Origin: Macrostomum lignano
Lineage: Eukaryota
Reading direction: 5' to 3'
Assembly (NCBI GenBank): GCA_002269645.1
Contig: NIVC01000568.1
Location: 1 to 64,000, forward strand
Length of the DNA: 64,000 bases
A model generated the notes under the pieces. That model was given only the letters and a program-made list of their open reading frames with translations, had not been told where the DNA came from and did not search any database. Of the stretch, positions 1-64,000 are shown piece after piece; positions within the stretch are counted from its first letter, which is position 1, and each line of letters begins with the position of its first letter. The position numbers and the translations under genes are program-made.

Positions 1-245
1 AAACTAAAAGTACGCCACGCCACGAAACGTTTAGGAATTCCCACGGAGGCGCACAGCTGCCTCGGGTGTTTCCTTCTCAAACGGAGGTTGTGGCAACAAT
101 TTGACGAGACACAATAGCAGCAAGCATGGACACCTCAATAAAGACCATGCAAATCGTGACGGGGCGGACTAAGTTGATAGGATTCTTGATGCTGATGATG
201 CCGCCACTGCTGGGACTTTACCAGGTCGCGATGATGCAACGGCTG

Positions 246-368
246 TCACCACTTGTCGCCTTGTCTCGGAGCCGGCTGACGAGGCCGACCAACCGCCGGA
301 CGCTCCGAGGCGGACTCGTCCGGACGGGAGAATATGGGCGACGCGGGCAGCTGGGTGAAGTCGTCCGA
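246..368 (-). CDS. Possible terminal ankyrin exon (SDDFTQLPASPIFSRPDESASERP...GDKW*)
   Basis: cag acceptor in phase 0, GC-rich and protein-like; no homology evidence. Confidence 0.25.
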   Translation of the reverse strand, partial: SDDFTQLPASPIFSRPDESASERPAVGRPRQPAPRQGDKW

Positions 369-749
369 CTGTTGCGCTGGGTTCGATGCGCGACGGGAAT
401 TTTTGTGCATAGCGTATTATTTTCGGGAAATCGTGGGGTGGGGTAACACACAGAGAGCCATTTATGTGTTGCGTAACAGGTTAGCGGTACACAGATTATG
501 TTATTGAAAGATTATCGTAGATGGGTTAGGTACCGAATATTTTGGAATCTAATTTTAGAAAGGCTTTTTACGAGCGTAGTTACATGGGGAATTTGCTTAA
601 TTGTTATTTAATTCAAGTGACCCATCCAATTCGCGTTCATTTCAGCTCAATCGGGAATGTTAAGAGCACCTGGCGCCCGTTGTTAGCTCCTGCCAGCAGC
701 GCTGTTAGCTTGGTTAGCACTCTGCAAACTGCATCAGCTGGTTGTTTAC

Positions 750-1221
750 CGATGAAAGGCACTGGCTCCAATTGATCTTTGTCTTGGGCGGATTTGGAGT
801 AGAAGGCGGCTGCAGCTTCGGCACACTCTGATTCGTTGGAACCTCGTCAGCAACCGGTATCCCATCTTCCTCAGCCTGACCAGCAGCTTCCGCTTCAAAT
901 TTAGCGTCAAGTCCGGCAGCTTCGACAACTAATTGCTTGTCTACTGGCGGTGCCTGCTGCGGCTGGGTGACAAACACGTCATCCTCATCATCGTTGTCTT
1001 CTCCATCTACAGCCGATCCCCTTCGGGAATTGTTGGCTGCTGGCTGCAGAGCCAAATTGCTGACTGTGGAAGCGTAGAACGGGCTGGTGAGGAGCAGCTC
1101 TGTGCTGCCAGCCGGTTGCATGCTCTCGTCTTCCTGCTGGCTGGGGCCGTGGCCTCAATCACCGACTCTGCGGTTGGTCGGTCGCGTTTTCGGGAGGTAA
1201 AGCCAAATTTGTTGATGGTTT
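750..1221 (-). CDS. ank: Ankyrin exon 8, acidic low-complexity segment, with one frameshift near 1143-1146
   Basis: gcag acceptor in phase 1; ETINKFGFTSRKRDRPTAESVIEATA joins PSQQEDESMQPAG if one base is added to the G4 run; ends at donor GTAAAC or reads on to the stop at 714. Confidence 0.55.
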
Positions 1222-1657
1222 CTGCATCAATGTTATTATGTATTTTAAGAGTGCAGAGCTGGGTTACGTTTGTTTACTTTATATCGCCAAACTCTTGAAA
1301 TTAATGTTTTTTATTAACCACACCATACACGCCAATGACTACTCGTCAGTAGAGCGGAGCACAATGCGCAGCAGGTTATGCATCTATCACAGATTTTAAG
1401 TCGATTATTGGTGTGTTAATTATTATTATTATTTTGGTTAGATTACTAATTTGTTTGATCGTCAGTGAATTTTAATTTTTGTTTTTAGCACTAAACTTGA
1501 TTTCGGCAATTTAAACTGTCCAGCAGGTGTCAATCATTCCGCATTTTTTTCTAAAAATACGTGTCTATCCTTGATTAGATTTTTAGATAAAAATAATCAT
1601 TGCTGGTCGTGTTAAGCTTGCTATATTTAGTCAGCGCCAGTTCGAGCTTAAAAGTAC

Positions 1658-1843
1658 CCAGCCTGCCGGTGGTGTACTGCATCTCATCCTTGAGATAGTC
1701 GGCGCTGCTGCTCCACTCATTGTAAGAGTCCGAGCGCATCAGGGTGGTCGCATTGAGCCGACTGCCGTCCTCCAGCACAGAGTCCAGCTGCTGGTGCTCG
1801 GGGCGGGAGGCCCAGTCCTTCAGTCGGGGCCTCGGCATGGTCG
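1658..1843 (-). CDS. ank: Ankyrin exon 7, linker (..MRSDSYNEWSSSADYLKDEMQYTTGRL)
   Basis: Open frame with phase 1-1 GT-AG fit; the 5' boundary is uncertain because the acceptor is weak. Confidence 0.55.
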
Positions 1844-2299
1844 CTTCGAAGTTTACAACGGGTGTCGATTCGCAGTTTTACTGACTGAATTTACTCACAC
1901 GTGCTACTCTACTCATAGTAGCTTATATATGGTTTTCCGAATTCAGGAATAGGAAACTCGAGAGTAAAAAATTTAAATAGCATTCAACCGGATAACCTGT
2001 GTGCTGACGATACCGAAGCAATTAAAACTAATTTTAATGTAAGAAAAATTCGAAAGCTAAATAAAAATACCGTCTGTCAGGTTTGACGACACTTGACACT
2101 CGCTTTTTAATAAATTTGGGAGCCTGGTGACTGCAAAAAACAGATGATTTTAGTGGAGATGCTTGTCTTTGGCCGATTGACCAACTTTGGACACCACCAG
2201 CAGGGGACATGGCCAGTAAAAGCGATGGGGGGGACATGACGATTCTTTGTCCTCCCCACCCCCATCTTGTGACCCGTTGTGGGAAATCAGTAATTTTGT

Positions 2300-2476
2300 T
2301 TCACGGCGCTAAAATATAGCTCCTGCGGCGCTAAAACGAGTGTTCGCGGCGCTAAAATCAGTGCTGACAACACCGATTCTCAAAATAATGTACATGTAGG
2401 AATTTTGTCATTTACCTGTACATGTAAAATCTTTTGGCTTTGGTACCCCACCATAAACTCCATGGCGACGCCCCTG
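2300..2476 (+). mobile_element. Short copy (3 units) of the 21-bp-core dispersed element
   Basis: cggcgctaaaa three times, then gctgacaacaccgattctcaaaataatgtacatg..ccatggcgacgccc. Confidence 0.65.
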
Positions 2477-2858
2477 AAAACAACCTGTGAGAAACTTTCT
2501 CAGAGTAAAGAGTAGTGGAGGCAAAAAAGGACACGGAACAGCTGACACGGCTCATCGGGAGAAATGATGGACAGGTCTGGTCGGGGTTGGGGTTTTAATA
2601 ATCCGCAAGCAGCTTTGCCGACCCGGCGGTGAAGGCACGTCGGGATTGAATGCCACGCCTTGCTATTCCCGAAATCAGGATTGAACGCAATATAGCGGTG
2701 CATCCTCTTTCCCGTATTCCCTATTCTGTCTGGCGGAATGCTCCCCTGGCATTAACTATTCCTGTTAGATATTGTAGCGTGAAGAAAATCGTCCAAGATG
2801 CCTTTTACCGCAGAGCGCCCTATCAAGACCCTTCCTGATCCTGATTTCAATAACTCAC

Positions 2859-3042
2859 CGGCTTCGTCATCTGACTCGGACATGACGTGCTCGGCCACGG
2901 TGTCCGGCTTGCTGATCTCGATGGTCTCCTCGAGGATGATCTCCTCCTCCCAGTTTTCGATGATGGTGGTCACGCGACGAAGCAGCTCGAAGATGTTGAT
3001 GTAGTTTTGCTTCTTGGCGATGTGGGCCGGGGTCCAGTTGCG
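2859..3042 (-). CDS. ank: Ankyrin exon 6, ANK repeat 24 and acidic linker (RNWTPAHIAKKQNY...MSESDDEAG)
   Basis: Resembles the conserved end of the ankyrin membrane-binding domain (MSDSEDEG-like); cag acceptor and GTGAGT donor; phase 0-1. Confidence 0.85.
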
Positions 3043-3134
3043 CTGCATGGAATGGAGGTTCAGGTTTTGCCAGTTTGGAATCATTCAATGCGTCTTGGCT
3101 GGAAAAGAAACCAAGCTAGAAGAAATCTACTACA

Positions 3135-3716
3135 GAACATTGAAGACAACCCACTACTAGAAGAACAGGGAAGACAACCCACTGCTACAAGGACAGGAAG
3201 ACAACCCACTGCTACAAGAACAGGGAAGACAACCCACTGCTACAAGAACAGGGAAGACAACCCACTACTACAAGGATAGGGAAGGCAACCCACTGCTACA
3301 AGGATAGGGAAGGCAACCCACTGCTACAAGGACAGGGAAGACAACCCACTGCTACAAGAACATCAGACAACCCACTGCTACAAGAACATCAGACAACCCA
3401 CTGCTACAAGGATAGGGAAGGCAACCCACTGCTACAAGGACAGGGAAGACAACCCACTGCTACAAGAACAGGGAAGACAACCCACTGCTACAAGGATAGG
3501 GAAGGCAACCCACTGCTACAAGGATAGGGAAGGCAACCCACTGCTACAAGGACAGGGAAGACAACCCACTGCTACAAGAACAGGGAAGACAACCACTGCT
3601 ACAAGGATAGGGAAGACAACCCACTGCTACAAGAACAGGGAAGACAACCCACTGCTACAAGGATAGGATAGGAAGGCAACCCACTGCTACAAGGACAGGG
3701 AAGACAACCTACTACT
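3135..3716. repeat. About 29-bp minisatellite (agggaagacaacccactgctacaagaac)
   Basis: Tandem array in ankyrin intron 5. Confidence 0.92.
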
Positions 3717-4449
3717 ACAATAACACGGAGAACAACCCACTACAAATTAAACTGCTCACGTTATTAGAACAGTAAAAACAAAATGAAGCCAATTCTCCCA
3801 CAGCATTGAAGATTGAAGCCACAAGACCGGCAAGAAGACCCGGAAAGGGAAAAAGGCTACCGCTGAAGCTGTTCGACGGGTGAAGGAAGTCCCTCATCCC
3901 GTTTAGTTTCTGTTTACAGTGTGCCTGCGTCGTCCCCTCTCTTTATGATGCATGCAAAAAAGAAAGTGGGAGACGGTTCAGGATGAGAGTGACAGGGTCG
4001 GTAGCAGCATATCGGGAAGGAGATTTTGCTCGCTCGTCCCTTCCTTCAGTTCAGAAGCAGCCTGATGTCGAGGACAGCTGACTGACTGCCTCGGGAAAAA
4101 GAGAAAAAGGCGAGGGTCAGCAGGCAAGGCATTTACATTTTCTAGACTGGAAAATAGGGAAGCAACAGCAGAGCAACTTCGCCCTGCGTCACGCGGTAAT
4201 ACATTTGGCCTGAAATTTTCGCCTTTCGCCTTGGCCAAGCCAAGGTCTCCTTTCGCACGGATCGGTTCAGAATACAGCCAGCACACCTGCTGTCTGAAAT
4301 AGTAGAGTATGGGTCCTAATGTGCTAATTCCCATCCCTCATGGCTATAATGCTACCCAGAACAGGAACATACTGCGGTGACATGCTTCAGTCAGGCATTA
4401 AACTTCAGGACCAAAAGAAAGAGATAAGCGTTGTGAAGCGCGAGCTCAC

Positions 4450-5195
4450 CGAATTCCTCAAGTTGGGATCGGCTCCGGCCTCCAGCAGCAGCGAAACCAC
4501 CTGCAGGTGTCCCTGCTGAGCGGCTACGTGCAGCGGCGTGAACTGCTGCTGGGTCAGTGCGTTGGCCCCCGCACCCTGGCGCAGCAGGAACTTCACCATT
4601 GCCGCCTGTCCGAAGAAGCTCGCGGTGTGCAGGGGCGTGTAGCCAGCCTTGGTGTGCGGGTCCACCTGCCCTCCGTGCTGCACAACCAGCACCTCTGCTG
4701 CTGGCACCCTGTCCTCCTGGCGGCCAGGTGCAAAGGTGTGATGCCATTGTGCGATGCCTGGTCGACGCCGGCGCCGCGAGAGCACAGCAGAGCGCACATC
4801 TCGGCGCGGCCCTCTTGAGCGGCCAGGTGCAACGGAGCGAAGCCGCTCTTGGATTCGGCGCGAGGATTGGCGCCAGCAGAGAGCAGCTGACCAGCCAGGT
4901 CCAGGTGGTTCTTCCTGGACGCGATGTGCAGCGGAGTGTAGCCATTGCTGGCTACGCAGTTCGGGTTGGCCTTGGCCTCCAGCAGCGTGGCGGTGACTGC
5001 CGTGCGGTTGTAGTGCGCGGCCAGATGCAGCGGCGTCAAGCCATTGCGACCGCGCGCGTTCGGATCGGCCCCGCGGCTTAGCAGCACTTTAGCGACTCCG
5101 GCTTTGTCGTACTTGGCGGCGTTGTGCAACGGCGTGGCGCCTTTCTTTGTGGTCAGCTGTAGGCTGGCCTTGTGGTCCAACAGCAGGGTGGCGAC
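4450..5195 (-). CDS. ank: Ankyrin exon 5, ANK repeats 17-23, with one frameshift
   Basis: KGATPLHNAA through QQFTPLHVAAQQGH; 746 nt is one base short of 249 codons; shift near 4719; tag acceptor and GTGAGC donor. Confidence 0.9.
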
Positions 5196-5271
5196 CTAGG
5201 GGAGAGAAATTTTGATGAAAATAAAAGTAGCATTTGATCCCTGAGTTTAGAAAGCGAGCGAATTTTCTCAC

Positions 5272-6114
5272 CTCTTCGTGACCTTCCCTGGCAGCCACGT
5301 GCAGCGCCGTGTAGTTGTCCTTGCAGGTGGCGTCCGGACTGGCGCCAGACTGAAGCAGCAGCGCCACGATCTCCGCGTTGCCAGCCGGCTGGCTACATGC
5401 AGCGGCGTCTGGTTATCCTTAGCCCGAGCGTCCGGCTGGGCGCCGCAGCGCAGAAGCGCACGTGACGCTTCCAGCTGACCGCTGCGCACGGACAGATGAA
5501 GCGGCGTCTCCGTCCGCACGGTGAGGCTGTTTACGTTCGCTCCGTGCTGCAGCAGAAGCAACGCGACGCTGTTGTGCCCCATGAAGGCGGCCACGTGCAG
5601 CGGCGTCAGCCCGGACTCCGTAGCCGCCTCTACAGCGCAGCCGAACTGCAGCAGCAGCTCGATGACCGGATGCGATTCTTCTTGCACGCTATGTGCAGCG
5701 GCGTGAAGCCGTTCAGAGCCCGGGCGTTGACCATGCAGCGGTGGTCCAGCAGCAGCTTGGCCACGCGGGTGTAGCCGCAGTGGGCGGCAACATGCAGCGG
5801 CGTCAGCAGGTCGATGGTGGTGTCGTCTAAGTTGGCTCCCCGGGTCAGCAGCAGCCGGGCGCAGTCAACGTGGTCGCCCTGAGTGGCCATGTGCAGAGGG
5901 CTCAGGCCGCTGCGCGACTTCAGCCCGAAGCTGGCGTTACTGCCCAGCAGCTGGTCGACCACGGCGTACTGGCCGGAGCGGGATGCGCAGTGCAGCGGCG
6001 TGAGGCCGTCCGGGTTTTGCAGTCGACCTCGGCGCCGTGTTCCAGCAGCTTCTGCACCACCGGAAGCATGCCCCACTTGGCGGCCACGTGCAGCGGTGTG
6101 ATGTTGTTCCGAGC
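5272..6114 (-). CDS. ank: Ankyrin exon 4, ANK repeats 8-16, with three 1-nt frameshifts
   Basis: Consecutive TPLH repeats continue across three frames, with shifts near 6010, 5667 and 5381; aag acceptor and GTGAGA donor. Confidence 0.9.
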
Positions 6115-6924
6115 CTTGGAGTTCGAGCAATTGAATGCTTGTTTAGCCATATAAATAAAATCTGCATTCGTTGTGCGCGACACCTTCGGTCACTTTGTGC
6201 CCACAGTTCTCACACTCTCCCGGGTGTACAGAGTTCCTTTGCTGTCTAGTTTTCAGGAAAGTACACAATAGCCGTGCCTCAAGGAGTCGGCCCTCGTAGT
6301 CGTTAAATGAGCTAGAAAAACCCAATGTTACTACTCTAAAAGTTTGGACTTTCTATTGTGTGGACACACCTGGAATCAATCACGAAGTCCCGTGCTGTGA
6401 AGCTAGGAACTAGCAGTCAAGAGTCAAAAGTTTATAAAACTAATGTAAGTAGAATCCGTCTCTTTTATATATGATCGGACTCCTTGCCCTCGAACTTCAA
6501 GAGTCTTGAAGTGTCTTTCTAATAACACGGGCCCGGGTCCTCCTCCACACGTTAACGATGCGAAGCAGCTCTGCCCACAAGCTTGGCCTAAGTCAACGCT
6601 TAGTAGCTCCTAGCACAGCCATCACTAAGCTAACATTTGACAAGATGGATCGGATGCGCAAGCTACAGATTTGTTCATGTAATCGCGCCAACATTGGCGT
6701 CATGAAGAAGCCTCAAGTTTGCAGCAAGGCCGAACACTGCCAACCTGAAGGCTAGTGCCTACTGCAACAGAATGAAGCCAATTCTTGCGTGATCAAACTG
6801 CTCGCAACAGATACAAGTGACGTGATTGAGCCTTCAACCTCAATGCACCTGAGCATATTAGGTTTGGAAAACCTCAGAACTCATGCCACTTGAGGCTGTC
6901 AGTCAGATCAACTTCCTCGCTCAC

Positions 6925-7500
6925 CTGGAAATTCACATCGGCGCCCTTCTCGATGAGCAGAGCAGCCACGCCCAGCGAACCGTAGTGCGCGGCTATGTGC
7001 AGCGCGGTGAAGCCGCTGCCAGCCTGATGGTTCGGGTTGCTGTCCGACGTCAGAAGCAGCGTTGCTGAACGGACGTCGTCCTTCTTGGCAGCCACGTGTA
7101 GAGCCGGCATGCGAGAGCGGCCGCGACTGTCGTTCTCCAACAGGATGGCGACGACCTTCTCGTGGCCCTGCTGCAGCGCCACAGCCAGTGGCGTGAATCC
7201 GTCGGTGGTGGCCAGAGTTTGCGAGGCGCCCGAGGCCAGGAGAAACTTCACAACGTCGACGTGGTTCTCCTGGGAGGCCATGTACAGCGGAGTGAATCCG
7301 TTCTGCGACTGGCAGTTCACCTTGGCGTCCTTTTCGATTAGCAGTTTCACCACCTCGAGCTGGCCGGCCAGGCAGGCGATGTGCAGCGCCGTGTTGCCCT
7401 TCTTAGTGCACGCATCCGGGTCGGCATTGCGCATCAGCAGCTCGCGCACGACAGCGGTGTGACCCTCCTTCGAGGCCAGGTGTAGCGCATTGAGACCGTT
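6925..7500 (-). CDS. ank: Ankyrin exon 3, ANK repeats 2-7
   Basis: [56 protein letters not shown] are diagnostic of true ankyrins; 576 nt between cag and GTGAGC. Confidence 0.95.
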
Positions 7501-8304
7501 CTGATGGAGATCGGGGAGTGGGCTCTCGTCATAAAGATTGATGCCGATTGCATGCAGCGAAATATTGAAACAATACTTGTGTTTACCCCATGTAACGCTA
7601 GAATGAGTGTAGGTGCTTGAATTTCGGAAGGCGAAGCACCTGAATCAATGTTTGCTTTTAGATAGGGGAAGAGAGAGGTTGAGAACAAATGCAGATGCAG
7701 AAAGAAATTGAGAAATATTTTGTCAGCCCAGCTTCCCGAACTCGGGTCTCGGGCTAATCTCGGGCCAGGGATAAATATAAATCAGATCCCAGTAGCAGGT
7801 TGCGGCCGACCGAGCAAGCGGAAGAAGCTGGACACTGATGGAGAGCCGAGCTCTCTCTGAGAGTAGCCCGGTGTGGAAAGGGACGAATGTACTTTCCTGA
7901 CTGAGATTTATGAAAGGCAAACACGCCTGTTAATTAAATGTAACACCCCGCATGCAGCGGCCGCAGTGACAAGTTTTTTTGGGCCGCTGGCTGCGTGGGA
8001 TGATGAAGAAGCTATTATCGATCTTTTGGTCTTTCTGCTGCTACTGACATAACGCATCTTCTGCTTCTGGCTGAAAGACTCGCACAGAGTTGCTCCTCTG
8101 CTGCGGCTCCTGGCTACTCTGTAGTGAACCCTTAGCTTTCAGCTCGCAACCAGAATCTGGCTAATTCCTTTAGATCGGGAGAGATCCGAGTTAAAACTGC
8201 TGGCTTAGCTGATAAATCAGTTTTTGTTTGAGCTCTCCTGCCAGCTCATTAAGGCTGCCAGGTCTGAAGGCTGAAGTGAAAGGCACAAAGGCACGGGCTC
8301 TGAG

Positions 8305-8622
8305 GTGTGTCACTCTCGAGTTGCGTCACTCTCGAGTTGCGTCACTCTCAATTTGTGTTACTCTCGAGTTGCGTCACTCTCGAGTTGCGTCACTCTCAAT
8401 TTGTGTTACTCTCGAGTTGCGTCACTCTCGAGTTGCGTCACTCTCAATTTGTGTTACTCTCGAGTTGCGTCACTCTCGAGTTGCGTCACTCTCAATTTGT
8501 GTTACTCTCGAGTTGCGTCACTCTCGAGTTGCGTCACTCTCAATTTGTGTTACTCTCGAGTTGCGTCACTCTCGAGTTGCGTCACTCTCAATTTGTGTTA
8601 CTCTCGAGTTGCGTCACTGACT
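8305..8622. repeat. 48-bp higher-order repeat built from 16-mers (ctcgagttgcgtcact)
   Basis: Two ctcgagttgcgtcact units plus one ctcaatttgtgttact unit per period. Confidence 0.92.
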
Positions 8623-8736
8623 CTCAAATGTGTCACACACTCAACGATGTGTCACTTTTGGTGTGTAAGCTATGCGATGCACCACCGTCTCTCGCCAGAG
8701 CCTGCACCGCGCCGTCGCCCCGGTCAAGGAACTCAC

Positions 8737-8817
8737 GGTCTCGTCGTAAAAGTACAGAAATCGCTCCATCTCGGGCGACAGCGTGAACCGGGCCTGCTTT
8801 GCGGCGCCGCCAGCCAT
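8737..8817 (-). CDS. Candidate alternative first exon of ankyrin (MAGGAAKQARFTLSPEMERFLYFYDET)
   Basis: ggccgcATGG start; GTGAGT donor; phase 0 fits the exon 3 acceptor; CCAAT and GC box upstream. Confidence 0.4.
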
Positions 8818-9010
8818 GCGGCCGCTGCCTGTCACTGGGGCGTCCCCCAATCTTGCTGGAGATTATCCAGTCCGCTCTAATCCGCCGCGCAGTTCATTGA
8901 TGCTACAGGCAGGCGCCGCGTCCTCCTTCCTCGCCAGTTGGAGCAGCCCCGGTCGCGGGCTGCTGAGCACGGACTCAAGGCGAGCCCGGCTATGGACTTA
9001 GCGGCGTCTG

Positions 9011-9023
9011 ATTGGCTGGGCGG
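9011..9023 (-). promoter_or_regulatory. CCAAT box plus GC box, candidate internal ankyrin promoter
   Basis: attggctgggcgg in a CpG-rich island about 200 nt upstream of the candidate exon at 8817. Confidence 0.3.
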
Positions 9024-10494
9024 AGCTGCGGCGAGTTGCAGACCGGCATGGAGCCGCGAACAGCATCCCGGAACTGCTCATCTGTCACATTCCAGCTTCA
9101 CCTACGCCTCATCCAAGCAGCCGAGCTTGAGCCATGAGCATGATGCTCTTTTCGGTGTCTGGGCAAAAATAATTGCTCTATCCAGCGAATCTCTATTGGC
9201 GAGGCGAGGCGTTCGCATAAAAATGGATTTCGGTGTTCTCAAACTCGGGCTCCAGTTGGCGAATATTCCCAAATATTCCCAAATTAGGGAATAAAATCCC
9301 CCCGATCCCTGGGATTTCTATTAAAGCAAGATTTTTACTCATCCTGAATTGAACCTTTGGGACGCGGGCTTTCGAAAACTTTCTTGTCTGGCTTGGAATT
9401 TACGAGCATGCGTGTAGAGCTGAGTCAGGGAGAGATGCAAATTCCTGTGCAAGCCTCCGTGTCACGAGTGGGAGCGGCTCCTCCGCGGCTCTAATTGGGG
9501 ATTCGCTTGGCTGATAGAGAGAAGACGGTGGAGACAGAAGGGATACTGACTGACACAAAATTAGTGACTTTATGAGCTAGATAATGTGAGAGAGCTCATC
9601 AATGACTTCGTGAGTGAGTTCATGAGCTAATGAGTGAGTTCATGAGTTCATTAGTGAGTTCATGAGCTCATGAGTGAGTTCATGAGTTCATGAGTGTCAG
9701 ACACTGAATATTCCGGTGTCCCAAACCGCCGCCGGCAAGTGAGAGCAAGAGGCGGGGCCGCACCTCAACCCTCGGTCCTCCGCCGCCTCCCTCAGCCTCT
9801 CGAACTCCAACTCGGCTCCAAAATAAGGCCAATTTTCGACTTCCGCACAGGGCCTGCCGGAGCATTGATCCGTCAATGGCCGAGGCAAAGGGGCGAGGCG
9901 GGAAAAGCCGGGGAGAAAAATCTCCCTTCCCTGCTGCACCTCGCGAATCCCAGGATAGCAATTTTCACCTCCCACGCTATCGGGTTGTGCTTAGGCCGGT
10001 TCTTTCTGTTGAATTTTCTCCTTCGAGCAAGCGAGAAATTTTCCTTCTTATCTTCATCCGCTGGGGAAGCACCGGTGTCCGGAGGGGGAGAAATGGAACT
10101 CAAGTGGAAATCCCTCCAGGGCTGGGGGTAGGGTTGGGAAATTTTTGCAAGCGGAGGTCTCGTTTGAGCAGTGAGAGCGGTCGGTGGTGGCCGCTCGGGC
10201 CAGAGCCGCTATCAAGCGGCCATCAACGCATGACCGGCTGTTTTGATATTATTGAATTAATTGTAGCACGCCGGCAGGCGACACACTCAAAATTGTCGGA
10301 ATTCGTCAACGTCGAAAGCGCGACCTTGAGGCGATAAAATTATTAGCGGAGCACTTTTACACGGAGCCCGCGGCCCGCTGGTCGCGAAGCAGATTTCCCA
10401 GGAGACTTCCCTGGCAGCAACAGCTGCTGAGCTGTGGCAACTGGCAGCTCCACTGCTCTCCAATGCTTCGATTAGATGCTCTATGCTAGAATCT

Positions 10495-11108
10495 GATCTA
10501 GTCACTCCTTATCACCCTGCTCTAGTCACTCCTTATCACCCTGCTCTAGTCACTCCTTATCACCCTGCTGTATTCACTCCTTATCACCCTGCTCTAGTCA
10601 CTCTTTATCACCAACCCTGCTCTAGACACTCTTTACACCCTGCTCTAGTCACTCTCTAGCACCCTGCTCTAGTCACTCCTTATCAACCTGCTCTAGTCAC
10701 TCTTTATCACGCTCTAGTCACTCTTTATCACCCTGCTCTAGTCACTCTTTATCGCCCTGCTCTAGTCACTCTTTATCAACCTGCTCTAGTCACTCTTTAT
10801 CGTCCTACTCTAGTCACTCTTTATCACCCTGCTCTAGTCACTGTTTATCAACCTGCTCTAGTCACTGTTTATCAACCTGCTCTAGTCACTCTTTATCACC
10901 CTGTTCTAGTCACTCTTTATCGTCCTACTCTAGTCACTCTTTATCACCCTGCTCTAGTCACTGTTTATCAACCTGCTCTAGTCACTCTTTATCACCCTGC
11001 TCTAGTCACTGTTTATCAACCTGCTCTAGTCACTCTTTATCACCCTGTTCTAGTCACTCCTTATCAACCTGCTCTAGTCACTCCTTATCACCCTGCTCTA
11101 GTCACTCC
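10495..11108. repeat. 24-bp minisatellite (ctgctctagtcactctttatcacc)
   Basis: Tandem array in ankyrin intron 2. Confidence 0.92.
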
Positions 11109-11178
11109 TAACTCCCTCTCTGCGCATACCGTCAGTCCCAGCCCCATAAAAAGTACAGAGTCAGTAGCAGAGGCTCAC

Positions 11179-11280
11179 CGCATTGCAGGTGTCAATCTTT
11201 GTCCCGCTATTCAGGTGGTCCAACACCTTGGCCAAATTGCCAGCCCTGGCCACGCGCAGGAAATTCTGGTTCGGGTCGAC
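11179..11280 (-). CDS. ank: Ankyrin exon 2, ANK repeat 1 (VDPNQNFLRVARAGNLAKVLDHLNSGTKIDTCNA)
   Basis: Matches the ankyrin FLRAARAGNL motif; cag acceptor and GTGAGC donor; 102 nt, phase 0-0. Confidence 0.9.
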
Positions 11281-12490
11281 CTGCGCAGGTAAGGTATGAG
11301 GGCAACAATCAGCTTGCTTGCAAAAGAAATCAAACAGATACACATAGCGACACGATTCCTGATTTTCTGATGCAGTCGAAATGCAACGAAGACCTTTATA
11401 AATATATCAATGCTGCTACAGAGAAAAGTACATTTTCAGTTAACCTTACTTTCACACCGTGTCCAGATCCCATCGCTGGGGCTAAAATTTTATTAGCAGA
11501 ATCGAAAGGCGTAAAAAAGCGAAGCAATTTCGCGTCTCCAGGAGAAATTGCGAAATCGGGATTCCGCGCAGTGATCGAAAATGAAGTTTTGCAACTTCCC
11601 ACCAGATAAGAGAGAGAGACAGAGACAGAGTCGAAACTAAAGCGCTATTCACAGGTATTTTGAGACATTTGTCAAGGTGAGAGAGGCGAAAGGTTGTTCT
11701 CTCTGTCCCTCTGTCTCTCTGGATCTCTCTCTCGGCTCTTCTGGGAATTACACTATTAAACCCAAAACGATTTCGTTAAGGTTAATAGCCAGGAAAATGC
11801 CAAGAAGGCCATAGATCCCTTTCCCGCCAAACATCCCAGTGCCGTCCTTCCCTGACCCCGTCCGTCCTCCATCCCCAGCCTCTCTCCCCCAATTTCTCCC
11901 CCCTAAAAGCTTCGATTTTTTATCGCGCAAGCAACCCACTGTGCACCATTCGTCTGAGCTATGCTTTCATTCTACTTTGAGTAGACGCTAAGAAATATTC
12001 GCAGAGAAATTTACGCAGCAAACCAAACCAAATTCAGTTAAGATGCTTAGTTTCTTTGCAAAATGTTTTTGAACGAGAACAACTAACAGAACTGATAGGA
12101 TTCACGTGCACGGTAATTATCTATTAGATAAATATCACTACATTATAATAATCAGCCGATAGAAAATTTTACCCAGGGCATCGGGTGTGGGCATAAAACC
12201 AAGGGCTAAAAGAACTATTGAGCTAGTGAAGTTTTATAAACAGAACCAAACGCAACCAATTAAAGGCTTTGATTTGGCAAGAGAGGGATGAAGGGTTGAG
12301 AGCAGCAAACAAGGCCCAATTTCAAGACTTTTCCTTGTGTTTATGCTCTGAAAATTGAGTAGGTCGCGCACAAACAAATTGCCTAATACGGATGTTGAGT
12401 CCGTTCGCTCAAACGTCAAAAGGGCGGCGATTAATTCTCTCTCTTCTGCCTCCTAAGGTTTTCAACAGCTCCGCGGGGAAACAAGCTTAC

Positions 12491-12526
12491 GGCTTTCGCG
12501 TCCCTGCCAGTCTCGTCCTGGACCAT
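12491..12526 (-). CDS. ank: Ankyrin, probable first coding exon (MVQDETGRDAKA)
   Basis: cgcgccATGG start context; GTAAGC donor; phase 0 joins the next exon in frame. Confidence 0.6.
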
Positions 12527-13989
12527 GGCGCGGATACGGTTAGGGCTCGGGCAGGTCTTTAGTTGTTGGTGCTTTCAACTGACGGTATCGAATGGAATCT
12601 ATGCGGCGCTGAGACAAGTGGCACCTTGACTGAGGCTAGCTGTCTCTGCTATATTATTGAACTCTTCCTGTTCCGAGTGTGCGCCGTCTTTTCTAAGCGT
12701 TGACGGCCTTCTCTTGTGAGTAAAACGGGAGTTAGGAGGGCTGTTGGTTGGCTTCGGCAGAGCCGCTGCTGCGCGAGGGGACTGGGATGGTGGGGATGAC
12801 CGAAATGCGGTGAGGGGTTGGGTGGGTGGGGGGGGGACACGGAGAAGGAAAGACAGTCCGCCCTGTGCGCAGATCCGCGTCTCTCTTCTATTCCTAGTTT
12901 TCCCAAGCTGGGGGATCGGCGATGATCTTCCCTCCCTCGGGGGGGGGGGGTAGGCAGGGACGGGAAGAGAGAGAGTGGGGATGAGGGGACGCGCGGGACT
13001 TGGTCAGGACAAGGGGATGCGGGAATGAGGATTATCTGGTATGGGGGGAGTCGCCCTTTCCTATCCCGCACCGCCCGATCTAAAAAGAGAGAAGAGGGAG
13101 AAGAGGGTTGGGGCTGTTCTCTCAGCAGCCCAGCCTGCAGTCAGGAGCGGCCAGGCAAGGGCTGCGGAATGAGACGAAAAAATTGCCTAAAAATACTCCC
13201 CCACTCCCAGCTTCCCTGCCCCAGCGATGAAGCTGAGGGATGCTGAAGTATATGGGAGAATCGGCCATGCAGCTTAGACCCGCCCCTGAGCGCCCCCCTT
13301 TGATTTGACTTGATATGGAGGGCGCACAGGGGGGGTCTCGATTCTGCCCGCCATGGAGGCTAGGGCAATGATTGAACAGAATTCTCCCAAATGATATTTA
13401 TCCCTAAGTAAGCCAGCGCAGCAACTCTGTGCTGCAATACAGTCTAAATAATAGTTCCCTAAGCAGAATACTCAGCATCCCGAGCTGCATCACCTGTGCA
13501 TCAACAGTTGGTCAGTGGGGACCAAGGAGATTTTAGTTCACTACGACCCATATAAGTTATAAATCTCTGCATATAAATACTTTTACTTCCATTTTTTCTT
13601 GGTGTCTTCTTTCTATGCTTGAAGCGTACGTGGCAGCCCATAAGGAATGCAGCACAATGTGCAGCCTCACCTACATCCCATTCAAGAAGGATGGAACTCG
13701 GTGGTGGCTGAAGGCACTTCGTCACCGAGGGGTGGGTGCGTGGTGGGGGGGGGGTTACCGCAGGGAGACCCGAGTGCGTGCGTCATGCTGATAGCCAGAT
13801 AAGTCAATGTTTGAAAGTCCGCTGGGAGCAGAGGATGAGGGAGAGAGGCTGTTTGTACGGCGCATTCCAAAGTGGCGCATTTTTCACCGCTTAAGGCTGT
13901 GCTGCCCTGGTTTCTTGAACTGTGCGAAAGACTTGGGTGTAGGGCTGGGGTATAGTGTAGCACCACTGATGTGTAAGTGTGTTGAGATT

Positions 13990-14430
13990 AGAGATTTAGA
14001 TTCGGGGATGAGAAGTGAGATTCAGGTGTGATAATGCTGTGAGCATACAGATTCAGGTGTGAAAATGGTGCAGCATAGAGATTCCGGTGTGAGAATGGTG
14101 TAGCATAGAGATTCCGGTATGAGAATGGTGTAGCATAGAGATTCAGGTGTGAGAATGTGTGAACATAGAGATTCAGGCGTGATAATGCTGTGAGCATAGA
14201 GATTCAGGTGTGATAATGCTGTGAGCATAGAGATTCAGGTGTGAGAATGGTGTAGCATAGAGATTCCGGTGTGAGAATGGTGTAGCATAGAGATTCAGGT
14301 GTGATAATGCTGTGAGCATAGAGATTCAGGTGTGATAATGCTGTGAGCATAGAGATTCAGGTGTGAGAATGGTGTAGCATAGAGATTCCGGTGTGAGAAT
14401 GCTGTGAGCACAGAGATTCCGGTGTGAGAA
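13990..14430. repeat. 30-bp minisatellite (gcatagagattcaggtgtgagaatggtgta)
   Basis: Tandem array. Confidence 0.9.
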
Positions 14431-15289
14431 ATTTCAGTTCTAACTAGAAAAATGACTTTGCTGCAACTGTCTGTCATGTACTGTTTGGTTCAGCGAACCG
14501 ATGTCACTTTGATATATGTAACATATCGGCAGTAGCCATGGTTCTTAAGCCTTCGGCACTGGCACAACTCCATACGGATCTTACCGCTGCAGAAGACATT
14601 CTTCCAGGTCGTTCCGTGGCCAAGTCGGTCTTAGCTTTCCCCGCGTCGATTTTGTTGATGGGCTAAACTCGCTGGGATGGAATTTATGTGATAGATTGGT
14701 CCAGAAAGCGCCGAGAGGGAAGATAAGAGTCAGTGGGAGTGGGGTGGGTGGTGCGCCGGAGTTTTCGAAAGCCTCAGAGTCGGACTATTTGATTTAATTA
14801 TCAGGAGGGACGATCAGGGTCTCAGTGGCTAGTTCTCGCCGATTCTGAGGAACCGTTCTCTCTCTCTCTCTCTCTCTCTCTGTTTATAGCCAGCTAAGCT
14901 CGACTCTCTCTATAAAAATGAATCGCAGGTGGGTCGAGGGAGCAACAGGAAGAGAGAGGTGGCACCGAGCCCGACTCTGCAGGTCCGCGCAAGTGCGCAG
15001 TCAGTCTCTTGGTATTATATGCCACGAATTATACGAGAGCGGCCTGCGGTGAGGGAGGAACCCGCTCTCTTTCCCTCTCTCTCCCAGTCTGGCTCAGTGG
15101 AAGGAGGAACTGGGAGGGCAGTCAGACAGAATTAGGCTACGGGGGGGGGTCTATATAATACAGTAGGTACACTTCGCACCATCGAACGTACTACCGTTTG
15201 GTGGGGGGTATTACGCACGCGCACACACACGCACAAAACGCACAAGGCGCCGACCAACCAACCCAGGTCGTACGTCTATAGTGAAACTC

Positions 15290-15329
<40 letters not shown>

Positions 15330-16066
15330 CAATTCCCATTGACTCAGTCCACGGGAGAGAGTAAGTTGGGAGAGAGAGCCTATGACTCATGCAGTTCTTG
15401 GCTATTTTTGCCTCGTATATACGCTCGTAATGCCCGGTCTGCCTCCCTCCGGGTGGGACCTTGACCCGCTGTCTCCCGAATCTCCACATCGAGGGTTTGA
15501 TGCCGCTGCCCCGCTGGCCACTTCTTATATCTAGAGAAATTTTGCTGGGGCGGCAGCTGCGGGCCTCAAGCTACGATATTGGGATCTTTCCCACAGGATC
15601 AATAACAAAGGAGAGGATTTGGGAGGGGGGGTTGCTAAGGCCCTTTAAACAACCTGTCTCCAGCATGTTGAAGATTTGAAGACAACAGGTTAAACAACTG
15701 CTCTTAGTGGGTGGTCATGTCAATGACCATTTGGAGTAGAGGCGGTCATGCTAATGACCATTTGGAGTAGAGAGGCGGTCATGCCAATGACCAAGTTTAA
15801 CACAAGCAATCCTTCACGTGTCTCGTCTTGACCAAAGAAGAAAAATTACCCATTTTTTTACCCATTTGAGGTTGCAAACCTATGAAATTTTATGGTTGAT
15901 TAATGCGCAGATTTTCAATGGGAGGGCAACTGCTACAAGTCCTTCAGACTCTTTATGAAAAAGTCTGCACAAACATGAAGTTTGGTTCCGAACTAAGAAA
16001 GACTTGAGAACACACGACGCTATTCGTGAACTTCGTTTATAATTAGAAGTCCGAGCTTCGTGAATC

Positions 16067-16346
16067 CAAGGACCCCTGTAGTATAACAGGGCGCAAAACT
16101 CAAAGATCGTGTCGTTTTTGGAGGCCTATTTCAGGGGAAAAAATACACTGCAGAGATAGGGAGAAATCTTTTTTAGACAAACAAAACACAAATTTGCTCT
16201 AATGCCACTTGTGAGTATTTACAACTTTGGCCTCATAAAATAAAAAGAAAATAAGATCTCCGCGGTGTATTCTTTCCAGCAAATCGGCCTCCAAAAATTT
16301 CACGATCTTTGAGTTTAACAACGTCCTGTTACTACAGTGGTCCTTG
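16067..16346. mobile_element. MITE-like foldback, same caaggac terminus as 33017
   Basis: caaggac..aactcaaagatcgtg..tttttggaggcc is mirrored at the right end. Confidence 0.72.
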
Positions 16347-17424
16347 AGTAAAGCGCAATCACACTCGCCAAATTTAAAGAAAACGTTTTGAAGAAAGTGC
16401 AGATTTAGTTGCCAAGCTGAAAGGGATCAAACCATTGCCTGAGGGGATTTTGTCCTCTAGGAGACGGGGTCTGTCGGATGTTGGCTTATCTGGTCTGTTG
16501 GCCTCTGCAAAAGTGCAGGAGATTTTCAGGCCCAAGGGAAGCGAGAATCAGGAAAACCAACGACTGCATAGCAACAGTTGGAACAGAAATAATATTTGAG
16601 GTAATATTTTTAGTTTTCACAGATACAGCGGCTTTGAGGCTTACATGGCGCTAACTTTTCTATCGAATAGAATTGCTTTTTCACCTCAGCAATGGCGATC
16701 TCGAAACTTGGTCTTGGGGAAATGATATTCCGCTGAAAAATGCTGTACCTGTTTTGCTTCTAAAGACAACGGGTGGAGACAAGATCTGCATGGCTGAGAG
16801 CGAACGCCCTCGGCGATATGGTCCCACCACCACTCTTTTGCTGCTCTAGCCATTTAGCTGGCCAGCAAGGTGCTTGTAACAGAGCGTCTTAATGGTTGGG
16901 AAATGTCATAGAAGCAATTAATTTACTCTTACTTTTTACTATTCTTAACTGCGCACGCTGAGAGGGTGCTGATTTTAGATATTTTACTTCGTGTAATATT
17001 ATTTTAGGTTAATTAATTATTGCTGCAAAGACTAAATAGAGAAAAAACAAATTAATAAAAAATAATTTGTGTCTGCCTTCTGTCTGCCTTCTTAGGTCAT
17101 TTGGTAAAATACTTTATCCCCTGTTCAAATTGATCACGGGCAGCACTATAAGATCTCCAACTGCACTTAAACAGGAACTGAGCTTTAATTTACAGCCCCT
17201 CATGGTACTTTGGACAGGTCCTGTTCTCGCAAGGGATCCTTGGTCTCGCAGTCCTCATTGCTTCGCAGTCCAGTTTATTGGCTTGCTAAACTAAACTGTG
17301 ACAGGGTTGAATTCTGGATTGGAAATTTCTAGGACACTACTTTTCAGTTGAGTAGTATTGATACCATTTGAAGCAGCAGTAAAAAGGACGCTACTCGCCT
17401 ATGCTGACAGTTTCGCATTATTTG

Positions 17425-18145
17425 ACTATTCCAAGGGCGTCGCCATGGATTTTATGGTTGGGGGGACAAAGCCAAGAATTCTACATGTAACACATGTACA
17501 TTATTTTGAGAATCAGTGTTGTCAGCGCTCATATTGGTGCCGCAGGCACTCATTTTAGCGCTGCAGGCACTCATTTTAGCGCTGCAGGCACTCATTTTAG
17601 CGCCATAGGCACTCATTTTAGCGCCGCAGGCACTCATTTTAGCGCCGCAGGCACTCATTTTAGCGCTGCAGGCACTCATTTTAGCGCCATAGGCACTCAT
17701 TTTAGCGCCACAGGCACTCATTTTAGCGCCACAGGCACTCATTTTAGCGCCACAGGCACTCATTTTAGCGCCGCAGGCACTCATTTTAGCGCCATAGGCA
17801 CTCATTTTACCGCCACAGGCACTCATTTTAGCGCCACAGGCACTCATTTTAGCGCCACAGGCACTCATTTTAGCGCCACATGCACTCATTTTGGCGCCGC
17901 AGGCACTCATTTTAGCGCCGCAGGCACTCATTTTAGCGCCGCAGGCACTCATTTTAGCGCCGCAGGCACTCATTTTAGCGCCTCAGGCATTCATTTTAGC
18001 GCTGCAGGCACTCATTTTAGCGCCGCAGGCACTCATTTTAGCGCTGCAGGCACTCATTTTAGCGCCGCAGGCACTCATTTTAGCGCTGCAGGCACTCATT
18101 TTAGCGCCACAGGTACTCATTTTAGCGCCACAGGCACTCATTTTT
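17425..18145 (-). mobile_element. Dispersed element with a 21-bp satellite core, about 30 units
   Basis: gcaggcactcattttagcgcc array; flank is the reverse complement of 2360-2475. Confidence 0.75.
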
Positions 18146-19369
18146 GAAGCAAAAGTTATTCATGGACCAAACAGCAATCAGAAGTATGCAGTTTTATAGG
18201 AACAGTCTTTAATTGATAATGAACTGTCTACTCGGTGAGTAGTCTGTCCAGCGCATGCATTTACGGCATTGTTTCTTTGAGGAAAAACTAGCTATCTAGT
18301 CTACTTGCACCTTGAAGTTGTCCTTTTTTAAGCAACACATTCGGTTTTTTCGTCGGAAATATTAATAGAACCGTCCAGCCGGTGTCTCGGGGCAGGCCGC
18401 CATTGTTCTCTTACTTGCGTGTCCACTGCATGGAATATTAATTAGTTTCATAGAGTCTTGTACGCAGCTTCACAACGCCATATTGGGCTAAGACTTGAAC
18501 TGTATAATTCTACGAGTATTTTTCATTGTTCTGGAAGAGCTGCTAGGGGGTTCTAAATATCTGCATCACCCTAAGGCGGTTAGTAACTCTGTCCCCGAGG
18601 CTGAGTGGCGGAGAGAGAGCGTGAGAGTTTGCATGCTGGCGCCAGGAGGCAGATATGCTCAGACAGCTGTATTTTACTCTGCTTGCCAGCAACAGTCGAA
18701 CCCCTCAGATTACTCATGGTGTTGTTCGCCTTCACTTTGAGGCTGGAATACAGTGGCGGCGTGTGATGCAGCCCAAGTTTGTTATGCTAGCCCAGGTCTT
18801 TAGGAAACTCGACGACAGTATGGGAGAGACTTGTTGCTTGTTGCTTGAGAATCGGAAGCCAGACGGGGCGGTGAGCTCATGCTGCTCATATTACTATATT
18901 CGTACACTGGCCTCAGGGCATTTGATAGCTAAGACAGCATAAACTGCATGGGAAGTGCGTTGGGTCAGCACAGGGCAAATGTTTGCATTGATGTCTGCGG
19001 TATTTAAAGTTAGGCATACTTGTAGTTAGTATGCTGCTATTATTTGTTTATATAGGAATTTTCTAGAAAATTTTAAGCACAAAGTATTTTTTTGAGTCGT
19101 CAATTTTTCGAAATTTTTTCCCGAAGACACTTTAGTGTCTGTTTTATAGACTATCCTAGGGATTTCTTACTCAAGTAGAAGGTCTACTCAAGTAGAAGGA
19201 CGGACGGAAGCCGTTTCTTGGGAAAAAAAATCGTTTTTTCGAAAATTTTCATTTTTTCAGCATAAAATTGTTTTTGCTTTTGATTGAAGACAGACCCAAT
19301 GTTCAACCTTGATATGTCTTGCCATTTTTATAAACCCGAAAGTGCTGGCAACGCCTAACGCTATTTTGG

Positions 19370-19582
19370 TTTTCGGGGTAATGATATTTCGGGTTTGTGA
19401 TATTTCAGGTTTGTGATATTTCGGGTTTGTGATATTTCGGGTTTTGTGATATTTCGGGTTTGTGATATTTCTGGTTTTGTGATATTTCTGGTTTTGTGAT
19501 ATTTCTGGTTTTGTGATATTTCTGGTTTTGTGATATTTCGGGTTTTGTGATATTTCGGGTTTTGTGATATTTCGGGTTTATG
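19370..19582. repeat. 19-20-bp minisatellite (gtgatatttcgggtttt)
   Basis: Tandem array. Confidence 0.88.
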
Positions 19583-21171
19583 ATGGCAACCCACTCAAGT
19601 TGGAATTTCCGCTTGGAAAAGGATGGTTGCCGCTCTATAATGATTTTTTAATGAAAAAATTTCATCTCTATCCGGCCCTAGGGCCCTTTGAAACTTCAAA
19701 ATAGTAAACCCGTCCTTTCAAGGTCTCTTCTCAACTCTTTTAGATCCTTTCTCCCCTCTTTTTTCTAATCTCTCTCTCTCTCTCTCTCTCGATCGTCTCT
19801 CCCCATTCTCTCTCCTCTCCTCTCTCATCTCTTCTCTCCTTTCATCTCTCATCATATAACTCTTCTCTTCTCCTCTCTCTTCTTTCCTCTCTCATATCTT
19901 CTATCATCCTATATATCATCTCATCTCTTCTCTCATCTCATCTCTTGCTTTTCCTCTCATCTCTCTTCTCTCATGTCCTCTTTCCTGTTCTTCTCCTCTC
20001 TATTCACTCTCCTCTCCACGGTCTGGTCCGCAATCATTAGCTGCATGGGTTCTTTACCTGGCTCTTAAGGTAAAAAAAGGTTGTTGACCCTTGAATTAAG
20101 GTAATAAATAGAATATTATCAATAAATAACGATAGCTTTTTACGGAAGATTTAGTTATGATGGTTGAAACACCTAGAAATTTAAAGTAAGAAAAAGCCAA
20201 TCTTACCTTTTGGGGTTCCGATGCGGTATCGGAATGTTCTCTTGTGATGGTCATCTGAAATATTTGTTTCTTGACCAACGGATATTAAAAATGTCAAAAG
20301 CTAATTCATCGCCACCAGCAGAAAGGGAGAGAGAGGTACAAAAAACTGCAGCCCGAGAAATGCGAACTAAAATTAAATTGCGCGGAAAAATATGTTCGCG
20401 TTTATAATAACGCAACACCGGAGAATTTGGAATTTAAACAAAATATAGCTATATACAGTGGTCCTTGTGTTATATCGATTGAAACCTGCTTGCTTTTAGT
20501 TAGAAGTATATTTATTAAAATATCGTCGCAGAAAAGAAATTATATCGTTATAAAATATTTTTACAACATCTTGCACACAGAAATTTATAAAGAATCACAG
20601 AGACACTAATCTTTCTATTTACAAAAAAGCTACAGCAATAAAAACAACTGAAGGTAATAGTTTAAATAAAGTTATTTTCAGTGCAATACTGATACGAATT
20701 TCTTGTGCTCTCGGATTTAAAAGAAAAATGACATTAGCGAGAGTACATTATACGATATTTAATGTACTGTGATGAAAATACCAAATCACTGTAGTTAAAC
20801 CAAGGACTTCTGTTAAACAGATTTAGCACATATAATTAATAAGACATACAAACACAATAACATAGCTGTAGCTGTTTACATTTCGGGACAACGCATCCAA
20901 TAGTTTATCATATTTATTTATGAATTCAGAAATTTATGAGTCAACAATCAATCAGAACGAGGGCATGCGTAAAATTATGCATAAACGTCTCAAAGTCAGG
21001 TCTCTGGAATGAATTGGATCTTTCTATTAAAGAGAAAGCAATTAAAGTTAAATTTAAGAAAGAAACATAATAATAAACGACCTTCTTTGTAGATCCTGTC
21101 TGAGTAGAACGTGATGAAATGACCACATGAAATTTTATCGGCCTAACGAGTTTATGATATGAATTAATTCC

Positions 21172-21602
21172 CTAATCTGACAGTCACAGATACTAAAATA
21201 GCTAGATGGGCCACTCAGGCATATATACTTAGTAAAACAGCTTTCTACTTTCAGTTCAGTAGCAAAGAAGAATGCATAAGCTATTTTATAAGAATAAAAA
21301 GGCAGCTGAAATGACCCTGATAAGTTTAGAAGCCCAAGCTTGCAGGCGTAAACAGCTTGCTAATTGATTCAGCAATAATGTACATTAGCCAATCCACTGG
21401 AATGTACATGGTAGCCTTAGGCTGGAACTCCGAAAAAGGCAATAAAATTGGTGGGAGTAAGAGCCAATTAATAAGACTTGGCTTTAAAAATACATTAAGA
21501 TGCTTCAGTTTAACTTACTACTGAACTGAAAGTAGCTTACACGCAAATGTGCTGAGTGGCCCATCTGGTTATTCTATAGTATCTGTGGTACAGTCAGATT
21601 AG
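21172..21602. mobile_element. MITE-like element with roughly 90-bp imperfect terminal inverted repeats
   Basis: ctaatctga..cacagatact..gatgggccactca..ctactttcagttcagtag is mirrored at the right end. Confidence 0.7.
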
Positions 21603-21698
21603 AGCAACTTGGTAGCTAGCATATCGACAATACATGTGATTTTTTTCAATTAAATGACTGCAGCTAATGCCCATGCTGCTCAATACTAGACTCAAATC

Positions 21699-21994
21699 CT
21701 ACAATGCGGTCTCACGCACGTTCGGATTGGCGAACACCTCGTCTGGATAGCCGATCGAGTACGGATCGAATCCGTCATCCGCGGCCGCGGCCGCATACGA
21801 GGCAGTCACTGCAGCCGCTGCTGTCTCGGTTGAAGGTATCAGCGGCTCTTGTTCGCAACTGTCGTCCTGGAGCTGCTGCTGCTGCTGCTGCTGGTGCACA
21901 TCCGCTGACAATTGGTCCGGAGGCTGCGATGCCGGCTGCTCCTGCTGCTGCTGCTGAGATTTCGGCCGGCCGGCAATGAGAAAAGCAATTCCGG
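21699..21994 (-). CDS. mGluR: mGluR probable exon 7 (Q/A-rich tail ending RETAL*)
   Basis: ctaaac...gcag acceptor; phase 1 matches the exon 6 donor; spliced CDS is 3120 nt, 1039 aa. Confidence 0.6.
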
Positions 21995-22325
21995 CTGCGG
22001 GTTTAGGCGGAAATTTCCTTATTTTGGATGTAAATTCTTAGTTTAATATCGCTGTGGGAAACCGAATTTCTATAGCTTGCAGAGTCGAAAGATGACTTAT
22101 CTGTAAATATCTGCATTAGCACTCGAGCTCCACTTCACCCCGAGCCAAAATCAAGCATTTGGACACATTCAGTCTATGCGAGGATGATTCAAGTCCTGTT
22201 GATGTTTTCACAAGCATCCACCCACGCATCTGCGTGTCTCCACGCACAACAGCAATGCACCAGTTGACTGAAAAGGTACGCTTAAGGGTGCTCATAAGGC
22301 CTTTTAACACTGCTGGAGTCCTCAC

Positions 22326-22716
22326 CGAAGTCTGGGCCTCGCAAACCGCCAGTGGATTTTTTCCTCTCCCCCGACTGCGGCGCCTCTGAACAGCAGCGGG
22401 ACTCCGCAGCGACCTCCACTGCCGCTGACTCAGCCGCTGCCGACGCCGACGCCGCAGCCGCCGCAGCCGGCTTTGAATGTCCAGCTGCCTCGAGCTTGGC
22501 GCACTTGCCGCCTGTTCCAGCGTCGCACTCGTGCGACTTCTTCGTTGACAAGAACAGCTGGCGTCGCTGACCACCCCCGGCGTCCGAGGAGTTTGCCGCC
22601 CGTCTGACATTCTTGTGCGGCTTGAACAGCACGATGTAGACCTTGGGCGCGAACATGCAGCCCAGCGTGACGGCCGCGCTGATGCTGATGCACATGCACA
22701 GGGAGGTCAGCTTGAT
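22326..22716 (-). CDS. mGluR: mGluR exon 6 (TM7 FAPKVYIVLF and C-tail)
   Basis: gcag acceptor; TM7 motif; GTGAGG donor at 22325, or read-through to the stop at 22282. Confidence 0.85.
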
Positions 22717-22860
22717 CTGCGAATCAAATTGCTGACTTGATTACTCTAGGAAATTAGGAATGAAGCGTCAGTGTCTTCTCATCAATAAGGTAGATCAAGC
22801 GCGGGTAGATCAAGAGGAGAGGTTTGATCAAATCTGAAGCCAAAAAAGCGCTTCACTTAC

Positions 22861-24149
22861 CCGAAAATTCCTCAGAGAGCCGAAGTATATTGCAATAAAG
22901 GCCAGCCACACGATGCAGGTGGAGTACATGGTGAATGCTATGTACTTCGCCTCGTTGAAGTTCTCCGGAATGTTTCTAGTCTTGAATGCGTACAGGGTGC
23001 ACAGGACAATAAGAATCATGTTGTACAGCAGAGAGACAACGATAGCCACGTCATCAACAGCGCAGCGCAGCACTTTGTGATCTCTGTCGGGATAGTCAAA
23101 CTTGGTTTTCGGCAGGTCCATGCCTAGCCAAGTCATGTCGCCGATGACTTGCACAGACACAAGGCAGCAGCAGAGCACCAACTGGGATTTTGGGCTGGTG
23201 TACGAGGGCTTCTTCATCAGCGATTTTATTCCACGATTGAAAATTCGACTGAGCCGATTGGTCTTGGTGAAGATTGCTGAGTAGATTATGCTCAAACTGA
23301 GACCGTTGAAGATTCTAAAAAACCCGCAGGTGACAGGACTTGGCGGCGCCAGCATGATGAAGGTCATGCAGTAAGACAGCAGGATTCCAGCCAGCATCAC
23401 GTAGCAGAGCTCTCGTCCGGAGGCTCGAATAAGCGGTGTCTGATTGTACTTCACAAATACGAATAGCACGAAAGCGGTGCAGAGCAGGCCCAGGAAGCTG
23501 AAGGACATCGGCAACAGGGCCCATACACTGTTCAGTTGGATTGTCTCAATTGGCAGTGGCTCGCATGAGTTGAAGTACCGGTTCGGAATGCTTCCAAGTG
23601 GACAGTCGGAGCAGGTGGTGGAGTTGAGAACGATTTGGTACTTGCTATCGCAACTGACGCACTCCCAGCAGCAAGCGGCAGCCTCTTTGTTGGGCGCCAC
23701 CGTTCTCTTGCCATAATCGCAAGGCTCCGAGCAGACGGAGCGAGGTGTCTCTTCACCCGGCGTGCCCCAGCGCAAGCTGCTATTGTCCAACTCCAAACGG
23801 TCGTCCCCCCAGGTGCCGATTTTGTAGTAGCGGAAGGACTGATTTCCGCCCGACTCCGCAGAGTTGACTCGCTGCAGCTGGAAGATCTCGTAGAGGGACT
23901 CGCGATCGCCGTGACGATTGAAGCGCACAAGGTTGCCGGAGGTTCCATTGAAGCTAATGTTGCGGATTAGATCGCGAAGCTGAGTGCCATTCAGCTTGCG
24001 ATCGCCCGTCACCTTTCGACAGGCAGATGGGGGTCCATTGCCGCAGAGCAGCCGGTGCAGGGAGTGGGCCATGGCGTAGACTGCGTCCACCACCATGGGC
24101 ACGAGACCCTCCTGCTCGTACTTGGCGGTTACGCCGATTCTCTCGTCTC
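22861..24149 (-). CDS. mGluR: mGluR exon 5 (end of flytrap, cysteine-rich domain, TM1-TM6)
   Basis: VDAVYAMAH, SVCSEPC, CCWEC, RASGRELCY, KTNR, NFNEAKYIAFTMYSTCIVWLAF; 1289 nt, phase 1-0. Confidence 0.97.
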
Positions 24150-24260
24150 CTGGACGGGATTGTGTAAGTGGACGTTTGGATTCAATTAACAGTAGAACCT
24201 GAAAGCTGGCAAGATTGCATATAAATGATGTTCTTGATCAATAAAATTATCATCCTAAAA

Positions 24261-24482
24261 GTCACCTGTATTGGTTCGTTACTCTCGACCACGTAAAGAT
24301 ATTGCACTGAAACCTCACACAAACTTGATAGCATAACATATTTCAGCTAAAAACACCGATCACCGTGAGCACAGTTGCATAATTTCGAAGGCACTTATGC
24401 AGCGACTGTCTGTTTAATGTTTTTGTGAGTTTTCAGTGCAATAACAATACCTGGTCGAGAGTTACAAACAAATACAGATTAC
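24261..24482. mobile_element. Small MITE-like inverted-repeat element
   Basis: actctcgacc..attgcactgaaa is mirrored by tttcagtgcaat..ggtcgagagt. Confidence 0.6.
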
Positions 24483-25189
24483 TTTTGGGATGACCTTCGT
24501 ACACAGAGAGTAATTAGAAAATTCTCTTCCATGTTCACTAGTTATTAGACACGATGAAATTTCATCGGTTAGAGCTAGACTGGAAGATGATTAGGTTGCT
24601 CTCTGTCGAAGTCAGTGCCTGTCAGCTGAGCTTTGGTGACAGGTTACAATAGATTAATGTCAAGCCGTTGAAAGGATGGTAGTGGTTGCTCCAGTTGGTT
24701 GCTTGGAGACGCTCGAGTTCCTAATCTGCAGACTTCTTGCAGAATCCTTTCCCGCTAGAGAAATCCGCATTCGAATCGGGTTGCTGGGCCGTCCCATCCT
24801 CCGCCAGCGTCACGCAGTCTGGCGGAAGACTAAGGCGAATTTGGGTGGCGCAAGTTGCGTGTAAATTAATCCCCCTAAACCATTCCCTCGCGTCTCTTTC
24901 CCCGCAATCCCAATTTTCATCCCCAGAATCGCGTTTTTTCCCTCCTGCTCCGACTGATCCCACCCGACCGAACCAGCGAAGCTCTTCTTTCTCTCACGAA
25001 GTCTCCACATCGTTTCCAACTCGTCAGTTAGGGAAGAGGATTAGCAAAAGGGATTAGATTGCCGGTGTGAAAGAGATAGAGATGAAAATGATTAGCAAAG
25101 CGGCTGTTCTAATGTTTCAGAATTCACCGAAACAATCATCCGGATGAAGGCAGCTGAAGAGATGCTCAGCAAAAGAAGATTTCACCTAC

Positions 25190-25354
25190 CCGTGCAGCTC
25201 TTCAGGCTTTTATCGAAGTTACGCCTGACGCCTCCGCCTTCGCCTGTGCTGTGGTCCAGCTTGCAGTGGAACTGGCTCTGCCAGAACTCTCGCCACCACG
25301 GATTCACCTTGGCGTGCTCCTCCAGCTTCAGGCTGGTGAAGTAGTTGTCAAAGT
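25190..25354 (-). CDS. mGluR: mGluR exon 4 (DFDNYFTSL...NPWWREFWQSQFHC...CTG)
   Basis: NPWxxEFW motif; cag acceptor and GTAGGT donor; phase 1-1. Confidence 0.92.
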
Positions 25355-25554
25355 CTGCGAGCAGTGTTGCCAATGTCAGCTTAAATAATGCAAATTGGTG
25401 CACGAACAGTTTTAATAAGTTATTTTTGGTCTGTTCTCTACCACTTAGTAAGAGTTCCCGATGAAAACCGGTACAAATTACGTCGAACTCTGCAACTGCT
25501 ATCCTCATTGTACTATTTTTAAGTGGACTACTTAAGTAGAACGCCACATGTACA

Positions 25555-25735
25555 ACCCACGGACTACTCAAGTAGAAGGACGGGAAAGTACGAGTACGTT
25601 TCCTGGAAATTTGAAAAAAAATGAAAAAAATACATTACGGAGATAGCAGGTTTTCATTTTTAGCACAAAATTTTTTATTGCTTTTGATATAATGAAGACT
25701 CAATGTTCATCTTTAGATATGCCTTGCCTTTCTTA
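25555..25735 (+). repeat. Interspersed repeat family, also at 19170-19335 (+) and about 33350-33450 (-)
   Basis: Shared tactcaagtagaaggacgg and ttttcatttt..ttgcttttgat..caatgttca..gatat. Confidence 0.6.
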
Positions 25736-25831
25736 TACTTCAATGGAAGTAGCTCTATTGATATTAATAATGTTTTTCTTTAAGAAATGACTGTGTAACA
25801 AAATGTGTACGGAACGATAAAATAGACTTAC

Positions 25832-26119
25832 CGACCACAGCCCGCCGCTCTGGCAGCAGGCTGATGGCGCCCTCAGCCAGAAACTCGTCACCCAGCAGGT
25901 GGTCGGTCTTGCGACCCCAACCATCGCTGGCGACCCAGAACAGGTCGCGTCTGTAGGGCTGCCTCTTGGCCAGAAGCCGGAACAGCAGACGGAGGGACTC
26001 GGCCTGGCAGTAGGTCACAACCACCCGGGACTTCATCTCCAATAGGCTGCTCAGGATGGACTCCAGACTGCCGTTTATGGCATTACGCCGGATCATGTGG
26101 TTCCCGCTAATGCAGATGC
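25832..26119 (-). CDS. mGluR: mGluR exon 3 (GICIS...WVASDGWG...AEGAISL)
   Basis: WVASDGWG and EGAI motifs; cag acceptor and GTAAGT donor; phase 1-1. Confidence 0.92.
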
Positions 26120-26392
26120 CTGTGTCGGCGATTCGGTGTAAATAAAATTAAGGCTGGCAGGCAGTCTATAGGTTTGATTCATTGATTAGGCTTCACATGC
26201 TCTTAATTACTTCAAAAGATTCCAAGTACTATATTTCATAAAGCTTAAAAGTCAAGTCTGGCAGGTTCGGGCTCCTTCCTTACCTGCGAGGACTGGGCAC
26301 TTTGTCGACTACCTGCTGTGAGACCGGTCTTACATGCTGGTTTCATTCTGCTACTACTAGACTATAGTGCTTGATGAGTCCCCTGAGCTCAC

Positions 26393-26609
26393 CTTGCTGG
26401 CTGGCATGCGCCTTAAACTCTTGGAAGCCCCTCTCGCCGTAGGTGCCCTCGTCGTAGAGGGCGGCAACGTAGTTCCAGTTCATTTGCTTCACTATGGCAA
26501 CCATGGCCTTAGCCTGGTAGTTGTCCGGCGGCACAACTCGAAAGAAATAGTCAAATCTGTTGTTGTCGCTCAGCTCCGGGCTGGTGGACGCGTAGCTGAT
26601 CTGCGGAAT
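26393..26609 (-). CDS. mGluR: mGluR exon 2 ([15 protein letters not shown]...[12 protein letters not shown]...YGERG)
   Basis: Hallmark mGluR motifs; cag acceptor and GTGAGC donor; phase 0-1. Confidence 0.95.
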
Positions 26610-28614
26610 CTGTGCGGAGACGCGGGAATCGACTTGAACTCACAGCTTCGATCGAATTGGCAAAGAGACAGAAAATCGGTACTGATTTTATTGAGAGCTT
26701 GACCTTCTGCACCTGGGATTCTCCAGCTTTCAGAAAAAAAGATCAAGTCTCAGCCTAGTAAATAACCAATTTCATCATCTGTATCTTTCTAGCAATAGAA
26801 AGCGAAATGTACTTTTAAAATAGATAAATAAAGCACTAGTTTTTTTAGTTTGAGAGCTCAAGCGAAACAATATATTTTGCTGAACTGATGCGGTGCATAA
26901 ATGAAAAGCGTTACCCATCGCGCCAGGCACATCTAGGACGGAGATTACGGGTATGCCATTAGTGCTGCCCCGCCGAGCACAGGAAATTGGCTACTCCGGG
27001 ACTACAAAGTGTCACCAACCGGTTCTCACTGCCTTTCAAAAAATGGATTGATCGATTTATCGGGTTGAGATCTGCGGTTTCTAACAGGGTTAGCTGAACT
27101 GGCATTTGGTAGGTACGCTTCTGTTATCGGTGTCGGTAGGATGACCCTATAATTGGCATGACAGAACAACGCGCAGTTGTCTATGGCCAACTGAATAAAA
27201 AATTGTCTCCTCTAAAGAGACAGGACCAATATGAGATTTACTTGCTTGCTCACCTGACTCAATGACCACTAGAAGTAACGATGTCAACGGTGATGCAACA
27301 TTAACTTTTAGCAGTCCTTGTCCTGACTATAAGCAACTTGTGCCACCTCACAGTTTTATTTTTCGCATTCATTTTGAAGTAAAAAAGTTTGCGAGTGGCT
27401 ACTAACGATGCAGAACTTTCTCATGATTGCATCGACGGTCAGTGAGCACGAATTGTCCAGTGTCCATGATCGGGTGGGGCTGGAAAGTGAAAAGCAATTT
27501 TCAGGCACTTCCTGAGTCTTTACCCCTCGCTGAGCCGTTGCTCTCATTCAATCAGCTAGCTCTGCTCAAACTTCACGCTTTCGCACGGTCAGTTGCGTTC
27601 GTTCTGCCTCAACTCGCAGTAGAGCAGCAAAGACAAAAGCGTTCAGCTGCAGCTACAAGTAACTCGTACCGTGCCGCCACAGGCGTTCTTTATTTAGTTA
27701 GGGCCGATTCCCATTTGCCCTGATCCGACACCAACTGACTGCTCACTCACTGCAGTTTGCAGATGCTTGATGCTGAGAATTCCCCAAATTAGCAAAAACG
27801 GATCGGGTGAGCGAACGCTACACAGACGGCAAGAGTTGCAGCCGCGCATTGGGCGGGACAAAAAAAAACACAAACCTGACTTTCCATTACAGCGCATTGC
27901 TAAGAACAGCGGAGCCGGCAGCAAATGTGATTTCCGCGGACTAGTAATGTAATTAGCGATCGGCATGGAAGCGTGTGCCGCGCTCCCACCGAGTTTCGGA
28001 CTCGAGAATGCCCCCCTCTGTACTATTCTGCGAGATGGACAAAGATGGACACGGGAAGTACCTCTTGAAGAGATGCAAAGCCTAGAGAGTCCTTACTGCA
28101 TCTCGTTGGAACAAAGCGGGGGCAATATCGGGGCAGTTGCGAGAAGTGACGAGTGGAGCCGGGTTCTCTTCGAAACTCCCCTGACGCAGCACTCTTCCAC
28201 TGTGGCTTCATTCGTGCTAAAAAACTGAACCAAATTCAGTTGGCTCATTCGATTTACCTTTTGAATTGTTTCTAATCTGTCTAAATGCTTTCTGCACTCG
28301 AACTATTGATTATTGCCCGTGGTCTCTTCCTCCGACTTTCCGAAGTCGAGATTCCGATGCTCATTAGTTAGAAGGATCCACCTAGCCGCTGGCTGACCTT
28401 TTCGTGAGTTGGCCAGCAAATATCTGCTTTTCAAAGCAGAACTCAAGCCTTCCTGCTCTTTCATAACCAGTGCGTGCAGCGCCAACCCAATGAGCTGCCT
28501 TGATAAATTTATGACTGTCAACCACACATCCAATTGATGATTGACATGGCTGGCTGACTGAGAGCAATACTAACTAACTGCTATTGCTTATTATTGTACC
28601 ATAACCTGTCAACT

Positions 28615-29350
<736 letters not shown>

Positions 29351-30969
29351 ATGCCAGTGCATGCAGCATTAGACCCACCTCATAGGTAAGTGAAACTTCT
29401 CAACCAATCAATTCCTTCTGTCTTAGTGGTGCTTTCATTGATTTCTGTCCCGAATGAGCGGGAGGGTTGACCGAAGGCTCTTTGATGTCATGCGGGCCAC
29501 CAATCCCGTGATTTAATGGCCTGGTTGCGGTAATTTATTCCCTTCAACCGCTTGTCCTGCCGGTGACTTTGCTCTTCGAATTGATTTCGACATTCTGAGT
29601 TGGTCTGCGCCCAGATCATTGGCTACTGCCATCATATCCCGCATATGATTGAGTGCGGCACCGAGGGGAATGGAATAGCAACTGATAATCAATACTTGGC
29701 GACCCAACCCGACCCTGCGGGCGCCGTGCCTCTCCTTGCAATTGAATTCGCAGATTGAGCTTGGCAACAAAGGTGGTCAATAAAAGTGCATATTGAGTAC
29801 AGCTATTGCAATAGAAGGCTGTTGAGCAGATGGCGGGGGGATAAATATAAGAGGGGAGAAATTGAGGCAGAAAGAAAATCTCTAAGGCAATTATACTGGA
29901 CTAGTGAAGAATGGGATACTGTAGGCTTTATTCTACGTACTAAGGAACCTCTGGCTGGCTCGAATTTAACTTACAGCAGTTATCTGGCGTCCATCTATTG
30001 GTCTTTAAATCGAAACAGCATCCTCACAAAGCTTACAAAATCGAGGAAAGGAGAAGAAAAAGAAATTTCTGAACGGCGGCGCTTGCTGGCTGTTGCTAGA
30101 AGACAACAATAAGGTACTTAATGCATGCACAAAGGCCTTGAATCTCTTTCTCCGCTGCTGTGTTGCGGATGCTGAAAAACGCTAAAGTAGTTGGAGGCAG
30201 ATAGAGAGACAGGGAGGGAGGGCGGAAAGAATCCCACACTTTAACGATCAGGAATTCTAGATAGAGAAACAGACTAAGAAAGAGAAGCCACCGCGAGAGA
30301 AGAGAGACGGGGTAGGAGGGAGAGATAGCCATAGCGATGCAACAATGCAGCACAATGGCAGCGAAACTTAGCTGGCTTGGAGAGTATGGAGAGAGCGCGG
30401 CTTGGAGAGGCTGCTGAGGAGGTGGGAGATTCCGCGGCCACGGCATCCGCGGGTCCGGAGAGCGGTATTTGCTGAGCGTGATGTGCTTAGAAAAAATTGT
30501 ATCCATTGTAAAAAACCTGACTCATTTGAGACTGCCTAAAGTTCAACGGGCTCTTCTTCGGAGACGAGGAATGCCTTACCGACAGAGGCCGACGATCTGC
30601 AAGTTCGGGCTGGGTAATCAACTTGTTCCCAAACATATCTGGAAAAGCTTGATTCGAAGGCAGGGTTGCGTGAGCAACGCATTCGGCGACGTCGTCCCAT
30701 AACCAGTGCTGGGGCAATTCTGCTCATTGCGCAGACTCCTGAGCACATGCAAGTTCGTCAATACTGTACTCAGGCGCGCACTCATGCACACGCTCACACA
30801 GGGTGTACAGCGGCCCTGACTTTCTAATCGTCAGGCATGTACACTCTCTGAGCCTTGGGGCACGTGAGGATGAACCCCACGAACACCACGAACCTCAAAT
30901 TAATGTGGCGCTCGAATATCGAATCGAAACCCAAGAGTCGTGGCGTTAGGGTCAGACACGTGGGCTCAC

Positions 30970-31443
30970 CTTGAATAGTCGCAAAATATTGGCAATCATG
31001 ATGCTGACTGAGGAATCGGCGGCGCCGATCACTCCAGCGACTGGCTTGCGCGACTTTCGCTTAGGCGTCCTGGCGGCAGGGTCGGGGCACTGGTACTCGT
31101 ACGACGCGTCTAGCGTGCTCAAATGATCCGTGACGAAGTCCATGCTCTGTTCAAGCGCGTAGGTGTCCTTGGAGCAGGTGTCAAGCAGCTTGGCCCCCAG
31201 CTTCAGATGCGGCAGGAGACTGGGATCTGCGTTGACGCGATTCAATGCATAGACCATGGCCTCCAGGCGCTGGATGCCTCGGTTCTCGCTGATCTTGCCG
31301 CACCTGCTGGTCTCGGCCGGGTCCTTCTCGTGGATGGGGAACAGGCCGCCAAGAATCAGTTCGCCGGGAAGTGACATCTTTTTGCAGAGGCCGATCGGTG
31401 AGGCAGCCGAAACAAGTAGCAGGGTCAGGATTAGCGCTGCCAT
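30970..31443 (-). CDS. mGluR: mGluR-like class C GPCR exon 1 (signal peptide and start of Venus flytrap domain)
   Basis: MAALILTLLLVSAASP signal peptide; LGGLFPIH, RGIQRLEAM, LDTCS, SVSIMIANILRLFK motifs; GTGAGC donor, phase 0. Confidence 0.95.
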
Positions 31444-31719
31444 GTCCAAAGCACACTGAGCTGTGCCGATGTTTGTGAGCAGTAACTATGCCAAGGGAGC
31501 TGTTCTTCACTTCGTTTCTGCGTTTTCTCTGGCTTCTATCGGAATTTTTAGCCCCATGGGAAGAGAATTGGGATGATATATTGAATGGGAGCCCAGCTTG
31601 GTCTCCATTGGTGGGAGTCCTGCCCAATCCAGCGCAGAAAGACGCGCACCAGAAGACAGAATGGCGCAGTTACCATAGCAAAAGCAAATCCAGGCCAATC
31701 TCAACCAGCCGATCACATA

Positions 31720-31820
31720 CCGACAGACATAGACACATACCGACAGACATAGACACATACCGACAGACATAGACACATACCGACAGACATAGACACATAC
31801 CGACAGACAGATACGAATAC
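31720..31820. repeat. 20-bp tandem repeat (acataccgacagacatagac)
   Basis: About 4-5 units upstream of the mGluR ATG. Confidence 0.85.
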
Positions 31821-33016
31821 ATACCGACAAATCATTTTTAGTATATGGAATACAGCGAATAAAACTGGATGCCCAGATGCATGTGTCCAAAATTTCAGAC
31901 AGCTATGCAGCTTGTGGGCATTCTCTTCTCGGAAGCAGAAACTACATGTACGCTATAGGTATTGATCCCCACGTCAACTCCGGCTGTCACCGAGCCGGAC
32001 AAATTTCTTTTTCTCTTGGACTGAGACTCCAGTTTCAGCTGGCCGAAGCGCGACACCGCACTGCCAATATCGACAAGGTGTCAGAAGATCTCTTCAAGGG
32101 CTGCGAACTGCTATCAAACACAGGAAAAGTTTAAGCTTCTCCGTTTTTTGAAATATTTGCACAAACAAATTCAACGCTTCCGACATTTCCGGCGCTCAAT
32201 TTCGACTGGGCACTGTAAAACTATTTGGACTCAGCGCCAGGAATAAATATTTTCATCGACTAATAATAATAATCATAATTGATGTAACTCAGCAGCTTCA
32301 GTGGTAAAATACTTGCTTTCGAAAAGCTGAATGTGCAGAAAAATTCGGACCTAAGAATGTCTTTTGGACATTTTATTAGAGTGCCAACAATCCTCATTTG
32401 CAGGAGGGCTGTAGGCTCCCTCTGGCGCAATGACTTTGGCGAAGTCGTCCCAAAACCAGCGCTGTCTGAGGCAATTCTACCCCCTTTTGAGCAACCTACA
32501 CTACCTTAGGTTACACTAACACTACCTATGCATTGCGGGCTGGTCAAAATAATGTGGTCTTTTAAGGGTCAGACCACTGAGCTGCGCATTTGTGAGGCAT
32601 CGAAATGGCAAGTGCAACCACTATACGGTTGCTTTCTGTTTCATCGTCAGCATGACTGACCTTTGTAACTTTCAACGAAAGTAAAAGTGCTTTTACGCTT
32701 TTCCAAGTTCAGGGTGGGACAAAATTTTGTCAATGCGATTGCGCCAGTAGTGCACTATGCACTGCTGCTTAGATCAAGGCCGCCACTCATTTTTGCGAAA
32801 TGAATGAGCCATAAAGAATGAGTCATGGCCGCAGCTGAAGTGTAGACGCAGGGTAGCTCTCGCGTCAATCGATCCCGTGCCGGGCCAGATTAATTTGGGC
32901 CTCGTGCACAAAAATTGGCAACGGTTTGTCGTGCGATTCACGCCCATGAGGGCCAACACTTGGTGCACAATGTGTCTACATGTCTGACAATTAAAAAGCC
33001 AGGGCCGCTGTGCATC

Positions 33017-33563
33017 CAAGGACAACTGAAGCAACGCAGATACAGGACGCGACACTCACGTTTCATGGAAAAGTTTTGTAGGCAACTTTTCGTCTAAAAA
33101 TACACTACGAAGTGCCTTAAAAATCATTAAAATGCATGGCACAGCTCGACTAATTGGTTTTATGAATCTATTTTATCATCTCTGTTACACATATTGTTAC
33201 AAAGTCAGCTAAGAATGACAAAATAAATTCATAAAACCAATGAGCTGAGCCGTGCCATTTTAATGGTTTTTAGGCACAGGACATATGCAATTGTACATAG
33301 GATAAGAAATTAACATAATATCCTAATTTTCTGAAGAAAAAGCTTTATGAATATCAATACAGCTATAAGAAAGGCACAACATATCAAAAGATGAACATTG
33401 AGTCTGCTTCCAATCGAAAGCAATAACAACTTTTGTGCTGCAAAAATGAAAACCTCCTATCTCCGTAGTGTATTTTTTGGGCGAAAAGTGGCCTTCAAAA
33501 CATTTTCCATGGAGATCGAGTGTTGCATCATTCTAATTTAGTAGTAGTCCTTAGTAGTCCTTG
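33017..33563. mobile_element. MITE-like foldback with long terminal inverted repeats and a nested internal hairpin
   Basis: caaggac..gtccttg ends; catggaaaagttttgtaggcaacttttcg..aatacactacg is mirrored at 33460-33510; internal inverted repeat at 33110-33280. Confidence 0.7.
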
Positions 33564-34529
33564 ATTCTAATCCCCCTCTCTGTCTCTCTTTCTTGCTGCC
33601 TGAGATAAGACAGCATTATTCGCTTTAGTAGTCCTTGTGTGCACCCTGTTTGAGGTTGTGAGTGCTCAGTGACCAGAGGAACAGGCGTAAACACATCGAC
33701 TCTTGCCTTGACTGATTTGATGTCCATGTATGCGTATCAGTATATCCCAGTCCGGGTTTCAACATACGGAGCCTGATTTCCACAACAGGTAAAAGGCTGA
33801 TGTAGGACTCTAATCAGTACGTGGGAAAGACGGTAATAGAACCTCACCGCCTGTCACCCCAGTGCAGCTCAACTTGCCATTACAGTAGTTGAGCAAAAAT
33901 CCGATACAGCCAATAAGTTCCTGTCTCGGCCCCAACCCCCCTCCCATTATTTTTCCTCCTCCAGTTTCTTTGTTCGACTTTTGCCTCCGCCAAGATTTGA
34001 GTGCCGTGCTCACTGGACCGCGGGAGGCTTGGGCGGAACGGCAAAAGAGATGTCAGAGCCGATTGACGCACTATGCTACCTTTAAGTGATTACTATCCGG
34101 GCGCATTGGCTAGAGAAAGGGAAATGGGATGTCGGGGCAAAGAGGAGCAGTAGAACAAGGAGACGAAGAAGGCGGGAAGCAGTGACCCTCGTCCACTCTG
34201 GATCGTTCAAGCGAAGTACCGCTCCCCATTCCGTCACAAGGAGGCAATCCGAAGTAAAGGATATCTCTTAGACTTCCTAGGATTCAGCCACGAGAAAGCT
34301 TCCGATGGCGGATAGCCGACTGGGAAGACTGGCTGAGCTCATCTTCCGCTAATCAATGACTTGTGAAAACTTTTAGCTGAGGCTTAATCTACGAGTGTGC
34401 GCAGTTCGGAGCACGGTCAGTAAGCCTCGGATTCGTTGATTCTCAATAGCTACGTGTATTTGCTATCTAAGCCCTTAATAACTAACACATCAATTTTTTG
34501 CTTATTTTCCATTCAATTGCACCATCTGT

Positions 34530-35135
34530 AGTTGAGCCATTCCCAGGTGCGCCATTATCAGATGCGCCATTCCCAGAGATGCCATTCCCAGAGATGCGCC
34601 ATTCCCAGAGATGCGCCATTCCCAGAGATGCGCCATTCCCAGATGTGCCATTCCCAGATGTGCCATTCCCAGATGTGCCATTCCCAGATGTGCCATTCCC
34701 AGATGTGCCATTCCCAGATGTGCCATTCCCAGGTGCGCCATTCCCAGAGATGCGCCATTCCCAGAGATGCGCCATTCCCAGAGATGCGCCATTCCCAGAG
34801 ATGCGCCATTCCCAGAGATGCGCCATTCCCAGATGTGCCATTCCCAGATGTGCCATTCCCAGAGATGCGCCATTCCCAGAGATTCACCATTCTCAGAGAT
34901 GCGCCATTCCCAGATGCGCCATTCCAAGAGATGCGCCATTCCCAGAGATGCGCCATTCCCAGATGTGCCATTCCCAGATTCGCCATTCTCAGAGATGCGC
35001 CATTCTCAGAGATGCGCCATTCCCAGAGATTCGCCATTCTCAGAGATGCGCCATTCCCAGATGTGCCATTCCCAGGTGCGTCATTCTCAGATATGTCATT
35101 CCTAGGTGCGCCATTCCCAGGTGCACCATTCCCAT
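34530..35135. repeat. Mixed 15/17-bp minisatellite (ccattcccagagatgcg)
   Basis: Tandem array; explains the overlapping repetitive ORFs. Confidence 0.92.
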
Positions 35136-35351
35136 GCGTAAACAATAACGATTATTCGTTTTAGCACTAGCGGTTTGTCATTAACGAAGCTGTGTGTTGA
35201 ATAGTTTGTCTTGCTGTCTATGGCACTGATTCAGGTGCAGTTGTCTCAGCATCAAACCTAAGAAGCCAGAAAGCACTGCATAAGTAAAGCTGTATAGAAT
35301 TCCAGACCATCGGAAGTTTATTACAACTCAGAGTCCGGTACCAAGGCACCA

Positions 35352-35960
35352 ATGGGACTCTTCAGCCGTAACAGAAGCTCAACTAAAGACAACCAACTAA
35401 AGTCATCCAAGCCTTGGACGGTTTTCCGCCTGTTTCAAGCCAAAGATGAACAAGCCGACTCGTTAGCCAACAATAAACAGGCCAAAATGCTGAATCATGA
35501 TGACGCCTGCTCAGCGTCCACATCCTCGTTTGAAGCAGTCGCCACAGCGGCCGCTGCCGCCTTTGTCAACAACGAAGACGTTAAAGGCGGCCTGAGTAAC
35601 AGAAGCAACTGCCGTCTACTGCTGGACCTCGGCAATCAGAACTACACGCCCGAGGTGGCCTTGTCAACCGAATCGCATCAACTACTGGCTCCGACATCGA
35701 TGCCGCTGTGCCGGCTGGAGGCGAAGCACAACGAGTCCGGCAGCATCAGCGCCGACGAGAAAGAGCGCCAGATGGCCAGGTTCGAGCTGTGGCAGCAGCG
35801 TCGGCCGCGGTTTCATTTCGGGCCGCGCAAGCCGGCCGGGGATGACGGTCTGAGCATCGGCGTTGGCGAGAGGCCTAGCAGCGCCGAGGGGTCTCAGGTC
35901 TCAGGTAGCCAGGCTGACAACATCGTGGCTTTTCCGCCAAGATACGCTTTTGTCTACCAG
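35352..35960 (+). CDS. Uncharacterised protein, exon 1 (MGLFSRNRSST...RYAFVYQ)
   Basis: ccaATGG start, long GC-rich ORF, cag/GTCAGG donor in phase 0. Confidence 0.7.
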
Positions 35961-36049
35961 GTCAGGCTTTCTTCTCGCTACTGGCTTTCCGATTCATGGC
36001 TTTTCAATTTGACTTAGCCGTTACTATACTCGTATTTCTATCGATTATC

Positions 36050-36600
36050 ATAGGCGTAGGAAGGGGGGGACAGTGGGGCCATGGCCCCCCCACTTTTTAA
36101 AATAGTGAGGCCAGTAATGGTATCTAGCCCCCACATTTTAAATGTAAAATGTAGACTTTTTGCTTATTTTTGGTTTTTGCTGCTTTGCATGAATGCATTT
36201 TGCTGCAGGCCGACAAAAATAGCGGCAAAATGAGTGCCTGCGACGCTAAAATGAGTACCTGCGGCGCCGAAATGAGTACCTGCGGCGCTAAAATGAGTGC
36301 CTGGGGCGCCAAAATGAGTACCTGTGGCGCTAAAATGAGTGCCTGCGGCGCCAAAATGAGTACCTTCGGCGCTAAAATGAGTGCCTGTGGCGCCAAAATG
36401 AGTGCCTGTCGCGCCAAAATGAGTGCCTGCAGCGCTAAAGTGAGTGCCTGCGGCGCTTTATAAAATGAGTGCTGACAAAATGGATTCTGAAAGTAATCGG
36501 TACATGAAAATGTGCATTTTCCATATAAAAAATCTAAACTCGACAGGGGCGTGTGCCCTGTGCGCCCCCCCCCTAAATCACCACTGAACCTGCCCCCCCC
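36050..36600 (+). mobile_element. Dispersed non-autonomous element with a 21-bp satellite core, about 11 units
   Basis: gcctgcggcgctaaaatgagt units followed by gctgacaa..gattct..gtacatg, shared with 2300-2475 and 17425-18145. Confidence 0.65.
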
Positions 36601-37027
36601 ACTTTTTGAAACGTTCCTACGCCTATGTCGACTATTGCTTGTACTCTCTAGCGAAGTGTATGATAGTGCGGGTGTGAGTTTAGTTAATCGAATTGAACGC
36701 TTTTTCCCCTAAGAAATTATCAATGGTGACTGCAGAAGGTCGTAATTCCTACGTGTAGTTAACTCAAACATTTTTATTTATTTCTTTGTTGTCTCTGAAC
36801 GGGGGTGCAGATTGCTAGTTAATTTTCAAATCTTTATGAAGTCTTTACGTAGTTCATGATAGCGACTAGTCAAGCTGTTGTTGAACAACGTTTCTGCAGT
36901 TGTTGCAGCCAGGTGACCTCAGAGAACTTTCTCTGTGCAACATCCTGATCACGAGATCGTCGATTTCTTACCATATCAGTTGTCATTGAGCATGTCATCC
37001 GCACCCCCAATCTAACCTGTCAAACAG

Positions 37028-37369
37028 GATGGCAAGTTTGTTGAGCGCGAGGTGAACCGCTGGCCGAAGCGCACCCGGGTGAAGCCGCACAGCCGCTACC
37101 GGGTGCAGGAGCCCTTCGCCAGCCGCTACGGCAGACGCTACAAGCGCCGGATGGACAACGAGGAGCACGTGGTATCGCTCCGACACCGACTCATCTATCA
37201 GAACCCAATCTATAAGCTGCCGCGTCGCATCATGGAGGAGAACAAGCACCGCCTGATAACGCGGCATAGCCTGAAGGACAGCATCGAGGGTAGCAAGCCG
37301 ACCGGCGGGCCGCAGAAGATTGAGATCGGCGAGCGGGAGCAGACTCGCATGATTAAGAAGCTAAAGGAG
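37028..37369 (+). CDS. Uncharacterised protein, exon 2 (basic, R/K-rich)
   Basis: ctaac...acag acceptor; GC3-rich codons; gag/GTAAAT donor; phase 0-0. Confidence 0.75.
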
Positions 37370-37501
37370 GTAAATCTCGTTTTCTGCATCTTTCACTCCT
37401 GAAATATAATTGGTCGCTACAACTAATTTGCTACGTCTGTATTCTTAATTGAGTTTTACCTGAATATGTCACATTTGCACTCATCCCTTTTCACCTTGCA
37501 G

Positions 37502-37524
37502 AAACACCACAGAAAAGAAGCAGA
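37502..37524 (+). CDS. Uncharacterised protein, 23-nt microexon (KHHRKEA)
   Basis: Pyrimidine tract and ttgcag acceptor; GTAAGT donor; phase 0-2 is needed to reach exon 4 in frame. Confidence 0.6.
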
Positions 37525-37624
37525 GTAAGTTTATTGTTTATTTGTTTTCATCAGTTTAAGCTTTATTGCTTTTGGAGAGCTGCATTTAAATAGACTAGCA
37601 GGCTGTACATAATCACCTCGACTC

Positions 37625-37860
37625 TCAATCTAATTCCACCCTAATCCAACCCTAATTCCAACCTAATTCCACCCACCCTAATTCCGAACTAATCCCAGCC
37701 TAATCCCAACCTAATCTCACCCTAATTCCAACCTAATCCCAACCTAATCCAACCCTAATTCCGAACTAATCGCAATCTAAGTCCAAACAATCACAAACTA
37801 ATCCCAACCTAATTCCAACCTAATCCTGGCCTAATCCCAACCAAATTCCAACCTAATTCC
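37625..37860. repeat. Degenerate 11-12-bp C-rich repeat (cctaatcccaa), intronic
   Basis: Tandem variants filling most of intron 3 of the orphan gene. Confidence 0.8.
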
Positions 37861-37867
37861 GCTGCAG

Positions 37868-37931
37868 GGTGCTGGTCAACTATGCGGTGGAGAAAAACGC
37901 GAAGACTAAAGCCAGCCAGCGCGCAGCCTGA
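37868..37931 (+). CDS. Uncharacterised protein, last exon (EVLVNYAVEKNAKTKASQRAA*)
   Basis: gctgcag acceptor in phase 2; joined CDS is 1038 nt, 345 aa. Confidence 0.6.
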
Positions 37932-38964
37932 GACAGCAGTAGCGATGAATTTGTACTGAACCGCAGTCACGCAACCTTAACACTATCCTAAAAAGCTCAT
38001 CTCTTTTTCGTTCTTTAACTCCCTATGATGCTCATTTGCTAAAGTAGTACACGAGATAAACCTTTCATCTTGTTGAAAGTATGAGCTTGCGGGAAAACAC
38101 ACACAAAGTTCACTCCTAATGCTGGAGAAAAAATAAAAGCGCTCCGTATGTAATCTGCCATACCGGATAACTATGTGTAGAATCCACGCGCCAGACTTTG
38201 CCTCACTTTCTGCTTTCAGCACCAGACATTGTCACACTCGCTATGAAGCTCACTATTTATAAAACTCTGAAAGAGTCCCAAAAGATAGGCAAAGAAGTTA
38301 AGGCTTTTCCTGACTTATGAGTGCTATTGCCAGTAGTGTGTGATGTGCACGCACCCTGTTTATTTATTCCATAAATTTACACAGTGCTTTAATACTGACA
38401 AAAGCAGACAATCGAGAGACAGAAAGTTGGGAAACGGGTAGGTTGTATATAAAGACACTGTCATTTCAGCAGAGTTTAACACCGACTGCCTTGTCTCATG
38501 TTGCATAGAGAGTTGCTAACACTGCAACCCGACAATCGGCTTCTCATACCGCGCTAGCATGATTCTATTGAACTCGCCTTGTTTGACAGTTTTGCTAAAT
38601 GCCTGCTCACGGTTAACCAGTCCTCTATAGGCAAGCAGGCTGCCAATGAAGACGCACAAAAATGTAGCAGAACAGCGAAAATAGACAAAAAACGAAAAAA
38701 ATACGCGCTGAGATACACATTTAGTTTATAATGTTGCAGTACATGTAGAGATGGAAAAGACTCTTCTGCAAGACCATCGCACTAATTCTTGACCGGTATA
38801 AAACTATAGCTAGCTTTTGTTGATCGGTTTCGTTTGGCCAATGCAAGCTATACAGTTAATGATAGCATGAATTCCTACTTTTGGCCATAGCATTTTTAAT
38901 ATAAAGCTACTATATGTACCTTCTGAACAAACCTAGTCTATGTGAGCGTATAACTAACTGCTTG

Positions 38965-39490
38965 TCGGGGACGAGAGAGAACAAACCAGTGTACAATGGG
39001 GGAGAGCCTATAGCTGCTTCTCGGGGACGAGAGAGAAAAACCAGTGCACAATGGGGGAGAGCCTATAGCTGCTTCTCGGGGACGAGAGAGAACAAACCAG
39101 TGTACAATGGGGGAGAGCCTATAGCTGCTTCTCGGGGACGAGAGAGAACAAACCAGTGTACAATGGGGGAGAGCCTATAGCTGCTTCTCGGGGACGAGAG
39201 AGAACAAACCAGTGTACAATGGGGGAGAGCCTATAGCTGCTTCTCGGGGACGAGAGAGAACAAACCAGTGTACAATGGGGGAGAGCCTATAGCTGCTTCT
39301 CGGGGACGAGAGAGAACAAACCAGTGTACAATGGGGGAGAGCCTATAGCTGCTTCTCGGGGACGAGAGAGAACAAACCAGTGCACAATGGGGGAGAGCCT
39401 ATAGCTGCTTCTCGGGGACGAGAGAGAACAAACCAGTGTACAATCGGGGAGAGGTCTAAGCTGCTTCTCGGGGACAAGAGAGAACAGTGT
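38965..39490. repeat. 56-bp minisatellite, about 9 near-perfect units
   Basis: ctcggggacgagagagaacaaaccagtgtacaatgggggagagcctatagctgctt repeated. Confidence 0.92.
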
Positions 39491-42400
39491 ACACCAAGTG
39501 AAACCATATCATAGGCATGTTTGTTCAGCAGGGGCTACTCTTTAATTTAAGGAATTTCAAGGGGTAGCATAAAATTAAGGAGGAAATCAAATGAAACTAA
39601 CATAAGCACCGAGGTAGAAAATTTCTTGCCCGCGATGTGACAGACTAAACGCAGTTTTTTACTGCAGGACCTGTTCTGAATAAGCAAACAAAACCCGGCG
39701 ATTCGGTAGTTTGAGATTTTTTAAGCTAGCTAGTTGAAAAAAACGAATCAAGTGAATGTTGGAACCCAAATGCAAGTTACCTATTCATACTAACGCTAAT
39801 TCTCTAACTAATGCCTGCATGATGACAGCAGCATTAACCAGTCACAATAAGTGATAGCGAATAATTTCCTACAAATTGCATTACATAATTGTTTCTAAAT
39901 GTTGTCTAACAATCCATTACACAGCAAGCCCTAATTAAGGGTCGGTAAGCCAGGAAAAAAGAAATAGACAACTTTGCTAGAAGCAATTCTTTCAAGGCTT
40001 TAAAATAAATCACGAACATAGAAGAGATGTGTAGCTGCTCAATCTGCTCGGGCCTGTGTTAGCGAGCTAAGAAAGCTTTATGCATTCCAAGCGGATTCTC
40101 TAAGAACGCACAGGGTTGCAACGCTTCAGAAAATCGTTGATAATCAGATCGAGAGGAATAATTAATAGTTCATTTTTACAAAACGTGCAAGATAAAGCTT
40201 AATAGGCAGTTTTGTTTAATACGTTACTTGTGTGAAGTATCGAATATTTATCTCTACCGACTGTGTCGCTGCCAACATGGACGGTTATTTGGCTTCTGTT
40301 GGGTATCAGTGAAGGACCCAGTAACTAACTTTGTTTGGGTTGACGAATTAATTTATTCTAGACCCAAATTATGATTTTACATGCCACCACAGAGACATAT
40401 ATTCGTTTATACACCCAGCTATGGTTTATTTGCTCCAAAAATGTATTCGAGAAATTCCAAGAAACAAAACTCGAATTTCTGTTGCAGAAACTACGAGCTA
40501 TATAGTTTTCCAGTCTAACCTTATCGTTTCGTTCAGGTACGCAGCGACGCAGAGTTTTTCCCCAAATAATTCACGTACGTCCCTCTTCAAACTCTTAATT
40601 CGTTGGGAATCTTCTTGAACAACCAAAATTTTCTCTGTGTGCCGCGCTGCATTTTGCTTGTTACTTGAAAGAACCGAGGGTGAATCGGACCGACCGACTG
40701 CAGAATGAAGTGCAGCAGACCCATGTACCGGACGCCAAGACAGGTACTTGGACAGGCTGGGCCCTGTGAGCTGCAGCTGTCGATTGGCTGTTCGCGATAC
40801 ACGAACTGGTGTTTGATCGGCCTCGGGGGGCTTATCGGGTGTATCTAAAATTATGAAAGAGTTGTGGATGTCGAATTACTGAATTGCTTTCGCTTGCAGA
40901 TGGCTCCAGTGCACTTTTCCGCTCTGTCGAGCTCAAAGAAACATGCTGTACGGGTCATTTCTAGTAGATTGAGTTTACTTAATACCAGTGGGCATTTGGC
41001 TACGATCAACACACTCACACAGGGTATACGGTGGCCCTGATTTTCTCGACTTCCTTATCATCTAACTAGAAGCTGTAAAGAACCGTTGATTAAAAAAGAG
41101 ATAAAAAGACCTCGATGAATTTACGGTGAAAGTACATTATTAGTTCTATAATAATTTCACTTTCGCGTGCATGGCTTCTTAGCTGTTACTCATAAAATTT
41201 AATTTCAACAATGGGATGTAGAAACGTGCATTAAGTTGCCATCTAAGTCTACGCAAAAATCTGGATATTAAGTTTGAATAGAATCGCCTTCAAAGACTAA
41301 ATTGAATGGGGAAATTTCTGAGCATGCTTTGGAATAGCTAATTGTAAAGAATCTGGTCATCAATTTTAATCATATGCACTCGGAGGCCTAGGCGGAATAG
41401 AAATCCGTGGATTTGCTTTTTGCACAAATTAGTATTCTATAGATGGACTTAGACAAGCAAATCGCGTTTACAAGTCTATTCCCAGGGAGACCAAACAGCG
41501 AGCAAGTTACTAACTAGGAATCATTCGCCAAGCAGAGCTAGTGGGCTTTGGACAGAAACTGCTGGCTCCCCTGTGACAGGCATCTGCGCAGCTGTCGCCC
41601 AATACAGCACCCAATTCTAATCATGCGCCGTCTATGACAGCCCAAACCTCAGGGCGCACGCGTATCGCCAGGGACCAGCTACTGGCAGCAAAGTTTGCAC
41701 ACAACTGCAAGGAGAGAAACCGGGGAGCAGGAAGAGAGATTAAGAGAGAGAGGCAGTGAGGATTAGATGGAATGAAAAGCGGAAGTTTCGAGGGAGAAAA
41801 AATCGATTGAAAAAGAGATGGGGAAGAGAGATGGTGATAAGGCCGGCTCATGTGAGTAGCAGAGTACACTTAGCATGGACGCTAAATGCGCCAGTTGCAT
41901 GTCAAATCTGGGACCCCCCAGGTCAGTATTGACCCCTCCGGAAAGAATCAGGCCAACCTTTTTAGCCTGCTTTTATCAATAAATGGCAGAAAGGCGTTTC
42001 TACGGACAGCCGTCATGAATTCATCTCGATAAGTACTCGCTCCTTGCTCCTTGCTGCTTACTCGGAATATGATCACTACAATACATATATAGCGCCGTTG
42101 CCTTGGGGATTATGGCAACTAAAGCGTCGAATGTAAAAATATAAGTTTTTGCGGCAAAATAATATATAATACTGCTGCAATAGTTACAGATCGTGAACGA
42201 GGGGAGGGACGATAGGAAACAAAAGCTGGATGCGAGCGGCAAAAGTGAAAGTCGAGATAAGTGCGTAAGAAAAATTGAGTACGTGTTGTGAGGATGGGGG
42301 AGAGCCGGAACAGAACAGGGGCGCCGAGTATTCTCAGGAGAATTCAGCTAGTGAGGGGGGGGCAGGCAGTCTCCTCGTATGCTCATTTTTTCTGACACTA

Positions 42401-43456
42401 TCGCACACGCACCCAGGTTATTTCAGCAAAGGTCTCTGCGCCCTCAGGGCCTGCCGGGGACCCAAAGTTTTAACCCCCCCCCTTCACCCTCACATATCTG
42501 AAGCTGCATGGACTTGTATTTATGCATGTGTTTATACGAAGTTTTGATGAAGTAAGGCTCATATTTAAAGAGGAAACTAGCCTTCACACTTAGCCGCGCC
42601 TCCCAGCGTGAGTGACTGAGTGAGCACCCCTCTGTTTGCACTTGGAGGCTGGGACTGTAGGCCTAGGCCACACTTCCTGCGCTGGAGCCGGTTTGGGACT
42701 TTGGTGCTCATTATTTTTACAGTGAATAGCTGGCACTTCCGGGATTGGCTGAATTTATAATGAAAGTTAGCCACCCAGTACATCCTGGTCCCTCACTGTA
42801 GCCAGCTCTCTGGCTCTGCTCCCTGGATGCGCTGGATGCAAAAGTTGGCGGTTGCTGGGCGTATTTATTTTTAGTATATCTATTCTTCCCCGCTCCCTGC
42901 CTCTCCCGGCTTCCCATTTCCCCACATTCTTCCTCCCGGCTTATTCTTAATTATTCAGCATCGCCCTTCATTCCACCAAATCATTAAAGCACAAGAATTC
43001 TTGAAGGGGAATACAAATGAGCACATTAGTTCGCATGCAAATGTGGATGAATGCACTTGAGTACAGTATACTATGTAGTCGAGTACCCGACATTGCCCGT
43101 ACTAAAAGTACAGGTATCTAGTTTGCGTTTACGGGATTTTTGCATCAATTCTGCCTGCTAGACCATAGGCTAAAGCGAGCCAACAATGAGCTTTCGATTG
43201 GGCTGTTTAATTTCGATGTCTAACTACAATACAGTCACAATAGTTATGCATGCTGCATCGTTTACTTTGTTCCATTTTGGCAAAAATGTACGTTATTATA
43301 AAGCTTAAAAACTATTAAAAACTTAACAACTTAAAATCATAACGAAAGATAGCAACTCACCTGTATGTATGTACAGTCCCCACGTACTGCAGGAAGAGCC
43401 GAGTAGGCGTGTGGAAGGGAAGAGGACAGGTTGGCGGAAGCTGCTTAAGCCAGAGG

Positions 43457-45079
43457 TCAGACGTCTGTCTCAAAGCATGCTGTTGTGTTGCCCCTGCTGG
43501 AAGAATTCTGTTGCGCCTGCAGCTTGCCTGCGTGGTTCTGTTTCGTGCTTTGATTACTCGCCTGCTGCTGCGGCTGATCCTGCATGAGGAAGTGTCCCTC
43601 CGTGGCCAGGTCCACCTCGGAGGCCTCCGACACTCGGCTGGCAGACACCAGCGAGTTCTTCTTACCGCCGTCTCTGTAGGAGGGGCAGGACTGCACGTGC
43701 ACGTAGGTCTGTTTGTCCTCCGACTCCGTCTCCCGGTGATAGAAGTAGTTGAAGTTGGACACGATGACGGGTACGGGCAGGGCAATCGTCAGGACGCCTG
43801 CGATGGCGCACAAGGAGCCTACTAGCTTGCCCCAGACGGTTACGGGGCGCATGTCGCCGTAGCCTACTGTCGTCATGGTTACTACTGCCCACCAGAATGC
43901 CGACGGGATGGAGTCAAAATGCGACTTCGTAGAGTCCGCTTCGGCGAAGTAGACGGCTGAGGAGAACAGAATCACGCTGATGAATAAGAAGAACACCAGG
44001 AGGCCCAGCTCTCGAACGGAAGCTTTAAGCGTCTGGCCGAGAATCTGCAGGCCTTTGAAGTGTCGGCTGAGCTTGAAGATGCGAAAAACGCGGACAAGCC
44101 GAATCACCCGGAGGATGGCCAGCGACATTGCTTGGTTACTGCGGCTGTCATCGGCAATCACCGTGCCCAGCGTGATGAAGTAGGGAATGATGGCTACGAT
44201 ATCGATGGAGTTCATTATGTTCTTAAAAAAGCCAAGTTTCTCCGGTGAGGACGCGAACCGAACCATCAGCTCGAAGGTGAACCATACTATGCAGATGGTC
44301 TCTATGATGAAGAAGGGCTCGCCAAACTGCGGTATGTCGTCCTCCTCGATTACCTGGCCATACGTGGTATTACCAAAACTACTGTTGACAACCTTGTAGC
44401 GTCGGAAGTGAGGCAGCGTTTCCACGCAGAAAATTACTATGCTGAGCAGGATGACGCACACTGAAATAATGGCAATAACACGGGCTGCCATGGAGCTCTC
44501 GGGGTATTCGAAAAGCAACCAAACCTTGCGTTGGAACTCGTTCTCGGGTAGTACCTTCACCTCCTCTTTAATAAAGCCTTCATCGTCGCGGTACTTTTCG
44601 ATGGCCTCTTCTCCAAGCTCGTAGAACCGAATCTCCTCCGAGAAAACGTCAATTGGAACGTTGACTGGCCTTCTTAGTCGCCCGCCGCTCTGATAAAAGT
44701 ACAGAATGGCGTCGAATGACGGCCGATTACGGTCGAAGAAGTATTCGTTGCGTAGAGGGTCGTAGTAACGATTGCGCTTCTGCGAGTTGCCCAGTAGAGT
44801 GTCCGGGAACTGATTGAGTGTCTTCAGCTGCGTTTCAAAGCGCAGCCCGCTGACATTGATGACCACACGCTCGCAGTCGTAGTCGAATGCCGAACGATTG
44901 TCCTCGCGGTCCAGCATCAGTTGTTGTTGATGCTGCTGGCTCGTGTCCTCCGTCATTTTTGGAAAAGACCTGGAATAGGGCACATGCAGGTGGGCTAGTT
45001 CGCTGACTCTGCCACGCTGGCCCATGTAGCTGCCGGGGCCACCGTTCCCCTGCTCGATGCCTGCCATGGCCACCTCCAT
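43457..45079 (-). CDS. Shaker/KCNA: Shaker-family voltage-gated K+ channel (Kv1), intronless core, 540 aa
   Basis: GCCGCCATGG start; T1 domain [16 protein letters not shown]; S4 [17 protein letters not shown]; pore TMTTVGYGD; PVPVIVSNF; C-terminal ETDV. Confidence 0.98.
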
Positions 45080-46489
45080 GGCGGCGGGCCGGCTCACACA
45101 GAGAGTGGAGTGAACAAGTGAGGCAGGGAGAACAGGTCAGACAGGGAAGTCGCCCTGCATTAGACTCCCTCGGCCCCTTGAACCAAGGGAAGCTGGAAGG
45201 TATCTGAGGATTTCGTCTTGACTGTCGGGCGGCTCAGATTGAGAAGTCTCTTGTTCTGACAAAGACGGCTGGGGCAACAGCTGGCGAGGCCAGGCTATGA
45301 TAGCTGTCTCTCGTCTCCCTCTTTTTCCTGTCTCTATTTCGCAGAAATTCTTTATTACTTCATCCTCCCTCTCCTGCTCCCTCACTCTTGTACGAGGCTG
45401 GCTGGATTTGATGCACGGGACTGGGCGCAGGGGTGGGCGCGGTTTATGGCACTCGGATGGTTGCTGATGGCTGCTGCAGAGTGAGGGAGGGAAGCAGGGA
45501 GTGAGCGATGAGGGAATAGATCCTGAGGTGGAGCTTTTGTGGGATAAGACCTGTACAGTTAGGCGCAGCTCTGTGATGGCTTTGGGGAGGGAAAGCCAAA
45601 ATGAGAAGCGCGACTGTTTGATGAAGAGAAAGAAAGAGAGAGGAGCGAGAGAGGAAGAGGAACGGTGGCTAGGATAGGAATTTGTCAGAGCGAATTCTCA
45701 GGCCCATCAAACTACTGAGTTTGGATCTTCCAAACAACTGAGCATTTACGGGGGGAGCCCTAGCCAATGGTAGAGGACCCTTGCGCCCGTCGATTCAGTG
45801 CAGCCACCACCTATTCTTGCTCTCAACACCATCGCTCTCTCTGCATCGTCTCCCAATTCCTGTTTCAGATCCTTCCTGTCCAACCCGGGCTGCCCCCCTC
45901 CCCGAGACCGTGGCGAGAAAGTACATAGCTAATTCCTGAATTTGGCGCGTTAAAGAATCCAATGCAATCCAATGCACCCCCTCCATCCACATTCTCATAG
46001 GCAATCTCTCCCACTCTCCCTCTCTTTGGATGCAGTAAAGGCCGTGAGCGGGTGAAGGAGTCACTCTGGGATCACAATGGAATAGCTAGGGTAATGGGAT
46101 TGCTGCCTCCCTCCCTGCCTCCATTTCCCAACCTTTCCCATTCACTGGAACTGGGCGATGAGCCATGCTGCAGCGGTTGCATTTGGGGTAGCTACGAGCG
46201 TATGCGCAGGGGGCGGAGGTGGTGGGTTTAGACTGCAGCTGAAACACACTGCGTGAGTCAACAGGCTACATTCTAAAAGAGCTTGGCTCTGAATCCATTC
46301 TCATCCGCCAATATTTTTCATTTGTTCCTCTCTGCTCAGCAAACAACTCTAGGCACGGCTGCTCTCAAATATGTGTATAGTTGCTCCTGTCGTCTTGTTA
46401 AATGTACATCAAAACCTAGCACCAAATTTACAAAGCTGTATTGGCTAGAATTCCTATTCAAAGGCAGGATTATTATTTTAACAGTCACA

Positions 46490-47095
46490 GGTTGGGTCTA
46501 GAGGGGAAGTGTTGCAGGCTGGGTCTAGAAGGGAAGTGCCACAGTTTGGGTTTAGAAGGAAAGTGTCACAGGCTGGGTCTAGAAGGGAAGTGTCACAGGC
46601 TGGGTCTAGAGGGGAAGTGTCACAGGATGGGTCTAGAAGGGCAGTGTCACAGGCTGGGTCTAGAAGGGAAGTGTCACAGGATGGGTCTAGAAGAGCAGTG
46701 TCACAGGCTGGGTCTAGAAGGGAAGTGTCACAGGTTAGGTCTAGAAGGGAAGTGTCACAGGTTGGGTCTAGAAGGGAAGTGTCACAGGTTGGGTCTAGAA
46801 GGGAAGTGTCACAGGTTGGGTCTGGAAGGGAAGTGTCACAGGTTGGGTCTGGAAGGGAAGTGTCACAGGTTGGGTCTGGAAGGGAAGTGTCACAGGTTGG
46901 GTCTGGAAGGGAAGTGTCACAGGTTGGGTCTAGAGGGGAAGTGTCATAGGTGTGTCTAGAGGGGAAGTGTCACAGGCTGGATCTAGAGGGGAAGTGTTGC
47001 AGGTTGGGCCTAGAAAGAAAGGGTCACAGGATGGGTTTAGAAGGGAAGTGTCACAGGATGGGTCTAGAAGGGAAGTGTCACAGTTTGGGTCTAAG
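46490..47095. repeat. 27-bp minisatellite (gggtctagaagggaagtgtcacaggtt)
   Basis: Tandem array. Confidence 0.92.
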
Positions 47096-48283
47096 TGAGA
47101 GCTATCACTAATTGAGGATCATGCGCTGATGCTATCCAGGCAAACGGGAACAAAACTTGTTGCGCAACAATAGCACTTCCAACTGCTGAGCTCTGTACTT
47201 TAGTCTGTAGCCTATTTTTTGAAAAGAGTTCCCTTTAAACACTCGATGGTAGGTAGCCATAAAAATCTTTTTCAACGTCTTCGCGCGCACCGCGACGGAA
47301 GCAACTCACATTCCTTCAAGCATTGCCGATACAATCGTCGCAGCCATATCGATGAGCAGTTCGAATCGACTCTAAACATATGAGCTCTAACTTCCTTGAT
47401 GAGTAAAAGTTTATTTGCCGAGAACGCTGTCACGCTCCACTGGGTCGGTTGAATCGTGGAGCGGCAATGAAGCATAATTTAGCTACCCTGTCCATCTGGT
47501 ACAGATTTCTCCCAGCAAATCAGGCTGGTTTTCGCAGCATCTTCGCGCACCATCCTCGGGATCCAGCATTTTAGGCAAGGCCGAGGCGATTCCAACGCAC
47601 CGAGAAGGCATACAGGCTAAACACGCAGTTGATTCCTCACCTTAGAGTTCTTGCTCAGTGCGGCTGCATTATTCATGGCCTCTGCTTTGCTCAGGACCCG
47701 CCCATCTCCCTCCTCGCCCCCTCTCTTTCTCTCGTGGCCCGCAGTTTCTGTGCTCTTAACTCACACCCGGAATTGTTTTTAGACTCTGCGGTTGCATGTA
47801 TGGGGAAAAGCGAGGAAAGGAAGGCTGGGTGACACACAATTTCTGTGTAGCAGGCACCCAAATACGCGATGCAAATGCTGCTATGTGGTCATTAGAAAAA
47901 CTGTAACATTAGGAGCGCCTACCAATATCCCCTACAGTTGTATCTCCCTTACTGTATGACATTGTACAGTAGTTAGGAACCAGCCCACGCAAAGTGGTCC
48001 TATTTCGACAGCTGAAAGGGCTGATTGTACGAAGAGTGCCCATTGTGTGAAGATACATCAAGTATAAAGTAGACTTAAGAGAGGTAATCTGAGAAACAGG
48101 CGTCTATTTTTAACGGATATTGAAGAGCGATTAAGGTATCCAAACCAATGTCGGGTATAGTTTGGGTAGGAATCAAATGATGCTGTAAAATGTGACCATT
48201 GCTGCAATATGCGATCTATTATAGGAAATTAACTCAGTGCATGTGGAGCACAGACGCGGGGTCAGAAACCAGGCATCACTTAC

Positions 48284-48561
48284 TGCTCTCGGAGCAGCTG
48301 GTGCTGCCTCCGGACTTGTTGCAGTCTCTCACCAGAGGCCTCTGCGTTGTCCGGTAGCTCTTCAGCGTTGCCCAGCAGACCGCCGCAGGTGCGAGCTGGG
48401 GACCGTCTGAAATTAGGTGCCAGATGAAGATTTTGTTGCTGATGAAGCTGATGTTGCTGGTGCTGGCGCTGGTGCTCATGACGCCGAGGTCGATGAGTAC
48501 GGTATTGAGAGCTGTTGGCCGGATTAAGCCTAGGGCTGTAATAAACATCATGACTGTGCAT
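48284..48561 (-). CDS. Candidate alternative 5' coding exon of Kv1 (MHSHDVYYSPRL...QLLRE)
   Basis: gccATG start; H/Q-rich ORF; GTAAGT donor in phase 2. Confidence 0.45.
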
Positions 48562-49867
48562 GGCAGCCAGAGCTGTCAGGGAGTCATGGCATTTTGTATA
48601 TTGTTTCCGATCAACGAGTCGTGAGTGGGCAAGTAGTTCAAACTTAGGCCATTGGGAGTCGCTGTCGCTCTCTCTGTCTATCGATATGTTTGTCTAAGTT
48701 TTCTCGGCTTGTTACATTTTTCTTTCTGGCAGAAGAGGCGGTTTATAGTGAGGAGGTGGGAATGGAAATTATTGCTTACCCCTACCAGTGCGGGGGCCGC
48801 TCTCAGAGGGGAGCTTAGCGGCGCAGTTGGACTACCGGCACCTTGCCGATCCCCTCTGTGCAGAATATCCTCGCAAAGGCACACGTGTGCTCCTACATAT
48901 TCCCCACTTGCTGCATACAGCCACAGTCAGGGTGTGTTAGTTGAGAAAATTTTCGGGTGCGCAAGGGTCCCATTGTGCGCATTACATTGGCGCAATTGCA
49001 TTTACTGCGCGAATTATTTCACTCGGGCCAGTGAAGTCTGGGGCGCAGCTTGTACGAGCGAAGGAGGAAACCAGAAAATCAGCAAAGCCGCTGCGACACC
49101 CCGCGCTCTGCCAAGCCCGAAAGCTGCTCACCCACCCACTCACGGACGCGACTGTCGAGCCAGCCAGAAAGGGAATCAAGAGGGGAGAAGGCCATGCCGG
49201 GGAGTACGCGAAACTGTAGCAGCTACAGAGGGGTCAGAGAGCCAATGCTCAATACTTAATACTCGTAGAAGCGGCTTCCCCGGCACTGAAAGCAAAGCAA
49301 AGCGTTGTTGCAATCAGAACGGGGAATGTGTTTGACCCCGCCGCTTTTCCGGTGGGGTGGGGCAAGGGCTGCGGATTAATTCTCCACCACCGGGGCAGTT
49401 TGGCATGCGAGCTCATTTCTGACGACTTTAATTTCAATCTTCTTCAGCTCTTCTTGACTACAATCTACGCGAGTAGATTATGTGCCCGAGTATCAGCCAA
49501 CTCTAAGTATTTCTACATTTAATGATTCCATTGTAAACAACTCAAAGCGTAAACAAGGCTTTATAAACAATAGAACTGTCCTAGCAATGGAATCGCTCCA
49601 GCGCAGGATCAGTTGAAAATTTAATTTATTTTTCTCCTCTAAATTAAAAATTTGTTTATACCAGTATTGAAAATCACCAGTTATTCTACTCAGTAAGTAG
49701 GCCCTATGTGAATTTTTTTTTATCTTTCTACGAGCGTATCCAGCCTCAGAAGACAAATTGTATTTCAAAGTCCCCATAACTAAATCGTGTGTGATAGGAA
49801 TTGTAAAACTTGAAAGACTTCAAAGGATTGAAAAGTTTGTGTGGCAGACTATTATAACTGCCCTAAT

Positions 49868-50073
49868 GGCCAGATGTGCAACCGACAGCTCAGCCGCAGC
49901 TATTGCGCGGCGCATCTGAAGGCTGCGTACGGCTGTTCAGTCCAAGGACTGGGGGGTCGCCACACACACCATCAATTACCCCAGCTAATGCTGGCACCCA
50001 TTTTACAGCTGGTTGAACTGAAGCAATGCAGAGTTAAGTGTCTTGCTCAAGGACACAAATTATTCTAGTGGGA
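49868..50073 (-). mobile_element. Second, 5'-truncated copy of the CORE-type SINE
   Basis: About 200 nt nearly identical to 57425-57640, including CORE; ends before the B box. Confidence 0.8.
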
Positions 50074-50239
50074 TGTGATGTCTAGGGGCGATGTGATTGA
50101 GACGTCAAGTCATTGTTGTTTGAACTTGTGGGTTCAGTCGATTCAACTTCCTAGTTACATGTTAGTTAAAGTTTAGAAAAGATCTGCGGTCTGGCAAACT
50201 CTGACAGCCGAACGGGTAACAGATGCCCGGCTGTCCTAC

Positions 50240-50388
50240 CTGTCATCTGCAGCCGATTCAAACACCGTGTCTGAGCAGCTGGGCCGCGACTCGTGCCGGA
50301 CGAAGCGGTGATGCTCGGACTGCGACTGGCCGCCTCGGGAGGCTCCGCTCTCGTGCCTGCCACCCGAGATGAGGTGGTTAAGGTTCAT
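50240..50388 (-). CDS. Candidate alternative 5' coding exon of Kv1 (MNLNHLISGGRHESG...SAADD)
   Basis: gccATG start; ag/GTAGGA donor in phase 2. Confidence 0.4.
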
Positions 50389-52809
50389 GGCGAGTCTTTG
50401 GCTGTTGTTGTTGTTGTTTCTGCTGCTTCGGCTTCTGCTTGTTTTGCCTTGAACTCCCACATCTGGAGAGTGCTTTGAGCACTTTTAATTGCCGCTCAAT
50501 CGCTCATTAGCTTGCTGTGGTGTTCGTCTGACAGTCGGATCATTAAAGTGGCAATGATGTAGTACTGAGGCCTGAAACTTCCTTTAGCCCATGGCACTGC
50601 AAGCCGAGGCAAATGGCCGCACCGTCTTCCACTTTTTTACTCCCGTCAAACCGACTCTGACTTCTCTAGCAGCGCTGTATTCTTTCGTTTGCTCTCTTCG
50701 ATAGTTGTTGATTTTGAAAACACGGATCGACTTAAACAACCTCGCCTCGGGTCAGAGGGGCAGGGACGTTTGGCGAACGGTAAGGGTGAAGCGGGGGCGA
50801 GGGCCAACCAAACAAGCGTCGGGGGAGCAGAGTGATTAGGAGTCGGACGGCAGCGGCGGCTCGCGCAAAGAAAACGAGAAGGGAGGCTTCAACAGGACCT
50901 TGCACCGAGATGCCGCCTCAGCCTCGAATCGATTGTTATTGACAGCTATTAGTAGAGAGGCGAGAGAGAGTGTGTGTTTGTAAGATTTGCTCAGAGTCGC
51001 GGGCTGTAGCGTATAGTGCCGCGGGGTTTTGTAATGGGGTAGGTTACTGGTTCGGGCCCATCTGTGCAAAGGGGCTGGGGTTGGCTGACGGCTACCGCAG
51101 GGACGTAGGGGCAGAGTTTGGTTAAAAAACGGGAAGGAAGGGAGAGAAAGGCTGAGAAGGAAGCGCTATCCGAAGGAAATTATAGTGAGGGGAGGAGGGC
51201 TCGTGAAGTGTGTGTGCCCCAGCTAGCTTCTCTTCCGCCTGCGCACAGAGACAGAAAGAGAGAGTAAATAGCTTCATTGGGCTCCCCTTCCCTTTTCCCA
51301 GCGTATTTCTCCATGTGCTCAGCGCGTGGCTTAGTTGAGGCCGGGGGGCGTGTCTTACTCGTAGGAGAAGAAAGAAAAACCGAGACCCAGGAGCGACAGT
51401 GAACTTGGGAGTGCGCCTTCCCCCTGCCTCTCTCGTGTGTCTTTTTTCTCAAATATGCAAATCTAGATCAACTATAGCCTCCTGGAAGTCTTCCGCCTCC
51501 TTTCTGGCGCGGATCCTCCAGCAGGGGCCGCGAAGACTGTGAGGAAGAGAAATTGAGCAGGAAGGGGGGAACTGATACGGCCCTCGTCCCAAGTAAAATT
51601 CCGTTTCCACCCAACGCCTGCTGGCTGTATTGAGCCCGTTGGTTCCTCGAAGTCCTCAGAATCTTCGTCCCATTTTATAGCTGCCCCAATCCAATCAGGC
51701 GCTTGATCAGTTGGAAGGGGCGGCTCGGGGCTTCTCCGGGGTGGAAAGAAGAAAAATAGTAAGTCTGTGCATTCGAGAAGCAGACAAATTAAGCCTGAGG
51801 CGCCAAGACAAGCCTAGACTCAATCCCGGAGTTGCTCCGCTATACAAAGCCGATTTGATGGTGCTGTGATCGGTGGAGCGCGGCGCCGCTGTTGTGCCAG
51901 GCCAACAATGTATTACTAATGGCGAATTGAAGCTTATTATTGCTAAGCGACTGCCTGAAGCCGGTAGAAATAAGAAAAGTTATTCTGCTTTGATTATAAA
52001 TGGACGCAGATGAACGCCTTTCAGTTATCGATGGTTTTACTATGCCAACAGTCAATGTTTGCATTAAACTAGCTTATTGGTTTTCTTATGCAAGGCCGCG
52101 ACACGAGATTCACAAGACAACATCATATTTTGCTTTCACCCAATTTAACAAAAAAATTATCCAATTGGAATCATTTTTTGCCCAGCGAGTCCTAAGGTGG
52201 AAAATCTTTTCAATAAAAAGGCCACCCACAGATTTTTAAATAGCAGAGCAATGCGGAGGGCATGGCACAGAAGCTGGGCAGGCTAGTAAATAAAAGTGCA
52301 CCTATTTCGGCTTAGCCGGCAGGCGGTCAGTGTAAAAGATTGATTCTAAAAATAGCAGTCAACATCCTTCGATGTTTAGAGGTTTCTCCCCGGCTCTCTC
52401 ATGCCGATCTTAAGAGGGTTTTTCCCGATAGAAGGATTGCTGTCCAAATCTGATTAGATAAATTTAGCAGATTTTAGTCCGTGGCCCTACAGCTTACGCT
52501 TTGCACTGAGCCGCTGAGTTCGCTGCTCAAGATCTACTACTGAAAGTAATGCATATCAGAGAGAATATGATGAGAGAGAAGGGAGAAGAGAACCAGAATT
52601 CAATGCATTTGACCGAACTGGCTAGTGATTGACATAAACATCAATTGTTTGACTTGGACTCGCAGATTTTTAGATAAATCGATCAATCAGTCTGTAGATG
52701 TCGGCTATTCTAACAGAAAATCATTGAGCATGGCGGCAAGTCATCCAGTAGGCCAGAAACTCAAGTCATCAAACAAACCACTGTGTTCTCCAGTAGTCTA
52801 TCATGCCAT

Positions 52810-53180
52810 TCAGCAAGCCTGTAAGTCATTTAGTAAGCCGATGAGTCATTCAGTAAGCCAGTAAGTCATATAGTAAACTTGTAAGTCATATAGTAAGCCT
52901 GTAGGTCATTCAGTCAGCCAGTAAGTTATTCAGCAAGCCAGTAAGTCATTCAGTCAGCCAGTAAATCATTCAGTCAGCCAGTAGGTCATTCAGTCAGCCA
53001 GTAAGTTATTCAGCAAGCCAGTAAGTCATTCAGTCAGCCAGTAAGTCATTCAGTCAGCCAGTAAGTCATTCAGTCAGCCAGTAAGTTATTCAGCAAGCCA
53101 GTAGGTCATTCAGTCAGCCAGTAAGTCATTCAGCAAGCCAGTAAGTCATTCAGTCAGCCAGTAAGTCATTCAGTAAGCCG
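52810..53180. repeat. 20-bp minisatellite (gtaagtcattcagtcagcca)
   Basis: Tandem array. Confidence 0.9.
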
Positions 53181-54084
53181 AATAATGCAGTCGCACTCAC
53201 CCATAGCAGGCTAGGGCATCTCGCTGCGTGGATGCTGCCAATCCCGCAGCTACTCGCCCTGTTTTCCAGTATACTGATGGCTGTTGTTGAACTTCTGCTG
53301 TGAATCAACCTACGGCAACGCAAAAGATTCAGACTGGAACCAGTTAGCTGAGGTATTTGGCGCTTTCGCTGGCCAGTTGTAAATTCCTTTAGTACTGGAC
53401 TGCTATCTCACACGAAAAGGCCAGAGAAACCTGGGGATACGGGCCCAGGAATCAAGAATTGGCTTCAGCTGGCCAAACCGCTGCTGCCTGCCGCTGCCAC
53501 TGCCGTAGCCATGCCGGGTCCGCGGAAGATCGAGGAGAGGAAGGCATCGGGAGGGGGCCACGTGGGAAAAATACAGGATCGCTGTAACGGGGGAGGGCAG
53601 AGAGAGCCAGCCAAAAGGGGGCTGCCGCCAATCCGGCCACCACCTCAGCTCCCTCCACTCCCAGCTTCATGCAAATTGGGAAACTGTCGCTGGTCTGAAC
53701 CGCGAGCGCACTGGGAGGGGGAATTGCCAGGATGGAAGAGGAACGGGAAGAAGGGATAGAAAAACGCAGACTAGCAGGAAGAGGAACTAGATTCGGGTTG
53801 GAATTTTCCCACAACACTTCTGCAGCAACTGTCACCTATTACCCCCTCACTAGTGAGCACCCAACTAGTTTGGCTGTCGATGGTTTTGGCAGGGTGAACC
53901 GGGTGGCAGAGTTATCAAAAATGATCTCCCAGAGCACTGCGTAGAGAGAGAGAGGAGAAAGTGTGCTGTTACTGAACAGTCACCCCCGATGCAGATGGGC
54001 TTTCTGATCTAAGTTTCGAAGCATATTTTTCCAATAACGAATGTTACATATTCTACCAGTCCTATTGGAGTTCTACGCTCGTAC

Positions 54085-55545
54085 AAGCCTGGTTCATCCG
54101 CTTTTATCTCAGTCAATTCTGGTCCATCCGCTTTTATCTCAGTCAATTCTGGTTCATCCGCTTTTATCTCAGTCAATTCTGGTCCATCCGCTTTTATCTC
54201 AGTCAATTCTGGTCCATCCGCTTTTATCTCAGTCAGTCAGTTCTGGTTCATCCGCTTTTATCTCAGTCAGTTCTGGTCCATCCGCTTTTATCTCAGTCAG
54301 TTCTGGTTCATCCGCTTTTATCTCAGTCAATTCTGGTTCATCCGCTTTTATCTCAGTCAGTTCTGGTTCATCCGCTTTTATCTCAGTCAGTTCTGGTTCA
54401 TCCGCTTTTATCTCAGTCAATTCTGGTCCATCCGCTTTTATCTCAGTCAATTCTGGTTCATCCGCTTTTATCTCAGTCAGTCAGTTCTGGTTCATCCGCT
54501 TTTATCTCAGTCAGTTCTGGTCCATCCGCTTTTATCTCAGTCAGTTCTGGTTCATCCGCTTTTATCTCAGTCAATTCTGGTTCATCCGCTTTTATCTCAG
54601 TCAGTTCTGGTTCATCCGCTTTTATCTCAGTCAGTTCTGGTTCATCCGCTTTTATCTCAGTCAGTCAGTTCTGGTTCATCCGCTTTTATCTCAGTCAGTT
54701 CTGGTCCATCCGCTTTTATCTCAGTCAGTTCTGGTTCATCCGCTTTTATCTCAGTCAATTCTGGTTCATCCGCTTTTATCTCAGTCAGTTCTGGTTCATC
54801 CGCTTTTATCTCAGTCAGTTCTGGTTCATCCGCTTTTATCTCAGTCAATTCTGGTCCATCCGCTTTTATCTCAGTCAATTCTGGTTCATCCGCTTTTATC
54901 TCAGTCAGTCAGTTCTGGTTCATCCGCTTTTATCTCAGTCAGTTCTGGTCCATCCGCTTTTATCTCAGTCAGTTCTGGTTCATCCGCTTTTATCTCAGTC
55001 AGTTCTGGTCCACCCGCTTTTATCTCAGTCAGTTCTGGTCCATCCGCTTTTATCTCAGTCAGTTCTGGTCCATCCGCTTTTATCTCAGTCAGTTCTGGTC
55101 CACCCGCTTTTATCTCAGTCAGTTCTGGTCCATCAGCTTTTATCTCAGTCAGTTCTGGTCCATCCGCTTTTATCTCAGTCAGTTCTGGTCCATCCGCTTT
55201 TATCTCAGTCAGTTCTGGTCCATCCGCTTTTATCTCAGTCAGTTCTGGTCCACCCGCTTTTATCTCAGTCAGTTCTGGTCCATCCGCTTTTATCTCAGTC
55301 AGTTCTGGTCCATCCGCTTTTATCTCAGTCAGTTCTGGTCCACCCGCTTTTATCTCAGTCAGTTCTGGTCCACCCGCTTTTATCTCAGTCAGTTCTGGTC
55401 CATCAGCTTTTATCTCAGTCAGTTCTGGTCCATCCGCTTTTATCTCAGTCAGTTCTGGTTCATCCGCTTTTATCTCAGTCAGTTCTGGTCCATCCGCTTT
55501 TATCTCAGTCAGTCAGTTCTGGTTCATCCGCTTTTATCTCAATCA
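54085..55545. repeat. 30-bp minisatellite (ttctggtccatccgcttttatctcagtcag)
   Basis: Direct tandem array with occasional tcag insertions. Confidence 0.95.
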
Positions 55546-57424
55546 GTCGTAAAGTTCGTATAAGTTAAAATTATGATAGTCCTTTTGACAATGCTATGAC
55601 AACCATACGATTTACAATTAGTGCACATGTACTTTCTGAACAATGGATCTTCAGTCAGGCAGCTTTAGTCTACAATTTACAGGCTTAGTGTAGGGAAGTT
55701 AGGCATTAACTTGGCCCTCCAAATTTATTTTTAGATAATTTCTCTTAATTAAACTGCGTCGAATCCGACCAAGTGGCTCCAGATCGCGACTAGACCTGCA
55801 AGTCCGCAATGCGGGACTGACTTCGGAATCAAAGCAACGACCGACCAGTGGGGTGGAGCGCTTTGCTTCGGTGAATAGGACGAGCGGCCGATTTCTATGA
55901 AAAAATGGGGGGGGGAATGGGAAGCGCGTCCTAACCGCTCCAAGTCTTGCCTTCGCCGACATGGACCGCCGGTGGGAGTCCTAGGTTAAGTGGAGAGAGA
56001 GAGAAAGATAGATGGACACAGAGTGCTGAGAGCGCGGCTCACTGGGTCAACACAACTCCCCACATGAGAGAGAGAGAGATTAGCGGGCCTCTACTTTGTC
56101 CAGAGAGCTCCGCATCTGCATCGCAAACTTTTTTCGGGGCAATCCCAGTTGGCGCCATAAGCACTGTGCGGAGTGCCGCGGCCCGGGCCCTATTATATTC
56201 AATCAGTCAGTCGCAAAAGAGCGCTGTGAAGGGCTGGGAGGATGGCGAGACACGAAAGCGAAGTCCTAGGGGAGTGGCGCAGAGACTGGATGCTTTTTGT
56301 TCAAAGGGAGCCGGGAGAAAAAAGTAGGCAGAGAGAATTATGAAGGGGAACTGACTGATCGTGGCCAGAGTTGAGGAACTTGCACTGCATCGGGGGGGGG
56401 GGGGCTGATGAAGAGAAACCGTCCTTCTGACTCCGGCCTGACGAAGGCTTCGGATTCACGCCTCCGTCTCTCTTTCCATCCCGCGGTAGGGAACCCTGTC
56501 TTTCACTCTAATTGCTTAGGTAAAGAAATTACGACCAGGCATAATAACGGAAGAAGAGCGACAGGGATAGTTCATCCCAGACAGACACGGATACCCGGCA
56601 TTTGTCGAGCTTCCCGAGAAAAGCCGAAAGTCCTATGCTGAAAGCATTACACTATTCTGTGTACGAGTCGTAGAATATTGCTTCGGGCTGGCTGGCCTGG
56701 AAGTAAAACGCCGAACTAAAGGTTTGACCAGGATGTCCCTGTGGTAGCAGCTGTCAGCTGAAGCCTGAAGCTGTTCATCTGGAAGCCAATAACTTTTCCC
56801 TTGTTAGAATTTTTTGAAGCTTCGAACACTTGGTGAAAGTTCTTGACTTCGCAGATGGTTGACATTTTTCGTTGGCTCTGGATTGCAGATGCATGCTTTT
56901 TTAAAGAGAACTTAAAAACAGCTGGGTTCAGAGCGCGTTGGTCTCTGAAGCTTTTGATTGCGTGAAAATTAAATCATGCGGTTCACTGAGAGATTTTAGA
57001 CTCCTGCGGCAATCTTCACCAAGTTTTATGGGAGCAGCGTGCCTCCACTATTTGATCTCTGATTAAGAAGTCCTTGAGTGTTGAGAACTTGAGCATTCGG
57101 CCGCTGATTTGAGTCGGGAGTACCAGGAAGTCCACTGGCTCTCCGGTTCACTGAACGCACAGACGCACAGGCCTAAGTGTGCTTGCGACGCCAACTGTAA
57201 AGTCTGAAGATGGTGGTTTTAGCTGAGCGAAAAAACGTGGTGCGATTTATATATTTGAGGTTGTAAAAGTGAATGCTACGACGATGTACATGAATTATTG
57301 ACCGCTTGCAACCCAAGATGTACATTTATGTGGGAACATAACTCCCCCAGTTAGAGCAAATCAATAATCTTGTTGCAAGGCAATAACTAATTAATTGACT
57401 ACATTGCACCTGCCAAGTCCAATA

Positions 57425-60093
57425 GGGCCAGGTGTGCAACCGACAGCTCAGCCGCAGCCATTGCGCGGCGCATCTGAAGGCTGCGTACGGCTGTTCAGTC
57501 CAAGGACTAGGGGGGGGGGGGTCGCCACACACCCTCAATTGCCCCAGCTAATGAGCTGGAACCCATTTTATACCTGGTTGAACTGAAGCAATGCAGAGTT
57601 AAGTGTCTTGCTCAAGGACACAAATTGTTCCCGTGGGATCACGAATCGAACCCCCGACCTTTCAGTCGTGAGAGTCCGACGCTCTAATCACTGGAGCTCT
57701 AATCACTGGAATTCTAATTACTGGAGCTCAAATCACTGGAGCTCTAATCACTGGAATTCTAATTACTGGAGCTCAAATCACTGGAGCTCTAATCACTGGA
57801 GCTCTAATCACTGGAGCTCTAATCACTGGAGCTCTAATCACTGGAGCTCTAATCACTAAAGCTCTAATCACTGGAGCTCTAATCACTGGAGCTCTAATCA
57901 CTGGAGCTCTAATCACTAAAGCTCTAATCACTGGAGCTCTAATCACTGGAGCTCTAATCACTAAAGCTCTAATCACTGGAGCTCTAATCACTGGAGCTCT
58001 AATCACTGGAACTCTAATCACTGGAGCTCTAATCACTGGAGCTCTAATCACTAAAGCTCTAATCACTGGAGCTCTAATCACTAAAGCTCTAATCACTGGA
58101 GCTCTAATCACTGGAGCTCTAATCACTGGAACTCTAATCACTGGAGCTCTAATCACTGGAACTCTAATCACTGGAGCTCTAATCACTGGAACTCTAATCA
58201 CTGGAGCTCTAATCACTAAAGCTCTAATCACTGGAGCTCTAATCACTAAAGCTCTAATCACTGGAGCTCTAATCACTGGAGCTCTAATCACTGGAGCTCT
58301 AATCACTGGAGCTCTAATCAATGGAGCTCTAATCAATGGAACTCTAATCACTGGAGCTCTAATCACTAAAGCTCTAATCACTGGAGCTCTAATCACTAAA
58401 GCTCTAATCACTGGAGCTCTAATCACTGGAGCTCTAATCACTAAAGCTCTAATCACTGGAGCTCTAATCACTGGAGCTCTAATCACTGGAACTCTAATCA
58501 CTGGAGCTCTAATCACTGGAGCTCTAATCACTGGAACTCTAATCACTGGAGCTCTAATCACTGGAACTCTAATCACTGGAGCTCTAATCACTGGAACTCT
58601 AATCACTGGAGCTCTAATCACTAAAGCTCTAATCACTGGAGCTCTAATCACTAAAGCTCTAATCACTGGAGCTCTAATCACTGGAGCTCTAATCACTGGA
58701 GCTCTAATCACTGGAGCTCTAATCAATGGAGCTCTAATCAATGGAACTCTAATCACTGGAGCTCTAATCACTAAAGCTCTAATCACTGGAGCTCTAATCA
58801 CTAAAGCTCTAATCACTGGAGCTCTAATCACTGGAGCTCTAATCACTGGAGCTCTAATCACTGGAGCTCTAATCACTGGAGCTCTAATCACTGGAACTCT
58901 AATCACTGGAGCTCTAATCACTGGAATTCTAATTACTGGAGCTCAAATCACTGGAGCTCTAATCACTGGAGCTCTAATCACTGGAGCTCTAATCACTGGA
59001 GCTCTAATCACTGGAGCTCTAATCACTAAAGCTCTAATCACTGGAGCTCTAATCACTGGAGCTCTAATCACTGGAGCTCTAATCACTGGAGCTCTAATCA
59101 CTGGAGCTCTAATCACTAAAGCTCTAATCACTGGAGCTCTAATCACTGGAGCTCTAATCACTAAAGCTCTAATCACTGGAGCTCTAATCACTGGAGCTCT
59201 AATCACTGGAACTCTAATCACTGGAGCTCTAATCACTGGAGCTCTAATCACTAAAGCTCTAATCACTGGAGCTCTAATCACTAAAGCTCTAATCACTGGA
59301 GCTCTAATCACTGGAGCTCTAATCACTGGAACTCTAATCACTGGAGCTCTAATCACTGGAACTCTAATCACTGGAGCTCTAATCACTGGAGCTCCAGTCA
59401 CTGGAGCTCTAATCACTAAAGCTCTAATCACTGGAGCTCTAATCACTAAAGCTCTAATCACTGGAGCTCTAATCACTGGAGCTCTAATCAATGGAGCTCT
59501 AATCACTGGAGCTCTAATCAATGGAGCTCTAATCAATGGAACTCTAATCACTGGAGCTCTAATCACTAAAGCTCTAATCACTGGAGCTCTAATCACTAAA
59601 GCTCTAATCACTGGAGCTCTAATCACTGGAGCTCTAATCACTGGAGCTCTAATCACTGGAACTCTAATCACTGGAGCTCTAATCACTGGAACTCTAATCA
59701 CTGGAGCTCTAATCACTAAAGCTCTAATCACTGGAGCTCTAATCACTAAAGCTCTAATCACTGGAGCTCTAATCACTGGAGCTCTAATCACTGGAGCTCT
59801 AATCACTGGAACTCTAATCACTGGAGCTCTAATCACTAAAGCTCTAATCACTGGAGCTCTAATCACTGGAGCTCTAATCACTAAAGCTCTAATCACTGGA
59901 GCTCTAATCACTAAAGCTCTAATCACTGGAGCTCTAATCACTGGAGCTCTAATCACTGGAGCTCTAATCACTGGAGCTCTAATCAATGGAGCTCTAATCA
60001 ATGGAGCTCTAATCCCTGGAGCTCTAATCACTGGAGCTCTAATCACTGGAGCTCCAGTCACTGGAGCTCTAATCACTGGAGCGCCCGACGCTC
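57425..60093 (-). mobile_element. tRNA-derived CORE-type SINE with an internally expanded A-box/D-arm array
   Basis: Minus strand reads gctccagtgattagagcg (A-box-like), ggttcgattc (B box, 57643-57652), then tgtgtccttgagcaagacacttaac...taaaatggg, which resembles the MIR CORE. Confidence 0.8.
57681..60082. repeat. 15-bp satellite (gagctctaatcactg), about 160 units
   Basis: Exact 15-nt periodicity with a few recurring variants (ctaaa, ggaact, caatg). Confidence 0.97.
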
Positions 60094-61024
60094 GTGTAGG
60101 CTGAAGCGGATGCAGCCGCCTGAACTGATTGACTTCCGCAATTGTCCCGTTCTGTCGGATGGAGACAAAATGGTCTTTAAAATCGTTATAGTTTAGAGTA
60201 AACCCTACTTCTAGTAGTTGGTTAAGTAAAAGAATGGAATATTAGCTATATTATGGATACTTTCTGTGTTTCCAGTAGCATTCTGTGTCCGCTAATATCT
60301 ACCTTAGCGAATATCTGTCCATAATTTATGCATTCATTCACCTTCAATAATACCAGCTACAACCGTGTCCAGCTTTCAGATTTACTTCTACCCCACAGCT
60401 CCCGGATAGTGCAAAGGGCAGCAAAGGTATATTCTAATTGCTGCTGACGTCACTTACAACCTTCGTCCCTTTTTATTGAATGAATCACTGCAGTTTGCAA
60501 GACCGTCGTGCTTTTAATAATTCTACGATTGAATAGCCAAAGTTGCTCGTATTGAACAAAGTCGAAATTTATGTTCATATCGATTTTACTTTTATTATAT
60601 TCTTTTCCTTGACAATTCAGAAAAAAGGTTTTACATAAAATAATACATGCATTTGGTTTGCACAAGCAGAGTGCAATTCTACCTGGCATAATAATGTATA
60701 AATCAGTGCATATGAATTACGATTATGTCAGTTACTCAAAGATTTCTGCTTGTCTCTGTTTACTATTTAATCAATAATAAGCAGTTCTAAAGCTAAAAGA
60801 CATACCGTAATACCGCAAAAAGTATGAGAATATAGCTCATATCAGGCCAACAATAGCCGGGATGATACGCGCAGATAAACGTCCAGAACCCAACGCATAG
60901 ATGAGGAGCAGAAGGTAGCATGTAAAAAAGTGGCGCTCGCAAACTTGGAATACAGCACGATACGGTTAAAACAGAGACATGGTCAACAACGGATATCAGC
61001 TTGAGTTTTGAACTGAGTTAAAAA

Positions 61025-61645
<621 letters not shown>

Positions 61646-62619
61646 TTATATGGTCATCGAATAGTAGCCATATTAGTTTGCAATGTGAAACAGGTTAAGC
61701 ATACCTTTCTAATGCCCATAAGACTTTTCATAAGAGAGAAACCTTGTATATCCAAATTTGGAATGTGAAGAGAGAAAGAGAAAAAAACTGATAAATAGGC
61801 AAGATGTTGTAAACAGCTGAGCATATTGTCTGCTCAGCAACGGGAATGAGATGGAGAGCAAGAGGCCCCAGTGTTAGTTAGCAAAGCTAGGCAGAAGATA
61901 ACAAAAGCAGTTTTTTGTTTCAACAGCCCCTCTGCTTGTGTGATAAAAAGAGAATCATTTTTGCAGCACATTCTATCTAGATAACTATTGCATATCATTA
62001 CAAATTCAAATAGAACCCCAAACTCAGTCATTGCAGACGGATAGCTCATAATTATACAGGAAATCGTCAGCGCAAATTACCTCTCCCCCCACCACCACCG
62101 AATCGTTTGCATTCCCCTATCGTTCTTCTGAACTGCAGTTGCCTGTGCTGTTCTCTAGCTAAAAAATACAACTTTTTTAGACCAGGCCAAGCCCATGCAG
62201 TGTAGCAGTTTCAGGAAATTGATTCCGCGCGTGCTTCGGCTCTCGCAGACGAAGCTTTTAAATCCACTGGTCTGTCTTTCTGTCCCTGGCACTGTCTTCT
62301 ATTGACACAGAATGGGATCGACCAGCTCTCATCCAGCTATCTTATACTGTGCCAGCCGTTCTCTCCACTTTTTAATAGCTCGATTGCTAAAATGTCAAGC
62401 TAGCAACGGCTGCGCTCCGACTGGAATCTAAGAGCTAGGCTGCAACACAGTTCGGTACAGGTTAAGCCGCTATGGGGTGGGTTAGCGGCTGTCAGCTGTT
62501 TACCTCAGTATAGGCTCAGTATAGGTATAGGACCGACCCATGCAGGAAATGCTAAAGCAGATGAAAATGCATATTAAAAAAACTATGCCTGGAATATCAA
62601 TAATTGTTAAGTATCTCAC

Positions 62620-63115
62620 TGTGCAGCTCTTCTTTAACTTCGGTTAGCTCTGCGACAACTTTTGATGCCAAACAGTCCGCTTCGTCCATCGGCTCAGCTT
62701 TCTCTTGCAGCATTGGCTCTTGGTGCTGCTGTTGCTGTTGCTGTTGCTGCTGCTGTTGTTGCTGCTGCTGCTGTTGTTGAATAGTCTGCTGCTGCAGCCG
62801 CGGTGAAAGCAGGAAACAATAAGTCGGTTCATCCTCGAGCTTAGAAGTGGTAAAAAAGGCGCCAGGAGCGCCGCCGCCGAGCCTAGCGGCCTGGTGCGGC
62901 CCGCCCGGCGTATGCAGCGCGACCGGAGTCTTCAACTCGTCATCTGCGGCGAAAAAGTGCTGAGTTGTGGCTGGCGTCAGGCCGCAGGTTTTCGGCGTAT
63001 CGCCGCTGTGGAAGGTGTCGAAGACGCGAGCGCTTTCGTCAAGCGACTGTTGAGTCAGGCGTTCCAAATGTTCATGGCTGAAGCTGAATGCGCAGGACTG
63101 GATGTTCTCCATCAT
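62620..63115 (-). CDS. egr: EGR exon 1 (MMENIQSC..., includes a Q18 tract)
   Basis: gcgATGATGG start; donor a/GTGAGA in phase 1 joins exon 2 in frame, giving 369 aa. Confidence 0.75.
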
Positions 63116-63436
63116 CGCCAAAGGCGTGAGTGCTGCTAACCAGGTTGCCAGCTTGGTTCCTGTTGTGGTTAAACTGTGCTTTTGTATCGGCTGTAGCTCT
63201 CAGATCCTGACAGCGGAAGGGGAGGAGAGACGGCAGACTTGAATAGCCGTGGAATATGAGGACAATTGTGCCGGTAACCTTTAATATTGACAGTGCCGAA
63301 GAAGGATGCAGCCAGGTAGCCTATTTTCTCGCGCTTTTTTTCAACGTCTCAGTTGATACCGCGGGTTAAGTTATAACAGGCAGAAAAGCCACGGCTTGTG
63401 CGTGTCTTTAAGGTTTTATGAATGAATATCTGAATT

Positions 63437-63446
63437 CCATATTAGG
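63437..63446. promoter_or_regulatory. CArG box (SRF site) CCATATTAGG upstream of EGR
   Basis: Identical to the c-fos SRE core; about 320 nt upstream of the ATG. Confidence 0.55.
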
Positions 63447-63560
63447 AGGTTTTGCTTGCCAGCCAGTAAGAGCGCCACCAATGTTGGATAGAACTGGACG
63501 AGTGACAGAAAGGCAAGGCAGGGAAACAGTGTGAAGACATGGAGAGAGAGGAGTGGCTGA

Positions 63561-63570
63561 CCAAAAATAG
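63561..63570. promoter_or_regulatory. MEF2-like site CCAAAAATAG upstream of EGR
   Basis: Fits CYAAAAATAG. Confidence 0.4.
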
Positions 63571-63578
63571 CCAGAGGC

Positions 63579-63586
63579 TTACGTCA
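63579..63586. promoter_or_regulatory. CRE/ATF-like site TTACGTCA upstream of EGR
   Basis: One mismatch to TGACGTCA; 8 nt from the MEF2-like site. Confidence 0.4.
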
Positions 63587-63746
63587 AACAACTGAAGCAG
63601 CTCTGCGGGTTACGAAGCCGGGGGACGAAATTATTGAGGGTTTCAAAGAGCTGTACGTTTGTACAGTCAGCCGAGCGAGTGCACTAAGTATTGGCTCTCT
63701 CCCCGGAGTGTACTTTCTGTCTTCTGGTATTCTATCTTGCTCTTCA

Positions 63747-63785
<39 letters not shown>

Positions 63786-64000
63786 TTCTCTCTGTCATTT
63801 TGCTTGCACTGTGCTGGCGCTTGGGTGTCTTCTGATATGCCGGCTGGAAAGCTAGTACAGGCTTGATACGAGTGCAGAATGAGATTGATCTGGCCTGTAC
63901 CAGCCTGTGTAAGCTGTCCTGTCCTCTGCAACTCTGCTTCTCCTGCTCCCTGCTCTCAATTTTCCCGCTATTCCTTTCAACCGTCTCTCTCTCTCTCTCT

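Follow-up and report, generated by a model that had tools for sequence, protein, structure and literature searches.

Minisatellites and satellites derived from SINEs are already described, with Alu, B1, the squamate sSats and Xenopus laevis satellite 1 as examples. Xenopus satellite 1 and the salamander Hy/Pol III satellite have both been described with Pol III promoter elements. These two, the latter European, are tandem repeats from SINE-like elements (PMC6947457, Table 1), as is the array that we describe here in a 64-kb stretch of Macrostomum lignano DNA (hereafter the window). They are genome-wide, however, and built of long units that each hold a whole promoter, whereas the M. lignano array has a 15-bp unit, a degenerate A box at best, a single B box and one locus. 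In the squamate sSats, as in our array, the unit comes from within a tRNA-derived SINE, and the terminal units continue into the remaining SINE (Vassetzky et al. 2023, PMC10702118). Some sSat units include parts of the head or promoter (a snake unit spans box B), and a locus can hold hundreds of monomers (320 in one case) with alternating locus-specific subvariants (PMC10702118). Their units measure 67–215 nt, against 15 nt confined to the D-arm in M. lignano, and they are spread over many loci in each genome and favor subtelomeric ones, whereas we saw our array at one locus; the hosts are squamates in one case and a flatworm in the other.

Short SINE motifs have likewise expanded in place in the mouse B1-derived (GGCAGA)n VNTR (Bois et al. 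1998) and in Alu-derived minisatellites (Jurka & Gentles 2006; Ahmed & Liang 2012, PMC3389668), which a review lists (PMC6947457). The route proposed there is slippage or unequal exchange, then further expansion. Unlike the M. lignano unit, the Alu and B1 motifs are 7SL-derived and lie outside the D-arm/A-box of a tRNA-type head. The Haber-Louis model, as reviewed there, invokes flanking direct repeats of 5–10 bp for these minisatellites, against only 2 bp at our array. PcH-Sat, a lophotrochozoan tandem repeat from the limpet Patella caerulea, has been proposed to come from a Nin-SINE with a conserved central domain (PMC11121367); it is an isolated, abundant satellite, whereas the M. lignano array still has its parent SINE intact around it.

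Array anatomy and unit composition

TRF reported a minus-strand tandem array at 57681–60082 with a period of 15, 160.1 copies, 91% matches, 0% indels and a score of 4104. A pattern search of the window for the 15-mer TCCAGTGATTAGAGC agreed: with up to two mismatches allowed, it gave 157 minus-strand matches, every one of them in phase, compared with a mean of 0.13 in shuffles, and the rest of the window outside the array held no match. Together with a unit census, these searches resolve the array (57681–60082, minus strand) into 160 units of 15 bp in the register GCTCCAGTGATTAGA plus a terminal GC, and the original prediction of about 160 copies at this place and on this strand was correct. 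The minus-strand order, which we observe directly, is cacGAGCGTCGGGC-GCTCCAGTGATTAGA(x160)-GC-GTCGGACTCTCACGACTGAAAGGTCGGGGGTTCGATTC, followed by a MIR/CORE-like domain; a 30-mer of array sequence reads TCCAGTGATTAGAGCTCCAGTGATTAGAGC. Both flanks are unique and join the array in phase, with the D-arm unit running on into the SINE head on either side. One unit plus GC equals the ancestral 17-nt D-arm, GCTC-CAGTGATTA-GAGC, so that 159 units (2385 bp) are extra.

The 160 units compare with the at least four middle monomers by which a SINE-derived satellite is recognized (PMC10702118). With its 15-bp unit, at the one euchromatic locus where we saw it, the array is better called a minisatellite than, as had been predicted, a satellite in the usual sense. 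The palindrome GAGCTC, said to mark the overlap of neighboring units, is present in 110 of the 159 junctions; the other 49 read GAGCTT (28), GAGTTC (18) or GAATTC (3). The census counted 96 consensus units and nine variant types. All 100 differences from the consensus fall into 10 substitution types, seven of them transitions, and because there are only 10 such types, the array would be much younger than the ∼10% divergence between SINE copies.

The tRNA-like SINE around the array

The SINE is on the minus strand throughout. Its tRNA-like head begins with GAGCGTCGGGC (60083–60093), as placed from the sequence, from ARAGORN on the collapsed head, from the 9-mer positions and from colinear SINE heads. 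This 5' end contains the 5' strand of the acceptor stem, CGTCGGG, together with one copy, the upstream one, of a 9-bp repeat, GAGCGTCGG (60085–60093; 9-mer positions). On the other side of the array, the remaining head (57631–57680; sequence, ARAGORN and motif scans) consists of an anticodon-arm remnant, the T-arm and the acceptor 3' strand, and the motif scan located in it a B box, GGTTCGATTCG (57642–57652), that matches GGTTCGANNCC at 10 of 11 positions. The central conserved domain TGTGTCCTTGAGCAAGACACTTAAC...GTATAAAATGGG (57562–57622), CORE/MIR-like by metagenome SINE copies and MIR alignment, is followed by a 3' body (57397–57561) defined by blastn and by pairwise alignment of two copies in the window. 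Homology with the second copy stops at about 57397, and there is no A-rich or simple-repeat tail at the 3' end of the SINE.

When the array is collapsed to one unit, the head becomes a 75-nt tRNA-like cloverleaf, reported by ARAGORN at the 70% threshold only, with a D stem GCTC/GAGC, an acceptor stem CGTCGGG/TCCCACG paired at six of seven positions, and the 10/11 B box. ARAGORN found no tRNA in the native 64-kb window, and Rfam gave no tRNA match in the array-proximal interval 57350–57800; the head thus reads as tRNA-like but degenerate. Heads with a single D-arm are present in 14 SINE copies with the same central domain, and the collapsed head is colinear with these as well. Judging from the sequence, the array is seated exactly at the D-arm position of a tRNA-like SINE head; the ancestral head would have had a single D-arm, and one array locus was seen. 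The collapsed cloverleaf, the 14 colinear heads and the alignment to an uncurated MIR consensus support the prediction that the unit is the D-arm of a SINE head with a CORE behind it.

CORE-SINEs and MIR reportedly go back to Gilbert and Labuda in 1999. As in these elements and the mollusc CORE SINEs (PMC4758252), a tRNA-related head is followed in the M. lignano SINE by a central domain of ∼65 nt, although no target-site duplication was found here. The domain is ∼83% identical over ∼66 nt to tRNA-headed SINE copies at 34 metagenome loci; the scan used a CORE 22-mer and retrieved SINE families of other animals that have only the central domain in common. It aligns with the MIR CORE and with many invertebrate SINE domains, and through head and CORE the SINE reached a local score of 69 against an uncurated MIR consensus, compared with a shuffle maximum of 41. 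The CORE assignment was made with this consensus in place of a curated CORE model, and there is overlap among related central domains, Nin-DC for example (PMC4758252). A literature search with the CORE sequence string found no paper, and the family-specific 3' 24-mer had no match in viral and prokaryotic collections.

A second, 5'-truncated copy of the same family lies at 49858–50074 on the minus strand (blastn, alignment and nhmmer, E 2e-52) and is 90.3% identical to the first over 216 bp by blastn; its presence suggests that the SINE behaves as a dispersed retroposon. This copy has neither D-arm nor array because its 5' truncation falls just after the B box. Neither copy in the window has a target-site duplication of at least 8 bp. 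A 7-bp AGTCAAT match was considered as one and rejected because AGTC, common to the second copy, belongs to the element.

The 9-mer CCGACGCTC has two occurrences only in the 64 kb, at 57676 and 60085 (shuffle mean 0.25), and its downstream copy (57676–57684) overlaps the last four array bases. A 9-bp direct repeat around the array is improbable by chance, and we count it against our best explanation. It had been predicted to bracket the array, and its positions were given correctly; the duplicated unit is bounded instead by a microhomology of only 2 bp (GC) at the edges of the duplicated segment. The cloverleaf and the related heads rule out that the 9-bp repeat is an insertion scar, because removing the array with one repeat copy deletes a D-arm that is required there. 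A 24-bp periodicity is absent from the array.

Duplication history and folding potential

The block-duplication pattern can be read directly from the order of the units. A 23-unit block (345 bp) at 58493–58837 on the minus strand recurs exactly at 58088–58432, an offset of 27 units, and a 21-unit block (315 bp) at 59063–59377 recurs exactly at 57863–58177, an offset of 80 units (both from unit-order comparison on that strand). The longest repeated run, 23 units, compares with control maxima of 14 for shuffles, 17 for Markov-1 and 22 for Markov-2 sequences. Identity at lag 80 is 95.5% versus a mean of 92.6%, and the array divides into two colinear halves of ∼80 units in which 23 variant units are matched (out of 31 in the first half and 33 in the second). 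The halves are not identical, with unit insertions, deletions and substitutions between them. The unit order also has a 3-unit HIJ tandem. The 21-unit repeat at offset 80 would mark the doubling of a super-block of ∼1.2 kb, and the array appears to have grown by block duplication. Nested duplications at 27 and 80 units are consistent with unequal exchange or multi-unit slippage and not with single-unit rolling-circle copying.

The D-arm hairpin as DNA has a predicted energy of −1.3 kcal/mol, which 23 of 200 shuffles equalled. The array itself folds better than shuffles, both as DNA (z −4.4 and −3.7) and as RNA (z −7.3 and −7.0), so a structural contribution or an RNA-level role may exist. Two neighboring arrays lack a fold signal (z +1.0 and −0.1) and have nevertheless expanded to 0.6–1.5 kb. 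Overall, the predicted hairpin potential of the array is modest. The nested block offsets, the marginal hairpin and the expansion of arrays with no fold signal all speak against the mechanism originally proposed, hairpin-driven slippage or rolling-circle amplification. For the further proposal of a poly-hairpin RNA source, the RNA fold prediction is favorable (z −7.3), and such a source is a predicted one only. Weak miRNA-like Rfam matches inside the array (E 0.1 or worse) were dismissed as products of its self-complementarity.

Genomic setting and probable origin of the array

The array lies between the EGR and Kv1 genes. The last coding exon of the EGR/Krox-like zinc-finger gene (61025–61639, minus strand; ORF list, EGR matches and Pfam zf-C2H2) is oriented like the SINE and has its stop codon ∼930 bp upstream of the SINE head, and a signal scan placed candidate poly(A) signals at 60771, 60596, 60518 and 60477. 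Tandem repeats are abundant in this background. By our own sum, the window has 19 separate arrays that make up 16.3% of its sequence. P0125 leads to a paralogous 25-kb M. lignano locus (L037), where 20 arrays make up 46% (again our sum) and both the SINE and the 15-mer are absent. For the M. lignano genome, the published share of simple and tandem repeats is 15% (PMC5730564). Two loci in the window hold arrays of one 21-bp family and have ∼35 bp of flank in common, and therefore dispersed arrays exist in the genome.

We consider it probable that the minisatellite is neutral and specific to this locus, and that it originated within a single copy of a tRNA-derived, CORE/MIR-like SINE of M. lignano. 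We infer the following order of events, its slippage and exchange mechanisms, and its neutrality. The SINE would have inserted by retroposition downstream of EGR, ∼0.9 kb past the stop codon. The 15-bp D-arm stretch, with the 2-bp GC microhomology at its edges, would have been duplicated once by replication slippage, and further rounds of out-of-register exchange or of slippage by several units at a time, among them the recent doubling of a ∼1.2-kb block, would have brought it to 160 units (2.4 kb). Slippage followed by exchange is an established model for SINE-derived minisatellites (PMC6947457). The D-stem would give rise to the junction palindrome GAGCTC and so to some self-complementarity, which may have aided mispairing, while the main driver would be the general tendency of this genome to expand short tandem motifs. 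The array can be explained with no function, and we saw no sign of one.

TFIIIC binds type-2 promoters chiefly via the B box, which is also the motif of extra-TFIIIC sites. The array had been predicted to hold ∼160 A-box-like motifs served by one B box, which could make it a multi-start Pol III unit or a TFIIIC insulator between EGR and Kv1. A good B box (10/11) does stand 35 nt past the last unit (our count from the sequence), the array does lie between two genes, and the SINE strand has no run of four or more Ts between 60170 and 57268, so that Pol III could read through array and body to the first possible stops 3' of the head (57230–57268, minus strand, with TTTT at 57268 and TTTTTT at 57235; motif scan). 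The unit, however, matches the A-box consensus TRGCNNAGTGG poorly, with four mismatches ungapped or two to three with a 1-nt insertion, and a B-box scan of the window returned the SINE-strand match at 57652 and an unrelated one at 380 but none within the array. What the array multiplies is a weak A element, not the B box, and it holds none of the B-box motifs of an ETC-like insulator. The A–B distance grows by 15 nt with every unit, and by our count no more than the last three to five come within ∼100 nt of the B box and thus within a normal distance; the last unit alone stands at 35 nt, where a functional type-2 promoter array would need a working A–B distance of ∼30–60 nt. Transitions that look unselected affect 49 of the 159 junctions, and arrays of unrelated units are found everywhere in the genome. 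A functional element of this kind is highly improbable, and neither the 160 A-box-like motifs nor the promoter and insulator roles find support. A scan for bacterial promoters and terminators is irrelevant to an animal genome and was uninformative.

Other accounts accept the array but change its history. Its length and its 1.2-kb halves could have been inflated or mis-ordered in assembly: exact internal duplicates of 315 bp and 345 bp and colinear halves are structures that assemblers can create, and repeats and extra chromosomes are reported to make M. lignano hard to assemble (PMC5730564). We regard this as unlikely, given zero indels over 2.4 kb, halves that differ by unit insertions, deletions and substitutions, and unique flanks that both meet the array in phase. 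It is very unlikely that a SINE subfamily carries the array, or a short precursor, and brought it in by retroposition, in which case many heads would hold similar arrays, much as non-autonomous Helentron-type elements of oysters carry tandem repeats. Dispersed arrays borne by TEs are known (PMC7492417, and the review PMC6947457), and the 21-bp family at two window loci with its common flank is of a kind with them; but neither the 64-kb window nor the 25-kb M. lignano locus yielded a second array, there was no repeated D-arm in the head stretches read of metagenome SINE copies with a related domain, a 2.7-kb Pol III SINE transcript would be unusual, and the exact block duplicates point to recent growth in place. 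Amplification of the unit by rolling circle or as an extrachromosomal circle, followed by reintegration, would suit a long array in perfect phase with no indels, and circles of multi-unit blocks could yield a higher-order periodicity. The nested duplications (27 and 80 units, and the 3-unit HIJ tandem) show no single repeating template, though, and the ancestral flanks are intact, in phase and free of a junction scar, which makes this route extremely improbable.

The array is a real and neat SINE-derived minisatellite, probably neutral, at the one locus seen, and it illustrates cleanly, but in no unusual way, how a mobile element can seed a tandem repeat; it opens no new question. There is only a slim chance that it is more than debris, in that the D-arm minisatellite might recur or spread with the SINE family as a retroposon-borne satellite seed, a minus-strand transcript (EGR read-through or Pol III) might fold into a long imperfect duplex that feeds a small-RNA or editing pathway, or the array might form a chromatin boundary beside an immediate-early gene. 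Its importance would be greater only if it recurred in many SINE heads, or were transcribed or bound by protein. How a mobile element gives rise to a tandem repeat is unusually plain to see at this locus, with the parent SINE intact on both sides, a founding 17-nt segment that can be named to the base, and an order of unit variants that records the duplication history. It may serve as a teaching example, or as a VNTR marker beside EGR in a laboratory flatworm.

We also compared the array and its neighboring genes with public collections. The array dimer is absent from viral and prokaryotic collections, and the open-frame translation (PVIRA)n had no candidate among 5.8 billion proteins. A 17-mer gave two viral matches, each single, which we take as chance. 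The search with the EGR exon returned matches at the zinc-finger level only and no ortholog, and an exact-protein look-up of Kv1 and P0121 in public assemblies gave no record. Finally, a full-length comparison of the window's Kv1 ORF with the M. lignano protein A0A1I8JLB7 gave 97% identity.

The array and its host SINE

A tandem array of about 160 copies of a 15-mer had been noted in a SINE head on the minus strand, and this was borne out by the sequence itself, by TRF, and by a pattern search. On the minus strand of 57200..60600, unique sequence leads to ...CACGAGCGTCGGGC directly before the array, which comprises 160 in-phase copies of GCTCCAGTGATTAGA and a closing GC, followed by GTCGGACTCTCACGACTGAAAGGTCGGGGGTTCGATTCGTGATCCCACGG and then TGTGTCCTTGAGCAAGACACTTAAC...GTATAAAATGGG. 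TRF reported one array at 57681..60082 (period 15, 160.1 copies, 91% matches, 0% indels, score 4104). Allowing at most two mismatches, we recovered 157 matches to the 15-mer, all on the minus strand and in phase, with none elsewhere in the window (shuffles gave 0.13 matches). There were 96 consensus units and 64 units of nine variant types; just ten types of substitution, of which seven are transitions, gave rise to all 100 differences from the consensus. Neighboring units had been described as overlapping at GAGCTC, which is kept at 110 of 159 junctions but not at the other 49.

Cut to one 15-bp unit, the head (hereafter the collapsed head) forms a 75-nt cloverleaf, recognized by ARAGORN only at a permissive 70% threshold. 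In this fold, six of seven acceptor-stem positions pair (CGTCGGG/TCCCACG), GCTC and GAGC form a D stem around the loop CAGTGATTA, and TTCGATT makes up the T loop; the sequence of the B box, GGTTCGATTCG, agrees with the consensus at 10 of 11 positions. ARAGORN found no tRNA in the native window, nor did Rfam in the array-proximal 57350..57800. The ∼65 nt after the head are ∼83% identical to tRNA-headed SINE copies of other animals in 34 metagenome contigs. Fourteen of those heads are colinear with the collapsed head, each with one D-arm (the GCTC-loop-GAGC hairpin) flanked by a GTCGTGG-type 5' strand and GAGCACCGGACTC. Matches from the metagenome scan, which used the conserved central domain as query, belong to other SINE families. 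Against the MIR consensus, head and central domain scored 69 (shuffle maximum 41), a lead and not a curated test. The family has another member at 49858..50074 (minus strand); at 90% identity to the first, it has lost its 5' end up to a point immediately past the B box, and homology between the two copies stops near 57397. No target-site duplication was detected for either copy, and the SINE has no tail repeat. The host is well supported as a CORE-type tRNA-derived SINE, with not every defining feature proven.

The two copies lie ∼7.5 kb apart in the same orientation. The 34 metagenome loci (L003..L036; contigs JACSEG01..., MDSQ01..., Ga0100406, Ga0314706) are filed as metagenome, are evidently animal DNA, and are rich in tRNA-headed SINEs that have the central domain GTCCTTGAGCAAGACACTTAAC...CCAGGGGTAAAATGGGTACC in common and fall into several distinct head and tail families. 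Neither the array dimer nor a SINE-family-specific 24-mer occurred in the viral and prokaryotic collections, and the translated array had no relative among called proteins.

Origin and growth of the array

We asked how a single D-arm became 160. Hairpin-driven expansion, as originally proposed, has the self-complementarity it calls for: A 150-nt piece of the array folded as DNA better than shuffles (z of −4.4 and −3.7 on the two strands) and much more strongly as RNA (−7.3 and −7.0), with a predicted RNA fold in the form of a long imperfect duplex containing G-U pairs. A 21-mer with two GAGCTC junctions reached −3.9 kcal/mol as against only −1.3 kcal/mol for the 17-nt D-arm as DNA, a value equalled by 23 of 200 shuffles. 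However, two neighboring control arrays without such folding (z of +1.0 and −0.1) expanded to 1.5 and 0.6 kb all the same; self-complementarity is real but unnecessary for explaining expansion in this genome. Rolling-circle copying of single units, the other proposed route, is contradicted by the order of the units, which, written as letters, is strongly non-random. An exact 23-unit run recurs at a distance of 27 units (58493..58837 and 58088..58432) and an exact 21-unit run at a distance of 80 units (59063..59377 and 57863..58177), with control maxima for the longest repeated run of 14 (shuffles), 17 (first-order Markov), and 22 (second-order Markov). Identity at lag 80 was 95.5% versus a mean of 92.6%, and the two halves are colinear: of the 31 variant units in the first half and the 33 in the second, 23 coincide in position. 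These repeated runs and colinear halves argue for growth by nested block duplications, the latest a putative doubling of ∼1.2 kb, with few mutations copied along with the blocks. Such a pattern points to unequal exchange or else to slippage by several units at once. The array is much younger than the ∼10% divergence of the two SINE copies. A slippage origin with growth by unequal exchange, and without function, is the most likely account, and we hold it with good confidence.

The 9-mer CCGACGCTC, described as bracketing the array, does occur exactly twice in the 64 kb, at 57676 and 60085, which is unlikely by chance, but it is not the boundary of the 15-bp unit, whose ends have only GC in common. 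Its copies start 24 nt apart in the collapsed head and correspond to GAG plus acceptor positions 1-6 and to the D-stem GAGC plus GTCGG; no 24-bp periodicity was found. We rejected an insertion scar, which would delete the D-arm needed by the cloverleaf and related heads. Just upstream of the head, at 60094..60116 (minus strand), GCTTCAGCCTACACGAGCGTCGG bears a loose likeness to the D-arm together with the flank on its 3' side, GCTCCAGTGATTAGAGCGTCGG (GCTTCAG-CCTACAC-GAGCGTCGG beside GCTCCAG-TGATTA-GAGCGTCGG). This likeness makes it possible that the stretch is the relic of an older ∼23-bp duplication in the head, which, if true, would account for the 9-bp repeat.

The array fits a known class. 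Tandem repeats built from SINE parts were described in 56 squamate genomes, some with units holding the head and box B, with hundreds of monomers per locus and alternating subvariants (PMC10702118). Minisatellites expanded from B1 and Alu, satellites of Xenopus and salamanders that descend from SINE-like elements, and a slippage-then-exchange model for such repeats have been reviewed (PMC6947457), and a further study traces a limpet satellite to a Nin-SINE (PMC11121367). Unlike these, the present array has a very short unit that covers the D-arm only, a parent SINE intact on both sides, and a flatworm host.

Promoter and insulator readings

About 160 A-box-like motifs serving one B box had been envisaged, but the unit is a poor A-box match (four mismatches to TRGCNNAGTGG ungapped, two to three with a 1-nt insertion) and few units are in range. 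The single B box lies 35 nt from the last unit, counted from the sequence, and the distance grows by 15 nt per unit, so only a handful stand at a normal working distance. For TFIIIC the B box is the main binding element, and B boxes make up the extra-TFIIIC sites; what is multiplied in the array is the A box, the weaker of the two promoter elements. On the SINE strand, T runs stay shorter than four from 60170 to 57268, making Pol III read-through possible; such a stretch would be permissive and does not show that transcription occurs. The EGR stop codon is followed by candidate poly(A) signals (60771, 60596, 60518, and 60477), which put the array probably a short way past the end of the EGR transcript, with the two sharing one orientation.

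Repeat and gene context

The M. lignano genome contains 15% simple and tandem repeats, which hampered its assembly (Wudarski et al. 2017, PMC5730564). The window agrees and has an extreme density of minisatellites, with 19 separate arrays of period 4–56 bp summing to 10.5 kb (16.3%), including a 30-bp × 48 array (54089..55547) and (TATC)n (738 bp, 28615..29352). An independent 25-kb M. lignano sample from the public assembly, around a paralogous Kv1 gene (L037, 1..25120) had 20 arrays summing to 46%, several spanning 1.2–1.6 kb. Of the 39 arrays in these two stretches, the 2.4-kb one has the greatest length, but it is an object of the same kind as the other 38. In a genome where such arrays form everywhere, it is a genuine, well-preserved minisatellite that derives from a SINE at a single locus.

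Many arrays at both loci yield long spurious ORFs. A 21-bp minisatellite, CTCATTTTAGCGCCGCAGGCA, occurs in opposite orientations at 17528..18144 and 36227..36457, with homology extending ∼35 bp beyond on one side (17493 vs. 36506), and 2306..2479 and 17429..17582 are 75% identical. These similarities suggest carriage of the array by a dispersed element.

The intronless Kv1 ORF (43457..45097, minus strand) is 97% identical over its full length to M. lignano UniRef A0A1I8JLB7, with one gene-model gap, one additional gap of a single residue, and one substitution; the window accordingly belongs to this free-living flatworm or to a very close relative. Within the Kv1 coding sequence, 43754..43867 (minus strand) matches the whole length of the Rfam model K_chan_RES, which describes the ADAR RNA-editing hairpin of Kv1, at 107.6 bits (gathering score 51), and the alignment has just two non-standard pairs; the match may reflect true conservation of the hairpin or only conserved pore/S6 codons. 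The EGR exon had no ortholog in the protein collection. Further minus-strand context (4391..7449, 22828..24102, 30952..31449, and 62597..63121) comprises ankyrin-repeat, class C GPCR, and polyglutamine-rich ORFs. The ankyrin-repeat exons are GC-rich (about 0.6), the class C GPCR (7tm_3, NCD3G, ANF_receptor) is spread over at least two exons, and the polyglutamine-rich ORF, which precedes the zinc-finger exon of EGR, may be the first exon of that gene.
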